DNA from: an uncultured Gammaproteobacteria bacterium
GTDB taxonomy: Bacteria; Pseudomonadota; Gammaproteobacteria; Arenicellales; JAANXG01
DNA length: 64,000 nt
Assembly (NCBI GenBank): GCA_947258495.1
Contig: CAMYIN010000172.1
Coordinates: 61 to 64,060 of the forward strand
Direction: 5' to 3'
Part shown: in pieces, positions 1-64,000 of the stretch
Layout: each line of letters starts with the position of its first letter
Numbering within the stretch: position 1 is the first letter of the stretch
Notes under the pieces: generated by a model
Told to the model about the DNA's origin: nothing
Databases searched by the model: none
The model's input: the letters and a program-made list of their open reading frames with translations, nothing else
Program-made: the position numbers and the translations under genes

Positions 1-12209: not shown

Positions 12210-14096
12210 ATGATCATGAGCGCTACAGAGACCCATAAATTCGAGACCGAAGTGCAGCAATTGCTGTATCTGATGATCCATTCGCTGTACAGCGACAAGG
12301 AAATCTTTCTCCGCGAGTTGATCTCCAACTCCTCCGATGCCGCCGACCGGCTTCGATTCGCGGCGCTGACAGACAAGGGCCTGTTCGAAGCCGACGCCGA
12401 TTTGGCGATCCGCATCGATGTGGACAAGAAGAACAAGACCATTACGGTCTCGGACAACGGCATCGGCATGACCCGCGACGAGGTCATCGAGAACATCGGC
12501 ACCATCGCACGCTCCGGCACCAAGGAATTCGTCGAGGCGCTGACCGGCGATCAAGTCAAAGATGCCAATCTGATTGGGCAGTTCGGTGTGGGTTTCTATT
12601 CCGTCTTCATGGTCGCGAACAGTGTGGTCATGACCACGCGCAAGGCGGGGCAGCCGGCCGAAGAAGGCGTACGCTGGGAATCGGACGGTAGCGGCAACTA
12701 CACGGTGGAAAAAATAGAGAAGAAAACTCGTGGCACCGACGTCACGCTGTGGCTGCGCACCGACCAGAAGGAGTTTCTGGATCTGCATCGGCTGCGAAAT
12801 ATCGTCGGAAGGTACTCCGATCATATCTCCCTGCCGATACGGATGCCCAAGGCCGATGAGAAAGACACAAAGAAAAAGGCCGCGGACGAGGAATGGGAAA
12901 CGGTCAACAAGGGCCTGGCCCTGTGGACGCGCAATAAGAAAGAGGTATCGCCGGAGGAATATCAGACGTTTTACACCACCGTCTCGTACGATCCGGAACC
13001 CCCTTTGGCGGTGATCCATAACCGCGTCGAGGGAAAACTCGAATACACGATACTGCTGTTCATCCCCGCGAAGGCCCAGTTCGATCTCTGGGACCGAGAT
13101 CGCCGCCACGGCGTCAAGCTCTACGTGCGCCGCATATTTATCATGGATGACGCACAGCATCTCATGCCTGCGTACCTCCGATTCGTTCGCGGTGTTGTCG
13201 ATTCCGCAGATCTACCCCTCAACGTCTCCCGCGAATTCCTGCAGAAGAACAGAGATATCGACAAGATTCGATCCGGTGCCGTAAAGAAGGTCCTGGCGGA
13301 GCTCAAGCGTCTCGCTGACAAGGAAGCGGAGAAATACGAGACGTTCTGGGAGCAGTTCGGCCGCGTTTTCAAGGAGGGCGTCATCGAAGACATCGACAAT
13401 CGCGTGGCGATTTCGAAACTGCTGCGATTCGCCAGCACCAAACAGGACGGCGCCGAACAAACGGTATCCCTGGACGATTACGTCCACCGCATGCCCGCCA
13501 ATCAGAAGGCCATTTATTACCTCACCGCAGACAGTTACGGCGCGGCCAATCAGTCCCCCCACCTGGAAGTGTTCAGAAAAAACGCCATCGAAGTGCTGCT
13601 TCTCTCCGACCCCATCGACGAGTGGGTCGTGAATCACTTGACGGAATATAACGACAAACCCCTGAAGTCCGTGGCCAAGGGCGCCCTGGATCTGGAGGAT
13701 ATCGACCAGAGTGCGCCGGCTGAAAAGGTGGACGAGTTTGACGCCTTATTGAAGCGCTTCAAGGAGATACTGCAGCAGGAGGTCAAGGACGTACGCATCA
13801 GCCGCCGCTTGACCGATTCGCCGGCGTGCCTGGTCGCGGACGAGCACGACTTGGGGGCAAATCTGGAGCGCATTCTGGAGTCCGTGGGCCAGGCAGCGCC
13901 CAAACACAAGCCCATCCTGGAGCTGAATCCGGACCACCCGTTGATCCACGGACTGGACCCCGAAAGCCGGGAAATCGAGGACTGGGCGCACGTGCTGTTC
14001 GACCAGGCGGCGCTCAGCGAGGGCGCGCATCTCAAGGAACCTGCGTCGTACGTCCGGCGCGTAAACCAGCTCTTGTCTCAGCGCGCGGTTTCCTGA
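12210..14096 (+). CDS. htpG: molecular chaperone HtpG (Hsp90)
   Basis: 628 aa. ...FETEVQQLLYLMIHSLYSDKEIFLRELISNSSDA. The start could equally be the ATG at 12216. Confidence 0.96.
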   Translation: MIMSATETHKFETEVQQLLYLMIHSLYSDKEIFLRELISNSSDAADRLRFAALTDKGLFEADADLAIRIDVDKKNKTITVSDNGIGMTRDEVIENIGTIARSGTKEFVEALTGDQVKDANLIGQFGVGFYSVFMVANSVVMTTRKAGQPAEEGVRWESDGSGNYTVEKIEKKTRGTDVTLWLRTDQKEFLDLHRLRNIVGRYSDHISLPIRMPKADEKDTKKKAADEEWETVNKGLALWTRNKKEVSPEEYQTFYTTVSYDPEPPLAVIHNRVEGKLEYTILLFIPAKAQFDLWDRDRRHGVKLYVRRIFIMDDAQHLMPAYLRFVRGVVDSADLPLNVSREFLQKNRDIDKIRSGAVKKVLAELKRLADKEAEKYETFWEQFGRVFKEGVIEDIDNRVAISKLLRFASTKQDGAEQTVSLDDYVHRMPANQKAIYYLTADSYGAANQSPHLEVFRKNAIEVLLLSDPIDEWVVNHLTEYNDKPLKSVAKGALDLEDIDQSAPAEKVDEFDALLKRFKEILQQEVKDVRISRRLTDSPACLVADEHDLGANLERILESVGQAAPKHKPILELNPDHPLIHGLDPESREIEDWAHVLFDQAALSEGAHLKEPASYVRRVNQLLSQRAVS

Positions 14097-14126
14097 GCAA
14101 CCGCGGCCGCAAAGCGAATCGCGGGG

Positions 14127-15263
14127 CTAGCCGTGCCTTGTTGCCGCAATACTGACGGGCTGTGCGGAGGCGCGCGCGTCCCCCACCCACTCGATCGCCG
14201 ACTCGGCTTCGTGTATCGGGTTGCCCTCCTTGTCGACGCAATGGCGCCCGGACACGACCGAATCCTTGATGCATCCGGCTGAAGATATGCGGGTGTAATC
14301 AAACAAAATACTGCGCGATATCTCCGCACCACTCTGGACGTAACAACCGTGGCCGATCCACGTCGGACCGGTGATCTTGACGCCGCTCTCGATGCGTGAG
14401 CTGCTGCCAATGTAAACCGGCCCGATGATATCGAGATCTCCCCACTCCACGGACACATTGAGTCCCGTCCATATTCCGGGCTGCACCTCACGACCCGGCA
14501 TTTGCACGTCGCGCAGCTTCCCTTGCATGATCTGTTGATTCGCCTCCCAGTAGTCGCTCAAGCGCCCGATATCGATCCAGTTGAACGGTTCGTTAACGGC
14601 GTAGAACGGCAGTCCCTTGTCGAGGATGCTGGGGAACAGCTGGCTGCCGATGTCGTAAGTCTTGTCGGAAGGAATCAGGTCCAGTATTTCCGGCTCGAAA
14701 ATGTAAATCCCGGTATTGACGAGATTCGATCGCGCTTCGTTAACGGAAGGTTTTTCCTGGAACGAAATAATCCGTTGATCTTCATCGCAGACGACGACCC
14801 CGTAATTCGGCACCTGCGCCTGCGGTACCTTGTGCACGCAGAGGCTGGCTGCGGCGCCTTTCTGCCAGTGCCGGCGCACCGCGGTCGTGACGTCGAGATC
14901 GATAAGGGCGTCGCCGCAGACGACGACAAAGGTGTCGTCAAAGAACCCACTGAAGTCCTGGATCCTTTTCAACCCGCCCGCGGACCCTACCGGGGTGCCG
15001 ACGACCGCGCCTTGATCCACGTGTCCTTCGAAGGAGTATCCGATACTGACCCCCCAGCGCCGTCCATCGCCGAAGTAGCGTTCGATTTGATCGGGAAGAT
15101 GGCTGACGTTGACCATGATCTCTCGAATGCCGTGACGGGCAAGGTCTTCGACCAGGTATTCCATCACCGGCTTGCCCAGTATGGGGATCATCGGTTTGGG
15201 CATTTCGTAGGTCAACGGCCTGACGCGGGTGCCTTTTCCGGCGGCCAGGATCATCGCTTTCAT
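14127..15263 (-). CDS. NDP-sugar pyrophosphorylase (sugar-1-phosphate nucleotidyltransferase with C-terminal left-handed beta-helix)
   Basis: ORF trimmed to the ATG at 15263 (MKAMILAAGKGTRVRPLTYEMPKPMIPILGKP...), preceded by GGGGAGG. G-x-G-T-R nucleotidyltransferase signature. Sugar specificity not assignable. Confidence 0.75.
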   Translation of the reverse strand: MKAMILAAGKGTRVRPLTYEMPKPMIPILGKPVMEYLVEDLARHGIREIMVNVSHLPDQIERYFGDGRRWGVSIGYSFEGHVDQGAVVGTPVGSAGGLKRIQDFSGFFDDTFVVVCGDALIDLDVTTAVRRHWQKGAAASLCVHKVPQAQVPNYGVVVCDEDQRIISFQEKPSVNEARSNLVNTGIYIFEPEILDLIPSDKTYDIGSQLFPSILDKGLPFYAVNEPFNWIDIGRLSDYWEANQQIMQGKLRDVQMPGREVQPGIWTGLNVSVEWGDLDIIGPVYIGSSSRIESGVKITGPTWIGHGCYVQSGAEISRSILFDYTRISSAGCIKDSVVSGRHCVDKEGNPIHEAESAIEWVGDARASAQPVSIAATRHG

Positions 15264-15655
15264 TGTGCTGCCTCCCCTTCGTGTGCGCGCCTTGCCATTG
15301 TACAGCAACGCTGGAATCGGCTCGAAACCGGAAGTTCTTGCGCCGCGAACGATCGCGGACACCGCGGTTCGGGTGCAGCCGGCCACCGGCGAACACCGCG
15401 CACGCGGCCGCCGGCCGCGGATTCGAGAACCTCAGATTGCACTTGCAGGGATCGCTGTTTAGCACCAAAATGCATGCCTTCCAGGACGGTCCCACAATCT
15501 CAGTTTCGGAGCAGCGCCCGTGGGCGGACGCATGAGGACGGTTGTCTGACCTGGCCAGCGCCGCCATTTGTCGCGGCGGACGACGCCGCAGGGTCACAAT
15601 CCTTAAGAAATAACGTTATGATATTACCATCTGCATGAAACCTCGGAGGCACGGT

Positions 15656-16177
15656 ATGAGCATGTGGAAAAAGACCGTTGACGAAGAAACACAATCGGAG
15701 ACCCCTGTTATGAGCAGCGATACCCGCATCGATTCATCCCCTTCTGTAGGTCGGCCTTCGTCCCGCCAGGCGGCGTCGATCGGCCCTTCAATCCAGATCA
15801 AAGGCGATATATCGGGAAATGAAGACCTCGTAGTCCACGGTAAAGTCGAAGGCACGCTCAGCCTGCCGAAGAACAACGTGGTCGTAGGTTCCGATGGCGT
15901 CGTACAGGCCAACGTCAACGCCATGAGTATATCCGTCGAGGGTAAAGTCGTGGGAGACCTGACCGCGAGTGAAAGGATCATAATCACCAGTTCCGGACGC
16001 GTGCAGGGAAACATCAAAGCTCCGCGCGTGGTCCTGGAGGACGGTGCGAAATTCAAGGGCTCGGTGGAGATGGAGATGGGCGAGAGTCAAACGTCCGCCA
16101 AACCGAAAGTATCCACCCAGAGCGACAAGGACAATGTCACGGAAGTAAAGCGCGTGGGCATGTCAACAACCAACTAA
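15656..16177 (+). CDS. bactofilin-family polymer-forming cytoskeletal protein
   Basis: Repetitive beta-helix core IQIKGDISGNEDLVVHGKVEGTLSL...VEGKVVGDLTASERIIITSSGRVQGNIKAPRVVLEDGAKFKGSVEM. The ATG at 15656 has GGAGG 6 nt upstream; the ORF also opens at 15635. Confidence 0.75.
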   Translation: MSMWKKTVDEETQSETPVMSSDTRIDSSPSVGRPSSRQAASIGPSIQIKGDISGNEDLVVHGKVEGTLSLPKNNVVVGSDGVVQANVNAMSISVEGKVVGDLTASERIIITSSGRVQGNIKAPRVVLEDGAKFKGSVEMEMGESQTSAKPKVSTQSDKDNVTEVKRVGMSTTN

Positions 16178-16312
16178 GGTGTCGTCATTTCAAACGCCGC
16201 GTTAGATATCAACAACCAGGACGCGCAGGACCGTTATCAATCGCAACGTCTTGGTACCGGAATCGTTCCTCTCGTTGCCGAGCGACTGGGCCAGGCACCG
16301 GGAAGTACGGTT

Positions 16313-16828
16313 TTGGATTTGGGTCCGCCGACGGAAAGAAAACTGCGATTCTTCAGTCGATTCAAGGCACGCTTGTTCTTCAACAATTTTCCCGACAGTC
16401 TCTGCACCTTGCTGTTCGGCGCGGGACCGCAGCGGCCGTTGTCGGCATCGGATTTCGCCGCTATGCTGCCGGACAGCGGCGGCAAAGACGTACGTTACGA
16501 TCTTATTCTCGCCTGGGACTATCTCGACTATCTGTCGCCGGAAAATCTGCGCATCGTGACCGCGCAGCTGTCGGCGTGCAGCCGGGAGAGGACCTGGATC
16601 TACTTCCTCATGTCTCAGCACGGAAAGATTGCCGATAGGCCGGCGACCATAGATATTCTCTCGGAAGAACACATTCGATACGCTTCCGGCCCCGCCACGC
16701 GGGAGGGTGCGCGTTACCCACCCAAGGTGCTGGAGGGACTGCTCATCGGATTCCGAATCAAAAAGCTTGTGCTGCTCAAGAACGGCATACAAGAACACCT
16801 GTTTTCGTACGACGCGAGCGGAGCCTGA
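16313..16828 (+). CDS. hypothetical protein, class I SAM-methyltransferase-like; 5' end uncertain
   Basis: The TTG-initiated ORF contains (ST)VLDLGPP... and DLILAWDYLDYLSPENL motifs. Coding-like sequence continues upstream to 16178 with no canonical start (see findings). Confidence 0.4.
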   Translation: MDLGPPTERKLRFFSRFKARLFFNNFPDSLCTLLFGAGPQRPLSASDFAAMLPDSGGKDVRYDLILAWDYLDYLSPENLRIVTAQLSACSRERTWIYFLMSQHGKIADRPATIDILSEEHIRYASGPATREGARYPPKVLEGLLIGFRIKKLVLLKNGIQEHLFSYDASGA

Positions 16829-17056
16829 TCCGTGCGCCAACGCCCTGGCCCGGCCGCGCTCCGGCGCGGATGGGGGGCGTTTCGAGCCACGCTGCCGCCG
16901 ATTCGAGCATGCGGTTGCGCGCATCACTCGCACGCGGGAGCTGCGGCGCCGTGCGACGATACCTCCGCGACGACTTCGTTCGTCGCTGCATGCGCAAATA
17001 GACCTGGAGAATCGTTGCCCCACGCGACCGCACCGAGTGAATAACGAGTCAATGGA

Positions 17057-17289
17057 ATGCTGATAACCGTAAGAAAGGGCCTGGACATTCCGATTGCGCC
17101 CCCCGACAATCCATTCACGCCGCCCGGCCGATGTCATCGGTGGCGCTCCTCGGCGACGACTACGTAGGCTTGAAGCCCACCATGCGCGTACAGGAGGGCG
17201 ATCGGGTTAGCATCGGCCAGGCGTTGTTCGCCGATAGAAAAATGCCGCAAGTCGGCCGCCGTCGAGATCGCGCCGCGATTGATGGGTGA
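17057..17289 (+). pseudogene. decayed 5' fragment of a second nqrA (frameshifted, truncated)
   Basis: Frame A from the ATG at 17057: MLITVRKGLDIPIAPPDNPFTPPGRCH. After a frame change at about 17140: VALLGDDYVGLKPTMRVQEGDRVSIGQALFADRK. Both segments are collinear with the NqrA N-terminus (compare intact copy MVRKIRIRKGLDIPIAG...VALDGRDYPGLKP...GQPLFIDKR). Confidence 0.6.
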
Positions 17290-17592
17290 GATCGTCCCAC
17301 ACCGTATCCATATCAAGGAGAACAAAACGCTGGCGGACTCGGAAGTAGCCGAGCCGAAGCAAAATGTGACCCGATACGGCACCTGCTCCTCGACGAATAA
17401 GTTCTGCAGTCCTTTCTGTGGCAGGAAAATATCTTCAGTACTATTATACGCGCTGGGCGTGGTCGGTGGCGCTTACAACCATTATGTGAGCCGTCGCATC
17501 TACCGACTGGCCGTCAATTGACGGAAGGTTTTCGGCCGCTCCGGGAAAAATAACTAGATAGAGAAGTAAGCTGACGAATCTAATCTCTGTTT

Positions 17593-18222
17593 ATGGAAAA
17601 CGTACTGATGACTCTCAAGCGCGTTCAACAACATATGCCACCTATTTGCCTGATGTTTGCATTGATTATTCCTATGGCACAGGCGAAGGACGTGAAGCGC
17701 AAACCGATCTACACCAAAGAAGGCACCAAGTCTTGTCTGGTTTGTCACTCAGGGGAGAAGATTAGGACTATCCAGGCCGGATTACACGGCGAAAGCAACC
17801 CCATGGCCAAGCACGGCTGCGAGGATTGTCATGGACCAGGCAGTTTCCACGTATCCCGGGCGCACGGGGGCAAGGGCTTTCCGTCCATGCTGTTGCACGG
17901 GAAAGACGCCGAAGCCTCGTCCAGGGATGCTCAGGTGGACGCCTGTCTCGCCTGCCACGCCCCGGGAGCGGGCGGAAAAAGAGCGGTCGTTTTTCTCGGA
18001 AGCGCGCACGACAAACCGTCCGTGACGTGCTCGATCTGCCATTCGCTGCATACCGAAACCGACCGCATGAAAGACAAGGAACAGCAGACTGCGATCTGCT
18101 ACGGCTGTCATTCCGAAAGACAAACCGAGCATCCCCGCTTCCAGGACACGACCATTGCCTTCGACGACCTCAAGTGCTCGACCTGCCACAAGGTGCACAA
18201 GCTCGCGCTAGACGCGCGATGA
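17593..18222 (+). CDS. periplasmic hexaheme c-type cytochrome (NrfB/MtrA-like)
   Basis: 209 aa, with a signal peptide and six CXXCH motifs (CLVCH, CEDCH, CLACH, CSICH, CYGCH, CSTCH). GCEDCHGPGSFH resembles NrfB/MtrA-family motifs. It ends 30 nt before nqrA. Confidence 0.8.
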   Translation: MENVLMTLKRVQQHMPPICLMFALIIPMAQAKDVKRKPIYTKEGTKSCLVCHSGEKIRTIQAGLHGESNPMAKHGCEDCHGPGSFHVSRAHGGKGFPSMLLHGKDAEASSRDAQVDACLACHAPGAGGKRAVVFLGSAHDKPSVTCSICHSLHTETDRMKDKEQQTAICYGCHSERQTEHPRFQDTTIAFDDLKCSTCHKVHKLALDAR

Positions 18223-18252
18223 CTCGCACCCCCTAGCTGCCGTCGTCTAGCA

Positions 18253-19614
18253 ATGGTTCGGAAGATACGAATCCGGAAGGGACTGGATATTCCCATCGCG
18301 GGCGCCCCGGAGCAGGCCACGCATGACGGCCCCGAGCCTACCCAGGTGGCGCTGGACGGCCGCGACTACCCCGGCCTGAAACCGAGACTCCTGGTGAAGC
18401 CCGGCGACAAAGTTGAGCTCGGTCAGCCGCTTTTCATCGACAAACGCGACCCAGTGGTCCAGTTCACCGCCCCGGGCAAGGGTACGGTGGCGGCGGTAAA
18501 CCGCGGTGCCCGGCGCGCACTCGAATGCGTCGCCATCTCGCTGGAGGAGAGCAGCGGCGCCGACGCGATGTTCGATCCGCTGACTGTGGACGATATCGGC
18601 CGGCTCGATCGTGGCGAACTCGCGTCGCGCCTGCAGCGGTCGGGACTGTGGACGGCGATGCGGACACGGCCGTTTAGCCAGGTGCCGCAATCGGACGGCG
18701 TTCCGCGATCCATTTTCGTGACCGCCATCGACAGCGCGCCGCTATGCACAGACCCCCGTGTGGTCATTAGACCGAACGCCGAGGCCTTTACCAACGGCAT
18801 GCGGGTGTTGTCCAGGCTGACGGAGGGGCCGGTGTACCTGTGTACCGGGAGCGATTGGGATATCTCGGTGGGTGAGATAGAACGCCTGCAGCGGGTTGAA
18901 TTCAGCGGTCCCCATCCCGCCGGTCTGGCGGGCACCCACATTCATTTCCTTGATCCCGCCGGTCCGGCACGAACCGTATGGTATGTCGGTTATCAGGATG
19001 TCATCGCCATTGGACGTACGATGACTTCGGGAACCCTGGACGCCCGTCGGGTGGTCGCCCTCGGCGGTGAATGCGTTCGCAGCCCCCGACTGTTGCATTC
19101 CCGTCTGGGCGCGTCGATCGACGACCTCGTACAGGGCGAGATCGACGAGCCGGGTGCCTGCCGCGTGATTTCGGGGTCCGTACTCTCGGGGCGCAACGCC
19201 GCCGGAGGAAATGTTTTTCTGGGTCGCTTCCACAATCAGTTGTGCGTCATTCGAGAGGGAGGCGAACGACGCAGGTTTGGTTGGCTCGGCCTGTGGCCGC
19301 GGAGATACACCGCCGGCGCGACGTTGCTGAAACGCAGCGGTCACCGCAGGAGATTCGGATTCGACACGGCCCTGAACGGGCGCTTGACCGGTATGCTGCC
19401 ACTGCGCGTGTTCGAGCTGGTCATGCCCCTCGATATCTTGCCGTCGCCGTTGTTCCGGGCGCTGCTGGTCATGGATACCGACCAGGCCCAGGCGCTGGGC
19501 TGCCTGGAGCTGGATGAAGAGGACGTTGCGTTGTGCGCCTTCGTCTGTCCTGCGAAGCAGGACTACGGCGCCGCACTGCGCCGCAATCTCGAGCAGATAG
19601 AGCGCGGCGGCTGA
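18253..19614 (+). CDS. nqrA: Na+-translocating NADH:quinone oxidoreductase subunit A
   Basis: 453 aa. N-terminal IRKGLDIPIAG, C-terminal LELDEEDVALCAFVCPAKQDYG. Confidence 0.93.
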   Translation: MVRKIRIRKGLDIPIAGAPEQATHDGPEPTQVALDGRDYPGLKPRLLVKPGDKVELGQPLFIDKRDPVVQFTAPGKGTVAAVNRGARRALECVAISLEESSGADAMFDPLTVDDIGRLDRGELASRLQRSGLWTAMRTRPFSQVPQSDGVPRSIFVTAIDSAPLCTDPRVVIRPNAEAFTNGMRVLSRLTEGPVYLCTGSDWDISVGEIERLQRVEFSGPHPAGLAGTHIHFLDPAGPARTVWYVGYQDVIAIGRTMTSGTLDARRVVALGGECVRSPRLLHSRLGASIDDLVQGEIDEPGACRVISGSVLSGRNAAGGNVFLGRFHNQLCVIREGGERRRFGWLGLWPRRYTAGATLLKRSGHRRRFGFDTALNGRLTGMLPLRVFELVMPLDILPSPLFRALLVMDTDQAQALGCLELDEEDVALCAFVCPAKQDYGAALRRNLEQIERGG

Positions 19615-20783
19615 TGTACGGGATGCGTAGAAATCTGACGGTCATGAAAGACCGCTTCTTCTGGTCGTCCAAGCGGTCGACGATCGCCGGACCGCACATC
19701 CGGGACGCGAGCAACGTACAGCGCGTGTGGAACTACTTCGTCATCGCCAGCCTGCCGACCTGGCTCATCGGCACCTGGAGCCTCGGACACCAGACCAATC
19801 AGGCGATTGCCGATTTCGGCCTGGAGCGGGTGCCCGGCTGGCGCGCCGGACTGCTGAGCCAGTTCGGCATAGGGTTCGACGCCTTCAATGCCGTCGCCTG
19901 TTTCCTCCACGGGCTGCTGTATTTCCTGCCGATCTTCGGACTGGCGTTGATCGTGGGCGCGTTCTGGCAGGCGCTGTTCGCGAAGCTGCGCAATACGGAG
20001 CCCGACGAGGGGCTGCTGGTGATCGCCTGGTTGTTCGCCCTGCTCATGCCCGCGACCGCCCCCATGTATCAGGTGGCGGTGGGAATGACCTTCGGAATCG
20101 TGGTGGGCAAGTTGATCTACGGCGGCTCAGGACGCTATCTGTTCAACCCGGCGCTGCTCGGGATGGCGTTTCTCGTCTTTTCCTACCCCACGCTGATGTA
20201 CGGCGAGAATCCGTGGGTACCCGTAGAGGGCTACGATGAACCGACGGTCCTGGAACTGGTCGGGGAGGAAGGCGGAATCAGCGTCATCCCCTCGGTGGGC
20301 TACAGCTTCTGGGGCATGTTCCTCGGCGACCAGCCGGGCCCGATCGGGGTGGTGTCCTCGCTGGGCGCCTTGCTTGGGGCGCTGTTCCTGATGTGGACGG
20401 GGGTGGCGTCGTGCCGGCTCATGGCGGGCGCCGTGGTCGGAGTGATCGTCACCGCGACGCTGTTCAATGCCATCGCCCCGGGCAACGAGCTGTTCGCCGT
20501 TCCCTGGTACTGGCAGATGGTGATGGGCGGCATCGTGTTCGGCATCGTCTTTATTGCCACCGACCCGGTCGCCGGCCCCATGACCAACCCCGGGCGCTGG
20601 GCCTTCGGATTGATCGTGGGCGCATTGACGGTCACGATCCGCGCCACCAATCCCGCGTACCACGAAGGTGTGGTGTTCGCCATCCTGCTGGCCAGCGTGT
20701 TTTCCCCCCTAATCGATTACGTGGCCACCGAACGAAACATCCAACGACGTTTGCGACGCCAGCGAGTGTATGACGATGGATAA
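19614..20783 (+). CDS. nqrB: Na+-NQR subunit B
   Basis: ORF 19533..20783 trimmed to the ATG overlapping the nqrA stop (TGATG). Polytopic, with conserved ATDPV and NPAYHEG...ERNIQRRL tail. Confidence 0.92.
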   Translation: MYGMRRNLTVMKDRFFWSSKRSTIAGPHIRDASNVQRVWNYFVIASLPTWLIGTWSLGHQTNQAIADFGLERVPGWRAGLLSQFGIGFDAFNAVACFLHGLLYFLPIFGLALIVGAFWQALFAKLRNTEPDEGLLVIAWLFALLMPATAPMYQVAVGMTFGIVVGKLIYGGSGRYLFNPALLGMAFLVFSYPTLMYGENPWVPVEGYDEPTVLELVGEEGGISVIPSVGYSFWGMFLGDQPGPIGVVSSLGALLGALFLMWTGVASCRLMAGAVVGVIVTATLFNAIAPGNELFAVPWYWQMVMGGIVFGIVFIATDPVAGPMTNPGRWAFGLIVGALTVTIRATNPAYHEGVVFAILLASVFSPLIDYVATERNIQRRLRRQRVYDDG

Positions 20784-21594
20784 AGACGCCCCCGCCAAGG
20801 CGATCATCGTCGTCGCCCTGGTGGCGGTGGTGTGCTCCTCCCTGGTGTCCGCCGCCGTAGTATTGCTGCGTCCCATCCAGCTCAACAATCAGCTGCTCGA
20901 GCGCAGCCGCAACATCATGCAGCTCACCGGCCTGGTGGAACCGGGACAGGCGCTCGACGACGCGAACATGCTGGCGCTGTTCAAGAGCCTCGATATTCGC
21001 ATCGTCGACATCGATAAGGGCGAGTTCGACGATTCCCTGGATCCGCATACCTTCGATCAGCGGCGCGCGGCCGGCGACCCGAATTACCGCGTCAGCGTGC
21101 CCGCGGCCCAGGACCTCGCCAAACTCGGCACACGAAGCCGCTTCGCAGCGATCTACCTGGTCTGGAAGGACGGCCAGCTGCGCCGGATTATTCTGCCCAT
21201 CCGCGGGGCCGGAATGTGGTCGATGTTGTACGGCTATCTTGCGCTGGAGGCGGACTTCAACACCGTCGCCGCGGCCAGCTTCTACGAGCAGACCGAAACG
21301 CCGGGACTCGGCGACCAGATTACGCGACCGGACTGGCTGGCCAAGTGGCGCGGCCGTAAGGTGTATGACGATCTCGGCGACCCGGTATTCGCCGTCGGTC
21401 CGGGTAGAATTGCGCCCGATTCGCCGGCGGCCGAGCACCGGGTCGACGCCCTCACCGGAGCGACTATTACCGGCGACGCCGTCACCTCGCTGGTGTACTA
21501 CTGGCTCGGCCCGCACGGGTTCAAGCCGCTTCTCAATCGGCTGCGCGAGCAACCGCCGACACAGGCGGCGACCGCAGCAACCGGGGATTCCTGA
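20770..21594 (+). CDS. nqrC: Na+-NQR subunit C (FMN-binding)
   Basis: 274 aa. One N-terminal TM, ETPGLG and (A)LTGATITG FMN-attachment region. Confidence 0.9.
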   Translation: MTMDKDAPAKAIIVVALVAVVCSSLVSAAVVLLRPIQLNNQLLERSRNIMQLTGLVEPGQALDDANMLALFKSLDIRIVDIDKGEFDDSLDPHTFDQRRAAGDPNYRVSVPAAQDLAKLGTRSRFAAIYLVWKDGQLRRIILPIRGAGMWSMLYGYLALEADFNTVAAASFYEQTETPGLGDQITRPDWLAKWRGRKVYDDLGDPVFAVGPGRIAPDSPAAEHRVDALTGATITGDAVTSLVYYWLGPHGFKPLLNRLREQPPTQAATAATGDS

Positions 21595-21596
21595 CT

Positions 21597-22256
21597 ATGT
21601 CATTGAAACAAACCGTCACCACGCCGCTGCTGAAAGAGAACCCGCTCACCCGTAATGTATTGGGGGTCTGCGCCGCGCTCGCGATTACCAACTCGCTGAC
21701 CTCATCGTTGATCATGAGCGTGGCCATGACCACGGTGCTCGTTATCTCGAACGCAACCGTCAGCCTCATCCGTCATCATCTTCCCAGCAGTGTGCGGCTC
21801 ATCGTGCAGATCACCATCATCGCCTCGGCGGTCACAGTGATCGATCAGTTTCTCACCGCCTATCTGCCCGCCGCTGCCAGCACGCTGAGCGTGTACATCA
21901 GCCTGATCGTGACGAATTGCATCGTGCTGGGGCGCGCGGAGACCTGCGCCATGAACACCGGCGTCGGTCGCAGCGTCCTCGATGCGCTCGGCAACGGTCT
22001 GGGTTACAGCGCCATACTGATCATCGTCTCCACCATTCGAGAGCTGTTCGGCAACGGATCGCTGATGGGCGTAAAGATCCTGGAGCTGGCGCGCGACGGC
22101 GGGTGGTTCCAACCCAACGAGATGCTGATGCTGGCGCCCAGCGCATTTTTTATTATCGGATTCATCGTGTGGGGCATACGAAGCTGGAAACCGGAACAAA
22201 GGGAGCAGCCCGAGTTCAAGCCGCTCGTCGCGCCGCGGGAGGTGGAAGGACAATGA
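21597..22256 (+). CDS. nqrD: Na+-NQR subunit D
   Basis: 219 aa polytopic protein. LKENP...LGVCAALA N-terminus is typical of NqrD/RnfE. Confidence 0.92.
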
Positions 22257-22861
22257 ACGGCTTCATCGAGATCTTTTTCCGCTCGGTTTTCATCGAAAAT
22301 CTCGCGCTGGCTTACTTCCTCGGCATGTGCACGTTCCTCGCGGTATCGAAACAGATCAAGACCACGCTGGGTCTGGGTGTCGCGGTGATCGTAGTCGAGG
22401 GCATAAGCGTTCCACTCAACAATGTGATTTACAACCTGTTGCTCAGGCAGGGTGCGCTGGATTGGATGGGCCTGGGTCATCTCGATTTCAGTTTTCTCGG
22501 GCTGCTCAGCCAGATCGCAGTGATCGCGGCCATGATCCAGATCCTTGAAATGGTATTAAACAAGTTCGTGCCCGCGCTTTACAACACCCTGGGTATTTAC
22601 CTGCCGCTGCTCACCGTTAATTGCGCCATTCTGGGGGCGTCGCTGTTCATGGTGCAGCGCGACTACACCTTTGTCGAAAGCGTGGCTTACGGGCTGGGCG
22701 TAGGCGTCGGCTGGGCGCTCGCTATCGTCGCGCTCGCCGGCCTGCGCGAGAAAATGCGCTACAGCGATATCCCGGAAGGCCTGCAGGGTCTGGGGATTAC
22801 GTTCATCACCACCGGTCTGATTTCGCTGGCGTTCATCGGCCTCGCGGGCATTCAGCTCTAG
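22253..22861 (+). CDS. nqrE: Na+-NQR subunit E
   Basis: Internal ATG of ORF 21917..22861, overlapping the nqrD stop (ATGA). [33 protein letters not shown]. Confidence 0.92.
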
Positions 22862-22886
22862 GGGTGGCGTCGAGCGGATCTAGTCC

Positions 22887-24107
22887 ATGCTGGAAATCGT
22901 ACTCAGCGTAGCGCTGTTCACCGGAATCCTGCTGCTGCTGACGGTCCTCATCCTACAGGTCCGGGCGCGGCTGGTGCCGCAGGGCGACGTCCACATCGTC
23001 GCTAACGATGAGCGTGTACTCGTCGTCAAGACGGGCGAACGGCTGCTGGGTACGCTGGCGGAGGCGGGGATCTTCGTGCCCTCCGCCTGCGGCGGCGGAG
23101 GCACCTGCGGTCAGTGCAAGGTGAAAATATTGGAGGGCGGCGGGTCGTTGCTGCCTACGGAAGCGTCCTTGATCTCCAAGCGGGAGGCCGCGGAGGGCGA
23201 GCGTCTGGCGTGCCAGGTAATGGTGACCCAGAACATGCGCATCCACATCCCCGAGGACGTGTTCGGCGTGAAGAAATGGCAGTGCAATGTCCGCTCCAAC
23301 GACAACGTCGCGACCTTCATCAAGGAACTGGTGCTGCAACTCCCCGAGGGGGAGAAGCTCGAGTTCAAAGCCGGCGGCTACATCCAGATCGAGTGCCCTC
23401 CACACCGGTTGAGTTACGCGAGCTTCGACATCAAGCAGGAATACCGCGCGGAGTGGGAAAAGTACGGTCTGCTGAAACTGCGTTCCGAAGTAAAAGAATC
23501 GACAGTACGCGCCTACTCCATGGCCAATTATCCTGAGGAAAACAACATCGTCATGCTCAACGTGCGCATCGCCACGCCGCCGCCCGGCGCCCCCAAAGCG
23601 CCGCCGGGCATCATGTCGTCCTACATATTCAATCTGAAACCTGGAGATACGGTAACCGTCTCCGGACCCTATGGTGAGTTCTTTGCCAAAGACACCGGCG
23701 CAGAGATGGTGTTCATCGGCGGCGGAGCGGGCATGGCGCCGATGCGCTCGCACATATTCGATCAGTTGAAGCGCTTGAAGAGCAAGCGAAAAATAACGTT
23801 CTGGTACGGCGCTCGGAGTTTACGGGAAGCCTTTTACGTGGACGACTTCAACGAACTCGCCGAGACCCACCCCAATTTCAGCTGGCATCTCGCTCTCTCC
23901 GACCCCCAGCCGGAGGACAACTGGCAGGGGTTGACCGGATTCATCCACGAGGTATTGTACAAAGAGTACCTCGAGCAGCACCCGGCCCCTGAGGATTGTG
24001 AATACTACCTGTGCGGCCCCCCGATGATGAACGCCGCGGTGCTGAAACTGCTGGACGATCTCGGGGTGGAGGAAGAAAACATCTTGCTCGACGATTTCGG
24101 GAACTGA
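22887..24107 (+). CDS. nqrF: Na+-NQR subunit F (2Fe-2S ferredoxin / FAD / NADH domain)
   Basis: 406 aa. N-terminal [12 protein letters not shown] cluster motif, [12 protein letters not shown] motif. Confidence 0.95.
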
Positions 24108-24111
24108 CCGC

Positions 24112-24306
24112 GTGGCGACATTCATTGGTAGCCTGATCATCGTGACGCTCTGCTGCCTGGCCATGGGCCTGGGCCTGCTGCTGAAGGGAAAGCCGCTGTG
24201 CGGGGGCTGCGGCGAGAAATCAGCCGACAAGCTGCGATGCATCAGTTGCCCGAATCGGCGCAAGGGTGTGCGTCACGACGAGGCGACCGACGAGGAACCC
24301 CGATGA
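24112..24306 (+). CDS. NqrM-like (DUF539-like) small membrane protein, extra copy
   Basis: 64 aa, GTG start 4 nt after the nqrF stop. One TM, then a Cys-rich tail KPLCGGCGEKSADKLRCISCP. Confidence 0.55.
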   Translation: MATFIGSLIIVTLCCLAMGLGLLLKGKPLCGGCGEKSADKLRCISCPNRRKGVRHDEATDEEPR

Positions 24307-24707
24307 AAAAGCGCTCCATGCTCGTGCGGGACTACATGGCGGACAAACTGATTACGCTAGATTTCGAGATGGATATTCTGCAGGCGGCCCACACCCTGAT
24401 CAAAAATCAGATATCCGGCGCCCCGGTGATCGACAACACCGGCAGGCTCATCGGTATCCTCACGGAGCGGGATCTCATGGAGTTGGCGGTCCAGGCCTAC
24501 TACCACGGCACACTCGGCGGCGTCGTGAAGGACCACATGGCGGTTGATCCACAGACCGTCGGACCGGACGACAGCCTTTTGGACGTCGCGCAGTCGTTCA
24601 TCAAAGGTCGTTTTCACCGTTTCCCCGTGGTCGACAACGGTCGCCTGGTCGGCATCATCAGCCGCGGCGACGTCATGCGCGCGCTGGGCGAATACTATCC
24701 GTTGTGA
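24303..24707 (+). CDS. stand-alone CBS-pair domain protein (copy 1)
   Basis: 134 aa, ATG overlaps the upstream stop (ATGA). Two CBS repeats (ISGAPVIDNTGRLIGILTERDL; FHRFPVVDNGRLVGIISRGDV). Confidence 0.8.
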   Translation: MKKRSMLVRDYMADKLITLDFEMDILQAAHTLIKNQISGAPVIDNTGRLIGILTERDLMELAVQAYYHGTLGGVVKDHMAVDPQTVGPDDSLLDVAQSFIKGRFHRFPVVDNGRLVGIISRGDVMRALGEYYPL

Positions 24708-24770
24708 GTCGAGGCGGGGCCCACGAGCGCATGTCCGCCTGGTTCGAACAGGATTTCGCACAACAGATCA

Positions 24771-25916
24771 ATGTCGCCGGATACGCCGTGGAGGCGGTGG
24801 GCGTCGACGATTTCGGAGGCTAGCGGCGTGTTCGATCGGTCCCTGGTCGCAGCCGCACGGCACCGTATTGTCGGCGTCGTCGGCGCCGCACTTACGGTGG
24901 GAGCATTGTCGGCCTGCGGCGGCGACCAGGGCGCCAAAATGCTGCAGGTCTCCGGGTCCACCATGGGCACCACGTACCGCGTCAAGATCGTAGACAAACC
25001 CGCCGCCATGGGGGCGGATACGCTGGAATCCGCGGTCGCCGACATCCTGGAGCAGGTGAACGGCCGCATGTCCACCTACCGATCCGATTCCGAACTCAGC
25101 CGCTTGAACCACAATCCGAGCACCGACTGGATTGACGTTTCCAAGCAACTGCTCGACGTCGTCGAGGCCGGGGCACGGGTGAGCAGGTTGAGCGCGGGCG
25201 CGTTCGACGTCACCGTGGGGCCGCTGGTAGCTCTCTGGGGGTTCGGATCGCAGCAGGAAACCCACGACCCGCCCGCCCACCGCGACATCGCCAAGGTCCT
25301 GTCGAGGATCGGGTACCGCAAGATTTCCCTCCGCCGTACTCCGCCGGGCATCCGCAAGGCGCGTAAAGACGTATACGTCGATCTGTCGGCCATCGCCAAA
25401 GGCTACGCGGTCGATCGCATCGCCGCTCATCTCGAGGCCCAGGGCGCGGACAACTACCTCGTCGAGATCGGGGGCGATCTCAGAGTCAAAGGTCGCAACC
25501 GTGAAGGCAGGCCCTGGCTGATCGCGATCGAAAAACCCACGGACTCCGGCCGCGTCATACAGCGCGCGATTCGCACTACCGGTCATGCGATAGCAACCTC
25601 CGGCGATTACCGTAACTTCTTCGAAAAAGACGGAAAACGCTATTCCCACACCATCGATCCCGCTTCCGGTATGCCGGTGAGCCACCGCCTTGCGTCGGTT
25701 ACCGTGCTGAGTCCCGAGGCGATGTCCGCGGACGCCCTGGCAACCGCGTTGATGGTTCTGGGGCCGGAGGACGGCTACAGCCTGGCCCAGAGACTCGGAA
25801 TTACGGCGCATTTCATTACCCGCGACGAACAGGGGTTCTCCGAGAAAAGCACTTCCGAATTCGCACGGCTGTTTGCACTTGACGTGGCGACCGCAGATGG
25901 CGATCTTCGTAATTAG
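24771..25916 (+). CDS. apbE: FAD:protein FMN transferase ApbE (lipoprotein)
   Basis: 381 aa. Lipobox LSAC; MGTTYRVKI, DLSAIAKGYAVD and TSGDYRNFFEKDGKRYSHTIDP motifs. The exact start is uncertain. Confidence 0.9.
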   Translation: MSPDTPWRRWASTISEASGVFDRSLVAAARHRIVGVVGAALTVGALSACGGDQGAKMLQVSGSTMGTTYRVKIVDKPAAMGADTLESAVADILEQVNGRMSTYRSDSELSRLNHNPSTDWIDVSKQLLDVVEAGARVSRLSAGAFDVTVGPLVALWGFGSQQETHDPPAHRDIAKVLSRIGYRKISLRRTPPGIRKARKDVYVDLSAIAKGYAVDRIAAHLEAQGADNYLVEIGGDLRVKGRNREGRPWLIAIEKPTDSGRVIQRAIRTTGHAIATSGDYRNFFEKDGKRYSHTIDPASGMPVSHRLASVTVLSPEAMSADALATALMVLGPEDGYSLAQRLGITAHFITRDEQGFSEKSTSEFARLFALDVATADGDLRN

Positions 25917-26136
25917 CTTTCTCGTGCTGGTATTGGCGACGGCAGGCATGGCAATCGGCGCCCTGCTGGGACGACCGGCAATCCGCGGCAGCTGCGTCGG
26001 CGTGGACTGCGACAGTGAGTTGGGGCTGGACGGAGGCGGTTGTTGTCGTCGCGGTCCGCACGCGGAGCCGGGAACGGGCGCAACCGCGTGCAAGAAACGG
26101 GCAACCGGGGGAGAAGACGATGGAAAAAGGCATTAA
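25897..26136 (+). CDS. nqrM: (Na+)-NQR maturation protein NqrM (DUF539), canonical position after apbE
   Basis: 79 aa from the internal ATG. MAIFVISFLVLVLATAGMAIGALLGRPAIRGSCVGVDCD...GGGCC: one TM plus a Cys-rich tail. Overlaps the apbE end by 20 nt. Confidence 0.6.
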   Translation: MAIFVISFLVLVLATAGMAIGALLGRPAIRGSCVGVDCDSELGLDGGGCCRRGPHAEPGTGATACKKRATGGEDDGKRH

Positions 26137-26515
26137 CTTCAAAGACTATATGGCGCGCGATCTGGTTACTTTCACCGCAGACATGGAGATACTGCAGGCC
26201 ATACACACGCTCGTCGAACGCCGCATATCCGGGGCCCCGGTGATCGACGATCACGGTGAACTGATCGGCATGCTTTCCGAACAGGACTGCAGGGAAGTCG
26301 CGCTGAACGCCGCGTATCACGGTGAGTGGGGTGGAAAGGTGTCCGAACATATGAATCCGGAGGTAAGCACCATCGACGCCGACGCGAGCATCGCCGACGT
26401 GGCCGCGATGTTCCTCAATGCACCCTGCCGGCGCTACCCGGTGGTCGATGGCAACCGTCTCGTGGGCCAGATCCGCCGGCGCGACGTGCTGCGCGCGCTG
26501 GCGGTACCGCGGTGA
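26120..26515 (+). CDS. stand-alone CBS-pair domain protein (copy 2)
   Basis: 131 aa. Roughly 50 percent identical by eye to copy 1 (ISGAPVIDDHGELIGMLSEQD; RRYPVVDGNRLVGQIRRRDV). Confidence 0.8.
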   Translation: MEKGINFKDYMARDLVTFTADMEILQAIHTLVERRISGAPVIDDHGELIGMLSEQDCREVALNAAYHGEWGGKVSEHMNPEVSTIDADASIADVAAMFLNAPCRRYPVVDGNRLVGQIRRRDVLRALAVPR

Positions 26516-26529
26516 CGCCGCGCTCCGGG

Positions 26530-27153
26530 TCAGTCAAGGGCCTTCCTACGCTTGACGAGAATCGAGCGCGCTAGATCGTCGCGCTCCATTTCGTCCATGA
26601 CGTCCTCCATGCGACGGATGTCGGCATCGATCTCGGGCAAGAGAACGTGTTCCAGGGCGTTCACGCGCCGCTGCGTGCGGCGAAATACGCCCACGAGTCT
26701 GCGTAGATTGTTTTCCGCCGCCGCGAGCGTCGTCAGATGGCGGAGGAACGCCTGCAGGCTTGCCGTCGCGAGTTCCAGCTCTACTGAAATCTGCCATCCG
26801 CCCTGCGGGCGGCGGTCCGTGAAGGACGTGGTTGGATTCACCGCTTCCAGCCAGGGCGTACCGAGGCGACTCTCCACGGACCAATACGGACCGGGATCGC
26901 CCACCGGCGCTCGCGCGAACGCAGCGACGCCCGCTGCGCCGTGGCGCAGTATAGCGCCGCGGACGTGCGCGCGCGCACGCTCCGACAAACGTTGCCCCTC
27001 CTCGACCAGCGATCCGACGATGCCTATCTGCTGCATCAACAGGTGCGCCAGCAGGTCCCGTCGTTCCTCGAGGATCAACATTCCGTCTCGCATCAGCCCC
27101 CGCTGGATCCGAAGCTCGATCAGGGCGGTCTTGGAGGATGACTCATGCGCCAT
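26530..27153 (-). CDS. ntpD: V/A-type ATPase subunit D
   Basis: 207 aa coiled-coil. ...TALIELRIQRGLMRDGMLILEERRDLL, the last gene of the operon after subunit B. Confidence 0.8.
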   Translation of the reverse strand: MAHESSSKTALIELRIQRGLMRDGMLILEERRDLLAHLLMQQIGIVGSLVEEGQRLSERARAHVRGAILRHGAAGVAAFARAPVGDPGPYWSVESRLGTPWLEAVNPTTSFTDRRPQGGWQISVELELATASLQAFLRHLTTLAAAENNLRRLVGVFRRTQRRVNALEHVLLPEIDADIRRMEDVMDEMERDDLARSILVKRRKALD

Positions 27154-28543
27154 GTCGAAGCGGCCCGAGATGATTTTCTATCTGCCGGTCGGAAAGCCGC
27201 ACCAGCGTCTCGTCCGGCAGCTCGGCAAGCAACCCCCAGCCGATGCGGAACGTCTCTTCGAGGGAGCGCCGCTGATCGTCCTGGCGCACGAACTCGCTGT
27301 CCATTTTGTCGCCGAACCGGAGCACCTGCCGGTCCACGGGAGTAAGGCCCTCTTCGCCGACGACGCTGGACAGCAGTCGCAGGTGCTGGGCATGGGCGTA
27401 GGACGAATACAGCTGTTGCGCGAACGCGTGGTGGTCGGCGTGGGTCATCCCCTCGCCGATACCTTGATTCATCAGCCGAGACAGACAGGGCAACAGTTTT
27501 ATGGGCGGAAATATTCCCCTTCGATCCAGCTCGCGATCGAGGACGATCTGTCCCTCGGTGATGTAACCCGACAGGTCCGGCACCGGATGGGCGATATCGT
27601 CGTTGGGCATGCTCAAGATCGGCATCTGGGTGATCGATCCGGGACGACCGAGAATGCGTCCGGCGCGCTCGTAGATGCTCGCCAGGTCCGAGTACATGTA
27701 TCCCGGGTAGCCCTTGCGGCTGGGGACCTCTCCATGGCTCGAAGATACCTCGCGCAGGGCTTCGCAATAGTTCGTCATGTCCGTGAGGATGACAAGGACG
27801 TGCCGGCCCTCTTCGTAGGCCATGTATTCCGCCGCGGTGAGCGCAATCCGGGGGGTCAGCAGGCGTTCCGGGGTCGGGTCGCTGGCAAGATTCAAAAACA
27901 GGGCAATGCGCTGCATGGCCCCGTACTCGTCCATTTCACGACGGAAATCTTCGGCGCTGTCGAAGGTCACGCCGATGGCCGCGAACACCACAGCGAACTC
28001 TTCCGCGGCGTCGCCGCGCAGACGCGCGAAGCGTGCGATATCGGCGGCCAGACGATCGTGACGCAGCCCGCTGCCGGAAAAGATCGGCAGTTTTTGTCCG
28101 CGCACCAGCGCGTTCATGGCGTCGATGGCGGATATCCCGGTCTCGATGAACTCCCGGGGAACGTCACGACGTACGGGATTTATGGCGAGACCGTCTATGC
28201 GTAAACGCCGCCTGGCGACGATCCTCGGCCCCCCGTCCATAGGAACGCCGACGCCGTTGTAGATCCGGCCCAGCATCGATGGGCCGACGTCCAGCAGTAT
28301 GGGTTCTTCCAGGAACCGCACGCGCGTTTCTCCCAGCGACAGATCGTGGGTGCCCTGGAACACCTCCACCACCACGCCGTGCGCAGAAATCGCGACCACC
28401 CGACCCATGCGCGCTTCGCCCGCCTGCGTCACCACCTCGACACGGTCGTACAATCCGACGGCGCGGGAGTTGCGCAGGAAAATCAGCGGTCCCTGGATGC
28501 TGGTCAAACCCGTATGCAAGAGATGTCGCTCGGGATCGATCAT
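27143..28543 (-). CDS. ntpB: V/A-type ATPase subunit B
   Basis: 466 aa. ...SMPNDDIAHPVPDLSGYITEGQIVLDRELDRRGIFPPI is typical of the non-catalytic B subunit. Confidence 0.93.
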   Translation of the reverse strand: MIDPERHLLHTGLTSIQGPLIFLRNSRAVGLYDRVEVVTQAGEARMGRVVAISAHGVVVEVFQGTHDLSLGETRVRFLEEPILLDVGPSMLGRIYNGVGVPMDGGPRIVARRRLRIDGLAINPVRRDVPREFIETGISAIDAMNALVRGQKLPIFSGSGLRHDRLAADIARFARLRGDAAEEFAVVFAAIGVTFDSAEDFRREMDEYGAMQRIALFLNLASDPTPERLLTPRIALTAAEYMAYEEGRHVLVILTDMTNYCEALREVSSSHGEVPSRKGYPGYMYSDLASIYERAGRILGRPGSITQMPILSMPNDDIAHPVPDLSGYITEGQIVLDRELDRRGIFPPIKLLPCLSRLMNQGIGEGMTHADHHAFAQQLYSSYAHAQHLRLLSSVVGEEGLTPVDRQVLRFGDKMDSEFVRQDDQRRSLEETFRIGWGLLAELPDETLVRLSDRQIENHLGPLRHGA

Positions 28544-30333
28544 GCCCGCACCTCGCGTGTCACCCCGGACGCGCTCGCCGATCCGGGGACCAGCGCGTCG
28601 AAGGCGTCCTCCAGCTCGTGCCGCAAGGTCTCAAAGTCGTCGACGGCGTCATTGGAGATTTCTTCACCCATGCGTTGCAATCTACGCACTACGGGCAGTG
28701 CGAGCAGCGATTCGGGTTCCAGGCCCTGGCCCACGAGCGTCTGCGCACGTTGCACGAAAAAATCGACAAGCTCCAGCATTGCCGCTTGTTTTTGCGGCGA
28801 ACAATACCTGTCCGTATCGGAAAACGCGGATTGCCGCAATAACCCTTCGACCGCGATGTCGGCACAGATCAGCGTCGTGCGTTGCCCAGCCTGCAGTGCG
28901 TCACGACCGACGATTTTGGCCATCTTTTCCAGCCTCGCCTGTTCCTGGAGCAGCGTCAGCAGGCGTTCGCGGCGCTCCGCCCAAAGGACACCGCCGTACT
29001 GCTGCCACCAGCGCGCGGTGCTCGGGAGGTACTCGGAATAGCTCTGCAGCGGGTGGATCGCCGGATAGAAGCGGGCCTGGGCCCGGTCCCGGTCCAAGGC
29101 GTGGAAGCTCTTGACATAGCGGCGCGCGTGACCGGTGACGGGCTCGGAGAAATCGCCCCCCGGAGGCGAGACCGTGCCGACGACGGTGAGAGAGGATTGT
29201 TCGCCGCCGTGGGTCGTCACCCTACCGGCGCGCTCGAAGAACTCCGCCAGACGGCTCGGCAGGTACGCCGGATACCCCTCTTCCGCCGGCAGTTCCTCCA
29301 GCCGCCCGGAGATCTCGCGCAGGGCCTCGGCCCAGCGGGAGATGGAGTCCGCGAACAACGCCACGTGCAGTCCCTGGTCGCGGAAGTATTCGCCGATCGT
29401 GATTCCGGTGTAGATACAGGCCTCACGCGCGGCGACCGGCATGTTGGAGGTGTTGGCGATCAGCACCATGCGTTCGATCAGGGGGCGCCCGCTACGCGGG
29501 TCTTCCAGTTGCGGGAACTCCTCCAGCACACCCGCCATTTCGTTGCCGCGCTCCCCGCAACCGATGTACACGATCACGTCGGCGTCGCACCATTTCGCCA
29601 GGGTCTGCTGGAGCACGGTCTTGCCGGTACCGAAACCGCCCGGCATCGCGCTCGCCCCGCCTTTGGCGATCGGAAACAGCGTGTCGATGATGCGTTGCCC
29701 GGTCATGAGCGGGCGTTCCGGCTGCAGCCGTTTACGAAACGGCCTGGGCACCCGTATCGGCCAGCGGCAGTACATGCCGATGTCGGCGATCCCCTGCTGG
29801 GTGCGCAGCTTCGCCAGCGGCGCGTCAAGCCGATACACGCCCTCGGGGGCCAGCCACTCCAGCGTCCCGGCGAGGTTCGCCGGCACCGTTATGCGATGAT
29901 AACGGTCCGGACCCTCGCTGACGGTACCGAGGCTCTCGCCACCCCTTACTCCATCCCCCGGCGACAGGGCTGGTCGAAACGGCCATTCGCGATCGCGGTC
30001 CAGTCTGGGAACGTCGGCGCTGGCGGCGATGAAATCGCCGCACCCCTTGGCGACCGCCGGTAACGGTCTTTGGATGCCGTCAAAAATATTGCCGAGCATC
30101 CCGGGACCGAGTTCCACGGTGAGCGGTGCTCCGCTGCCTTCGACGATCGACCCGGGACGCAGCCCGGTGGTGTCCTCGAAAACCTGAACTGTGATGCAGT
30201 CGGTATCGAGACGGATGACCTCCGCCGTGAGCCGATCCGGGCCAACGTAGACGGCCTCCTTGATTCTGAAATCGCCTTCCGGTCGGGCCTTGATCACCGG
30301 ACCGCTCAGCCAGAACACCTCGGCGCGGCTCAT
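28540..30333 (-). CDS. ntpA: V/A-type ATPase catalytic subunit A
   Basis: ORF trimmed to the ATG at 30333 (MSRAEVFWLSGPVIKARPEG...), overlapping the upstream stop (ATGA). P-loop GGFGTGKT. 597 aa, no intein-sized insertion. Confidence 0.93.
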   Translation of the reverse strand: MSRAEVFWLSGPVIKARPEGDFRIKEAVYVGPDRLTAEVIRLDTDCITVQVFEDTTGLRPGSIVEGSGAPLTVELGPGMLGNIFDGIQRPLPAVAKGCGDFIAASADVPRLDRDREWPFRPALSPGDGVRGGESLGTVSEGPDRYHRITVPANLAGTLEWLAPEGVYRLDAPLAKLRTQQGIADIGMYCRWPIRVPRPFRKRLQPERPLMTGQRIIDTLFPIAKGGASAMPGGFGTGKTVLQQTLAKWCDADVIVYIGCGERGNEMAGVLEEFPQLEDPRSGRPLIERMVLIANTSNMPVAAREACIYTGITIGEYFRDQGLHVALFADSISRWAEALREISGRLEELPAEEGYPAYLPSRLAEFFERAGRVTTHGGEQSSLTVVGTVSPPGGDFSEPVTGHARRYVKSFHALDRDRAQARFYPAIHPLQSYSEYLPSTARWWQQYGGVLWAERRERLLTLLQEQARLEKMAKIVGRDALQAGQRTTLICADIAVEGLLRQSAFSDTDRYCSPQKQAAMLELVDFFVQRAQTLVGQGLEPESLLALPVVRRLQRMGEEISNDAVDDFETLRHELEDAFDALVPGSASASGVTREVRA

Positions 30334-30974
30334 CGGCGCTGCTCGCGGCGGTGGGCGTAAATCAACTGCGCCACGCGCTCCAATGCGCGTTCCCGGATGA
30401 GCGGGTATTGCGACCGCAGGCTGCCGTCGAGCAGATGATCCGGCCAGCGAACAACGACGCCCGGCTCGTCGCCGCTGTCTACCAGCACCTCGCATTGTGC
30501 GGGGTAATCCTGCATCACGGCCTTGACCTTGTCGCAGACGTCCGCAGATCCGCCTTTACCGAGCCTGATCTGCAGGGGCGCGGCTACCGATGCGCGTCGC
30601 GCGGCGGTGATCCAATATCGGCACCACCTCCATTGTCCATCGCCATCGTTCCACGCCTCGATCATGCGCAGCCAGATCGCTTCCGCCAGCCGCTGCTGGG
30701 TTTCCGTCATCAAGCGCCAACGCCGCCGGCGCAACCGCGCCTTGACCACCGCCGAATAACGCTCGTTCATCTGCTGCTGACTCTGGCGCGACTGCGCTGA
30801 GGCCTTGCGGTGAATGTTGCGGCATTCGGCAAATGCCCCGGCGCGTATTTCGGCGATACGGGCGGCTTTGCCGGCCTCGATCTCCTGTAACGTGCGGTCG
30901 CGGTCGCGGGCGATCTTCTCCAGAAAGCTCGCGACCTGCTGCGGATCGAATTCGAGACCTGTGCGGTTTTGCAT
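30330..30974 (-). CDS. ntpE: V/A-type ATPase subunit E-like stalk protein
   Basis: 214 aa. N-terminal charged coiled-coil, globular C-terminus, and a position between F and A. Assigned by position and composition only. Confidence 0.55.
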   Translation of the reverse strand: MQNRTGLEFDPQQVASFLEKIARDRDRTLQEIEAGKAARIAEIRAGAFAECRNIHRKASAQSRQSQQQMNERYSAVVKARLRRRRWRLMTETQQRLAEAIWLRMIEAWNDGDGQWRWCRYWITAARRASVAAPLQIRLGKGGSADVCDKVKAVMQDYPAQCEVLVDSGDEPGVVVRWPDHLLDGSLRSQYPLIRERALERVAQLIYAHRREQRR

Positions 30975-30995
30975 GTGCGTTCGAACTCCGCTCCG

Positions 30996-31301
30996 TCAGC
31001 GTACTCCCAACACACGACGCGCGGCGTCAACGCCGTCGGCGTGCAGGCCGTCGTCGGTGTCAATGCTGGGGACAACGAGTATCGGCGGTATCGGATGCCG
31101 CACCAGCAGTTTTTCCAAAAGGTGGGGCACAACCTGCGCATGGGCCTGATTGAGAAGGATCAGGTCGGAGCGGTCGCGTGCGTCCTCGATCGCATTCCAC
31201 ACCGCATCCGCGTCGACGGCCAGCGGTTGAGCCGTCGCTCCCACCAGACGGAGCCCCTCCGAGGTCAACGCGTCGCCGATGTAACAGATCCGCAAAGGCA
31301 C
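30996..31301 (-). CDS. ntpF: V/A-type ATPase subunit F
   Basis: 101 aa. ICYIGDALTSEGLRLVGA...DLILLNQAHAQ is the typical F-subunit pattern. Confidence 0.7.
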   Translation of the reverse strand: MPLRICYIGDALTSEGLRLVGATAQPLAVDADAVWNAIEDARDRSDLILLNQAHAQVVPHLLEKLLVRHPIPPILVVPSIDTDDGLHADGVDAARRVLGVR

Positions 31302-31305
31302 GGTC

Positions 31306-31662
31306 TCAACCCAAGCGATTCAAGATCATGACCGCGATGATCAAGCCGTATATGGCGATACCTTCGGCGAGACCGACCAGCACCAAGGTCCTTCCGAACA
31401 GCTCGGGTTTTTCGGCAATCGCCCCCACCGCGGCCGCGCCCACTCCCGCCACCGCAATGCCGGCCGCAATCGCCGAAAGTCCCGCGGCCGAAGCGGCGGC
31501 CGCGAACCCCCATCGCACTACCGACGGATCCACCGCGGCGTCGAAGGCTTCCGCGGCAAGGACCGACGAGGGGAGCAGGAAGACTGTAACGTACAGCGCG
31601 GTCGCGATGAGCGCGATCGTCGCCGTGATCCCGAGCATGAGCTTTGTTATCGGTTGCTGCAT
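31306..31662 (-). CDS. ntpK: V/A-type ATPase proteolipid subunit K (c)
   Basis: 118 aa. Gly/Ala-rich hairpin AGIAVAGVGAAAVGAIAEKPELFGRTLVLVGLAEGIAIYGLIIAV with the carboxylate Glu in the last helix. Confidence 0.85.
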   Translation of the reverse strand: MQQPITKLMLGITATIALIATALYVTVFLLPSSVLAAEAFDAAVDPSVVRWGFAAAASAAGLSAIAAGIAVAGVGAAAVGAIAEKPELFGRTLVLVGLAEGIAIYGLIIAVMILNRLG

Positions 31663-31699
31663 GAGGCTACTCCGTGGTTGTTGGTCATCGCTCTAACGG

Positions 31700-33595
31700 T
31701 TACGTCGACCGGTGTTGCGGCAGTCGCAGGGGATGGAACAACCTGCCTCCGCCCGTGAAAAAGCGCCTGAAAAACTCAAACATGACCAGACGTGTCGTCT
31801 GTATGGAAACGACCAAGCCCTCCAGCACGATGATAATGCCGTTGCCGAGGACGAATATCAGGGTCCGGAGGACAACATTGTCCGGCATCGCACTGAGCGC
31901 CATCACCGCGGCGCTCAAGCCGGAATGGGCCAGGGCGAACGCGCCCAAGCGCGCGAAAGACACGGTATTGATCGCGAGCTGAAAGACGGATTCCAGCAAC
32001 CCCATCACGCGCGCTGCGGTGTTCTTGAAAATGCCGCCGCTGCCGCCTGTCCGATACCCATCAACGACCGACGCGGCCAGAAACCAGAGTAAAGACAGCG
32101 CCGCCAGGACCAATGCCGCATTCCAGGAGACGAGGCCTACGGCCACGCTTGCGTACATCGCGATCACGGGCGCTTCGTACCCCCACCAGCGGTCGAGCGC
32201 GCGCTGCCAGCGCGCCTGAACGCCGCCGAGAAGCATGCCCGAGAGCAGCATCAGCCAGCCGAATCCGATCGGAATCAGGAGTATCAACAAGGGATGTTCG
32301 AGGGGCGTCAGCCAGATGGGCGGCAATCGGTGCTCGATGCAGAAAACCGAGCCGAACAGAAAACCAAAAAACATGGAACTCAATCCCCCGACCATCAGCA
32401 ACTCCATGATCGGCAGGCGCTTGCGCGCCAGCCATCCGACCAGCATCAGGACGGCCCCGTGCCCCACATCGCCGAACATGTAACCGAACATCAACGGCGT
32501 CATGACGGCGAGCACCGGGCTGGGATCGATCTCGTCGGCGCCGGGAACGCCGAACCCGGTCACCAGGCGTTCGAACCGCCGTATCCACGGCGGATTATCG
32601 AACTCCACCGGAGGAACACCGTGTTCACGGGCCGGTTCTCGATTGATCAGGAACGGGATCCCGCCGCGCTGCAGCGCCGCCACCAGATCGCGGTAACGCG
32701 ACGCCGGCGCCCATCCCCCCAACCACACGAATCGCGCCCCCACCAAGGAATCCTCCAGGACCTCGTGCAGCCATAGATGTTGCCGCAACAACCAGAGTTC
32801 GCCGGCGATGCACGAGCGGCGATTCAGCGCCTCCAGCTCCCCACGCAGACGGGCACAGATGCGGCGTTGCTCCGCCACGAGTCCGCGCGCATGCGACAGC
32901 GCCGCGCTTCGGGATCGGGGGATGTCCGCGGGCACGCGGACGAAGCGCATGCCCCGACTGTGGAAGCGCCTTTCGAGCTCGGGCAGCTTGTCGCGATCGG
33001 TCACACCCACGACCAGCACCCGCGCGTCCGCAGATTCGGCGTCATCGGCGACCTTCGTCAGCGGATAGGCCCGGCCGATGGCATCAACGCCCGCCGCGGT
33101 CAGCAGATCGACGTCGTCGCTGCGGCCCAGCGCCAGGAAAGGCGGGAACCTGCGTGCGCTTTTGCCGGACAACAACTGCACATCGAGGCCCTCCTCGGGC
33201 AGGTTCCGGAGACAGGTTTCGAGCACAACGAGTTCTTCCAGACGGGATACCGCCTGCTGCAGATCCTCGGAGATCGGCAGCGCAGCGCTGAGCCAGTGTT
33301 CGAAGCTGCGCTCGAGCTCTGCCACCACCACCGCGGTCGGCATAGACCGACGCCGGGCCTCGACCATCTCCACATCCGCTGCGGGTAGATGGCGGCGTAC
33401 GCCGTCGAGGCTGCGCTGCAGATGCAAAAGGCGATTGCGCATGCGGTCGTCCCGCTCGATTTCGAACGGCGGCTGCGAACGATCGTAGCGCTGTAATTCC
33501 AGCACCCCCAGTTGTCCCAGCACCTGCAGCGCCGCGGCTATCGAATCGCGATCCACGAGGAGGTCGACCCATACCATCTCCACGGGGCGAAACAT
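31700..33595 (-). CDS. ntpI: V/A-type ATPase subunit I (a)
   Basis: 631 aa. Soluble N-terminal half, polytopic C-terminal half ending ...SFARLGAFALAHSGLS...LEGLVVSIQTTRLVMFEFF, which carries the conserved Arg region. Confidence 0.88.
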   Translation of the reverse strand: MFRPVEMVWVDLLVDRDSIAAALQVLGQLGVLELQRYDRSQPPFEIERDDRMRNRLLHLQRSLDGVRRHLPAADVEMVEARRRSMPTAVVVAELERSFEHWLSAALPISEDLQQAVSRLEELVVLETCLRNLPEEGLDVQLLSGKSARRFPPFLALGRSDDVDLLTAAGVDAIGRAYPLTKVADDAESADARVLVVGVTDRDKLPELERRFHSRGMRFVRVPADIPRSRSAALSHARGLVAEQRRICARLRGELEALNRRSCIAGELWLLRQHLWLHEVLEDSLVGARFVWLGGWAPASRYRDLVAALQRGGIPFLINREPAREHGVPPVEFDNPPWIRRFERLVTGFGVPGADEIDPSPVLAVMTPLMFGYMFGDVGHGAVLMLVGWLARKRLPIMELLMVGGLSSMFFGFLFGSVFCIEHRLPPIWLTPLEHPLLILLIPIGFGWLMLLSGMLLGGVQARWQRALDRWWGYEAPVIAMYASVAVGLVSWNAALVLAALSLLWFLAASVVDGYRTGGSGGIFKNTAARVMGLLESVFQLAINTVSFARLGAFALAHSGLSAAVMALSAMPDNVVLRTLIFVLGNGIIIVLEGLVVSIQTTRLVMFEFFRRFFTGGGRLFHPLRLPQHRST

Positions 33596-34387
33596 CTACG
33601 TCCCTCCCCCAAGGACCTGGGTCACGGACCAGCGGCGCGACACGGCGATCAGCAGTGCGCGGCATTTTTCGTAATGCAGAATCTCCAGCAGGGCGTACAC
33701 GAGCACGAAGCCCGCGTGGAAAGGTTCGCCGCCGAGAAGCGCACGCAATTCGTCGGCAAGTCTGTCCCTCAGGCGCCATTGCACGCCGAGGTCGAGCGAC
33801 TCGCCCGCGGCGGCACGATCGCGCAGGCGCGCCAACGTCTTCAGGTGCTTGCCGACGCAGCGAAGCAAGCGTCGAACTACGTAGCCTTCACGTCCCCCCA
33901 GGGCGGGGCAATGACGTTCGAAATCCTTCAACCAGACCACCAACGTCGCGGCTTCCGGCGGTGCGCCGGGATCTGGCACAAGCCTTCGCCGGGTCTCGGC
34001 GCGATCCGCGGCGGCCGTCCGCCGTTCGGTGTCGACACGAAGGTCGCGCACGTCAGCGTCTTCGAAGCGCCGCGCGGCCGCCAGTTCGACCCCCCGACGC
34101 AGCCATTGGTCCAGATCGCTCCAGCGTTCGGGCAGCAGGCGAACCAATCGCCCGACCCATCGCCGCAGACCGTCGAACAACGCCTCCTCTATGGCGGCAA
34201 CGTCCGGTGAGCGCGGCAGCGTTTCGACCCAGTGTCCGAGGCCGCTCGCGCGCATGCGGGCGATCAACACGTCGACGTCGGCGGCGTCCGCGAGATACTG
34301 CCAGGTGCGAAGTTCCGGCATGGCGCCGAGGCGCGCGCGCACCCGGGCCTGCGCCTCCGCAAATTCGAAATTTCGCTTCAAACCCAC
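33596..34387 (-). CDS. ntpC: V/A-type ATPase subunit C (d, AC39 family), short form
   Basis: 263 aa, GTG start. The pattern FAEAQARVRARLGAMPELRTWQYLADAADVDVLIARMRASG matches the AC39-type N-terminus. First gene of the operon. Confidence 0.55.
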   Translation of the reverse strand: MGLKRNFEFAEAQARVRARLGAMPELRTWQYLADAADVDVLIARMRASGLGHWVETLPRSPDVAAIEEALFDGLRRWVGRLVRLLPERWSDLDQWLRRGVELAAARRFEDADVRDLRVDTERRTAAADRAETRRRLVPDPGAPPEAATLVVWLKDFERHCPALGGREGYVVRRLLRCVGKHLKTLARLRDRAAAGESLDLGVQWRLRDRLADELRALLGGEPFHAGFVLVYALLEILHYEKCRALLIAVSRRWSVTQVLGGGT

Positions 34388-34587
34388 AGCTTTCGTCGCC
34401 CAATCCTCGCCACCCGCGCTCTGTCGCGGGCCTCACCGGGCTCATTTTGGCCCCAGCCTTTTGTCCTAATCATGATCCCGATCAATTAGTTACGATATCG
34501 TCATTGTATTCTGTCGGTGCCCGCCCGCGGCCCCATGTCGGCGTGACCGCGGCGTGGCGGCGCACGCAGGGCGCCCGACGGCGAACG

Positions 34588-34920
34588 ATGACGCGATCGA
34601 CTAATCCCATACAGCAGGTGCTGGCCGCCGAGCGCGCGGCGGAAGAGGCCATCGAAGCGGCACGCGGGGAGGCCGAGACCGCCGTCTCCGAGTATCGCAG
34701 GTCGGTCCCGCACACGCTGCGCAGAAACGAAGCGCGCACGCAACGCGCGGTGGAACGCTACGAACGGAAACAGGCGCAACGGCGCGCCGCTGCGGCCGGC
34801 GCGCTACGCGCCCAGGTCGCCGCGGAACTGGCTCAGGAAAAGGTGTTGCTCGAAGAGGAATTCGCGCACATCGTTGACGACATCTTCAACGAGTTCTGGC
34901 CCCGCAACGGAACCGATTGA
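34588..34920 (+). CDS. small coiled-coil protein resembling V-ATPase peripheral-stalk subunit G/H
   Basis: 110 aa from the internal ATG of ORF 33655..34920. MTRSTNPIQQVLAAERAAEEAIEAARGEAETAVSEYRR... Divergent from the ATPase operon, with a 200-bp gap. Confidence 0.45.
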   Translation: MTRSTNPIQQVLAAERAAEEAIEAARGEAETAVSEYRRSVPHTLRRNEARTQRAVERYERKQAQRRAAAAGALRAQVAAELAQEKVLLEEEFAHIVDDIFNEFWPRNGTD

Positions 34921-34966
34921 TACTCGGTGCAGACCCCACACCCGCGCCGAGCGGGGCGGTGGGTGA

Positions 34967-37567
34967 TCAGGCCACCTTCGCGTCGCCGACACCGCCTTTG
35001 GTGAAGGCGAAACCGTCGCCCTCGACATCTACCTTGACCGTGTCCCCGGCGGCAAAACGGGCCCCCAGAATCTCCTGCGCCAGCGGATTTTCGATCATGG
35101 TCTGGATCGCACGCTTCAAAGGCCGGGCCCCGTACACCGGATCGAATCCCGCGGTCGACAGTTTCTCCACCGCCGCCTCCGTGAGCTCCAGGCCGATGTC
35201 GCGGGCCCGCAGGCGATCGCGCAGGTATTGCACCTGGATCCTGGCGATGGCGTGCAGCTGCTCCCGCCCCAACGGGTGGAACACCACGATATCGTCGACG
35301 CGGTTGACGAACTCCGGACGGAAATGCTGGCCGACGATCTCCATCACCGCCGACTTCATGCGGTCGTAGTTCTCCTCACCGGCGAGTTCTTGAATCACCT
35401 GGGAACCCAGGTTCGAGGTCATGATGACCACGGTGTTTCGGAAATCCACCGTGCGCCCGTGACCATCGGTCAAGCGACCGTCGTCCAGGACCTGCAGCAG
35501 GATGTTGAACACCTCGGGATGGGCTTTCTCGACCTCGTCCATCAAGATGACGGAATACGGTTTGCGTCTCACCGCCTCGGTCAGGTATCCGCCTTCCTCG
35601 TAGCCGACGTATCCGGGGGGCGCCCCGATCAACCGCGCCACGGAGTGTTTCTCCATGAACTCCGACATGTCGATGCGCACGGTCGCCTCCTCGGTGTCGA
35701 ACAGGAACTGCGCCAGCGCCTTGGACAGTTCGGTCTTACCCACGCCGGTGGGGCCGAGGAACAGGAACGAACCGTAGGGCCGATTCGGGTCGGAGAGACC
35801 GGCGCGGGAGCGACGGATGGCGTTGGACACTGCAGCGATGGCCTCGTCCTGGCCCACTACACGCCGGTGCAACTCGTCTTCCATGCGCAGCAGCTTCTCC
35901 CGCTCGCCCTCCATCATCTTGGACACCGGGATTCCGGTCCATTTGGAAACGACCTCGGCGATCTCCTCTTCGCTGACGCTGTTGCGCAGCAGCCGTGTCT
36001 CCTGTTTCTCCGCCTGTTGCGCCGCCACGAGCTCTTTCTCGAGTTCCGGGATGCGGCCGTATTGGAGCTCGGACATGCGCGTCAGGTCCCCCGCGCGCTG
36101 CGCGGTCTCCAGTTCGAGTCGCGCCTTGTCCAGGGACTCTTTGATGTGCTGGGCCCCCTGCACCGCCGCTTTCTCCGCCTTCCATACCTCTTCCAGATCG
36201 GAGTATTGCGCTTCCAGGGCCGCGATCTCCGATTCCAGATCGGCGAGGCGTTTCTTCGAGGCCTCGTCGGACTCCTTCTTCAGGGCCTCGCGCTCGATCT
36301 TCAACTGAATCAAACGCCGGTCCAGGCGATCCATCTCCTCGGGCTTGGAATCGATCTCCATGCGTATACGGCTCGCCGCCTCGTCGATCAGATCGATCGC
36401 CTTGTCCGGCAGATTCCGGTCGGTGATATAACGGTGCGACAGCGTGGTCGCGGCGACGATGGCCGGGTCGGTGATGTCGACCCCGTGGTGGACCTCGTAC
36501 TTCTCCTTCAGGCCGCGCAGGATGGCGATGGTGTCTTCGACGCTGGGCTCGTCGACCAGCACCTTTTGGAAGCGGCGCTCCAACGCCGCATCCTTCTCCA
36601 CGTATTTGCGGTACTCGTCCAAGGTCGTGGCGCCGATGCAGTGCAGCTCGCCGCGTGCCAGCGCGGGCTTGAGCATGTTGCCGGCGTCCATGGCGCCCTC
36701 GGCCTTTCCGGCGCCGACCATGGTGTGCAGCTCGTCAATAAAGAGGATGATCTGTCCCTCCTGTTTCGCCAGGTCTGTCAACACCGCCTTCATCCTTTCC
36801 TCGAATTCGCCGCGGAATTTGGTACCCGCAATCAACGCGCCCATGTCCAAGGCCAACAGACGTTTGCCCTTTACCCCGTCCGGCACTTCTCCATTGACGA
36901 TTCTCTGCGCCAAGCCCTCGACGATCGCGGTCTTGCCGACACCCGGCTCACCGATCAACACCGGGTTGTTTTTCGTCCGCCGCTGCAGCACCTGCACCAC
37001 GCGACGGATCTCGTCGTCGCGGCCGATGACCGGATCCAGTTTCCCCTGCTCCGCGCGTTCGGTAACGTCTATGGTGAATTTCTTCAGCGCCTGACGGTGC
37101 TCTTCCGCGTTCGGGTCGTCGACCTTCTGACCCCCGCGCATGTCGTCGATGGCTTTTTCCAGGGCGACCTTGGAAGCGCCGGCGTCGCGCAGCAACTCTC
37201 CCAGCCTGCCCTTTTCCTCCACCGCAGCGAGCACGAACAGTTCGCTGGAGATATAGGAGTCCTGGCGCTGCTGCGCGAGCTTGTCGGTCTGGTTCAGCAG
37301 CCGGCCTAGTTCATTGGAAATGTGAAGATCGCCCTCCTGTCCCTGGACCTGAGGCAGGTGGTCCAGAGCGTCCCCCAGATTGGAGCGCAATTTGTTGACG
37401 TTCACGTCCGCCTGCGTCAATAGATGCCGCACCGTGCCGCCTTCCTGGTCCAGGAGCGCGATCATGACGTGCAGCGGCTCGATGAACTGGTGGTCGCGGC
37501 CGACCGCCAGACTCTGGGCATCCGCCAGCGCCATCTGAAATTTCGACGTGAGTTTGTCCATCCGCAT
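34967..37567 (-). CDS. clpB: ATP-dependent chaperone ClpB
   Basis: 866 aa. Two AAA+ modules ([16 protein letters not shown]) and a middle coiled-coil. Confidence 0.97.
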
Positions 37568-37601
37568 CGCGGTTCTCCCGATTGTTCGTTGATTTCACTC
37601 T

Positions 37602-37630
37602 AGATGGGGCAGATGTCCCCGGTATTCAAG
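37602..37630 (-). promoter_or_regulatory. sigma32-type heat-shock promoter upstream of clpB
   Basis: On the minus strand: CTTGAA (37625-37630), 15 nt, then CCCCATCT (37602-37609). Close to the consensus. Confidence 0.6.
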
Positions 37631-38330
37631 CGGTTACTGGTACACGATGGACGAAATCGCTGAGTATACGCAGCGCCGCCTCGTCCTTGGAATCCGCTAC
37701 CGTGATCGCCGCGGCGGCTTCGATGCGCGCACGGCTGCGCAGAACGACCGAGAGAATGATTTGTCCCACGCCTTTGATCCCGGAGATGCGCAGGGGAATG
37801 ATGGGGACCCCGGCGAGATGGGCGAGCGCGACCACGCCCCGCTTCAGCGCCACCGGACCTTCGCCGGGTTGGCGAATGCGTCCCTGGGGAAAGACGCCGA
37901 TCACGGCGCCCTTTTCCAGCGCCCGAAGCGCTTCCTGAAACGCCTTTTCCGGTTTTCCACTGCGATCCACCGGGATACAGCCGATGAGTCGAAATAACCA
38001 GTGGAGCGATCTTCGGTGGTACTGCTCGGTGGCGATCATGAATCGAACCGGCCTCGGGCACGACGCAATCATCAACATCGGGTCCAGTCCGGACAAGTGA
38101 TTGGCGGCGAGCAGCGCGCCCCCGGTGGCCGGCAAGTGGATGGTATCCGCTTCCAGCCCGTGGTAGCGGCGGCAGAATATGCGGTTGAGACCGTCGAGAC
38201 GATTGAGCCACTTGCCGCCCCAATCCGCGCCGTTCGCGCGATCCAGGCGGTACGCCACCGAGCGCCAGGCCAAGACCACAAGCAACAGCGCTATCAGGCC
38301 GGCCAGCCAGATGAGGAATTGCTCTGACAC
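37626..38330 (-). CDS. lysophospholipid (1-acyl-sn-glycerol-3-phosphate-type) acyltransferase, PlsC family
   Basis: 234 aa. N-terminal TM, H(X)4D motif in AANHLSGLDP, then VFPQGRI. Confidence 0.75.
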   Translation of the reverse strand: MSEQFLIWLAGLIALLLVVLAWRSVAYRLDRANGADWGGKWLNRLDGLNRIFCRRYHGLEADTIHLPATGGALLAANHLSGLDPMLMIASCPRPVRFMIATEQYHRRSLHWLFRLIGCIPVDRSGKPEKAFQEALRALEKGAVIGVFPQGRIRQPGEGPVALKRGVVALAHLAGVPIIPLRISGIKGVGQIILSVVLRSRARIEAAAAITVADSKDEAALRILSDFVHRVPVTA

Positions 38331-38345
38331 GAAGATCGGCCTGAG

Positions 38346-39896
38346 TCAGTTCTTGTGTATTTCGAACTGGTCGAAAATCGCGGGTAGATCCTTCAAGGAG
38401 ACCTTTCCCAATGGCGTCCTCGGCAGTTCCTCCACCACCGCGTATCGCACGATGTGGTTGTGGCTGGACACGCGGCCGTTGAAGTCCCGTATGACGCGTT
38501 TCGCCTTCGCCTCCTGCTCGGGGGGATCGATCGCCAGCACCGCGGCGGGCCGCAGGTCCACTTCGATGACTCCCGCTTCCTTCAATGTGGAATCGCGTTC
38601 CAACAGCACCTCCAGGTCCTCGGGATACACGTTTTTTCCCGCCTCGGTTACGATCAACCGCTTGCTGCGACCGGTGATCACGATCTTGCCGTCCACCAGA
38701 CGGGCGATATCACCGGTCTTGTACCAGCCGCTATCCATGCACTCGCGGGTCTGCTCTTCGTCTACGTACCCGAGCATCACGTTCGGACCGGAAACCCAGA
38801 GCTCTCCGGCACCGGTCGCGTCGGGATCGTTGATGCGCACGCGCACGCCGGGCAAGGGTTCGCCGACGCTCTCGAGGAGTGGGTCGTTCTGCCTCTGCAC
38901 GCTCACGACCGGTGAACACTCGGTGAGCCCGTAGCCTTGAATCAGCGGCAGGCCGATATCGCGGAAGAACTCGCCTATTTTCGGGTCGAGCCGTGATCCG
39001 CCGCTGAGCCAACACGTTATCTTTCCTCCGAGTTTGTGGCGGATGGGCCAATTCAAGTGTCGTCGCAGGGACAACGGCGTTTTTCGCAGCAACGCAAGAT
39101 ATATACGCAGCCCCGCGCCGCCATCCGAAAATCGCTTCTGCATGTTCAACATGATGTTACGAAACAGGCGCGGCACGGCTATCACCATGGTGATCTTCTC
39201 TTCCACCAGGGCCTCTATGATTTCGTTCGCCGCCAGCACCCGGGGCAACACGATGGTGGCGCCGCAGTGAAGAGGCAGAAGCATGCCTCCGGTCAACTCC
39301 ATGGCGTGCGACAGCGGCAACAGCGACAAGAAGCGGTCACGGGGACCGATGGGAATGTCGATATTGGAGGAGGCCAGCACGTTCGAAATGATGTTACTGT
39401 GGGACAACCGCACCATTTTCGGATTGCCCGTGCTCCCCGAGGTATAGATTCGAACCGCCTCGTCGTTCGCGCGCGGCGAAAAATCGCTCGGATTTTCGGA
39501 ATCCGCGAGCGTGTCCGCGAGTTCGATCGACTCGGTGTTCTTCAGACCCCGGTGTTCGCCCTGGTACAGAATCAATTTGGGCGCCAACGCCTGGGCCTGG
39601 ATACTCAGCTCTTCGTCGCTGTTGCCGGTGTGCAACGGCGCAACTACCGCGCCCAATTTCCAGCAGGCTAGGGCCGTGGCCCCCCACTCGGGGCCGTTGG
39701 GCGAAAGGATGCCGACCCGATCGCCGGCCCGGATCCCGCAGTCGTGCAGCCGCCGGGCCAGATGCCGCGCGTAGGCATCGATCTGGGTATAGGTGTACTG
39801 TTCTCTCCGGCCCTTGCTCTGGCGCCGCACCCAACACAGCTGCTGCGGATAACGCTGCAGGGCTTCGTGCGTCAGGGACCAGAGATTGTCGGCCAT
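38346..39896 (-). CDS. AMP-dependent synthetase/ligase (long-chain acyl-CoA / acyl-ACP synthetase-like)
   Basis: 516 aa. AMP-binding signature IYTSGSTGNPKMV, plus GYGLTE and YKTGD motifs. Confidence 0.85.
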   Translation of the reverse strand: MADNLWSLTHEALQRYPQQLCWVRRQSKGRREQYTYTQIDAYARHLARRLHDCGIRAGDRVGILSPNGPEWGATALACWKLGAVVAPLHTGNSDEELSIQAQALAPKLILYQGEHRGLKNTESIELADTLADSENPSDFSPRANDEAVRIYTSGSTGNPKMVRLSHSNIISNVLASSNIDIPIGPRDRFLSLLPLSHAMELTGGMLLPLHCGATIVLPRVLAANEIIEALVEEKITMVIAVPRLFRNIMLNMQKRFSDGGAGLRIYLALLRKTPLSLRRHLNWPIRHKLGGKITCWLSGGSRLDPKIGEFFRDIGLPLIQGYGLTECSPVVSVQRQNDPLLESVGEPLPGVRVRINDPDATGAGELWVSGPNVMLGYVDEEQTRECMDSGWYKTGDIARLVDGKIVITGRSKRLIVTEAGKNVYPEDLEVLLERDSTLKEAGVIEVDLRPAAVLAIDPPEQEAKAKRVIRDFNGRVSSHNHIVRYAVVEELPRTPLGKVSLKDLPAIFDQFEIHKN

Positions 39897-40024
39897 GCGG
39901 AATTCTCGCGATCTGCTATGCAGTTTGTTTCGATTTCACGGACGGGGCGCAGGATCCGCCGCTGCCGAGTGCGAGCACCTCCACCGACTCGGCGGCGTGC
40001 GCGGGTGTATTCGCACGCGTCCGG

Positions 40025-41143
40025 CTACTGCGGCCGCGCGACGATGAGGGAGAAATAACCATTTTCCGGTTCGTAATGACGTTCGATAACCATGTCGGCC
40101 TCACGGAAAAGCCGTGCCAGCGATTCGACCGTAAATTTCCGGCTGATCTCCGTCAAGATGCTCTCTCTACGATCGAACCCCACCGTGAGATCCAAGGCCG
40201 AGATCGTCACTTGCTGCGACAAGCGCGATACCAGGTGCATCTCGATGCGCGCCCGATGGGGATCGTAAAACGCCCGGTGCTCGAAGGATTCCAGGTCGAA
40301 GGCGGCATCCAGTTCCCGGTTGATGACGCGCAGCACGTTTTTATTGAACTGCGCGGTAACACCTTCTTCGTCGTTGTAGGCGCGGTCCAGAACGGCCGTG
40401 TCTTTGACCCGATCCGCGCCGAGAAGCAGACGATCGTCGTCGTCCATTTGGGCGCGTATCGAGGAGATCAACTCTACGGCGTCATCATGCTCGAAGTTGC
40501 CAATGGTTCCTCCGAGAAAGACAAACAGCTTGTTCCCTTCTCCATTCCGGACGCGTTCGTGATTCAGTCCGTTCTCGTAATCGGCAACCAATACGTCGAC
40601 GGTCAAGGGCGAAAATCGCCTGATCAATCGTTCACCCGCCTCCACCAGGGCTTGTTCCGAAATATCGATCGAGATGTAGCGCAAAGGGGAAACCTCATCA
40701 ATTGCCGCTCGAAGCAATACTTCGGTCTTCTTCGAAGAGCCACTTCCGAGCTCTACGATCACCGCCGGATCGGTCAGCGCTACGACGTCGTTGACGACAT
40801 CCTGCAATAAACCATGTTCGACACGCGTGAGATAGTATTCGGGAGTGTCACATATCTGTTCGAACAACTCCGAGCCACGCTCGTCGTAGAAATACTTCGG
40901 CGGCAGGGTCTTGGGTATGCCCGTCAACCCGTAACGCACGTCTTGAGCAAGATCCGCGTGATCCGTGCCCTGCTGGGTCTTGTGTATGTGAATTCGATCG
41001 TTTAAAACGGCGATACCCTCCTCCGGACCGACGAGGCGCCTCGAGTCTACACGGTGCGCCCGTCGCTCACGTTGTGCGCCCAATACCGTGATATCATTAT
41101 GGGTTTCCGATAAGCCGGGTCCGGTATTATGGAGATGAAGCAT
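40025..41143 (-). CDS. EgtD-like histidine N-alpha-methyltransferase family protein
   Basis: Collinear by eye with mycobacterial EgtD: LPPKYFYDERGSELFEQICDTPEYYLTRVE, VELGSGSSKKT, FLGGTIGNF, AYNDEEGVTAQFNKNVL, FEHRAFYDP. The N-terminus is about 35 aa longer than EgtD, so the start is uncertain. Confidence 0.75.
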   Translation of the reverse strand: MLHLHNTGPGLSETHNDITVLGAQRERRAHRVDSRRLVGPEEGIAVLNDRIHIHKTQQGTDHADLAQDVRYGLTGIPKTLPPKYFYDERGSELFEQICDTPEYYLTRVEHGLLQDVVNDVVALTDPAVIVELGSGSSKKTEVLLRAAIDEVSPLRYISIDISEQALVEAGERLIRRFSPLTVDVLVADYENGLNHERVRNGEGNKLFVFLGGTIGNFEHDDAVELISSIRAQMDDDDRLLLGADRVKDTAVLDRAYNDEEGVTAQFNKNVLRVINRELDAAFDLESFEHRAFYDPHRARIEMHLVSRLSQQVTISALDLTVGFDRRESILTEISRKFTVESLARLFREADMVIERHYEPENGYFSLIVARPQ

Positions 41144-41193
41144 CGGTTCATCAAATACTCGCGGTCGGCGGTGAGTTTTTCGCGAAGCAGCAA

Positions 41194-42039
41194 TTGTTCA
41201 TTTCTCGCGCACAAATAGAGCAAGCGGTTCGTCAAACTCTTCTGGAAGACATTGGCAGTGGAGATCTGACTGCATCGCTGATCGACGCAGACCGTAAAAT
41301 CCGCGCAATGTTGATCAGCCGGCAGGATGCGGTATTGTGCGGCACCGCCTGGTTTGACGAAGTCTTCAAGCAGCTCGACGCCGAAATTCGCATCGACTGG
41401 CGGGCCGCCGACAAAGAACCCGTTACTGCCGATCAGATCATCTGCCGCATGGAGGGCCGGGCTCTGCCCATGCTTTCCGGTGAGCGCTCCGCGCTCAACT
41501 GGCTGCAGACGCTATCGGGTACGGCTACTTTGACGCACCGTTTCGTTCAACGCATCGCCGGCACCGGGGCCGTGATTCTCGACACTCGCAAGACCATTCC
41601 CGGCCTGCGCCTGGCGCAGAAATATGCGGTGCGTTGCGGCGGCGGCGAAAACCATCGCCTGGGCCTCTACGATGGAGTCCTGATCAAAGAAAACCATCTG
41701 CGCACAGGCGATACGATCGACACCGTCCTGGCGCGAGCGCGGGAAAACAGCCCGGCGGACGCGCTGGTGGAAATCGAAGTGGACAGCCTGGCTCAATTCG
41801 AGCAGGCGCTGGCCGCCGGCGCAACACGGGTGCTGCTGGACAACTTCACCGTACCGGCGTTGCGTGAAGCCGTAGCTGTCAACCGGGGGCGGGCAAAACT
41901 CGAGGCGTCGGGGGGGATCGATCTGGACAATGTGCTGCAGGTGGCGGAGACCGGCGTAGACTATATCTCGATCGGTGCGCTCACCAAAAACATGGAAGCC
42001 GTTGACCTGTCGTTGGAGTTCGAATACGAACCGGCGTAG
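41194..42039 (+). CDS. nadC: nicotinate-nucleotide diphosphorylase (quinolinate phosphoribosyltransferase)
   Basis: 281 aa, TTG start. LEDIGSGDLTA, TRKTIPGLR and KENH motifs. Confidence 0.92.
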   Translation: MFISRAQIEQAVRQTLLEDIGSGDLTASLIDADRKIRAMLISRQDAVLCGTAWFDEVFKQLDAEIRIDWRAADKEPVTADQIICRMEGRALPMLSGERSALNWLQTLSGTATLTHRFVQRIAGTGAVILDTRKTIPGLRLAQKYAVRCGGGENHRLGLYDGVLIKENHLRTGDTIDTVLARARENSPADALVEIEVDSLAQFEQALAAGATRVLLDNFTVPALREAVAVNRGRAKLEASGGIDLDNVLQVAETGVDYISIGALTKNMEAVDLSLEFEYEPA

Positions 42040-42066
42040 CCGGCACCCGAGCGCCGCTCCGCGGCC

Positions 42067-42579
42067 TCATTCGCCCAATCGCCGGTCCGTTTTCTCCGGC
42101 AACCGCAGGGGCTTGATGTCGAAAAAATGCAACGGCAGGCCTCCTCCCTGGCTCGGTGTCGTCGCGGGGTGGTCGGGATTGGGATGCACACCCTGCTGTA
42201 TACCCTGACCGGCCCGCTCCATCGCGGTGATCACCATCTCATGAAAGTCCGGGTCGTAGGGCAACTCGTAGGCGCGCGGCTGGGCCTCGTTCTCAGCGAT
42301 CGGTTTGACCCACAGATAGATTGCACCGTCGTCGTTGGTCCCCTTCCGCGGTTCGACGATATCGGCGAACAACATCTTCATGTTTTCCGGCACCGCTTCC
42401 TTCGTCGGCCATCCCAGCAAGCCGACCAGGGCGAAATAACCGCTGGCGACCGACGCCATGGTGGCGAGAATCGCACCGGCTTTGACCTGCCACGGCCATC
42501 GGGACCTGATGTTGAGATTCAACAGCAGCACGGACAATGCCGAAAACAGCGCAATCAGTCCGAGTATCGCTTCGGTCAT
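42067..42579 (-). CDS. hypothetical membrane protein (two N-terminal TM segments plus a soluble domain); third gene of the MotA-like operon
   Basis: 170 aa. Its ATG overlaps the upstream stop (ATGA). I recognise no family. Confidence 0.55.
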   Translation of the reverse strand: MTEAILGLIALFSALSVLLLNLNIRSRWPWQVKAGAILATMASVASGYFALVGLLGWPTKEAVPENMKMLFADIVEPRKGTNDDGAIYLWVKPIAENEAQPRAYELPYDPDFHEMVITAMERAGQGIQQGVHPNPDHPATTPSQGGGLPLHFFDIKPLRLPEKTDRRLGE

Positions 42580-43169
42580 AGGGCGTAGGGCGTCAAGATC
42601 TTGGGCGTGTCGCGGACGCCTTTGATGTCGCGGTCGCTGGTGACGGTGAATCGAACTACCGTCTTTTCCATATCCTGGCGCTCCAGCACCACCTGGTCCA
42701 CGAAAACGAGTTTGAACTCCGGATTGACCCGCTCTACTTTCACGGTGACGGGTACCGACTGGCCCGTGATCGACTGGTAATAGTAAATGTTCACCACGTA
42801 TTCGCCGGTGATCGTTCCCCGCAGGGTGACGATCTCCTGGTTGATCGGATACACGACCTTGCGACCGTCTATTTCGACCGTGTCATTGATCTCGCCTCGA
42901 TCATCCCTATCCAGATGCATCCAGCCTGCATCGCGCTGTAGATAGGAGACAATCTCTCCGTGAGGATCCTCCACCCAGATGTCAACGTCGTCCGGTCGAT
43001 CTTCCGGCCAGGTTGCGGAAATAATGAATTCCGCCTTGGGATCGACGACCCCCGTCTTGCTGATCGGGTTTACGAGCATGATCGCCACCAGGAACAAAAA
43101 GGTGAAGCCCAGTAACGCGTTGAACAGCAGATCGGTGAACGGATCGGTCAGGTAGCGCTGGTTCCGCAT
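42576..43169 (-). CDS. hypothetical single-pass membrane protein; candidate MotB/ExbD-equivalent with an unrecognised beta-rich periplasmic domain
   Basis: 197 aa. N-terminal TM DPFTDLLFNALLGFTFLFLVAIMLV with an Asp at the cytoplasmic end. Its start abuts the MotA-like stop (TAAATG). Confidence 0.55.
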   Translation of the reverse strand: MRNQRYLTDPFTDLLFNALLGFTFLFLVAIMLVNPISKTGVVDPKAEFIISATWPEDRPDDVDIWVEDPHGEIVSYLQRDAGWMHLDRDDRGEINDTVEIDGRKVVYPINQEIVTLRGTITGEYVVNIYYYQSITGQSVPVTVKVERVNPEFKLVFVDQVVLERQDMEKTVVRFTVTSDRDIKGVRDTPKILTPYAL

Positions 43170-43967
43170 TTACCTGCTTCCATTGGCAAGCCGCGGTGTC
43201 ACATGGACTTCGGATACCTCGGTAATGCCTGCAAGCAACTCGTCGGCGCCGCGATCGGCGATGTGGTACTGGATGCCGGCGAGGACGCCGCCGATCAAAC
43301 CGCACAGTGTCGTGAACAACGCCACACGCATGCCGTCGCTCATGCGGGACAACATGGTTTGTATCGTAGATATGTCCAGATCCTCGACCGTCGGCACCGA
43401 CTGCAGCATGAGGATGAATCCGATCACCGTGCCCAGCAGGCCCAGCTTGATCATCAGATCCGCGATCAACCAGCCCAGTTGCTGCGGCGACTTGATGCGT
43501 TTCGATAGCGCCTCCAGCAGCTGCCCCTGATCGTTGGACAACTGTCCGGGATCCGTGGAGTTGCACAAGCGCCGGGTGAGATTCTGAATGTGATACGTCA
43601 TCGGCCCATCGGGCAGAACCGCGGAGTGCCCGAAAATGACCTCCTGGTCTTTCACCCGGAGCTGAGAATCCTGATCGCGGTCCATCAACCGCGATATGGT
43701 GTTCACCTGGTTGATGTAGTGCGACAACCGCAGGATCAACCATCCGGCGTGAAAAGCGGACAGTCCGAAAACGACGACGATGACGGCGGATAAGTTGCTG
43801 GTATCGTTGCGGAACAACACATGGAACAGGCCCTGATGCCAGGCGACGATCAAACCCAACGCAACCGTGGTGACGAACAGCAACCAGCGCAGCAGCAGTT
43901 TATGGGTAACGTACATTTCTGAATTATCCGGTTCTATTGCAACGCGCCGGCGCGAGCGCGTAAGCAC
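43170..43967 (-). CDS. MotA/TolQ/ExbB proton-channel family protein
   Basis: 265 aa with four predicted TM segments. C-terminal signature LGWLIADLMIKLGLLGTVIGFILML...ALFTTLCGLIGGVLAGI. Confidence 0.7.
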   Translation of the reverse strand: MLTRSRRRVAIEPDNSEMYVTHKLLLRWLLFVTTVALGLIVAWHQGLFHVLFRNDTSNLSAVIVVVFGLSAFHAGWLILRLSHYINQVNTISRLMDRDQDSQLRVKDQEVIFGHSAVLPDGPMTYHIQNLTRRLCNSTDPGQLSNDQGQLLEALSKRIKSPQQLGWLIADLMIKLGLLGTVIGFILMLQSVPTVEDLDISTIQTMLSRMSDGMRVALFTTLCGLIGGVLAGIQYHIADRGADELLAGITEVSEVHVTPRLANGSR

Positions 43968-44079
43968 TTATTATAGTAGCCGGTTTGTCCGAAACCGTGT
44001 CCAGGGATCGCCGAATCGGCCGCAACATGGTAACACGCCGGCTTGCGCCGCCCGCAAGGGGGCGGGAATCCTCGAAGTC

Positions 44080-44856
44080 TCAGTGCCCGATCCAGATCAG
44101 CGACGCCATGCGTCCGCATGCGCGGTCGCGCCGGTACGAAAAGAACCGCTGCGGCTGGCTGAAGGTGCAAAGCGATTCATCGCAGTAGCAGCGGACTGCG
44201 CCCGCGGCGTGCAGGCGTTGGCGCACCAACGCGTAGAGATCGGCGCGCCACTTGCCCCGCGCACCGCCCGGGGTGAAACACGACCGCGCTTCCGGGCGCC
44301 CGTCCAGCAACGCGTGTTTCACGGATTCGCCGATCTCGAACGCCCCGGGGCCGATTGCCGGCCCCAACCACGCCAACACACCGGGGCCGGCCGCGTCGAA
44401 AGTGGACAGTGCGCGTTCGACTATGCCGGCGGCGAGCCCGCGCCAGCCCACGTGTACCACGGCCACCCGGGTTCCGGACGCTGCGCACAGGAACAACGGC
44501 AGACAATCCGCCGTCAACACCGCGCAGACGACGCCGGGGCGATCGGTGAAGCTGCCGTCCGCCCCGGTTTGCGGCGGCGCGTTCGCGGCGTCGACGATGC
44601 GGGTGCCGTGCTCCTGACGCAACCACGCCGGTTCGCCGGGGAGCCGACACGCGGCCTTCAAGCGTTGCCGATTTTTCCTCACGAGAACCGCATCGTCGCC
44701 AACGTGGTCGGCCAGATTCAGCGAAGCGTAGGCGCCGTCGCTCACGCCCCCCGTGCGCATCGTCGTGAACGCGCGCACCCGGTCCGGCGCCGGCCATTGT
44801 GCATCGACAAGCCGCAACGACTCGCCGACTCCGGCGGCTGGCGGCGGTTTGGTCAT
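44080..44856 (-). CDS. pgeF: peptidoglycan editing factor PgeF (YfiH / DUF152 laccase-domain protein)
   Basis: 258 aa. TADCLPLFL and HVGWRGLAAGI motifs, in the conserved position downstream of rluD. Confidence 0.88.
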   Translation of the reverse strand: MTKPPPAAGVGESLRLVDAQWPAPDRVRAFTTMRTGGVSDGAYASLNLADHVGDDAVLVRKNRQRLKAACRLPGEPAWLRQEHGTRIVDAANAPPQTGADGSFTDRPGVVCAVLTADCLPLFLCAASGTRVAVVHVGWRGLAAGIVERALSTFDAAGPGVLAWLGPAIGPGAFEIGESVKHALLDGRPEARSCFTPGGARGKWRADLYALVRQRLHAAGAVRCYCDESLCTFSQPQRFFSYRRDRACGRMASLIWIGH

Positions 44857-44919
44857 CGGCCGTGCCCGCCCGGCCTAGCCTTCAGCGGCGATGTCGCCTT
44901 GGGCGGCAGCGTGATTCGG

Positions 44920-45876
44920 TCAGTCGTGCCGTGTTCGATCGTCCGCATCGAGCGCCTCGATCATCTCCATCATGTCGGCCGGCGGCGGTTGTTCCCAACG
45001 TAACGATTCGCCGCTGACGGGGTGGATACACGTGAGCCCGCTCGCATGCAACGCCTGGCGCCGAAATGCCTGCAGCTGTTTCCGCAGACGGGCCCCGGCG
45101 TTCGACGGAACGCGCAGGCGGCCAGCGTACACCGGGTCCCCCAGCAACGGGAAACCGAGATGTTTCATGTGCACCCGGATCTGGTGCGTGCGCCCGGTGT
45201 CCAGCTGCACGCGCAGTAAGGTATGCGCCCTGAATCTGCGCGCGATCCGGTAATGCGTGACCGCGGGCTTGCCGCTGTCGGTCACCGTCATGCGCAAGCG
45301 ATCGTGCCGGTCCCGTCCGATCGGTTCATCGACGGTGCCGCCGGAAATCACGGCCCCGCAGACCAGGGCGAGATAATCTCGTACCAGGCTGCGCTCGGCG
45401 AGCTGTCGGATCAAAGCGGTGCGTGCGGTCTCGCTGCGAGCAACCACCATAAGACCGGACGTGTCCTTATCCAGCCGGTGCACGATCCCGGCGCGGGGCA
45501 GCCGCGCCAGCGACTCGTCGAAGTACAGCAGGGCGTTGAGCAAAGTGCCTTCCAGATTGCCGGCGCCGGGGTGCACGACCAGGCCGGGCGGTTTATTGAC
45601 CACCAGCAGATGCTCGTCCTGGTAGCGGAAATCCAGCGCGATGGGTTGCGGTTGCCAATCCATGGCAGGTCCTTCGGGTACCGCGATTTCCACTTCTTCC
45701 CCGCCGATCACTCGATCCCGCTGTCTCGGTACTTCGTCGTCCAGAAGCACCCTACCCTCTCGAAGCCACTTCTGCAGCGCGGTGCGCGAATATTCCGGAC
45801 AGAGCGCGGCCAGGGTCTGGTCAACGCGCTTGCCGGCGAGATCCCGGGGAACGGTCAACGTCAATTGTCGCAACAC
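44920..45876 (-). CDS. rluD: 23S rRNA pseudouridine(1911/1915/1917) synthase RluD
   Basis: ORF 44920..45969 trimmed to the GTG at 45876 (the TTG at 45885 is also possible, with GGGGGGAAAG upstream). S4 domain, HRLDKDTSGLMVVA. The longer form would overlap the divergent bamD. Confidence 0.88.
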   Translation of the reverse strand: MLRQLTLTVPRDLAGKRVDQTLAALCPEYSRTALQKWLREGRVLLDDEVPRQRDRVIGGEEVEIAVPEGPAMDWQPQPIALDFRYQDEHLLVVNKPPGLVVHPGAGNLEGTLLNALLYFDESLARLPRAGIVHRLDKDTSGLMVVARSETARTALIRQLAERSLVRDYLALVCGAVISGGTVDEPIGRDRHDRLRMTVTDSGKPAVTHYRIARRFRAHTLLRVQLDTGRTHQIRVHMKHLGFPLLGDPVYAGRLRVPSNAGARLRKQLQAFRRQALHASGLTCIHPVSGESLRWEQPPPADMMEMIEALDADDRTRHD

Positions 45877-45954
45877 CTTGGTCAACGGTTCTTTCCCCCC
45901 TCCGCGAATCGCGTTATGCTGCGCCGTTGGTGCTTCAACACTGTGTGCGTACCC

Positions 45955-46791
45955 ATGCGATGGTTTCAATTCTTGATGATCGGTGTCGTCGCGGCCACGG
46001 CTGCGAACGGTTGCGCGCGTCTGAAACCGGAGTCGTCTCGCGATGACTGGACGGTGGAGAAATTCTACAGCGAAGCGAGGGAGTCCTTAAGCAAAAAACG
46101 CTGGGAGCTCGCGCTGGAGTTCTTTCAAGCGCTGGAGGCGCGCTATCCCTACGGTCCGTACACGGAGCAGGCGCAGATAGACACGATCTACGCATATTAT
46201 AAGAAGGAGGAACCGGAATCGGCGGTCGTCGCGGCGGATCGCTTCATACGACTGCATCCCACCCACAATGGAGTGGCGTACGCGTACTACATGAAGGGTC
46301 TGGTGAATTTCAACGAGCATCGCAGTTTCATGGACCGCTGGATCGGCGGCACCGGTGGAACCGACCGCGATCCTTACGCGGCGCGGGAATCGTTTCTCGC
46401 CTTTCGCGAACTGGTGAACCGCTTCCCCGACAGCCGTTACGCGGAGAACGCCCGACAGCGCATGCGACACCTGCTCAATGTGCTGGCGATGAACGACATT
46501 CATGTTGCCGAATATTATTTGCGGCGCGGGGCGTACGTCGCGGTCGTAAACCGCTGCAAGCACGTGATCGAGGAATACCAGCAGACGCCCGCGGTAGAGG
46601 ACGCGCTGGGCCTTATGGCGGTGGCCTATCAACGTATGGGCATGAGCGAACTGGCGCAGGACGCCCTGCGCGTCCTCAAGATCAATTTTCCGAACAGCGA
46701 ATACGTTCCCAGGGTCGCCGGCGGAGAACAGCAGGAACCGCGCGATTCCTGGATCTCCCGCATGTTCAAACGGCGCGGCGACGATTCCTGA
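45955..46791 (+). CDS. bamD: outer membrane protein assembly factor BamD (lipoprotein)
   Basis: Internal ATG of ORF 45223..46791. MRWFQFLMIGVVAATAANGC lipobox, TPR-like repeats, divergent from rluD as in many gammaproteobacteria. Confidence 0.9.
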   Translation: MRWFQFLMIGVVAATAANGCARLKPESSRDDWTVEKFYSEARESLSKKRWELALEFFQALEARYPYGPYTEQAQIDTIYAYYKKEEPESAVVAADRFIRLHPTHNGVAYAYYMKGLVNFNEHRSFMDRWIGGTGGTDRDPYAARESFLAFRELVNRFPDSRYAENARQRMRHLLNVLAMNDIHVAEYYLRRGAYVAVVNRCKHVIEEYQQTPAVEDALGLMAVAYQRMGMSELAQDALRVLKINFPNSEYVPRVAGGEQQEPRDSWISRMFKRRGDDS

Positions 46792-48403
46792 AGCTGGAGG
46801 TAATCGGGTAACGGCGATCCCGGCCGAAGGACCGCCTGGTGATACGCACACCGGGAGCCGCCTGCCTGCGCTTGTATTCGTTTCTGTCCACCAGCGTGGT
46901 GACCCGGTAAACGACCTGCGGATCGAACCCCGCGGCGATGATTTCTTCGGGAGATTGATCCATTTCGATGTAGCGCGCGAGTAGCGGGTCCAGCACGTCG
47001 TAGGGCGGCAGGGAATCTTCGTCTTTTTGATCCGGAGCCAGTTCCGCAGACGGCGGGCGCGTCATCACCCGTTCGGGGATGACCGGCGCGAAACTGTTGC
47101 GGTACGCGGCGAGCCGGTACACCAGGGTCTTGGGAACGTCCTTGATTGCGGCGAAACCACCGGCCATATCGCCGTAGAGCGTGGCGTAGCCGACCGCCAT
47201 CTCGCTCTTGTTCCCGGTGGTGATGAGGATCTTTCCCGATCTGTTGGAAATCGCCATGAGCACTACGCCGCGGCAGCGTGCCTGGATGTTCTCTTCGGTC
47301 ACGTCCCTGATGCCGTGACCCAGGACCGGCTTCAACTGCTGCAAAAAGGCCTCGAACATCGGCTCGATCGAAACGACGTGATAAGCCACCCCCAGCGCGT
47401 CCGCTTCCGCTTTCGCATCGGTATTGCTCATGTCGGACGTATACCGGGACGGCATCAACACGGCCTCCACGTTCTCGGCGCCGACCGCATCGACCGCAAT
47501 CGCGAGCGTTAGCGCGGAATCGATGCCGCCGGACAGGCCCACCACGGCGCCTTTGAACCCGTTTTTGGTCACATAGTCCCGTACTCCTGTAACGAGGGCC
47601 CGGTACACCACCTGCTCCAGGGATTCCGGCGCGGCGATGTCGCCCGCCCGCGGGACCAAGCGGGTACCCACGTCGAAATCGACACGCGCCAGGACTTCAT
47701 CGAACTGGCCGCAACGCTGGGTGAGCGCGCCGTTCGCATCGACCACGAACGACGCCCCGTCGAATATCAGTTCGTCCTGCCCGCCCACGAGATTGACGTA
47801 GACCACGGGTACGGCGTTGGTGCGCGCCCGGCCGGATACTATATTGAAACGCTCGTTGGGGCGTTCCAGGTGAAAGGGCGAGGCGTTGATGTTTACGATC
47901 GCCTGCGCGCCCGCTTGCGCAGCCTGCTCTATCGGCCCCTGTTGCCAGATGTCCTCGCAGATCGTGAGTCCGATGCGCGCTCCGCGAAACGACACCACGC
48001 ACGGCGACGATCCGGCGGTGAAATAGCGTTTTTCATCGAAAACACTGTAATTCGGCAACCATTGTTTGCGGTAGAAACCGATTACCTCGCCGTCGTAGAG
48101 GAAGGAAGCGGCATTGTAGAGTACGCCGTCGGCGGACTCCGGGTGGCCGACGATTACCCCGATTCCCGCCACGTGCGATCGTATACGATCCAACTCCTCG
48201 AGGCCCTGCTCGATGAACGCAGGCCGCAGTAGCAGGTCTTCCGGCGGATATCCGGTGACGGCGAGTTCCGGGAAGACCACGCAGTCGCAGTTCCAGTCAT
48301 CGCGCACCTTGGCCGCGGTGTCTATGATGCGCTCGGCGTTGCCGATCAAGTCGCCCACCACGAGATTGAGTTGGGCCATCGCAATCGAAAATGTATCGGC
48401 CAT
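46766..48403 (-). CDS. nadE: NAD+ synthase (glutamine-hydrolysing)
   Basis: 545 aa. N-terminal nitrilase-type domain (FPELAVTGYPPEDL) plus synthetase domain (GLSGGIDS). Confidence 0.93.
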   Translation of the reverse strand: MADTFSIAMAQLNLVVGDLIGNAERIIDTAAKVRDDWNCDCVVFPELAVTGYPPEDLLLRPAFIEQGLEELDRIRSHVAGIGVIVGHPESADGVLYNAASFLYDGEVIGFYRKQWLPNYSVFDEKRYFTAGSSPCVVSFRGARIGLTICEDIWQQGPIEQAAQAGAQAIVNINASPFHLERPNERFNIVSGRARTNAVPVVYVNLVGGQDELIFDGASFVVDANGALTQRCGQFDEVLARVDFDVGTRLVPRAGDIAAPESLEQVVYRALVTGVRDYVTKNGFKGAVVGLSGGIDSALTLAIAVDAVGAENVEAVLMPSRYTSDMSNTDAKAEADALGVAYHVVSIEPMFEAFLQQLKPVLGHGIRDVTEENIQARCRGVVLMAISNRSGKILITTGNKSEMAVGYATLYGDMAGGFAAIKDVPKTLVYRLAAYRNSFAPVIPERVMTRPPSAELAPDQKDEDSLPPYDVLDPLLARYIEMDQSPEEIIAAGFDPQVVYRVTTLVDRNEYKRRQAAPGVRITRRSFGRDRRYPITSSFRNRRRAV

Positions 48404-48507
48404 GACGGAGCTGTCAGCCTGGTTCTTGAAGTCGTTAGTAACGCCTATTGTCAGTCAAGTTCCTGATACAAGCAAAACCGCCGAGGGTTCAATGCTAGAA
48501 TCGCGAC

Positions 48508-49656
48508 ATGCACTTTCAAGTCGTCGACGACCTGTCAAGCGTTCCCGCGTCCGCGTGGGACGCCTTATGCAGCGACGACAATCCCTTCCTCAGACATGCC
48601 TTCTTGCACGGACTGGAAGTAACGGGGTGTGTCTCGGAGGAAACCGGATGGGTCCCCCAGCACCTGCTCGCCTACGCCGACGCCAGTCGACACACGCTCC
48701 TGGGCGCGGTGCCGATGTACGTCAAATTTCACTCTTACGGCGAGTACGTCTTCGATTGGTCGTGGGCCAATGCGTACCGTCAGGCGGGGCTGGACTACTA
48801 TCCCAAGCTGCTGGTGGCAATTCCCTTCACTCCGGTGACCGGCCCGAGGCTGCTCGCCGCCCCCAGCATTAACGGCGGCCGACGACTGCGCGACGGCTTG
48901 ATCGAACAGACAGTGCGGCGAGCGCGTCTGTCGAACGCGTCGTCGCTGCATTGGCTCTTTACCGACAAAGCGACCACGGAGATCCTGCGGAGCCGCGACT
49001 TCACGATACGCCTCGGCAACCAGTTTCACTGGCGCAACGAAGGCTACCGGGATTTTGACGAATTCCTACTGCAATTCAACGCCAGGAACCGCAAGAAGAT
49101 CAAGCGGGAAAGACGCCGCGTACGCGAAGCCGGAATAAGCATGGAGGTGTTGCACGGCGATGATCTGGCGGCAAGGCACTGGGACGCCCTCTACCGTTTT
49201 TACCGATCCACGGTGATGAACCACGGCGCTTACACGTATCTCAACCGGGATTTCTTTGATTGGATCGCGACGCACATGGGCCGTGAAGTGGTCGTCGTAG
49301 CCGCCAGGTCGGGTTCGCGATTGGTGGCCGCGGCGCTGAATTTCAGGGGCAGTGACAGCCTGTTCGGGCGCTACTGGGGGGCGTCGCGGCACTACGACAG
49401 CCTGCATTTCGAGACCTGCTACTACAGCGCCATCGAATACTGCATCGAGCGCGGACTTGGGCGCTTCGAGGCCGGCGCCCAGGGACAGCACAAACTGAGC
49501 CGGGGGCTGCTGCCCACAGAGACCTATTCCGCGCACTGGTTGAGCGATCCCCGGTTCGCGCGCGCGGTCGCGGATTTCGCGAGCGGCGAATCACGGGAAA
49601 TGCGGCAGTACGCCCTGGAGATGCGCGACCATGCGCCCTACCGCCGGGGCGCATGA
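48508..49656 (+). CDS. GNAT/FemAB-like N-acetyltransferase family protein (DUF482)
   Basis: 382 aa. ...WDALCSDDNPFLRHAFLHGLEVTGCV...YYPKLLVAIPFTPVTGPR is typical of the DUF482 family. Confidence 0.65.
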   Translation: MHFQVVDDLSSVPASAWDALCSDDNPFLRHAFLHGLEVTGCVSEETGWVPQHLLAYADASRHTLLGAVPMYVKFHSYGEYVFDWSWANAYRQAGLDYYPKLLVAIPFTPVTGPRLLAAPSINGGRRLRDGLIEQTVRRARLSNASSLHWLFTDKATTEILRSRDFTIRLGNQFHWRNEGYRDFDEFLLQFNARNRKKIKRERRRVREAGISMEVLHGDDLAARHWDALYRFYRSTVMNHGAYTYLNRDFFDWIATHMGREVVVVAARSGSRLVAAALNFRGSDSLFGRYWGASRHYDSLHFETCYYSAIEYCIERGLGRFEAGAQGQHKLSRGLLPTETYSAHWLSDPRFARAVADFASGESREMRQYALEMRDHAPYRRGA

Positions 49657-49738
49657 GAGCACGGCGGAGCGGTTGCGGGCCGGGGCCTTTGCCCGCACAA
49701 TGTGGGTAGTAGAGGGGGAACAGACTTTTTCGTCTCAG

Positions 49739-50443
49739 ATGTCTTTCCAGTCCGACAACCGATGGTTTCCTCCGGTGGAGCACGCCAGCCCCGAGGGCCT
49801 GCTCGCCGTGGGCGGCGATCTCTCCAGCGAACGCCTGCTGGAGGCGTACAAGCTCGGGATCTTTCCCTGGTACAGTCACGGCCAACCCATATTGTGGTGG
49901 TCTCCGGACCCGAGGGCCGTGCTCTACCCGGCAAGGTTCACGATCTCGCGGAGCCTGGGAAAGAGCCTCCGCAACCGAGGATACCGGGTCACGGTGGACA
50001 CGGCGTTCGAGGACGTGATCCAACACTGCGCCAAACCGCGCCGCAAAGATCCGCAAGGCGACACCTGGATAACCGGAGACATGATCGGCGCGTACCTCGA
50101 ACTGCATCGGCTCGGTTACGCACATTCGTTCGAGACCTGGGACGGCGGAAAGTTGGTAGGCGGGCTGTACGGTGTCTCCCTGGGTGCCGCGTATTTCGGT
50201 GAAAGCATGTTCAGCAGCGCGCGCGACGCTTCAAAAATCGCTTTGGCCCAGTTGGTGCACGTGGCCCGGCGATGGGGCTTTCACTTCATCGATTGCCAGA
50301 TTTCCTCTGCGCACATTCAGAAACTCGGCGCGGAATTGGTGCCCCGCGCCGTCTTTCTGCGCGAACTGGCGAGCGCGCTCGACCGAACCGGCCGCATCGG
50401 AAAATGGCGGCTCCCCGGTGACATGGGGCCCTTGTCGGCATGA
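49739..50443 (+). CDS. aat: leucyl/phenylalanyl-tRNA--protein transferase
   Basis: Internal ATG of ORF 49631..50443. PEGLLAVGGDLSSERLLEAYKLGIFPWY...GESMFS. Confidence 0.92.
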   Translation: MSFQSDNRWFPPVEHASPEGLLAVGGDLSSERLLEAYKLGIFPWYSHGQPILWWSPDPRAVLYPARFTISRSLGKSLRNRGYRVTVDTAFEDVIQHCAKPRRKDPQGDTWITGDMIGAYLELHRLGYAHSFETWDGGKLVGGLYGVSLGAAYFGESMFSSARDASKIALAQLVHVARRWGFHFIDCQISSAHIQKLGAELVPRAVFLRELASALDRTGRIGKWRLPGDMGPLSA

Positions 50444-51153
50444 CCAAGTCACAGGCCTCGATCAAACTGTACCTCTCGACCCCGCACGCCTGCCCTTATC
50501 TACCGGGCGAAGAAGCGACGACACTCATTATCGATCCGGAGTTGAAGGTTTCCGATACATTGTTCTCGCAACTCGCGAGTCACGGCTTTCGGCGCAGCGG
50601 CGACATGATCTACCGGCCCCACTGCACACAGTGCGACGCTTGTGTATCGGTACGAATTCCCGTCGACGAATTTCGCCCCAACCGCAGCCAGCAGAGAAAC
50701 TGGCGCCGCAACCGGAAACTTCGGATAGTCGAAAAACCGGCCGCATTCGAGCAGGACCATTTCGAACTCTATCTTCGCTATCAGCAGGCGCGTCATCCGG
50801 AAAGCACTATGTGCGATCCGGATCCGGACAAATACTTCAAGTTCCTGACCAGCGACGGCACCGATACCCGTTTTTTCGAGATGCGCGACGAAGACCGATT
50901 GCTTGGGATCGCGGTCGCCGACCGTTTCGAAGACGGTTTGTCGGCGGTCTACACCTTCTTTGAACCGGCCCAGTCTTCGCGTGGACTCGGCGTCTTCGCC
51001 ATCTTATGGGAAATTCAATACGCCAAACGCATGGGTTGCCCGTGGCTGTATCTCGGATACTGGATAAGAAACTGTCGGAAGATGTTCTACAAGACCAGTT
51101 TCCGTCCGGTGGAGGGATTTAAGAACGGCCGCTGGGTGCGGTTGCCGGTGTAA
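50440..51153 (+). CDS. bpt: arginyl/leucyl-tRNA--protein transferase (Bpt/Ate)
   Basis: 237 aa, ATG overlaps the aat stop. HACPYLPGEEA...CTQCDACVSVRIPV...YLGYWI. Confidence 0.9.
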   Translation: MTKSQASIKLYLSTPHACPYLPGEEATTLIIDPELKVSDTLFSQLASHGFRRSGDMIYRPHCTQCDACVSVRIPVDEFRPNRSQQRNWRRNRKLRIVEKPAAFEQDHFELYLRYQQARHPESTMCDPDPDKYFKFLTSDGTDTRFFEMRDEDRLLGIAVADRFEDGLSAVYTFFEPAQSSRGLGVFAILWEIQYAKRMGCPWLYLGYWIRNCRKMFYKTSFRPVEGFKNGRWVRLPV

Positions 51154-51255
51154 GACGCCGCGTCATTTGCCCTTTACGGCCATACATCAATCCGGCATCA
51201 TACGGCGCGCTTGCTTGCGATCTATTTCCTGACTCTTACTCGACGATAAGAATAC

Positions 51256-51474
51256 GTGGCGAAAGAAGACCATATTGAAATGGAGGGCACCGTTGTCGAG
51301 ACGCTGCCGAACACGCAGTTCCGCGTGGAATTGGAAAACGGGCACGTTGTCACCGCGCACATCTCGGGCAAGATGCGTAAGCACTACATTCGCATTCTGC
51401 GCGGCGACAAGGTTACAGTACAACTGACACCGTATGATCTCACCAAGGGCCGCATCGTCTATCGCAGTCGCTGA
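51256..51474 (+). CDS. infA: translation initiation factor IF-1
   Basis: 72 aa, GTG start. [47 protein letters not shown]. Confidence 0.97.
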
Positions 51475-51859
51475 GCAGCGCAGTGCGCGGCCGATATCGG
51501 CAGGCAAAAAACTATTCGCGTTCGCCGGTTCGTGGCTGCTGCCGACGGCGCTGTGGGCGGGCGAAGTGTCGGTGCTGAACGCCACAGCGTCGTGTTCCCA
51601 GGGTAGCTGCACCATTTCCGCGACGCTGAGCCACGCGGACAGCGGGTGGGACCATTACGCCGACCATTGGCGCGTGCTGGTCGAAGAGGACAAGGAGATC
51701 GGCCGTCGCGTCCTGCTCCATCCGCACGTCGAAGAACAGCCCTTTACCCGAAGTTTGGGTGGGGTGCCGATACCGCCGGGCACGACCCACGTCGAGATCG
51801 AGGCCCACGACAGCGTGCACGGCTACGGCAAACGGCGCTTTCGACTCGAATTGCGTTGA
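51434..51859 (+). CDS. hypothetical secreted protein, His-rich
   Basis: 141-aa ORF overlapping the infA 3' end. Signal-like [18 protein letters not shown]|GE. The mature part has [14 protein letters not shown]...LLHPHVEE...[10 protein letters not shown] recognise no family, and the start is uncertain. Confidence 0.4.
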
Positions 51860-51977
51860 TCGCGCCGCGGGACCGCGGCGCAACGGCCCTTGCCGCCCCC
51901 TCTCCGCAGCGCTGCACCGCCGCGTGCGGGTAATTTTGCCCTTGCGCTCCCCGCGGCTGGGCCTATAATGTGTGGAT

Positions 51978-51997
51978 TACTGGTAATTTATACAGCA
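51978..51997 (+). promoter_or_regulatory. LexA operator (SOS box) in the lexA promoter
   Basis: TACTGGTAATTTATACAGCA matches CTG-N10-CAG. TATAAT lies at 51964-51969 just upstream, and the lexA ATG at 52003. Confidence 0.8.
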
Positions 51998-52002
51998 CCT
52001 GC

Positions 52003-52617
52003 ATGCGCGCACTCACCTCCCGCCAGGAACAAGTACTGAACCTGATCCGCGACTTCGTCGCCGCCAACGGCATGCCGCCGACACGCACCGAAATCGCCAA
52101 AAAACTGGGGTTTCGATCCGCAAACGCCGCCGACGACCATCTACGGGCGTTGGCCAGAAAGGGCGCCATTACCCTCGTGCCCGGCGCCTCACGCGGTATC
52201 CGCTTGATCGAGCGCCACGGTCCGAGCCGCGGCCTGCCGCTGGTGGGGACCGTGGCCGCCGGCAGTCCGATTCTTTCCGAAGAACATATAGAAGATTACC
52301 TGGGCATCCGCGGCGACGTCTTTCGGCCGCGCGCCGATTACCTCTTGCGGGTGTCCGGGATGAGCATGCGGGACGCCGGGATCCTTGACGGCGATCTGCT
52401 TGCCGTGCACAAGACGCACGACGTCACCAGCGGCCAGATCGTCGTCGCGCGTGTGAATCAGGAAGTCACCGTGAAACGCTTTCGCCGCCGTAACCACCAG
52501 GTCCAGCTTCGCTCGGAGAACCCCGACTTCGCCACCATTCTGGTCGACCTGCGCTACCACAACCTGGAGATCGAAGGACTCGGTGTCGGCGTCGTTCGCA
52601 ACGGCTTGCCGATGTGA
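52003..52617 (+). CDS. lexA: SOS repressor LexA
   Basis: Internal ATG of ORF 51970..52617. [50 protein letters not shown]..., plus the S24 peptidase domain (GMSMRDAGI...VTVKR). Confidence 0.96.
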
Positions 52618-53102
52618 TCGACGGCTCCCTCAACGAACAGCCCGGCGAAGTCTGGCCCCGGGGCACGGTTACGATCTTGGATTCGAATGCGCCCGTCCAC
52701 AGGTTGCTGTCGTTGGTCTTGCCCGCGGTCTCAAAACTCCGCAGGCGCCATCGCTGGACGGTCTGGGTGGCGCCGCCGTGCCCGCCTTCGGCACAACTGC
52801 TGGCGGACGCCGGCCTTTCGGTGTCGCGCACCCTGATGGTGTATCGTCGCGAAGGCGTCAGCGAGATCGACATGATCGAACAGGCCTTATCGAGCCGCAC
52901 GAACGACGTCGTTCTCGCCTGGCCCGCTAGCATCGGCGCCGATACGCGATCACGGCTGCGGCACGCCGCCGAACGCGGCGGCACCCGAGGCCTGCTTTTG
53001 CTCGCTGCGCCCACGGGCGCGCGAGCAACCGAACGCGTGTCGCTGCCGGGGCCGGTCTCGGCGCGCCCGAGTGAACAACTGTCTCTCGACGTCTCGTTGT
53101 GA
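52614..53102 (+). CDS. sulA: SulA-like SOS cell-division inhibitor (Pseudomonas-type)
   Basis: 162 aa, GTG overlaps the lexA stop. Collinear, from memory, with P. aeruginosa SulA (…[30 protein letters not shown]…VVLAW…). The lexA-sulA operon layout matches. Confidence 0.6.
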
Positions 53103-53240
53103 GACGCGCCGCGAATTCCTGCGCGCCGCAAGCGTCTGTTCTGATACTCGTCTGCGTCGGCCATTCGCCGTTCCGGCATGCGCGCAGACGACATGACGTC
53201 GTGGTATCCTGTTGGCGATGAACTACGCCGCTGACGACTG

Positions 53241-53786
53241 ATGGGGCATCGTTTATCCAAAATCTATACGCGAACGGGCGATCGCGGCACCACGGGGCTT
53301 GCCGACGGCAGCCGGGTAGACAAAGACGACGCCCGCATAGAGGCCATCGGCGTCGTCGATGAACTGAACAGCGCCATAGGACTACTCCTGACCGAGGATC
53401 TTCCCGGCGCGATCCGACAACGCCTGGTCTCGATCCAGCACACCTTGTTCGATCTCGGAGGCGAACTCAGTATTCCGGGTCACCGCATGGTCGCCCCGGG
53501 CAAAGTCGAGCAACTCGAGGAGTTCCTCGACGTGCTCAACGCGAAACTCGATCCGCTCAAGGAATTCATACTTCCGGGGGGCAGCCGGGCTGCCGCGCAG
53601 TGCCACGTCGCGCGCAGCGTTTGTCGACGCGCTGAACGGCGTGTCGTGTCCCTCAACAGGGCCGCCGATGACGTCTCCGAGGTTGCCACGCAATATCTGA
53701 ACCGGCTCTCCGATCTTTTATTTGTGATCGCTCGAACGCTGAACCGGGCGGCGAATCACCCGGACGTCTTCTGGTCCCGGGAATGA
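53241..53786 (+). CDS. ATP:cob(I)alamin adenosyltransferase, PduO type
   Basis: 181 aa. IYTRTGDRGTTGL...IGVVDELNSAIG...LPGGS. Confidence 0.9.
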   Translation: MGHRLSKIYTRTGDRGTTGLADGSRVDKDDARIEAIGVVDELNSAIGLLLTEDLPGAIRQRLVSIQHTLFDLGGELSIPGHRMVAPGKVEQLEEFLDVLNAKLDPLKEFILPGGSRAAAQCHVARSVCRRAERRVVSLNRAADDVSEVATQYLNRLSDLLFVIARTLNRAANHPDVFWSRE

Positions 53787-54682
53787 CTCGATCTCTGCGT
53801 GCGGGCGCCGTTCAACAACCGGCAAACCGTTTCCGCACCCAGCGCTAGCCTTGGCGTTTGCCGATCGAGGAGATCGGCGTCGACGACAAACACCTGGTTG
53901 CGCCTTGCCGCGGTCAGATCCTTCAACTGCAGCCAGCGCCGTTTGACCGCTTCCACGTCGGGGACGGTGGAGCTAATCAATATGATCTCGGCATTACGTT
54001 CCAGGACATCCTCCATGGTCACAACGGGCGCGAGCGTGCGGTAACCCGCAAACGCATTCGCTCCCCCGCACAGCCGCAGCACCTCGCTGATGATGTGCTC
54101 TCCGTTCACGGTCATGAGCGGCCGTTGCGAAATCTGGTAAAACGCGGACACCGACGCCTTATGGGCGAATCGACGCCCGAGCCGTTCCACGCGCTGCCGA
54201 AAACGCGCCGCCTGTGCCGCACCCTCCTGCGCGTGCCCGGTGATGGCTCCGAGCAGCGACAATAGGCGTTCGACGTCGGTGAACAACCGCGGTTCGGTAA
54301 CAAACAGCGGTATACCCAGGGCCTCCAATCGTTGGATCACCCGGGTACCGTTACCGCTTGACCACGCGATCACCAGATCGGGGTCGAGCGCGAGGATGCG
54401 CTCGTAATCGGCGCCCAGGGCGCTGGCGACCCGCGGCAGGAGCCTCGCCGCCTCGGGATAATCGCTGTACTGCGACACGGCGACCAATTGGGGCCCCGCA
54501 CCGACGGCGAACAACAGCTCGGTGATATTGGGCGCGAGACTGATGATGCGTTGGGGCACGCGCTTCAGCTCGACGGCCTTGCCCCGGTCATCGAGCACCA
54601 TCGAAGACTGCGCGGCCACGTCGGCGGGAGCGAACGCGAGGGTTAACAGGAGCGCGCCCGACAGGAGGGTGGACAACCGCAC
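53756..54682 (-). CDS. cobalamin/siderophore-type periplasmic binding protein (BtuF-like)
   Basis: ORF trimmed to the GTG at 54682 (VRLSTLLSGALLLTLAFAPADVAAQ signal peptide). RIISLAPNITELLFAVGAG...VAVSQYSDYP is typical of BtuF. Starts 8 nt after the ampD stop. Confidence 0.65.
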   Translation of the reverse strand: MRLSTLLSGALLLTLAFAPADVAAQSSMVLDDRGKAVELKRVPQRIISLAPNITELLFAVGAGPQLVAVSQYSDYPEAARLLPRVASALGADYERILALDPDLVIAWSSGNGTRVIQRLEALGIPLFVTEPRLFTDVERLLSLLGAITGHAQEGAAQAARFRQRVERLGRRFAHKASVSAFYQISQRPLMTVNGEHIISEVLRLCGGANAFAGYRTLAPVVTMEDVLERNAEIILISSTVPDVEAVKRRWLQLKDLTAARRNQVFVVDADLLDRQTPRLALGAETVCRLLNGARTQRSSHSRDQKTSG

Positions 54683-54689
54683 AGCGCCC

Positions 54690-55247
54690 CTACCAACGTC
54701 CAAAGGTACCGTTTCGGTAACGGTACCAGTCAAAAAACGGCCCGGGATCGGTCTTGCGCGCGGGCGCGATATCACAATGACCCACCAGGTTGCGCGCACC
54801 GATCCCCGGGTACACCGCGGTCAAGACACGGGTCAGCGCAATCAGACGGGCATATTGAACCTCCTCGAACTCCTGATCATCGGTTCCCTCCAACTCGATG
54901 CCCACGGAAAAATCGTTGACATCGCAACGCCCGTGAAAATTCGACTCACCCGCGTGCCATGCGCGTTTGTGCACCGGCACGAATTGGGTCAGCGCGCCGT
55001 TTCGGGCGATTAAAAAATGCGCGGACACCTGGAGATGGCCTATTTCCCGGAAATACTCGTGGGTCGAGACGTCCAGGCGATTGCAGAACAACGCCTCGAT
55101 GTGGCCACCGCCGAAACGCTTGGGGGGCAGGCTGATACAATGGACGACCACGGCGTCGACGCCGCAGGCCGCGGGGCGGTCGTCGAAATTCGGCGACGCT
55201 ACGAAGCACGCATCCTCGACCAGACCGGAATCCAGATTCAAGCGCAA
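54690..55247 (-). CDS. ampD: 1,6-anhydro-N-acetylmuramyl-L-alanine amidase AmpD
   Basis: 185 aa. SPNFDDRP...VVVHCISLPP...SAHFLI...RAWHAG. Confidence 0.92.
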   Translation of the reverse strand: MRLNLDSGLVEDACFVASPNFDDRPAACGVDAVVVHCISLPPKRFGGGHIEALFCNRLDVSTHEYFREIGHLQVSAHFLIARNGALTQFVPVHKRAWHAGESNFHGRCDVNDFSVGIELEGTDDQEFEEVQYARLIALTRVLTAVYPGIGARNLVGHCDIAPARKTDPGPFFDWYRYRNGTFGRW

Positions 55248-55482
55248 AGACGTCTCCTCCCCCAGGAATCGTTCAAGATTCCGGTCGCACGCGATTTCGC
55301 AACCACGCCGTCGTCGGGCCGCGACCGGATTACGCTGTAACTCATTGACTGGAAAAGCTAACCGACATATGGGCTACACTTGCCGGAAATAGACGAACGG
55401 TCCGTTTGCAACGACAAACACGCAGAAATGCCCCGCGTCGCTGACGTACCATTGACCAGGTTCTTTAACGGCTGAGGTCCAC

Positions 55483-56265
55483 ATGACCCGAACTGTACCG
55501 CGCTTCCTCCAGCGCTATAAAGGTGTCGAGGGATATTATTTCATCAACCGCAACGCGGACCTCGGCTATATCCGCGCGGCGGACGCAAAGCCGGTGAAAG
55601 AGAACTTCCCGCAACTGCACGACCGAAAGTTCATGCGTGCGCATCCGGATTTCGTCTATCAGCTGGAGACGTTCCTGCGCGATCTCCAGGAGATGTCCTA
55701 CATCTATCTCAACACCGCCGAGACCGGGATGGAACTGGGATACGTTCTCCCCACCAACGGCTCCGGTTACGAATGGAGTTCGTCGACGCTGGTCACGCAC
55801 CAGCACGTCGTCGATGCCATGCGCAAAGACGATGCGGAGGATGCATCGCCGACAACCCCCGCCCTGAACAGCGCGAGCGTCCGTCACAGCGTGTACCGCG
55901 GCCTCAACGGCCTTCACGGTCACCGGGGCCGGGAAGGCCAGTACCGATATTTCCCCGTGCTCTTTTTCCAGGGCGGCCCCCACGCGGATGGCACCGCGAC
56001 GGCGAAGACCTTAGCGCAGGTCTCCGGATTTCACGACACCAGCCTGCGGGTTTTAAACCTGCTTTGGCGGCGGCAGAAAGACGCAGGGCATATGGCAGGA
56101 TTGGACGCCATGTTCGACCTGCTTCGCGGCAACGTCAAGGCACGCAGCGCCGTTGGTGCCGGACAACCACGCCGGCCACGGCCCAGCTCCATGGACCGGG
56201 TCCTTGCCGCGCGACCGGCCGCGGCGCCGCGGGGTCCGCGCCCCCCCTCCACGCAGATCCAGTAG
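55483..56265 (+). CDS. hypothetical protein
   Basis: 260-aa ORF. The first ~200 aa look protein-like (mixed composition, aromatic-rich); the C-terminal ~50 aa are Pro/Arg/Ala-rich. No family recognised. Confidence 0.4.
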   Translation: MTRTVPRFLQRYKGVEGYYFINRNADLGYIRAADAKPVKENFPQLHDRKFMRAHPDFVYQLETFLRDLQEMSYIYLNTAETGMELGYVLPTNGSGYEWSSSTLVTHQHVVDAMRKDDAEDASPTTPALNSASVRHSVYRGLNGLHGHRGREGQYRYFPVLFFQGGPHADGTATAKTLAQVSGFHDTSLRVLNLLWRRQKDAGHMAGLDAMFDLLRGNVKARSAVGAGQPRRPRPSSMDRVLAARPAAAPRGPRPPSTQIQ

Positions 56266-56882
56266 ACCCAAGACTCCTATACACCGTCCGCGGCCGGCGG
56301 TTTCGACTGTCACTCTGCGGGCGCTTCCGCGCGCCGCCACAGCGGCGTTGCCGCGCCGCTCGTCAAGCACGATGCGCGCGCCGATTGGCGGCGGATTTGC
56401 CCATATCGCTTGATCTCGATCACGGAACTCCGTATAAGCATGCACGGTAGAATCCGATTAGGCCTTTACACCCTCGGAACGATTAACGGAAAATCCGGGG
56501 GACACACGTCCAGGAGCGCGAGTCCGCGATAAAGGAGTTGCCGCTTCGTGCGTTGGACGGCTGATTTGCGTCGCAAGCGAGTCGAAAGGAATTTTTTTGC
56601 ATCGATGACTCGAGCGCACCGTGAGGTGAAGCGCGGCGCCCCGGGGCACGACAATACAAATCGATATAAAGCTCTTGGCATCAGAGTGTTTAAGGAATTG
56701 GTGAACGTACAACTACAAATGGCGCCTTCTTACCCGGCGAAACCCGCGCAAAATCCCCAATCTCCCATCCCTTCCTCGGCGAACCAACGGCCTCTCGTCC
56801 ATGGCGGGGCATCGCCCAGGAAGCCCGCCGGTTTCAGTTTCTGCTGCGCCGGCGGTACGCGCCCAACCTGGCAGTAGACCGG

Positions 56883-58877
56883 ATGCGGGCGATCCACGTT
56901 TCAGTCTGGTTGTTATCGATCTTCCTCCTGTTCACCGGCGCTTCCGGAGGCTGGTCGGCAGACGCGCGCGCCCAGGTCACACTCAGCAAAGACAATGCTC
57001 GCGACGGCAACGAGGCGAAACCCAAGAACGAGCTGTGTCTGGGTTGTCACGGCTACGAAGGCTTCGGCGTACCCACCGGAGAGACCGGCGAACGCGCGAT
57101 GCGCAAGCTGTACGTATCGCCGGAACTGTTCAAACAGAGCGTGCACGCCAAGCGTGCGTGTGTCGACTGCCACTGGGACATACTCCAGATCCCCCATGAA
57201 AGAGGTGTGCAGCGCGAACGGGTCAACTGCATAGACTGCCATCTCAGCACCCTCGAAGCTCAGAACAAGAACGGCACCAAGGAATTCAAGCGGGTGGACA
57301 TCGTGGTGCAGAACATCGCGAGCTACACGAGCTCCGTACACGCCGAGCCGCGCGACGACGACCTCAACAGACCCAACGCCTACTGCTCGGACTGCCACAA
57401 TGCGCACACCTTTGCGCCACTGGGGACCAAACCGCGTCTGGATTTTCGTCTTTCCATCCCCGACGTGTGCGGCAAGTGTCACGCGGACATCAAAGAGGCC
57501 TATTTGACGTCGGTGCACGGTCAGGAAGTAAAACAGGAGGGAAATCCGAACGCCGCGGTGTGTGTCGATTGCCACACCACCCACGACATCGAATCCCCCG
57601 AAGCGGACAACGTGAAACTGTCCATCACCGCCAATTGCGGCAACTGTCACGGAAACCAGTTGAAGACCTACATGGGCACTTATCACGGACAGGTGACGAC
57701 ACTCGGTTACGCCTATACCGCGAAATGCTTCGACTGCCACGGACACCACGACATCGCCAGGGTCGCCGACGACACTTCGCGCGTGCACCAGAACAACCGG
57801 CTCGAGACCTGTCAGAAGTGTCACGCGGACGCCACCAAAGGCTTCATCACCTTTCATCCCCACGGCAACAGCCATGACTTCGACCGCTATCCGTACATGT
57901 GGATCGCATCGAAGTTCATGATCGCGCTGCTGGCCGGTGTATTTGCCTTCTTCTGGACGCATTCCGCGCTCTGGTTCTACCGCGAATACCGGGATCGCAA
58001 GGAGGGCAAGAACGCACCCCACGTCGATACCGAGAAACTGGGACACGAAGGCAAACGCTACATCAGGCGCTGGCCGCTGGGGTGGCGCGTAGCGCATCTG
58101 CTCCTGGCGCTGGCGGTCATGACGCTGGTGTTGACCGGCACCTCGGCGTTGTTCGCGGAGAGCGCCTGGGCGCAGACGGTGATGCAGACACTCGGCGGCC
58201 CGAGGGTGGCGGCGATACTGCACCGCATCGCGGCGCTGACGTTCATCATCCTGTTCTTCGGGCACCTGCTTTTCATGGCCTACCACATCATCAAGAGCGG
58301 CGACAAGTGGAAGTGGTTCGGGCCGAATTCACTGATTCCCAATTTCGACGATCTACGGCAGGCGTCGGCCATGTTCCGGTGGTTCTTCGGCAACGGCCCG
58401 CGACCGGTGTTCGACCGCTGGGCCTACTGGGAGAAATTCGACTATTGGGCTCCGTTCTGGGGCATGGCGATCATCGGCGTCAGCGGCGCCATGTTGTGGT
58501 TCCCGGCGGCGACCGCCTCGGTCCTGCCCGGCTGGGTCTTCAACGTCGCCACCATCATCCACGGCGAAGAGGCCTTCCTGGCCGCGGTGTTCTTGTTCTC
58601 GGTGCACTTCTTCAACTGCCATTTCAGACCGGACAAGCTGCCCCAGGACATCGTCATGTTCACCGGAGCGATGCCGCTGGAGGAATACAAGCACGAACAC
58701 ACGCTGGAATACAAACGGCTGCTCGAGAACGGGGAGTTGGACAAGTACCTCGTCGACGCACCGTCCAAACCCATGACCCTGGGCTCTCAGCTGCTGGGCG
58801 CCACGCTTATCCTGATCGGTCTGACCCTGTTGGTGCTGGTGCTGCTCGGTTTCTGGGAAAACGTTATCACCGCATGA
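56883..58877 (+). CDS. CbcL-like fusion: nine-heme periplasmic c-type cytochrome domain plus C-terminal dihaem cytochrome b (FdnI/HydC-like) membrane domain
   Basis: 664 aa with a signal peptide and nine CXXCH motifs (CLGCH, CVDCH, CIDCH, CSDCH, CGKCH, CVDCH, CGNCH, CFDCH, CQKCH). These are followed by about 5 TM helices with conserved His (RVAHLLLAL, ILHRIAAL...FFGHLLF, IIHGEEAF...SVHFFNCHF). Confidence 0.75.
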   Translation: MRAIHVSVWLLSIFLLFTGASGGWSADARAQVTLSKDNARDGNEAKPKNELCLGCHGYEGFGVPTGETGERAMRKLYVSPELFKQSVHAKRACVDCHWDILQIPHERGVQRERVNCIDCHLSTLEAQNKNGTKEFKRVDIVVQNIASYTSSVHAEPRDDDLNRPNAYCSDCHNAHTFAPLGTKPRLDFRLSIPDVCGKCHADIKEAYLTSVHGQEVKQEGNPNAAVCVDCHTTHDIESPEADNVKLSITANCGNCHGNQLKTYMGTYHGQVTTLGYAYTAKCFDCHGHHDIARVADDTSRVHQNNRLETCQKCHADATKGFITFHPHGNSHDFDRYPYMWIASKFMIALLAGVFAFFWTHSALWFYREYRDRKEGKNAPHVDTEKLGHEGKRYIRRWPLGWRVAHLLLALAVMTLVLTGTSALFAESAWAQTVMQTLGGPRVAAILHRIAALTFIILFFGHLLFMAYHIIKSGDKWKWFGPNSLIPNFDDLRQASAMFRWFFGNGPRPVFDRWAYWEKFDYWAPFWGMAIIGVSGAMLWFPAATASVLPGWVFNVATIIHGEEAFLAAVFLFSVHFFNCHFRPDKLPQDIVMFTGAMPLEEYKHEHTLEYKRLLENGELDKYLVDAPSKPMTLGSQLLGATLILIGLTLLVLVLLGFWENVITA

Positions 58878-59089
58878 GCCGCGCATTATCGAGGCGAGTA
58901 TTGATCCGCATCATTGAATTTCGACGTAACAAACGTATTCAATTCCGGTCGGACGCTATACGGGATCGTGAACCAACCCATACCTGGTTGCACTCTCGTG
59001 CGCCTGCGATACAGTTGCATAGCGGCCGCCGCCGCGGGTGGAAGGCGGCACCGCGTGATGTCAAGAGAATAGTTCCTTGAGGTAATTTT

Positions 59090-60205
59090 ATGAGAAAGCT
59101 CGCGTTACTGTTTCCGTTGATTCCGATCATGTTGACCGCCTGCGGGGAAGAGCAGCAAGTCCAGCCGCCCAAAGCGGATATTGCGGCCGGTAAAGCCACG
59201 GCACAAGCGGAATGCGCCGGCTGCCACGGTTTGGATGGGAAAGGCGTGGCGCCGGGCATTCCGAATCTGGCGGCGCAGAACGAGGACTACCTGCACGAGT
59301 CGCTGATGGCGTACAAGGAGGGGAAAAGGACCCACGCCGCACTGCGCGATCTCACCAGCCATATGAGCGACCAAGGGCTTCGCGACGTCGCCGCGTTTTA
59401 CGCAAGTCTGCCGCCGGTGCAGACGGACCAGACGACAAAGGCGATTACGCTTTCGCCCTACGAGAAAGGCAAGGCCTTGTCGGCGTCCTGCGCAAGTTGC
59501 CACGGCGAAGACGGCAACACCACACGACCCGGCATGCCCAGCCTGGCGGGACAGCAACCGCTTTATTTCGTGTCGGCGCTGCAGGCCTATCTGCACGGCG
59601 CGCGACATATCGCCACCATGGAGGAATCCCTGCGCGGCCTGAACCGGATCGACATGGAAAATCTGGCGGTCTACTACGCTTCCCAGACCCCGGTGCGCCG
59701 CGGAGCCCCCACCGTGGGCGACCCCGCCAAGGGGGAGCCGCTCACCGCCCGCTGCGGCGGCTGCCACGGAGCGCACGGCGTGAGCCACGACGCGTCGACG
59801 CCGACTCTGGCGGGCCAGGACGCGGAGTATCTCGTCAGCGCCATAAAAGCCTACCGGGACCAGACCCGGCAGCACGAGATCATGCTCTCCGGCAATACGG
59901 ACGAAGAAATCGCGGACATCGCCGCGTTTTACGCGGTGCAGGAGTCGAAGGCGGCCGAACGCGGGGCGACGACGGTGAAGGAACTGTCGGATAAATGCGA
60001 TCGCTGCCACGCTGTCGGCGTCGAGAACCCGGCGATGGCGATCCCCAAGATACAGGGACAGGACCGGGACTATCTTATCAAGGCCATGCGCGCGTACCGC
60101 GACGGCAAACGCGGAAGCTCTCTCATGCATAATATGAGCTTGCCCTACAGCGAGGCCGTCATCGAGAGCGTCGCCTCGTTGTACGCGAACCAATCCGCGA
60201 GATAG
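59090..60205 (+). CDS. tetrahaem class-I c-type cytochrome lipoprotein (two tandem cytochrome c4-like units)
   Basis: 371 aa. Lipobox LTAC and four CXXCH motifs (CAGCH, CASCH, CGGCH, CDRCH), each followed by P.LAGQ...Y as in c4-type domains. Confidence 0.8.
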   Translation: MRKLALLFPLIPIMLTACGEEQQVQPPKADIAAGKATAQAECAGCHGLDGKGVAPGIPNLAAQNEDYLHESLMAYKEGKRTHAALRDLTSHMSDQGLRDVAAFYASLPPVQTDQTTKAITLSPYEKGKALSASCASCHGEDGNTTRPGMPSLAGQQPLYFVSALQAYLHGARHIATMEESLRGLNRIDMENLAVYYASQTPVRRGAPTVGDPAKGEPLTARCGGCHGAHGVSHDASTPTLAGQDAEYLVSAIKAYRDQTRQHEIMLSGNTDEEIADIAAFYAVQESKAAERGATTVKELSDKCDRCHAVGVENPAMAIPKIQGQDRDYLIKAMRAYRDGKRGSSLMHNMSLPYSEAVIESVASLYANQSAR

Positions 60206-60477
60206 CACTCGCCGCTCCATGCAGGATCGATCCCGATTCAGCGGCGCGAGTCTCAGGGTGCCGACGGGCGGAGTACGATGTTGACATGCGCCGACGAATC
60301 GGCGCCGGCGGACCACGGCTGCGCGTCGGGTCGCCCGTGATACACCATGAGAGGGAACGATCCGGCAAGCAGGACGGGCTACGACCTGCGTGGAGAAGGG
60401 ACGCCGACCAGCGTTGCAGAAATGCGGCCGCCTGCAACGGTATGGGGCCGTAAACGGATGGTCGCGGAGTACAGAGC

Positions 60478-61137
60478 ATGATGAAGTTTCCAGCTTGGTT
60501 GATCGCCCTGGCGGCGATTTCTGTTTTTGGCAGCGTCGCCGTCGGTGCCCCCGGCCAGCAGGCCACCCAGGCGCCCGTCGCTGCAGAGCCACCGCCGACG
60601 CCGGAGATCATCTCCGAGTGCACCAATTGCCATGGCGAGACCGGCGTGAGCGATGTGCGTTACGTGCCCCATCTCGCCGGACAACGCCGCGGTTACCTGC
60701 GCAAGCAGTTGAACGCGTTTCGGGACAACACGCGAACCAATCCGGGCATGCACGCCGTGGTGATGCCGCTGGACGAGGCCCTGATCGACGACATCGCGGC
60801 CTATTTTTGGGCCCAGGGGCAACAGTCGAAAGCCGCGAAACCGGAGGGCGGCGTATCTCCAGACAGCCTCGACCCCAAACTCGCAAAGCTGGTGGAGAAA
60901 TGCGACCGCTGTCACGAACCCAACGAATTCAACCAGAAGGCGATCCAGGACTACCCCGTTCTGGCGGGACAAAGGCAGGAGTACCTCGCTCACGAAATGC
61001 GGGATTTCCAGAACAAGCACAAGCGCGACAACGAGATGATGTACGCGATGACGGACGTGCTCATCGGCGAAGAAATCGACAAGCTCGCGTCGTTCTATGA
61101 GAATCGCCGTTCGCCGCAACGCCTGGGCGCGCGCTGA
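60478..61137 (+). CDS. dihaem cytochrome c4-like protein
   Basis: 219 aa with a signal peptide and two class-I domains (CTNCHGETG...PHLAGQ; CDRCHEPN...PVLAGQ). Confidence 0.8.
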   Translation: MMKFPAWLIALAAISVFGSVAVGAPGQQATQAPVAAEPPPTPEIISECTNCHGETGVSDVRYVPHLAGQRRGYLRKQLNAFRDNTRTNPGMHAVVMPLDEALIDDIAAYFWAQGQQSKAAKPEGGVSPDSLDPKLAKLVEKCDRCHEPNEFNQKAIQDYPVLAGQRQEYLAHEMRDFQNKHKRDNEMMYAMTDVLIGEEIDKLASFYENRRSPQRLGAR

Positions 61138-61240
61138 CTCCGCAAGGCCTACGCGCCACGACCCACGACCCGGCACACCGGTCCCGGCCGGCAAGCGGTA
61201 GACCGACCCGATCCGTTCGGGGGACGATGTGACACGCTAA

Positions 61241-61316
61241 TGGTGCCGGCGGTCGGAGTCGAACCAACGACCTGCCGATTACGAATCGGCTGCTCTACCA
61301 GCTGAGCTACGCCGGC
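61241..61316 (-). tRNA. tRNA-Thr(CGT)
   Basis: Reverse complement GCCGGCGTAGCTCAGCTGGTAGAGCAGCCGATTCGTAATCGGCAGGTCGTTGGTTCGACTCCGACCGCCGGCACCA. Loop TTCGTAA. Confidence 0.92.
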
Positions 61317-61434
61317 GTCTAGCGCCTCGTGAAGAGGGCGTATTATTCGCGTGGCCCGGGATTTAATCAACTCGTCGGCCGCTGTCTCCCGGTGTAGCAC
61401 GTGCGCGTCGTCGGCGCGCGCGCCCGGGACCTAC

Positions 61435-61866
61435 CTACGGCTGGCTGCGTCGTATGCGGACGATGACGTCGACCCGGTCCAACGCCGTGCCGGACGGCAG
61501 CGGCGGCAACGCGGCGGCGGCGATCCCCACCGAGCCGATGTCGATCAATGTGCCGCTGTCTTCGTCGTAGAAATGATCGTGATCGTCCAAATTGGTGTCG
61601 TAGATGACCTTGCCGGGTTCCACGAATACCTGACGCAACAAGCCCTTGGCGACGAACAGTCCCAGGGTGTTGTAGATGGTCGCCTTGGATACGGCCGCCT
61701 CAACGCCGTTCACGCGTTCGTACACGTCTTCCGCGGAGAAGTGCGCCGGCTTCTCGAACAGCTCGCGGGCGATGTCCAGCCGCTGGCTGGTCGGCGTGAC
61801 GCCGTGCGTGCGCAGCCGGCGCGTCAGCGCTTCGCGGTCGATCGCTGGGTATTCCGGTGTGTCCAT
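61435..61866 (-). CDS. Fur-family transcriptional regulator, Irr-like (no structural-zinc Cys motifs)
   Basis: 143 aa. Winged-helix TPTSQRLDIARELF...SKATIYNTLGLFVAKGLL, then YDTNLDDHDHFYDEDSGTLIDI...VDVIVRIR. It contains no cysteines. From memory it is collinear with rhizobial Irr (…FDTNVSDHHHFF.E.ENEVLDIP…VDVVVRLR). Confidence 0.75.
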   Translation of the reverse strand: MDTPEYPAIDREALTRRLRTHGVTPTSQRLDIARELFEKPAHFSAEDVYERVNGVEAAVSKATIYNTLGLFVAKGLLRQVFVEPGKVIYDTNLDDHDHFYDEDSGTLIDIGSVGIAAAALPPLPSGTALDRVDVIVRIRRSQP

Positions 61867-61883
61867 GGAGCAAATTATAGACT

Positions 61884-61896
61884 TAGAATAATTCTA
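61884..61896 (-). promoter_or_regulatory. ICE-like palindrome (TAGAAT-A-ATTCTA), candidate autoregulatory operator
   Basis: A perfect 13-bp palindrome 18-30 nt upstream of the Fur-family ATG. In context it reads cTTAGAA-TAA-TTCTAgg, against the Irr iron-control-element consensus TTTAGAA-N3-TTCTAAA. Confidence 0.45.
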
Positions 61897-62189
61897 GGTC
61901 TAACCGGACGCCGGTCCCCGAGGCCCCGACGTGTTCGGCCAGGGAGCAGACGCCCGGGTTTGCGCGCTGGCCGGGCCGAACTACACTTTGACGTTACGAA
62001 GTCCGTCCGAGCGCGTGCCCGATGGCGTGTCGGCCCCTGAATCGGCGCCATTTGGTCCAGAATTTTAGTGATCTCATACCCAAAATATTGCGGTTTCATC
62101 CGGTAGAAATGACCGTTCATCGGTTTTACATATCCTTTCATCGGGACATTCTGAAAATTTGTGCTAGCTTTTGTTAATCGGGTCGAGAT

Positions 62190-62666
62190 TTGACGATGCA
62201 CAAGCGGGACAGAGGGTTGACCATAATTGAGCTGATGATCGTCATCACCCTGGTGGGGGTATTGATGGCCTTAGCCGTTCCAAATTTTCGCGATTTCGTG
62301 CGCCGCAACCAGCTCACGACACAGGCGAACGAGTTCGTCGCGGCCCTCAACCTCGCGCGCGCCGAGGCCATACGCCGCAACCGCAATATATCCGTGATAG
62401 CGACCGACGACAGCGACGCCGCCAACGAATGGGGGCCGGGCTGGAAGGTGGCCGACGGTGTCGAGGACATCCGAGTCGCCGCCAAGCTGCCCGGGTCGCT
62501 GACGCTCGACAGCAGCAACAACGCCAACGCCATCGTGTTCGCGTCCTCCGGGCTGCTACTGGGCGGCGGCGATGTATTTCTGCTCTGCGATCCGGAGAAA
62601 TCCGGCCATCGCATCGAGCTTTCCGCCTCCGGGCAGACGTCGCACAAAAAACAGGATTGCCCATAG
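62190..62666 (+). CDS. fimT: type IV minor pilin, GspH/FimT family
   Basis: 158 aa. Prepilin leader and N-methylation site RG|LTIIELMIVITLVGVLMALAVPNF, plus ...ANEFVAALNLARAEAIRRN. Confidence 0.75.
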   Translation: MTMHKRDRGLTIIELMIVITLVGVLMALAVPNFRDFVRRNQLTTQANEFVAALNLARAEAIRRNRNISVIATDDSDAANEWGPGWKVADGVEDIRVAAKLPGSLTLDSSNNANAIVFASSGLLLGGGDVFLLCDPEKSGHRIELSASGQTSHKKQDCP

Positions 62667-63211
62667 TGATCGTGCAGAGACCAGATTCGAAGATCGAGAG
62701 CGGTTACACGCTGGTCGAGGTGCTGGTGGCCTTTGTCGTGCTCTCCATCGGCCTGTTGGGCCTGGCCACGCTCCAGGGGGTCTCGCTGCAGGGGAGCAAC
62801 AAGTCCTTCGCGCGCTCCATCGCCATGGTCCAGGCCTACGACATGGCGGACCGTATCCGCGCCAACATGGCGGGCGTCACCCAGGGCGCGTACGACAGCC
62901 TGCCCGTAGCCGGCAGCGTGGACTACAGCTGCCTCGCCACCGGCTGTTCGCCGGGGTTCATGGCCGCCATCGACGGCGACGAGTGGAGCCGGGAAATCGC
63001 CGCGCGGTTGCCGAGCGGTGAGGGCGCCGTCACGCGGCTGCCGACGACCGCAACCGTGGCCGCGCCGATCTTTCAAATCGACGTGGGATGGCAGGAAACC
63101 TCGCGCAGCCTTTTGAACACCATGGCCGGCGACGAGGACATCGAGGAATCCTGTGACGACGCCCTCAGCGCCACGACCTTGACCTGCTTCCGATTGGAGT
63201 TCTCGCCATGA
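62666..63211 (+). CDS. pilV: type IV pilus minor pilin PilV
   Basis: GTG at 62666 (62672 is also possible) within ORF 62429..63211. SG|YTLVEVLVAFVVLSIGLLGLATLQ is typical of PilV. Confidence 0.7.
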   Translation: MIVQRPDSKIESGYTLVEVLVAFVVLSIGLLGLATLQGVSLQGSNKSFARSIAMVQAYDMADRIRANMAGVTQGAYDSLPVAGSVDYSCLATGCSPGFMAAIDGDEWSREIAARLPSGEGAVTRLPTTATVAAPIFQIDVGWQETSRSLLNTMAGDEDIEESCDDALSATTLTCFRLEFSP

Positions 63212-63972
63212 AGGGCCGACACCCGCAGCCGTCGACGATGACCGGATTCACCATTGCCGAGTTCATGGTGGCGATCGCCATCGGCATGTTTCTGATCACC
63301 GGACTGATCGGCATGTATATCGCCGGCAAGAGCAGCTACAACACCAACGAAGTGCTCTCCCGCACCCAGGAAAACGCGCGCTTCGCCACCGATCTGCTGA
63401 CGCGCTTCCTGCGTCTTGCCGATTACCGCACCGACAACGAGGACGACCACCGCCAGGTGCAGGCAACCATCACCGATTCGGTGCGCGGTTGTATCGCCGG
63501 CACCAACTGCGGTGTCGGCTTTCCGGGCGCCGCCGACTTGCCGTCCGAACTGGTCGGCAGCTCACACGCGATCCATATCAAATACACGTCGCCCTACGAC
63601 GGCCTGCGGGACTGTACGGGTGCCACCCTCGGTGAGGGCGCCGACGTGGTCGCCACCTTCGCCGTGGGGCGCGCAAACGCCGGCGATCCCTGGACCTTGT
63701 ATTGCAACGGCCAGCCGCTGGTGCAGGGGGTCGCGGACCTGCAGATCCAGTACGGCATCCGCGCCGCCGGCGGCAACATGCGCTACACCGACCACACGGA
63801 CACCGGCGATCAGCCGACCATTGCCGAATGGCCGAGCGTGATTGCGCTGCGGCTGATCCTGACCGTGGAATCCGGCGACGAGACCGTGACCAAGGTGGCC
63901 AAGGACGAGATCGCGAACCGCGCAGACCGCGAGTATCTGGCCACCGTTCAATTACGGAACCGACTGCTATGA
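63208..63972 (+). CDS. pilW: type IV pilus assembly protein PilW
   Basis: 254 aa. TG|FTIAEFMVAIAIGMFLITGLIGMY...TQENARFA, with ATGA coupling to pilV. Confidence 0.7.
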   Translation: MKGRHPQPSTMTGFTIAEFMVAIAIGMFLITGLIGMYIAGKSSYNTNEVLSRTQENARFATDLLTRFLRLADYRTDNEDDHRQVQATITDSVRGCIAGTNCGVGFPGAADLPSELVGSSHAIHIKYTSPYDGLRDCTGATLGEGADVVATFAVGRANAGDPWTLYCNGQPLVQGVADLQIQYGIRAAGGNMRYTDHTDTGDQPTIAEWPSVIALRLILTVESGDETVTKVAKDEIANRADREYLATVQLRNRLL

Positions 63973-64000
63973 GCGCACCACTGAAACCGAACCCAGCCTG
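63969..64000 (+). CDS. start of the next minor-pilin-cluster gene (PilX-position), truncated by the window edge
   Basis: ATG overlaps the pilW stop (ATGA). Only about 10 codons (MSAPLKPNPA) are visible, so the call rests on position alone. Confidence 0.3.
   Translation, partial: MSAPLKPNPA

What the first reader, a model, noticed from the sequence alone, without database searches (positions are those of the whole stretch)
42067..43967. Three-gene operon: MotA/ExbB-type channel, Asp-bearing single-TM partner with an unknown periplasmic domain, and a third membrane protein
Gene 1 (265 aa) has the four-TM layout and C-terminal signature of MotA/TolQ/ExbB ion-channel subunits. Gene 2 (197 aa) starts on the base after gene 1's stop (TAAATG). 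It has a single N-terminal TM with an Asp at its cytoplasmic end (DPFTDLLFNALLGF...), in the position of the essential Asp of MotB, TolR and ExbD. Its periplasmic part (ATWPEDRPDDVDIWVEDPHGEIVSYLQRDAGWMHLDRDDRG...YYYQS...) resembles neither an OmpA-like peptidoglycan-binding domain nor an ExbD/TolR domain as far as I can tell. Gene 3 (170 aa, two TM segments plus a soluble domain) overlaps gene 2 by ATGA. There is no TonB, TolA, Pal, flagellar or Zor-type partner nearby. This reads as a 5:2-type ion-driven motor coupled to an uncharacterised effector, so it may be an undescribed PMF-powered envelope system.
Basis: partly seen in the sequence, partly recalled or inferred. Interest (0 to 1): 0.7.

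Follow-up and report, generated by a model that had tools for sequence, protein, structure and literature searches.

The report
Uncharacterised three-gene proton-motor cassette
Three overlapping genes encode a previously unannotated relative of the proton-driven Tol/Ton/flagellar-stator motors. The same cassette is conserved in hundreds of bacterial species and, unexpectedly, in many phages, where the third protein is sometimes fused to a cell-wall-cutting lysozyme.

Summary
Three tightly coupled ORFs lie on the minus strand (43967-42067), with the TAAATG and ATGA junctions as described. Gene 1 is a genuine MotA/ExbB/TolQ protein (PF01618, 41 bits) that keeps both channel threonines. Gene 2 has an ExbD/TolR/MotB-type helix whose Asp13 is conserved in 225 of 227 homologues and aligns with ExbD D25. 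Its periplasmic part is an all-beta sandwich with no significant family or PDB match. Gene 3 (TM hairpin plus a small periplasmic domain) also matches nothing known.

The triad is the only conserved unit in 80 of 80 bacterial loci (more than 500 species carry gene 2), and there is no TonB, TolA, Pal or Zor partner. I also found the same triad, in minimal form, in 29 Rhizobium/Sinorhizobium phage genome records and about 150 viral contigs. In 13 of those contigs gene 3 is fused to an intact GH24 lysozyme.

Best reading: a self-contained ion-driven inner-membrane machine of the 5:2 class with a new axle head and a new third subunit. Its output is probably directed at the cell wall. The 5:2 stoichiometry, PMF dependence and the cell-wall link in bacteria are inferred, not shown. 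I found no published description. It is a new variant of a known kind, and interest is high.

The parts
43170..43967 (-). Gene 1 (g1), the MotA/ExbB/TolQ-type channel subunit. It is 265 aa from GTG 43967, but the probable true start is ATG 43916 (248 aa). It has four TM segments and a cytoplasmic loop of about 85 aa.
   Evidence: ORF. PF01618 at 41.2 bits against a cut-off of 22.9. Four hydrophobic segments. Relatives begin at MYVTH. The family profile aligns to E. coli ExbB and TolQ.
43233..43562 (-). The PF01618 core of g1 (residues 136-245). It contains 'LGLLGTVIGF' (Thr codon 43430-43428) and 'ALFTTLCGL' (Thr codons 43313-43308).
   Evidence: These stretches align with ExbB/TolQ 'GLFGTVWG' and 'AL(L/I)ATAIGL'. 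The Thr of GTV and the second Thr of TT are conserved in nearly all of 136 homologues, including the phage copies.
42576..43169 (-). Gene 2 (g2), the axle-type subunit (197 aa). Its N-terminus is cytoplasmic. It has one TM helix followed by an acidic periplasmic beta-sandwich.
   Evidence: ORF and TAAATG junction. 3930 homologues and 2025 representative clusters at 50% identity. AF2 pLDDT 78.5.
43071..43142 (-). The g2 transmembrane ('transpore') helix, residues 10-33, with Asp13 (codon 43133-43131).
   Evidence: AF2 helix 10-33. D13 aligns with ExbD D25, TolR D23 and MotB D32. It is Asp in 225 of 227 homologues, cellular and viral.
42612..43028 (-). The g2 periplasmic beta-sandwich, residues 48-186 (11 strands). 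It carries an invariant cluster: W54, D61, D63, D89, D90, G92 and E112.
   Evidence: AF2 secondary structure. Invariance. The only similarities are sub-threshold: PPC, DUF2135 and the subtilisin jelly-roll. No PDB fold match at E < 0.05. BFVD matches are to uncharacterised phage proteins.
42067..42579 (-). Gene 3 (g3), the third membrane subunit (170 aa). It has a TM hairpin (residues 2-55, 42576-42415), a periplasmic domain with strand order b1-b2-b3-alpha-b4-b5, and a conserved C-terminal '..F..(L)P..LPxK' motif.
   Evidence: ORF and ATGA overlap. AF2 pLDDT 76. Three K/R residues in the inter-helix loop. Conservation. The g3 profile finds the third gene of the phage and distant cassettes. 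The C-terminus is periplasmic, because phage orthologues carry a fused GH24 lysozyme.

Best explanation
g1, g2 and g3 encode the three subunits of a self-contained, ion-driven inner-membrane machine of the MotAB / ExbBD / TolQR ('5:2') class. It belongs to a family that the profile libraries I searched do not annotate.

g1 forms the outer ring, presumably a pentamer. It keeps the two threonine positions that line the proton path in ExbB and TolQ.

g2, presumably a dimer, sits inside that ring with its single helix. Its invariant Asp13 is the proton-binding residue, as in ExbD, TolR and MotB. Only about 13 residues after the helix, g2 carries a novel acidic beta-sandwich head in place of an ExbD/TolR or OmpA-like domain. 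The invariant Asp/Glu cluster in that head most likely binds a divalent cation.

g3 occupies the gene position of TolA/TonB but is unrelated to them. A TM hairpin would dock it on the ring, and its small domain lies in the periplasm.

Proton flow would turn or switch the ring relative to the axle. That movement is passed on in the periplasm through the g2 head and g3.

The most likely target is the peptidoglycan layer: positioning, gating or activating murein cleavage. The reason is that one phage clade has welded a catalytically intact lysozyme to the end of g3.

Shown: gene structure, family membership of g1, register and conservation of the Asp and Thr residues, synteny, presence in phages, and the lysozyme fusion. 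Inferred: stoichiometry, rotation, PMF dependence, cation binding, and the cell-wall output in bacteria.
For: - g1 is PF01618 above the curated threshold.
- The family profiles align g1 'GTV.G' and 'AL.TT' with ExbB T148/T181 and TolQ T145/T178. They align g2 D13 with ExbD D25, TolR D23 and MotB D32.
- These residues are kept in nearly all of 136 (g1) and 225 of 227 (g2) homologues, including minimal phage versions.
- The gene order A-B-third gene with translational coupling mirrors exbB-exbD and tolQ-tolR-tolA.
- The triad is the only conserved unit in 80 genome loci with varying housekeeping flanks. It is also conserved in distant clusters, in Azospirillum brasilense Sp7, in 29 Rhizobium/Sinorhizobium phage genome records and in all 80 + 72 IMG/VR loci examined.
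- A subunits as short as 113-156 aa show that the cytoplasmic domain is dispensable, so the output must be on the periplasmic or membrane side.
- g3 is fused to PF00959 Phage_lysozyme (E 3e-49), with the E-8aa-D-5aa-T motif intact, in 13 distinct viral contigs. One further contig has a separate lysozyme ORF about 640 nt downstream of g3.
- A published precedent exists for TolQ-like rings whose axle helix carries a non-TolR domain (PMC12204202).
Against: - No complex prediction or experiment was possible, so stoichiometry and motor action rest on homology.
- The lysozyme fusion is confined to one phage clade (55-97% identity), so it may reflect a single fusion event. No murein hydrolase is linked to the triad in bacterial loci.
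- In most phages the cassette lies among replication and early genes, not lysis genes.
- Both periplasmic domains have short linkers. In the bacterial form neither obviously reaches the peptidoglycan.
- The g2 head and the g3 domain have no significant structural neighbour, so their binding partners are unknown.
Confidence: 0.55

Rival explanations
1. It is a divergent Ton or Tol paralogue. g1 and g2 would be an ExbBD/TolQR-type energiser that powers a TonB or TolA protein encoded elsewhere, with g3 as an accessory.
For: The gene order and the helix motif ('PF.D' in both g2 and ExbD) match. g1's best E. coli matches are ExbB and TolQ. Two of 74 g2 homologues touch PF02472 at E 0.005.
Against: The g2 periplasmic domain is an all-beta sandwich, with no ExbD family hit and no PDB match. 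g3 has two TM helices, none with a His in the window copy, so there is no SHLS-type motif. It also has no TonB_C or TolA hit. The cassette is carried complete by lytic phages. No TonB-dependent receptor, Pal or TolB is linked in any of 80 loci.
Confidence: 0.1
2. It is an anti-phage or superinfection-exclusion device. A Zorya-like membrane sentinel would sense or block incoming phage at the envelope, and phages would carry it to exclude competitors.
For: g1 gives weak ZorA hits in PADLOC (E 2e-5). The cassette sits among early and replication genes in T4-like phages; from general knowledge, T4 keeps its exclusion genes imm and sp in such regions. Defence systems are often shared between cells and phages.
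Against: The ZorA hits cover only the MotA core. g1 lacks the long ZorA tail, and no ZorB, ZorC, ZorD or other effector is present. The bacterial loci have housekeeping flanks, not defence islands. g2 is unusually conserved: 53-94% identity across all 80 loci kept, which carry several order-level labels. The cellular copies form one clade. A fused active lysozyme fits exclusion poorly.
Confidence: 0.12
3. It is a PMF-sensing gate for lysis rather than a motor. The channel complex would hold a membrane-tethered muralytic activity inactive while the membrane is energised and release it on depolarisation. This is analogous to pinholin/SAR-endolysin control in phages and autolysin control in cells.
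For: The g3-GH24 fusions are membrane-anchored lysozymes encoded next to a proton channel. Known SAR endolysins are controlled by membrane potential (general knowledge).
Against: Most phage and all bacterial copies lack a linked hydrolase. The cassette is not in recognisable lysis modules. The full conservation of the Asp/Thr set is typical of working 5:2 motors, though it does not exclude a sensor role.
Confidence: 0.13
4. It is an artefact: chance ORFs in GC-rich DNA, or a decayed remnant.
For: The window is about 58-60% GC, and many long shadow ORFs overlap the region.
Against: There are thousands of homologues with conserved length, synteny and invariant residues.
Confidence: 0.01

Closest known systems
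ExbB-ExbD(-TonB) and TolQ-TolR-TolA
   Same: The ring subunit is in the same Pfam family (PF01618) with the same two Thr positions. The axle helix carries Asp in the same register ('PF.D'). Gene order and translational coupling are the same, and there is a third membrane protein with a periplasmic domain.
   Different: The axle head is an all-beta acidic sandwich, not the ExbD/TolR fold. The third protein has a TM hairpin, no SHLS/His motif, no long spacer and no TonB/TolA C-terminal domain. There are no outer-membrane partners. The cassette also occurs in phages.
TolQ-like rings paired with 'transpore-helix'-vWA proteins (Williams-Jones et al. 2025, PMC12204202)
   Same: A TolQ-like gene with no tolR/exbD. 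The partner has a TolR-like helix with the conserved Asp, fused to an unrelated periplasmic domain. The proposed action is to rotate directly inside the pentamer.
   Different: Here the domain is a PPC-like beta-sandwich, not vWA. There is a single axle gene rather than heterologous pairs. A conserved third gene (g3) is present, and so are phage copies.
MotAB / PomAB flagellar stator
   Same: A four-TM A subunit, and a B subunit with a single helix and a critical Asp.
   Different: g1 has no large torque-generating cytoplasmic domain; the phage A subunits are only 113-156 aa. g2 has no Pfam OmpA-family hit; whether it has a plug helix was not examined. No flagellar genes are nearby.
Zorya ZorAB
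   Same: A MotA/ExbB-type core and a non-motility role. PADLOC gives weak ZorA hits.
   Different: There is no ZorA tail, no ZorB peptidoglycan-binding domain and no ZorC/D/E effectors. The genomic context is housekeeping.
SAR endolysins with pinholins
   Same: This applies only to the phage g3-GH24 fusions: a lysozyme tethered to the inner membrane, encoded beside a small membrane channel protein.
   Different: The anchor is a conserved two-helix hairpin plus an extra domain, not an N-terminal SAR helix. The channel partner is a MotA/ExbB-type protein, not a holin.

Membership tests
MotA/ExbB/TolQ (PF01618), for g1 | Profile score above the curated threshold | tested here: met
   41.2 bits against a cut-off of 22.9, residues 136-245.
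MotA/ExbB/TolQ (PF01618), for g1 | Conserved Thr residues in the last two TM helices that face the axle Asp | tested here: met
   They align with ExbB T148/T181 and TolQ T145/T178. Conserved in 134 of 136 and 135 of 136 homologues.
5:2 motors (A5B2 complexes) | A pentamer of A subunits around a dimer of B subunits | not testable with these tools
ExbD/TolR (PF02472), for g2 | N-in single TM helix with an essential Asp | tested here: met
   AF2 helix 10-33. D13 is in register with ExbD D25 and TolR D23. Asp in 225 of 227 homologues.
ExbD/TolR (PF02472), for g2 | A periplasmic domain of the ExbD/TolR family | tested here: not met
   No PF02472 hit for g2. Only 2 of 74 homologues hit at E 0.005; the matched region was not printed. 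The model is all-beta with 11 strands. No PDB sequence or fold match.
MotB/ZorB type, for g2 | An OmpA-like peptidoglycan-binding domain | tested here: not met
   No OmpA-family hit in Pfam, NCBIfam or PADLOC.
TonB/TolA, for g3 | A single N-terminal TM helix with the SHLS/His motif | tested here: not met
   Two TM helices. The window copy has no His in either helix. This is judged by eye from the alignment.
TonB/TolA, for g3 | A TonB_C or TolA C-terminal domain | tested here: not met
   No Pfam or NCBIfam hit. No PDB fold match.
Zorya | ZorA with a long cytoplasmic tail, plus ZorB and ZorC/D or ZorE | tested here: not met
   g1 is 248-265 aa. PADLOC hits cover only the MotA core, and g2 and g3 have none. 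The neighbours are housekeeping genes.
TolQ-like + TPH-vWA systems (PMC12204202) | A vWA domain on the axle protein | tested here: not met
   No vWA hit. The fold is a beta-sandwich.
PPC / pre-peptidase C-terminal domain (PF04151), for the g2 head | Profile score above threshold | tested here: inconclusive
   Only sub-threshold hits: 6 of 74 homologues, best E 0.008. The profile against PDB touches the subtilisin jelly-roll 3afg at E 0.3.
GH24 phage lysozyme (PF00959) | Presence of the domain | tested here: not met
   Absent from the window's g3. Present only in phage orthologues.

The most novel reading that the evidence does not exclude
The cassette is a new family of minimal proton-driven rotary motors, shared by bacteria and lytic phages, that does mechanical work on the cell wall. 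The ring carries g3 (and, in some phages, a lysozyme) around a fixed axle, or it gates that enzyme by PMF. That would make it the first ion-driven machine dedicated to murein cleavage or remodelling, and the first 5:2 motor known to be encoded by viruses.
Probability: 0.2. Interest if true: 0.9.

Novelty: new variant of a known kind. Interest (0 to 1): 0.72.

Why it matters
The known 5:2 motors each opened a field: flagellar stators, Ton, Tol, gliding/T9SS and Zorya. This would add another family.

- It is widespread: gene 2 occurs in more than 500 species and forms about 2000 clusters at 50% identity.
- Two of its three proteins match no model in Pfam, NCBIfam or PADLOC, and none in PHROGs at E ≤ 0.01.
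- It is compact enough for structural work (A subunits down to 113 aa).
- It is present in culturable systems: Azospirillum brasilense Sp7 and Rhizobium phages.

The phage copies and the lysozyme fusion give a concrete, testable lead on what the motor acts on. They also raise the question of why lytic phages bring their own proton motor.

Tried and rejected
- Pfam, NCBIfam, PADLOC and PHROGs on g2 and g3 gave nothing above noise.
- The PDB sequence search with g2 alone found nothing. With a 74-sequence profile it gave only E ≥ 0.1.
- Foldseek against PDB found no match at E < 0.05 for g2 and none at E < 0.4 for g3. Foldseek against BFVD matched only uncharacterised phage proteins.
- The diverse alignment A2 was too variable for a viral scan, so smaller alignments were used.
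- A profile search with 26 diverse g3 sequences returned only 29 proteins and no new fusion.
- The apparent g1-g2 fusion P0189 is probably an assembly frameshift, because its g2 is split into two ORFs. It is not used as evidence.
- A weak ExbB tblastn hit near 63.1 kb falls in what look, by eye, like type IV pilin-type ORFs and is spurious.
- The promoter scan found no site, and the terminator-like sites are weak and lie inside coding sequence.
- Rfam and repeat scans of the locus were empty or trivial.
- Seven literature searches and five papers read in part (of which PMC12204202, PMC12505986 and PMC12905483 deal with 5:2 motors) gave no description of this family or of phage-encoded MotA/ExbB cassettes. 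The library lacks most subscription journals, so prior description cannot be excluded.
Full report
**Observation**

The window contains three ORFs on the minus strand:
- g1: 43967..43170, 265 aa from GTG.
- g2: 43169..42576, 197 aa.
- g3: 42579..42067, 170 aa.

The g1 stop is followed directly by the g2 ATG (TAAATG), and g2 and g3 overlap by ATGA. Relatives begin g1 at 'MYVTH', so ATG 43916 (248 aa) is the more likely start. A TATAAT hexamer at 43975-43970 lies just upstream of the GTG. That fits a transcript starting downstream of the GTG, but the promoter scan found no full site. Rfam and repeat scans of the locus were empty or trivial.

**What each gene is**

*g1.* It reaches PF01618 MotA_ExbB at 41.2 bits against a cut-off of 22.9. 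It has four hydrophobic segments with a loop of about 85 residues between the second and third. A profile of 62 orthologues aligns to E. coli ExbB and TolQ, which I fetched from the K-12 record. In that alignment 'LGLLGTVIGF' lies on 'GLFGTVWG' and 'ALFTTLCGL' lies on 'AL(L/I)ATAIGL'. The aligned residues are the threonines ExbB T148/T181 and TolQ T145/T178; from general knowledge of those motors, they face the axle aspartate.

*g2.* It has no hit in Pfam, NCBIfam, PADLOC or PHROGs and no PDB sequence match. AlphaFold2 with 27 homologues (pLDDT 78.5) gives a helix at residues 10-33, a short linker, and an 11-strand beta domain at 48-186. The family profile aligns the helix with ExbD 19-47, MotB 27-49 and TolR 17-39. 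This puts D13 on ExbD D25, MotB D32 and TolR D23. Foldseek finds no PDB neighbour at E < 0.05. The only similarities are sub-threshold:
- the PPC domain in 6 of 74 homologues, DUF2135 in 2 of 74 and ExbD in 2 of 74;
- the jelly-roll of a subtilisin (3afg, E 0.3) and a phage virion protein (E 0.1) with the profile.

*g3.* It has no family hit. AlphaFold2 (pLDDT 76) gives two TM helices (2-25 and 30-55). They are followed by strands and one helix in the order b1-b2-b3-alpha-b4-b5. There is no significant PDB neighbour; the best is E 0.47. The loop between the helices holds three K/R residues and no acidic residue. This predicts N-out/C-out topology.

**Conservation and context**

- g2 has 3930 homologues in the 90%-clustered collection, nearly all about 200 aa and unnamed. 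It has 2025 representative clusters at 50% identity with E ≤ 0.001.
The 80 kept are mostly Gammaproteobacteria: Arenicellales, Chromatiales, Thiotrichales, Acidiferrobacteraceae, Legionellales, Thioglobus and symbionts. The closest locus (94%) is an Arenicellales MAG.
- In all 80 loci, g1 and g3 homologues flank g2 in the same order wherever the contig allows. The window's neighbours (rluD, pgeF/yfiH, nadC) are shared only with the eight closest relatives.
- Clustering all flanking ORFs shows that the triad is the only widely conserved set. The next most frequent cluster occurs in 19 loci, and the remaining clusters I read by eye are lineage-local housekeeping genes.
- g2 is the most conserved of the three: 53-94% identity, against 30-92% for g1 and 27-76% for g3.
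- The window's neighbours are an acyltransferase, an AMP-ligase, an EgtD-type methyltransferase and NadC on one side. On the other side are PgeF, RluD, BamD, NadE, a FemAB-like protein and Aat.
- E. coli Tol, Exb, Mot and Pal proteins find nothing in the window at E < 0.03.
- Distant g2 clusters keep the same three-gene layout. So does Azospirillum brasilense Sp7, on plasmid p1.

**Phages**

A tblastn search of GenBank phages found g2 relatives (33-41% identity over 78-95% of the protein in the listed records) in 29 Rhizobium/Sinorhizobium phage records. In the three records I examined:
- the preceding gene is a 113-148-aa protein that hits PF01618; one of the three clears the gathering cut-off, at 27.3 bits;
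- the following gene matches the g3 profile at E 3e-9 to 5e-7;
- the cassette lies among replication and early/middle genes, including gyrase, the late sigma factor and recombination nucleases.

Two scans of IMG/VR found 147 and 144 confirmed loci. In all 80 + 72 loci examined, g1, g2 and g3 stand in the same order. Their neighbours include terminase, primase, RNase H, ribonucleotide reductase and ClpP, so these are real phages.

In 13 distinct viral contigs g3 is about 300 aa, and its last 125-140 residues are PF00959 Phage_lysozyme (E 3e-49). The sequence 'EFEGRRLVAYQDSVGVWT' shows the E-8aa-D-5aa-T catalytic pattern of GH24 enzymes (my knowledge of the family). These contigs form one clade at 55-97% identity. 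The fusion independently confirms that the g3 C-terminus is periplasmic. It is the only functional link found.

**Residue conservation across cells and phages**

| Residue(s) | Conservation |
|---|---|
| g2 D13 | Asp in 225 of 227 homologues |
| g2 W54, D61, D63, D89, G92, E112 | invariant in all 227 |
| g2 D90 | Asp in 225 of 227 |
| g1 Thr of 'GTV' | 134 of 136 |
| g1 second Thr of 'TT' | 135 of 136 |

D9 is specific to the gammaproteobacterial clade. One cluster has Val at position 13 but keeps an Asp four residues earlier. In a neighbour-joining tree the 70 cellular copies plus the window form one clade inside the viral and unknown-source diversity. Those loci were chosen as best matches, so the monophyly is partly built in.

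**Interpretation**

The ion-path signature of the MotAB/ExbBD/TolQR class is complete and under strong constraint, even in the smallest phage versions. The module therefore most likely conducts protons and converts that flow into movement, as its relatives do.

It is not a member of the Ton, Tol, flagellar or Zorya systems, for four reasons:
- The axle's periplasmic domain is a different fold.
- The third protein is not TonB/TolA-like.
- The ring lacks the ZorA tail and the large MotA cytoplasmic domain.
- None of the partner genes is linked.

The closest published idea is the TolQ-like ring paired with 'transpore helix'-vWA proteins (PMC12204202). The general picture of diverse non-flagellar 'GIT' complexes (PMC12505986) also fits. 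Neither describes this head domain, g3 or phage copies.

The output is unknown. I favour the cell wall because of the lysozyme fusion, but this rests on one phage clade. Alternatives are a PMF-gated lysis switch, an exclusion or defence device, or a Ton/Tol-like energiser for an unlinked partner. Each is scored under the rival explanations.

**Literature**

Seven full-text searches and targeted reading found no description of the family. The library omits most subscription journals, so this is absence of evidence only.

**Verdict**

The system is a new variant of a known kind of machine. It has an unexpected and testable phage connection.

Noticed in passing
L085 4537-6026; L086 4543-6044; L087 4613-5989 (Rhizobium phages RHph_I1_9, RL2RES, RHph_N3_19): Cultured lytic Rhizobium phages carry the whole cassette in miniature. 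The A subunit is 113-148 aa, the axle protein 194-201 aa and the third protein 144-154 aa. All are annotated 'hypothetical', and they lie between gyrase/topoisomerase genes and the late sigma factor.
   Followed up: yes
L144, L145, L159, L161, L164, L166, L167, L182-L187 (IMG/VR contigs), g3 orthologues of 287-305 aa: The third protein is fused at its C-terminus to a GH24 phage lysozyme whose catalytic motif looks intact. L120 (the same contig as L226) has a separate lysozyme ORF about 640 nt downstream of g3.
   Followed up: yes
L171 5142-7085 (Azospirillum brasilense Sp7 plasmid p1, NZ_CP012915.1): A genetically tractable bacterium has the triad (275, 203 and 173 aa). BLAST reported two matching places per Azospirillum record; the second was not examined.
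   Followed up: partly
P0123 / L172 and L084: One cluster of g2 homologues has Val at the position of the otherwise invariant Asp13 but keeps an Asp four residues earlier ('FDPFxV'). The protonatable residue may have moved by one helical turn.
   Followed up: no
L084 736-2176: An apparent g1-g2 fusion protein (P0189, 411 aa) is followed by a 72-aa ORF that is the end of g2. This is most likely a frameshift in a long-read assembly, not a real fusion.
   Followed up: partly
window 43970-43975 (minus strand): A perfect TATAAT hexamer sits two bases upstream of the GTG at 43967. A transcript starting after it would exclude the GTG, which favours ATG 43916 as the g1 start. No -35 partner was found.
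   Followed up: partly
window 44080-46791: pgeF/yfiH (Cu-oxidase_4 family), rluD and bamD lie directly upstream of the triad. The rluD-pgeF-triad-nadC arrangement is shared only with the eight closest relatives.
   Followed up: yes
window 62190-63972: There is a run of ORFs on the + strand, two of them with hydrophobic N-termini that look like type IV prepilin leaders (minor-pilin-like, judged by eye only). A weak ExbB tblastn hit falls here and is spurious.
   Followed up: partly
window 37626-41143: An acyltransferase, an AMP-binding ligase and an EgtD-type histidine methyltransferase (PF10017, 343 bits) lie together on the minus strand. They could be a small-molecule (betaine or lipid) modification cluster.
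   Followed up: no
L088 and 21 other IMG/VR loci, about 1.2 kb downstream of the g2 start: GDP-mannose 4,6-dehydratase directly follows the triad in 22 of 80 viral loci. Other recurrent neighbours are ClpP and, by eye, ribosomal protein S21 and HSP20.
   Followed up: partly

Follow-up and report, generated by a model that had tools for sequence, protein, structure and literature searches.

Three adjacent genes from an uncultured gammaproteobacterium encode a bc-type cytochrome (gene 1), a tetrahaem c4-type lipoprotein (gene 2) and a dihaem c4-type cytochrome (gene 3), and comparison with relatives supports the view that genes 1 and 2 act as a single conserved unit. In metagenomes of Alpha-, Beta- and Gammaproteobacteria, a gene 1 homologue lies directly upstream of the gene 2 orthologue in 39 of the 46 cases with enough upstream DNA, ending no more than 600 bp away on the same strand. 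We propose that the three proteins form a wire from the quinone pool to the periplasm and tentatively favour outward electron flow through quinol oxidation, a reading that we hold at slightly less than even confidence. More doubtful is the broader suggestion from these sequences that the gene 1-type cytochrome together with a tetrahaem c4 lipoprotein dedicated to it constitutes an undescribed respiratory complex, widespread in Alpha-, Beta- and Gammaproteobacteria of soil, sediment and groundwater and acting as an electrogenic quinone:cytochrome c oxidoreductase. A literature search found no description of this pairing with a tetrahaem c4 lipoprotein.

Anatomy of the three cytochromes

The window, i.e. 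the whole stretch of DNA analysed, is 64,000 nucleotides long. The three adjacent open reading frames were recovered on the plus strand exactly where the first-pass annotation had placed them (Table 1), and its tally of 15 c-haems and probably two b-haems also held: 15 CXXCH sites were counted across the three genes, together with four b-haem ligands, giving capacity for two b-haems. A motif scan found a single candidate promoter for the cluster, approximately 390 nt 5' of gene 1. Neither intergenic gap contained a terminator-like or promoter-like site, and no remnant of a cytochrome domain (genes 1/2) or of any coding sequence (genes 2/3) was seen in them. None of the RNA runs looked through contained the present sequence.

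Table 1. Features of the cytochrome cluster, in window coordinates unless given as residues (aa)
Feature	Position	Strand	Remarks
Sigma-70-like site, weak	56465..56494	+	9/12 matches; consensus match only
Gene 1, CbcL/MtrH/MtoC-family bc-type cytochrome	56883..58877	+	664 aa
Gene 1 signal peptide	aa 1-~30
Gene 1 periplasmic nine-haem c domain	aa ~48-331; 57024..57875	+	nine CXXCH
Gene 1 membrane domain	57891..58874	+	FdnI-like dihaem b core
Gene 1 six predicted helices	aa, about 337-365, 398-426, 439-475, 516-548, 550-580, 629-664
Gap, genes 1/2	58878..59089	+	212 nt
Gene 2, tetrahaem class-I (c4-type) lipoprotein	59090..60205	+	371 aa
Gap, genes 2/3	60206..60477	+	272 nt
Gene 3, soluble periplasmic dihaem c4-type cytochrome	60478..61137	+	219 aa

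The CXXCH motifs of gene 1, at residues 52, 93, 116, 168, 196, 227, 252, 282 and 310, are kept in 77-79 of 79 homologues. The same domain has nine further near-invariant histidines (88, 105, 153, 175, 212, 234, 268, 289 and 327), which fits bis-His ligation of all nine c-haems. The nine haems of CbcL are bis-His ligated, and their apparent potential is -194 mV (PMC9129911).

The C-terminal domain of gene 1 matches Pfam Ni_hydr_CYTB (PF01292) over residues 396-576 (35.6 bits, cut-off 30.1) and, below threshold, the formate dehydrogenase gamma model TIGR01583 (E 6e-7). In a profile alignment of this domain, H405, H447 and H560 align with H18, H57 and H155 of Escherichia coli FdnI, and H575 lies 15 residues past H560, the corresponding FdnI pair being 14 apart. 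These four histidines and H580 are found in all 79 homologues, and so the b-haem ligands that had been claimed for the domain are both present and invariant. Although the AlphaFold model of gene 1 is poor (mean pLDDT 57; about 65-80 in the membrane part), its sole significant Foldseek match was FdnI (1kqf_C, E 8e-4, TM-score 0.66 for the target). Profile and fold searches therefore bear out the CbcL-type architecture of nine CXXCH motifs and an FdnI-like b domain.

The helix ends run as in FdnI, with H405 and H575 cytoplasmic and H447 and H560 periplasmic. Following the FdnI structure, we propose H405/H575 as ligands of a cytoplasmic-side haem and H447/H560 as those of a periplasmic-side haem. 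Invariant polar residues also fall on the cytoplasmic side (D511, Y515, K518, N578, H580, R582, D584 and K585), the side on which menaquinone binds in FdnI (1KQF). Among them, the motif N578-x-H580-x-R582-P-D-K585 stands where the fourth core helix meets the cytoplasm and may bind quinone or handle protons.

Gene 2, with a GAGG ribosome site 7 nt upstream, encodes a lipobox (LTAC, L-T-A-C18); 33 of 34 orthologues retain its cysteine, Cys18, suggesting that the protein is tethered to the membrane. Its four CXXCH motifs are spread across four c4-like domains, i.e. two c4-type (tandem class-I) units, and its closest solved relative is cytochrome c4 (8uf3, E 6e-23). Conserved Met ligands are present at M177, M265 and M346; domain 1 has Leu in the Met column and no conserved Met. 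Gene 3 has a Sec signal peptide and two CXXCH motifs, and both of its tandem class-I domains retain the aligned Met, as in cytochrome c4. Its closest solved relative is the c-552 of Acidithiobacillus ferrooxidans (1h1o, E 1.5e-21), and it also matches 6q2u (E 1e-18).

For both proteins the best-scoring curated model was PdsA (NF049874), at 109.9 bits for gene 2 and 50.4 bits for gene 3 against a cut-off of 330, so neither is a member. PdsA is a shuttle of a metal-reducing Mtr pathway, and its standing as nearest model is suggestive of a carrier role. His/Met c4 haems are usually high-potential. The first-pass annotation had assigned that property to the c4 domains here by assumption; with PdsA as the closest model and domain 1 of gene 2 without a conserved Met, it is open to question.

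A proposed electron wire and its direction

The sequences directly establish the layout of domains, the conserved ligands, a fold of the FdnI type, the lipobox and signal peptides and the conserved pairing of genes 1 and 2; the outward path that follows is a proposal. Quinol would be oxidised at a site inferred to lie in gene 1's FdnI-like membrane domain, on its cytoplasmic face, and electrons would cross the membrane through two stacked b-haems, H405/H575 first and then H447/H560. They would next run along the nine putatively bis-His c-haems of gene 1, probably passing to the tethered gene 2 lipoprotein, then to soluble gene 3 and finally to presumed periplasmic or outer-membrane acceptors encoded elsewhere. 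As the quinone site and the c-haems would be on opposite membrane faces, the step would be electrogenic; outward flow would be aided by the membrane potential without conserving energy, in line with a proposal for Geobacter CbcL. That enzyme oxidises quinol and, in vitro, passes electrons to periplasmic PpcA (PMC9129911), and its b domain has been argued to release protons into the cytoplasm (bioRxiv 10.1101/2022.08.31.506072). The setting of the pair in relative L050 also counts in favour of the wire: the genes directly upstream encode a decahaem of the DmsE/MtrA family and a porin of the MtrB/PioB family, each scoring above its NCBIfam cut-off.

Several observations count against this proposal. 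With high-potential c4 haems, a quinol oxidase assisted by the membrane potential would waste energy as an unusual, non-conserving bypass of bc1, and what it gains over bc1 would be unclear. MtoC, the closest named relative, has been proposed to work inward, and the sulfide dehydrogenases found in L163 are electron donors. The 212- and 272-nt gaps and the low-confidence structure model weigh against a three-protein wire, as does the window's lack of any acceptor or outer-membrane conduit. The window has no MtoA, MtoB or MtrB-like sequence, and the one thing in it that matches the DmsE/MtrA-family decahaem is a hexahaem of 209 aa at 17593-18222, some 39 kb from the cluster.

The same chain could run inward, from low-potential periplasmic or extracellular donors through the c4 carriers, the nine c-haems and the two b-haems to quinone at the cytoplasmic face, which we consider unlikely though far from negligible. 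Candidate donors would be Fe(II), entering by an outer-membrane conduit whose genes lie elsewhere, or sulfide, by way of flavocytochrome c, and the result would be a redox loop like that of Fdn-N, building proton-motive force. The FdnI template itself operates in this direction, and MtoC homologues have been proposed as the quinone reductases of iron oxidisers (PMC6295460; PMC8805035). The c-552 closest to gene 3 is a cytochrome of iron oxidation, and in L163 two FCSD flavoprotein (sulfide dehydrogenase) genes flank the pair. MtrA/MtrB-type genes adjoin the pair in several relatives, and such conduits can carry electrons in both directions. However, with FdnI topology inward electrons would move against the membrane potential, and on standard bioenergetics the reduction of ubiquinone would thus be out of reach for c4 at its typical +200 to +400 mV. 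The idea of flow either way in the first-pass annotation overlooked this topology, which makes inward transfer from high-potential c4 doubly uphill; unusually low-potential c4 haems, and a donor far below the quinone potential, would be required. The window encodes neither a donor enzyme nor a conduit, and quinone-reductase activity is not known from any member of the family.

Conservation of the gene 1-gene 2 pair

Widening the distance to 6 kb brings a gene 1 homologue near the gene 2 orthologue in 43 of the 46 cases, and the order and strand of the pair are fixed. Viewed from gene 1 the association is looser, with gene 2 directly 3' in 29 of 73 homologues from species-representative genomes; half of the gene 1 homologues have no gene 2 nearby. 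The distance matrices of the two proteins correlate (r 0.76, matched by 0 of 2000 permutations), which could be explained by shared species history alone. Gene 3 is confined to the nearest gammaproteobacterial relatives (L001-L003 and L164), so that of the conserved triad suggested at first only the pair stands. Nor does the module seem to be self-contained, as had been supposed: relatives' pairs are embedded in bigger clusters with MtrA/MtrB, NrfCD modules or a second tetrahaem paralogue. The present window is without the MtrA/MtrB-type genes, NrfCD modules and sulfide dehydrogenases seen near some of those pairs.

It is improbable, in our judgement, that genes 2 and 3 merely encode c4 cytochromes of the ordinary sort feeding a cbb3-type or similar oxidase, with gene 1 a mere neighbour that has other partners. 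The large intergenic gaps would suit this explanation, as would the many gene 1 homologues that lack a nearby gene 2, including one 74% identical in L001 with none beside it. Proteins of the c4 type also occur in solved cbb3 oxidase complexes, two of which (8smr, 8snh) are among the structure matches of gene 2. Against it stands an adjacency that recurs with fixed order and strand in three proteobacterial classes and many contexts, and no oxidase genes adjoin the pair at any locus examined. Even less probable is a membrane domain that binds no quinone and serves either to sense redox state or purely to conduct electrons across the membrane to a redox partner in the cytoplasm: a quinone site is unprovable from sequence, the invariant H580, R582, D584 and K585 could equally serve docking, and CXXCH-bearing sensor kinases and sigma-54 regulators adjoin some gene 1 homologues, but every characterised FdnI/HydC-type b subunit reacts with quinone, genetic work assigns CbcL to the menaquinol step (bioRxiv 10.1101/2022.08.31.506072; two Bond-laboratory papers), and the homologues' neighbourhoods hold no conserved cytoplasmic partner gene.

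The gene 1 family comprises about 720 clusters (50% identity) matching at E <= 1e-30, and its c4-linked form recurs among uncultured Proteobacteria of soil, sediment and groundwater. Outside Shewanella and Geobacter, models of iron, sulfur and electrode metabolism are weak on how the quinone pool exchanges electrons with redox partners in the periplasm or beyond the cell. Should genes 1 and 2 function together, they would offer a simple two-gene marker of a quinone-to-periplasm route in uncultured Proteobacteria genomes, and a defined target for asking whether the membrane potential dictates which way electrons run through FdnI-type bc cytochromes. The broader respiratory complex suggested at the outset would be a further sort of 'complex III' next to bc1 and ACIII, its direction set by the membrane potential and its partner's redox potential; as a portable gateway in the inner membrane, it would be connected by different lineages to Mtr-type conduits, NrfCD modules or sulfide dehydrogenases.

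Comparison with known systems

Gene 1 is a member of the published CbcL/MtrH/MtoC family, and its architecture is therefore not new. A survey covering 15 phyla has connected the family with extracellular electron transfer (PMC6295460), and in the literature MtoC already has a partner in the periplasm, the carrier MtoD (PMC8805035). Along its full length gene 1 shares 49-50% identity with a Gallionella homologue (L074), the neighbours of which are an MtoA-like decahaem and an MtoD-like monohaem class-I cytochrome. In a rough tree the c4-linked clades are separate from the MtoD-linked clade, and the MtoC clade proper has monohaem MtoD-like genes in place of gene 2. The MtoC/MtrH, MtoD and MtoAB systems of Gallionella, Dechloromonas and Rhodoferax thus share with the present cluster an inner-membrane bc cytochrome of the same family and a class-I periplasmic carrier, but their carrier is a soluble monohaem protein rather than a tetrahaem c4 lipoprotein and a dihaem c4. 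The role of the Mto system is itself inferred solely from gene context.

CbcL of Geobacter sulfurreducens (GSU0274) has in common with gene 1 nine CXXCH motifs, each with a second His (a putative ligand in gene 1), and their fusion with a HydC/FdnI-like dihaem b domain of six helices, and both are without FeS, flavin or molybdenum subunits. CbcL, an inner-membrane quinone-pool enzyme supplying periplasmic cytochromes, is reported to be ~35% identical to the MtoC/MtrH branch that holds gene 1 (PMC6295460), a literature figure. Its partner is the trihaem c7-type PpcA, whereas that of gene 1 is c4-type, and the Geobacter quinone is menaquinone, whereas the present gammaproteobacterial host probably uses ubiquinone. 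FdnI, the gamma subunit of E. coli formate dehydrogenase-N (1KQF chain C), shares the four-helix dihaem b core and four-His pattern, but is a separate subunit fed by an FeS protein; gene 1 has a covalently fused nine-haem domain and one extra helix on each side of the core.

Among the carriers, genes 2 and 3 resemble cytochrome c4 and the Cyc1 c-552 of A. ferrooxidans (8UF3, 1ETP, 1H1O) in their tandem class-I domains with CXXCH ... P-x-L-A-G-Q ... Met, although gene 2 is doubled and lipid-anchored, with four domains, the first of which lacks the conserved Met. In NetBCD-PdsA-MtrCAB a dihaem class-I shuttle likewise stands between an inner-membrane quinol dehydrogenase and the Mtr conduit, but that dehydrogenase is NrfBCD-like and gene 1 is CbcL-like. 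Slit_1321-1324 of Sideroxydans (a cytochrome b, a monohaem class-I and a dihaem cytochrome) has been put forward as a unit for periplasmic electron transport in iron oxidisers (PMC10734462). Going by that description, it too encodes a membrane b cytochrome alongside class-I c cytochromes, but its gene set differs and its cytochrome b has no fused multihaem domain.

Cytochrome locus and membrane domain of gene 1

The first-pass annotation had described three consecutive cytochrome genes, and all three ORFs were found on the plus strand exactly where it had placed them, with nine, four and two CXXCH motifs, respectively. The triad (genes 1 to 3) is flanked by AmpD and a conserved ORF without family upstream and by tRNA-Thr, fur and type IV pilin genes downstream. 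This gene order recurs in three relatives' loci (L002, L003 and L164), so the site is a stable part of the chromosome in this lineage. A horizontal insertion of the triad is ruled out by the synteny of the LexA-to-pilin flanks with the same three loci, together with a third-position GC of 0.78-0.81 in genes 1-3, which is like that of neighbouring genes.

Features of the window and of relatives' loci (L numbers)
Locus	Positions	Strand	Feature
Window	17593-18222	+	Hexahaem cytochrome, 209 aa, signal peptide, NrfB-like
Window	18253-24107		ORF run consistent with nqrA-F (NqrA alone checked)
Window	24771-25916		ApbE
Window	28540-34387	-	V/A-type ATPase genes
Window	28540-30495		V/A-type ATPase catalytic A subunit
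Window	31700-33595		V/A-type ATPase subunit I homologue
Window	40025-41143	-	Histidine-specific SAM-dependent methyltransferase, PF10017
Window	55483-56265	+	ORF, 260 aa, 618 nt upstream of gene 1
Window	56883-58877	+	Gene 1, 664 aa
Window	59090-60205	+	Gene 2, 371 aa; lipoprotein signal L-T-A-C18; GAGG ribosome site; four CXXCH
Window	about 59333-59365		Domain 1 of gene 2, residues 82-92
Window	60478-61137	+	Gene 3, 219 aa; Sec signal peptide; two CXXCH
L001	7149-12772		Gene 1 relative (74% identical), multicopper oxidase and CopB directly upstream, no tetrahaem
L021	9952-16813		Larger shared cluster
L050	3547-17286		Larger shared cluster
L014	2134-11182		Larger shared cluster
L163	5149-15948		Kaarinaea-type contig; NapC/NirT-type tetrahaem gene also nearby
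L023	6294-7685		453-463-aa ORF near cluster

The intergenic gaps (212 nt between genes 1 and 2, 272 nt between genes 2 and 3) contain no terminator-like or promoter-like sites. Neither these gaps nor the stretch before gene 1 contained relic cytochrome domains, and no Fur box was found near the triad, though fur lies downstream. Searching Rfam returned tRNAs only, and the only repeats were those of the haem motif and the c4 domain. In a metagenome search the region was partly present in soil and sediment DNA sets only, at most 17% of words, and in no RNA run. Database records with the exact sequences of genes 1 and 2 were sought and not found. The ORF upstream of gene 1 has no Pfam or NCBIfam match and no evident signal peptide; it is absent from L001, and its conservation at the equivalent site of L002 and L003 (47-49% identity) argues that it is a real gene.

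A signal peptide opens the gene 1 product, whose nine CXXCH motifs fall within residues 52-314. An alignment of homologues shows nine further, nearly invariant histidines in this domain, a pattern that fits bis-His ligation as measured in Geobacter CbcL (PMC9129911). The hydrophobic C-terminal domain scores 35.6 bits (cut-off 30.1) with Pfam Ni_hydr_CYTB (prokaryotic cytochrome b561), and sub-threshold NCBIfam matches are to formate dehydrogenase gamma subunits. As a sequence search of the PDB with the membrane domain gave no match, homology to FdnI, the gamma subunit of Escherichia coli formate dehydrogenase-N (PDB 1KQF chain C), was shown via profile and fold. A C-terminal profile of 31 homologues places H405, H447 and H560 on H18, H57 and H155 of FdnI, which are haem ligands in the 1KQF structure. 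The spacing of H560 and H575 is 15 residues, against 14 for the ligand pair in FdnI, and H405, H447, H560, H575 and H580 are kept in all 79 homologues from species-representative genomes. The AlphaFold model of gene 1 is poor overall (mean pLDDT 57; about 65-80 in the membrane part), and its haem domain is unusable, so haem-to-haem geometry lies outside our claims. The sole significant Foldseek match to this model is FdnI (1kqf_C, E 8e-4, TM-score 0.66 on target), followed weakly by Hyd-1 cytochrome b. By helix position, H405 and H575 lie near cytoplasmic ends and H447 and H560 near periplasmic ends, giving two trans-membrane stacked haems as in FdnI; invariant polar residues occur at the cytoplasmic face. 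With ligand histidines that align with those of FdnI and are invariant among the homologues, and with an FdnI fold match, the proposed b-haem domain is real; a lack of such ligands, which the first-pass annotation had named as grounds for refutation, is not what the alignment shows.

Tetrahaem and dihaem partners

The closest solved relatives of gene 2 are the cytochromes c4 8uf3 (E 6e-23) and 6q2u. Flavocytochrome c subunits and A. ferrooxidans c-552 rank next, and the last of these is also the closest to gene 3 (1h1o, E 1.5e-21). Of the curated models, PdsA, which describes a dihaem shuttle of the periplasm, scores best with both genes, at 110 bits for gene 2 and 50 bits for gene 3, far under its 330-bit cut-off. 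Six aligned domains from the two genes have in common the signature C-x-x-C-H ... P-x-L-A-G-Q ... Met, and the lipobox cysteine is kept in 33 of 34 gene 2 orthologues. Met ligands are conserved across these orthologues in domains 2 to 4 of gene 2, and every c4 domain of the two genes except domain 1 of gene 2 retains its Met. In domain 1 the aligned column is Leu: M92 occurs in 16 of the 34 orthologues and Leu in 15, and H82 is present in 30. Since this domain is without a conserved Met, its haem may, judging from the alignment, have a different sixth ligand, and such altered ligation could lower its potential.

Conservation of the pair formed by genes 1 and 2 was counted from both sides. Among 73 gene 1-anchored loci with enough downstream DNA, taken from one genome per species, a gene 2 orthologue lies directly downstream on the same strand in 29 and anywhere in the locus in 36. 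On metagenome contigs, 46 gene 2 orthologues had at least 400 bp of upstream DNA; a gene 1 homologue ends within 600 bp of 39 of them and within 6 kb of 43. Pair carriers are labelled Alpha-, Beta- and Gammaproteobacteria, e.g. Xanthobacteraceae, Hyphomicrobiales, Burkholderiales, Lysobacterales and Wenzhouxiangellaceae. Pairwise distances of gene 1 and gene 2 are correlated (r 0.76; reached by 0 of 2000 permutations), which shared species history alone could explain.

Gene 3 has a narrower range. Its orthologues (55-64% identity) are confined to the nearest relatives, L001-L003, and none was found in 80 gene 2-anchored metagenome loci; in L164 the same position holds a 223-aa c-type cytochrome gene. 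Co-conservation beyond the nearest relatives is thus seen for the pair and not for gene 3. In L001 a gene 3 orthologue directly follows the gene 1 homologue and gene 2 is absent, so gene 1 can pair with the dihaem alone.

Gene clusters in relatives and other genes of the window

In relatives the pair sits inside larger, varied clusters (see table for three of many examples). These contain a further tetrahaem c4 gene, a paralogue at about 40% identity, and a gene for a monohaem membrane protein (about 260 aa) that could be assigned to no family. They also encode a six-haem cytochrome whose C-terminal half resembles PdsA, with NrfC- and NrfD-like subunits after it, and sigma-54 two-component regulators. 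An identification of the NrfC/NrfD neighbours as NetBCD was rejected, as there was no NCBIfam NetB, NetC or NetD match. Immediately upstream of the pair, L050 encodes a decahaem of the DmsE/MtrA family (254 bits, cut-off 192) and a porin of the MtrB/PioB family (258 bits, cut-off 240); a decahaem of this type also occurs in L023 and L024, next to an ORF of 770-780 aa. In L163 the pair lies between two genes for flavocytochrome c sulfide dehydrogenase flavoproteins, an arrangement that suggests a connection with sulfide oxidation in this organism. Because its surroundings vary in this way, the pair behaves as a portable module, coupled to differing periplasmic and outer-membrane redox systems. 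The window itself contains neither an MtrB-like porin nor NrfC/NrfD nor a further tetrahaem paralogue.

Apparent protoporphyrinogen oxidase-type genes often adjoin the cluster in relatives. Flavodoxin_5 ORFs (Pfam), possibly HemG-like, lie near it in L020, L021, L041, L044 and L051, and an ORF of 453-463 aa occurs in L023 and L163, the L163 copy matching the Amino_oxidase family. On our reading of these families, the neighbours may be linked to haem supply.

Elsewhere in the window, the hexahaem cytochrome gene ends 31 nt before nqrA, an unusual position for a multihaem gene directly before a Na+-NQR operon. Its product scores 99.6 bits, below cut-off, against the DmsE/MtrA decahaem model, in a match that covers model positions 1-154. 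The nqr genes are followed, after a few kb, by the V/A-type ATPase genes, and together these hint at a sodium-based energy economy in this gammaproteobacterium. The PF10017 methyltransferase belongs to the EgtD type and would point to ergothioneine-type synthesis.

Direction of electron flow and relation to known systems

The proposed mechanism starts from the fusion of a periplasmic nine-haem domain with a trans-membrane dihaem b core of the FdnI type. The quinone site would lie at the cytoplasmic face, because this is the sole evident reason for a trans-membrane electron path and follows the FdnI arrangement; transfer between such a site and the c-haems would consequently be electrogenic. 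The putative carriers are the tethered tetrahaem, conserved with gene 1, and the soluble dihaem, added in this lineage. Outward flow, from quinol to the c-haems, would be assisted by the membrane potential and release protons inside, and so would conserve no energy. Inward flow would build proton-motive force and require donors well below the quinone couple; taking ubiquinone and a membrane potential of some 150 mV, a standard-bioenergetics estimate puts the break-even partner potential around -50 mV. With c4 haems at the usual His/Met potentials, outward flow alone is feasible; with haems tuned low, either direction is possible. Low tuning is plausible for Mtr-pathway shuttles, and the aberrant domain 1 of gene 2 gives a hint of it. 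Outward quinol oxidation is tentatively our first choice of direction, at a little short of an even chance; inward quinone reduction is its main rival and seems rather unlikely.

Gene 1 has 2687 homologues at E ≤ 1e-5 in a word-indexed search and about 720 clusters (50% identity) at E ≤ 1e-30 in an exhaustive one. The CbcL/MtrH/MtoC family, with the same architecture and conserved b-haem histidines, has been described from 15 phyla; it spans iron reducers and iron oxidisers, and its genes often adjoin other cytochrome genes or mtrAB/mtoAB (PMC6295460). CbcL itself is a menaquinol oxidase required for low-potential acceptors; its haem domain, at an apparent potential of -194 mV, reduces PpcA (PMC9129911). 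Proton release by its b domain has been argued to take place on the cytoplasmic side, with less energy conserved as a result (bioRxiv 10.1101/2022.08.31.506072). The first-pass observation is confirmed and its interpretation partly supported: it was right about CbcL-type architecture and b-haem ligands, but the family, with its tie to extracellular electron transfer, was already known. In the literature searched we found no description of a CbcL/MtoC-c4 pairing, and nothing relevant on cytochrome c4 together with CbcL, MtoC or MtrH. In a rough neighbour-joining tree of the family, the window falls in the c4-linked part; the clade that includes the Gallionella homologue has MtoA-like and monohaem MtoD-like neighbours, without a tetrahaem c4.

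The fusion architecture is already known, as is the concept of a class-I carrier serving a bc cytochrome, and gene 1 is a further member of the CbcL/MtrH/MtoC family. The general role of the family is likewise known; what the pair poses is a clear, testable bioenergetic question. The conserved pairing of gene 1 with a tetrahaem c4 lipoprotein, to which this lineage adds a dihaem c4, is a variation on a known theme, and the pair itself is widespread.
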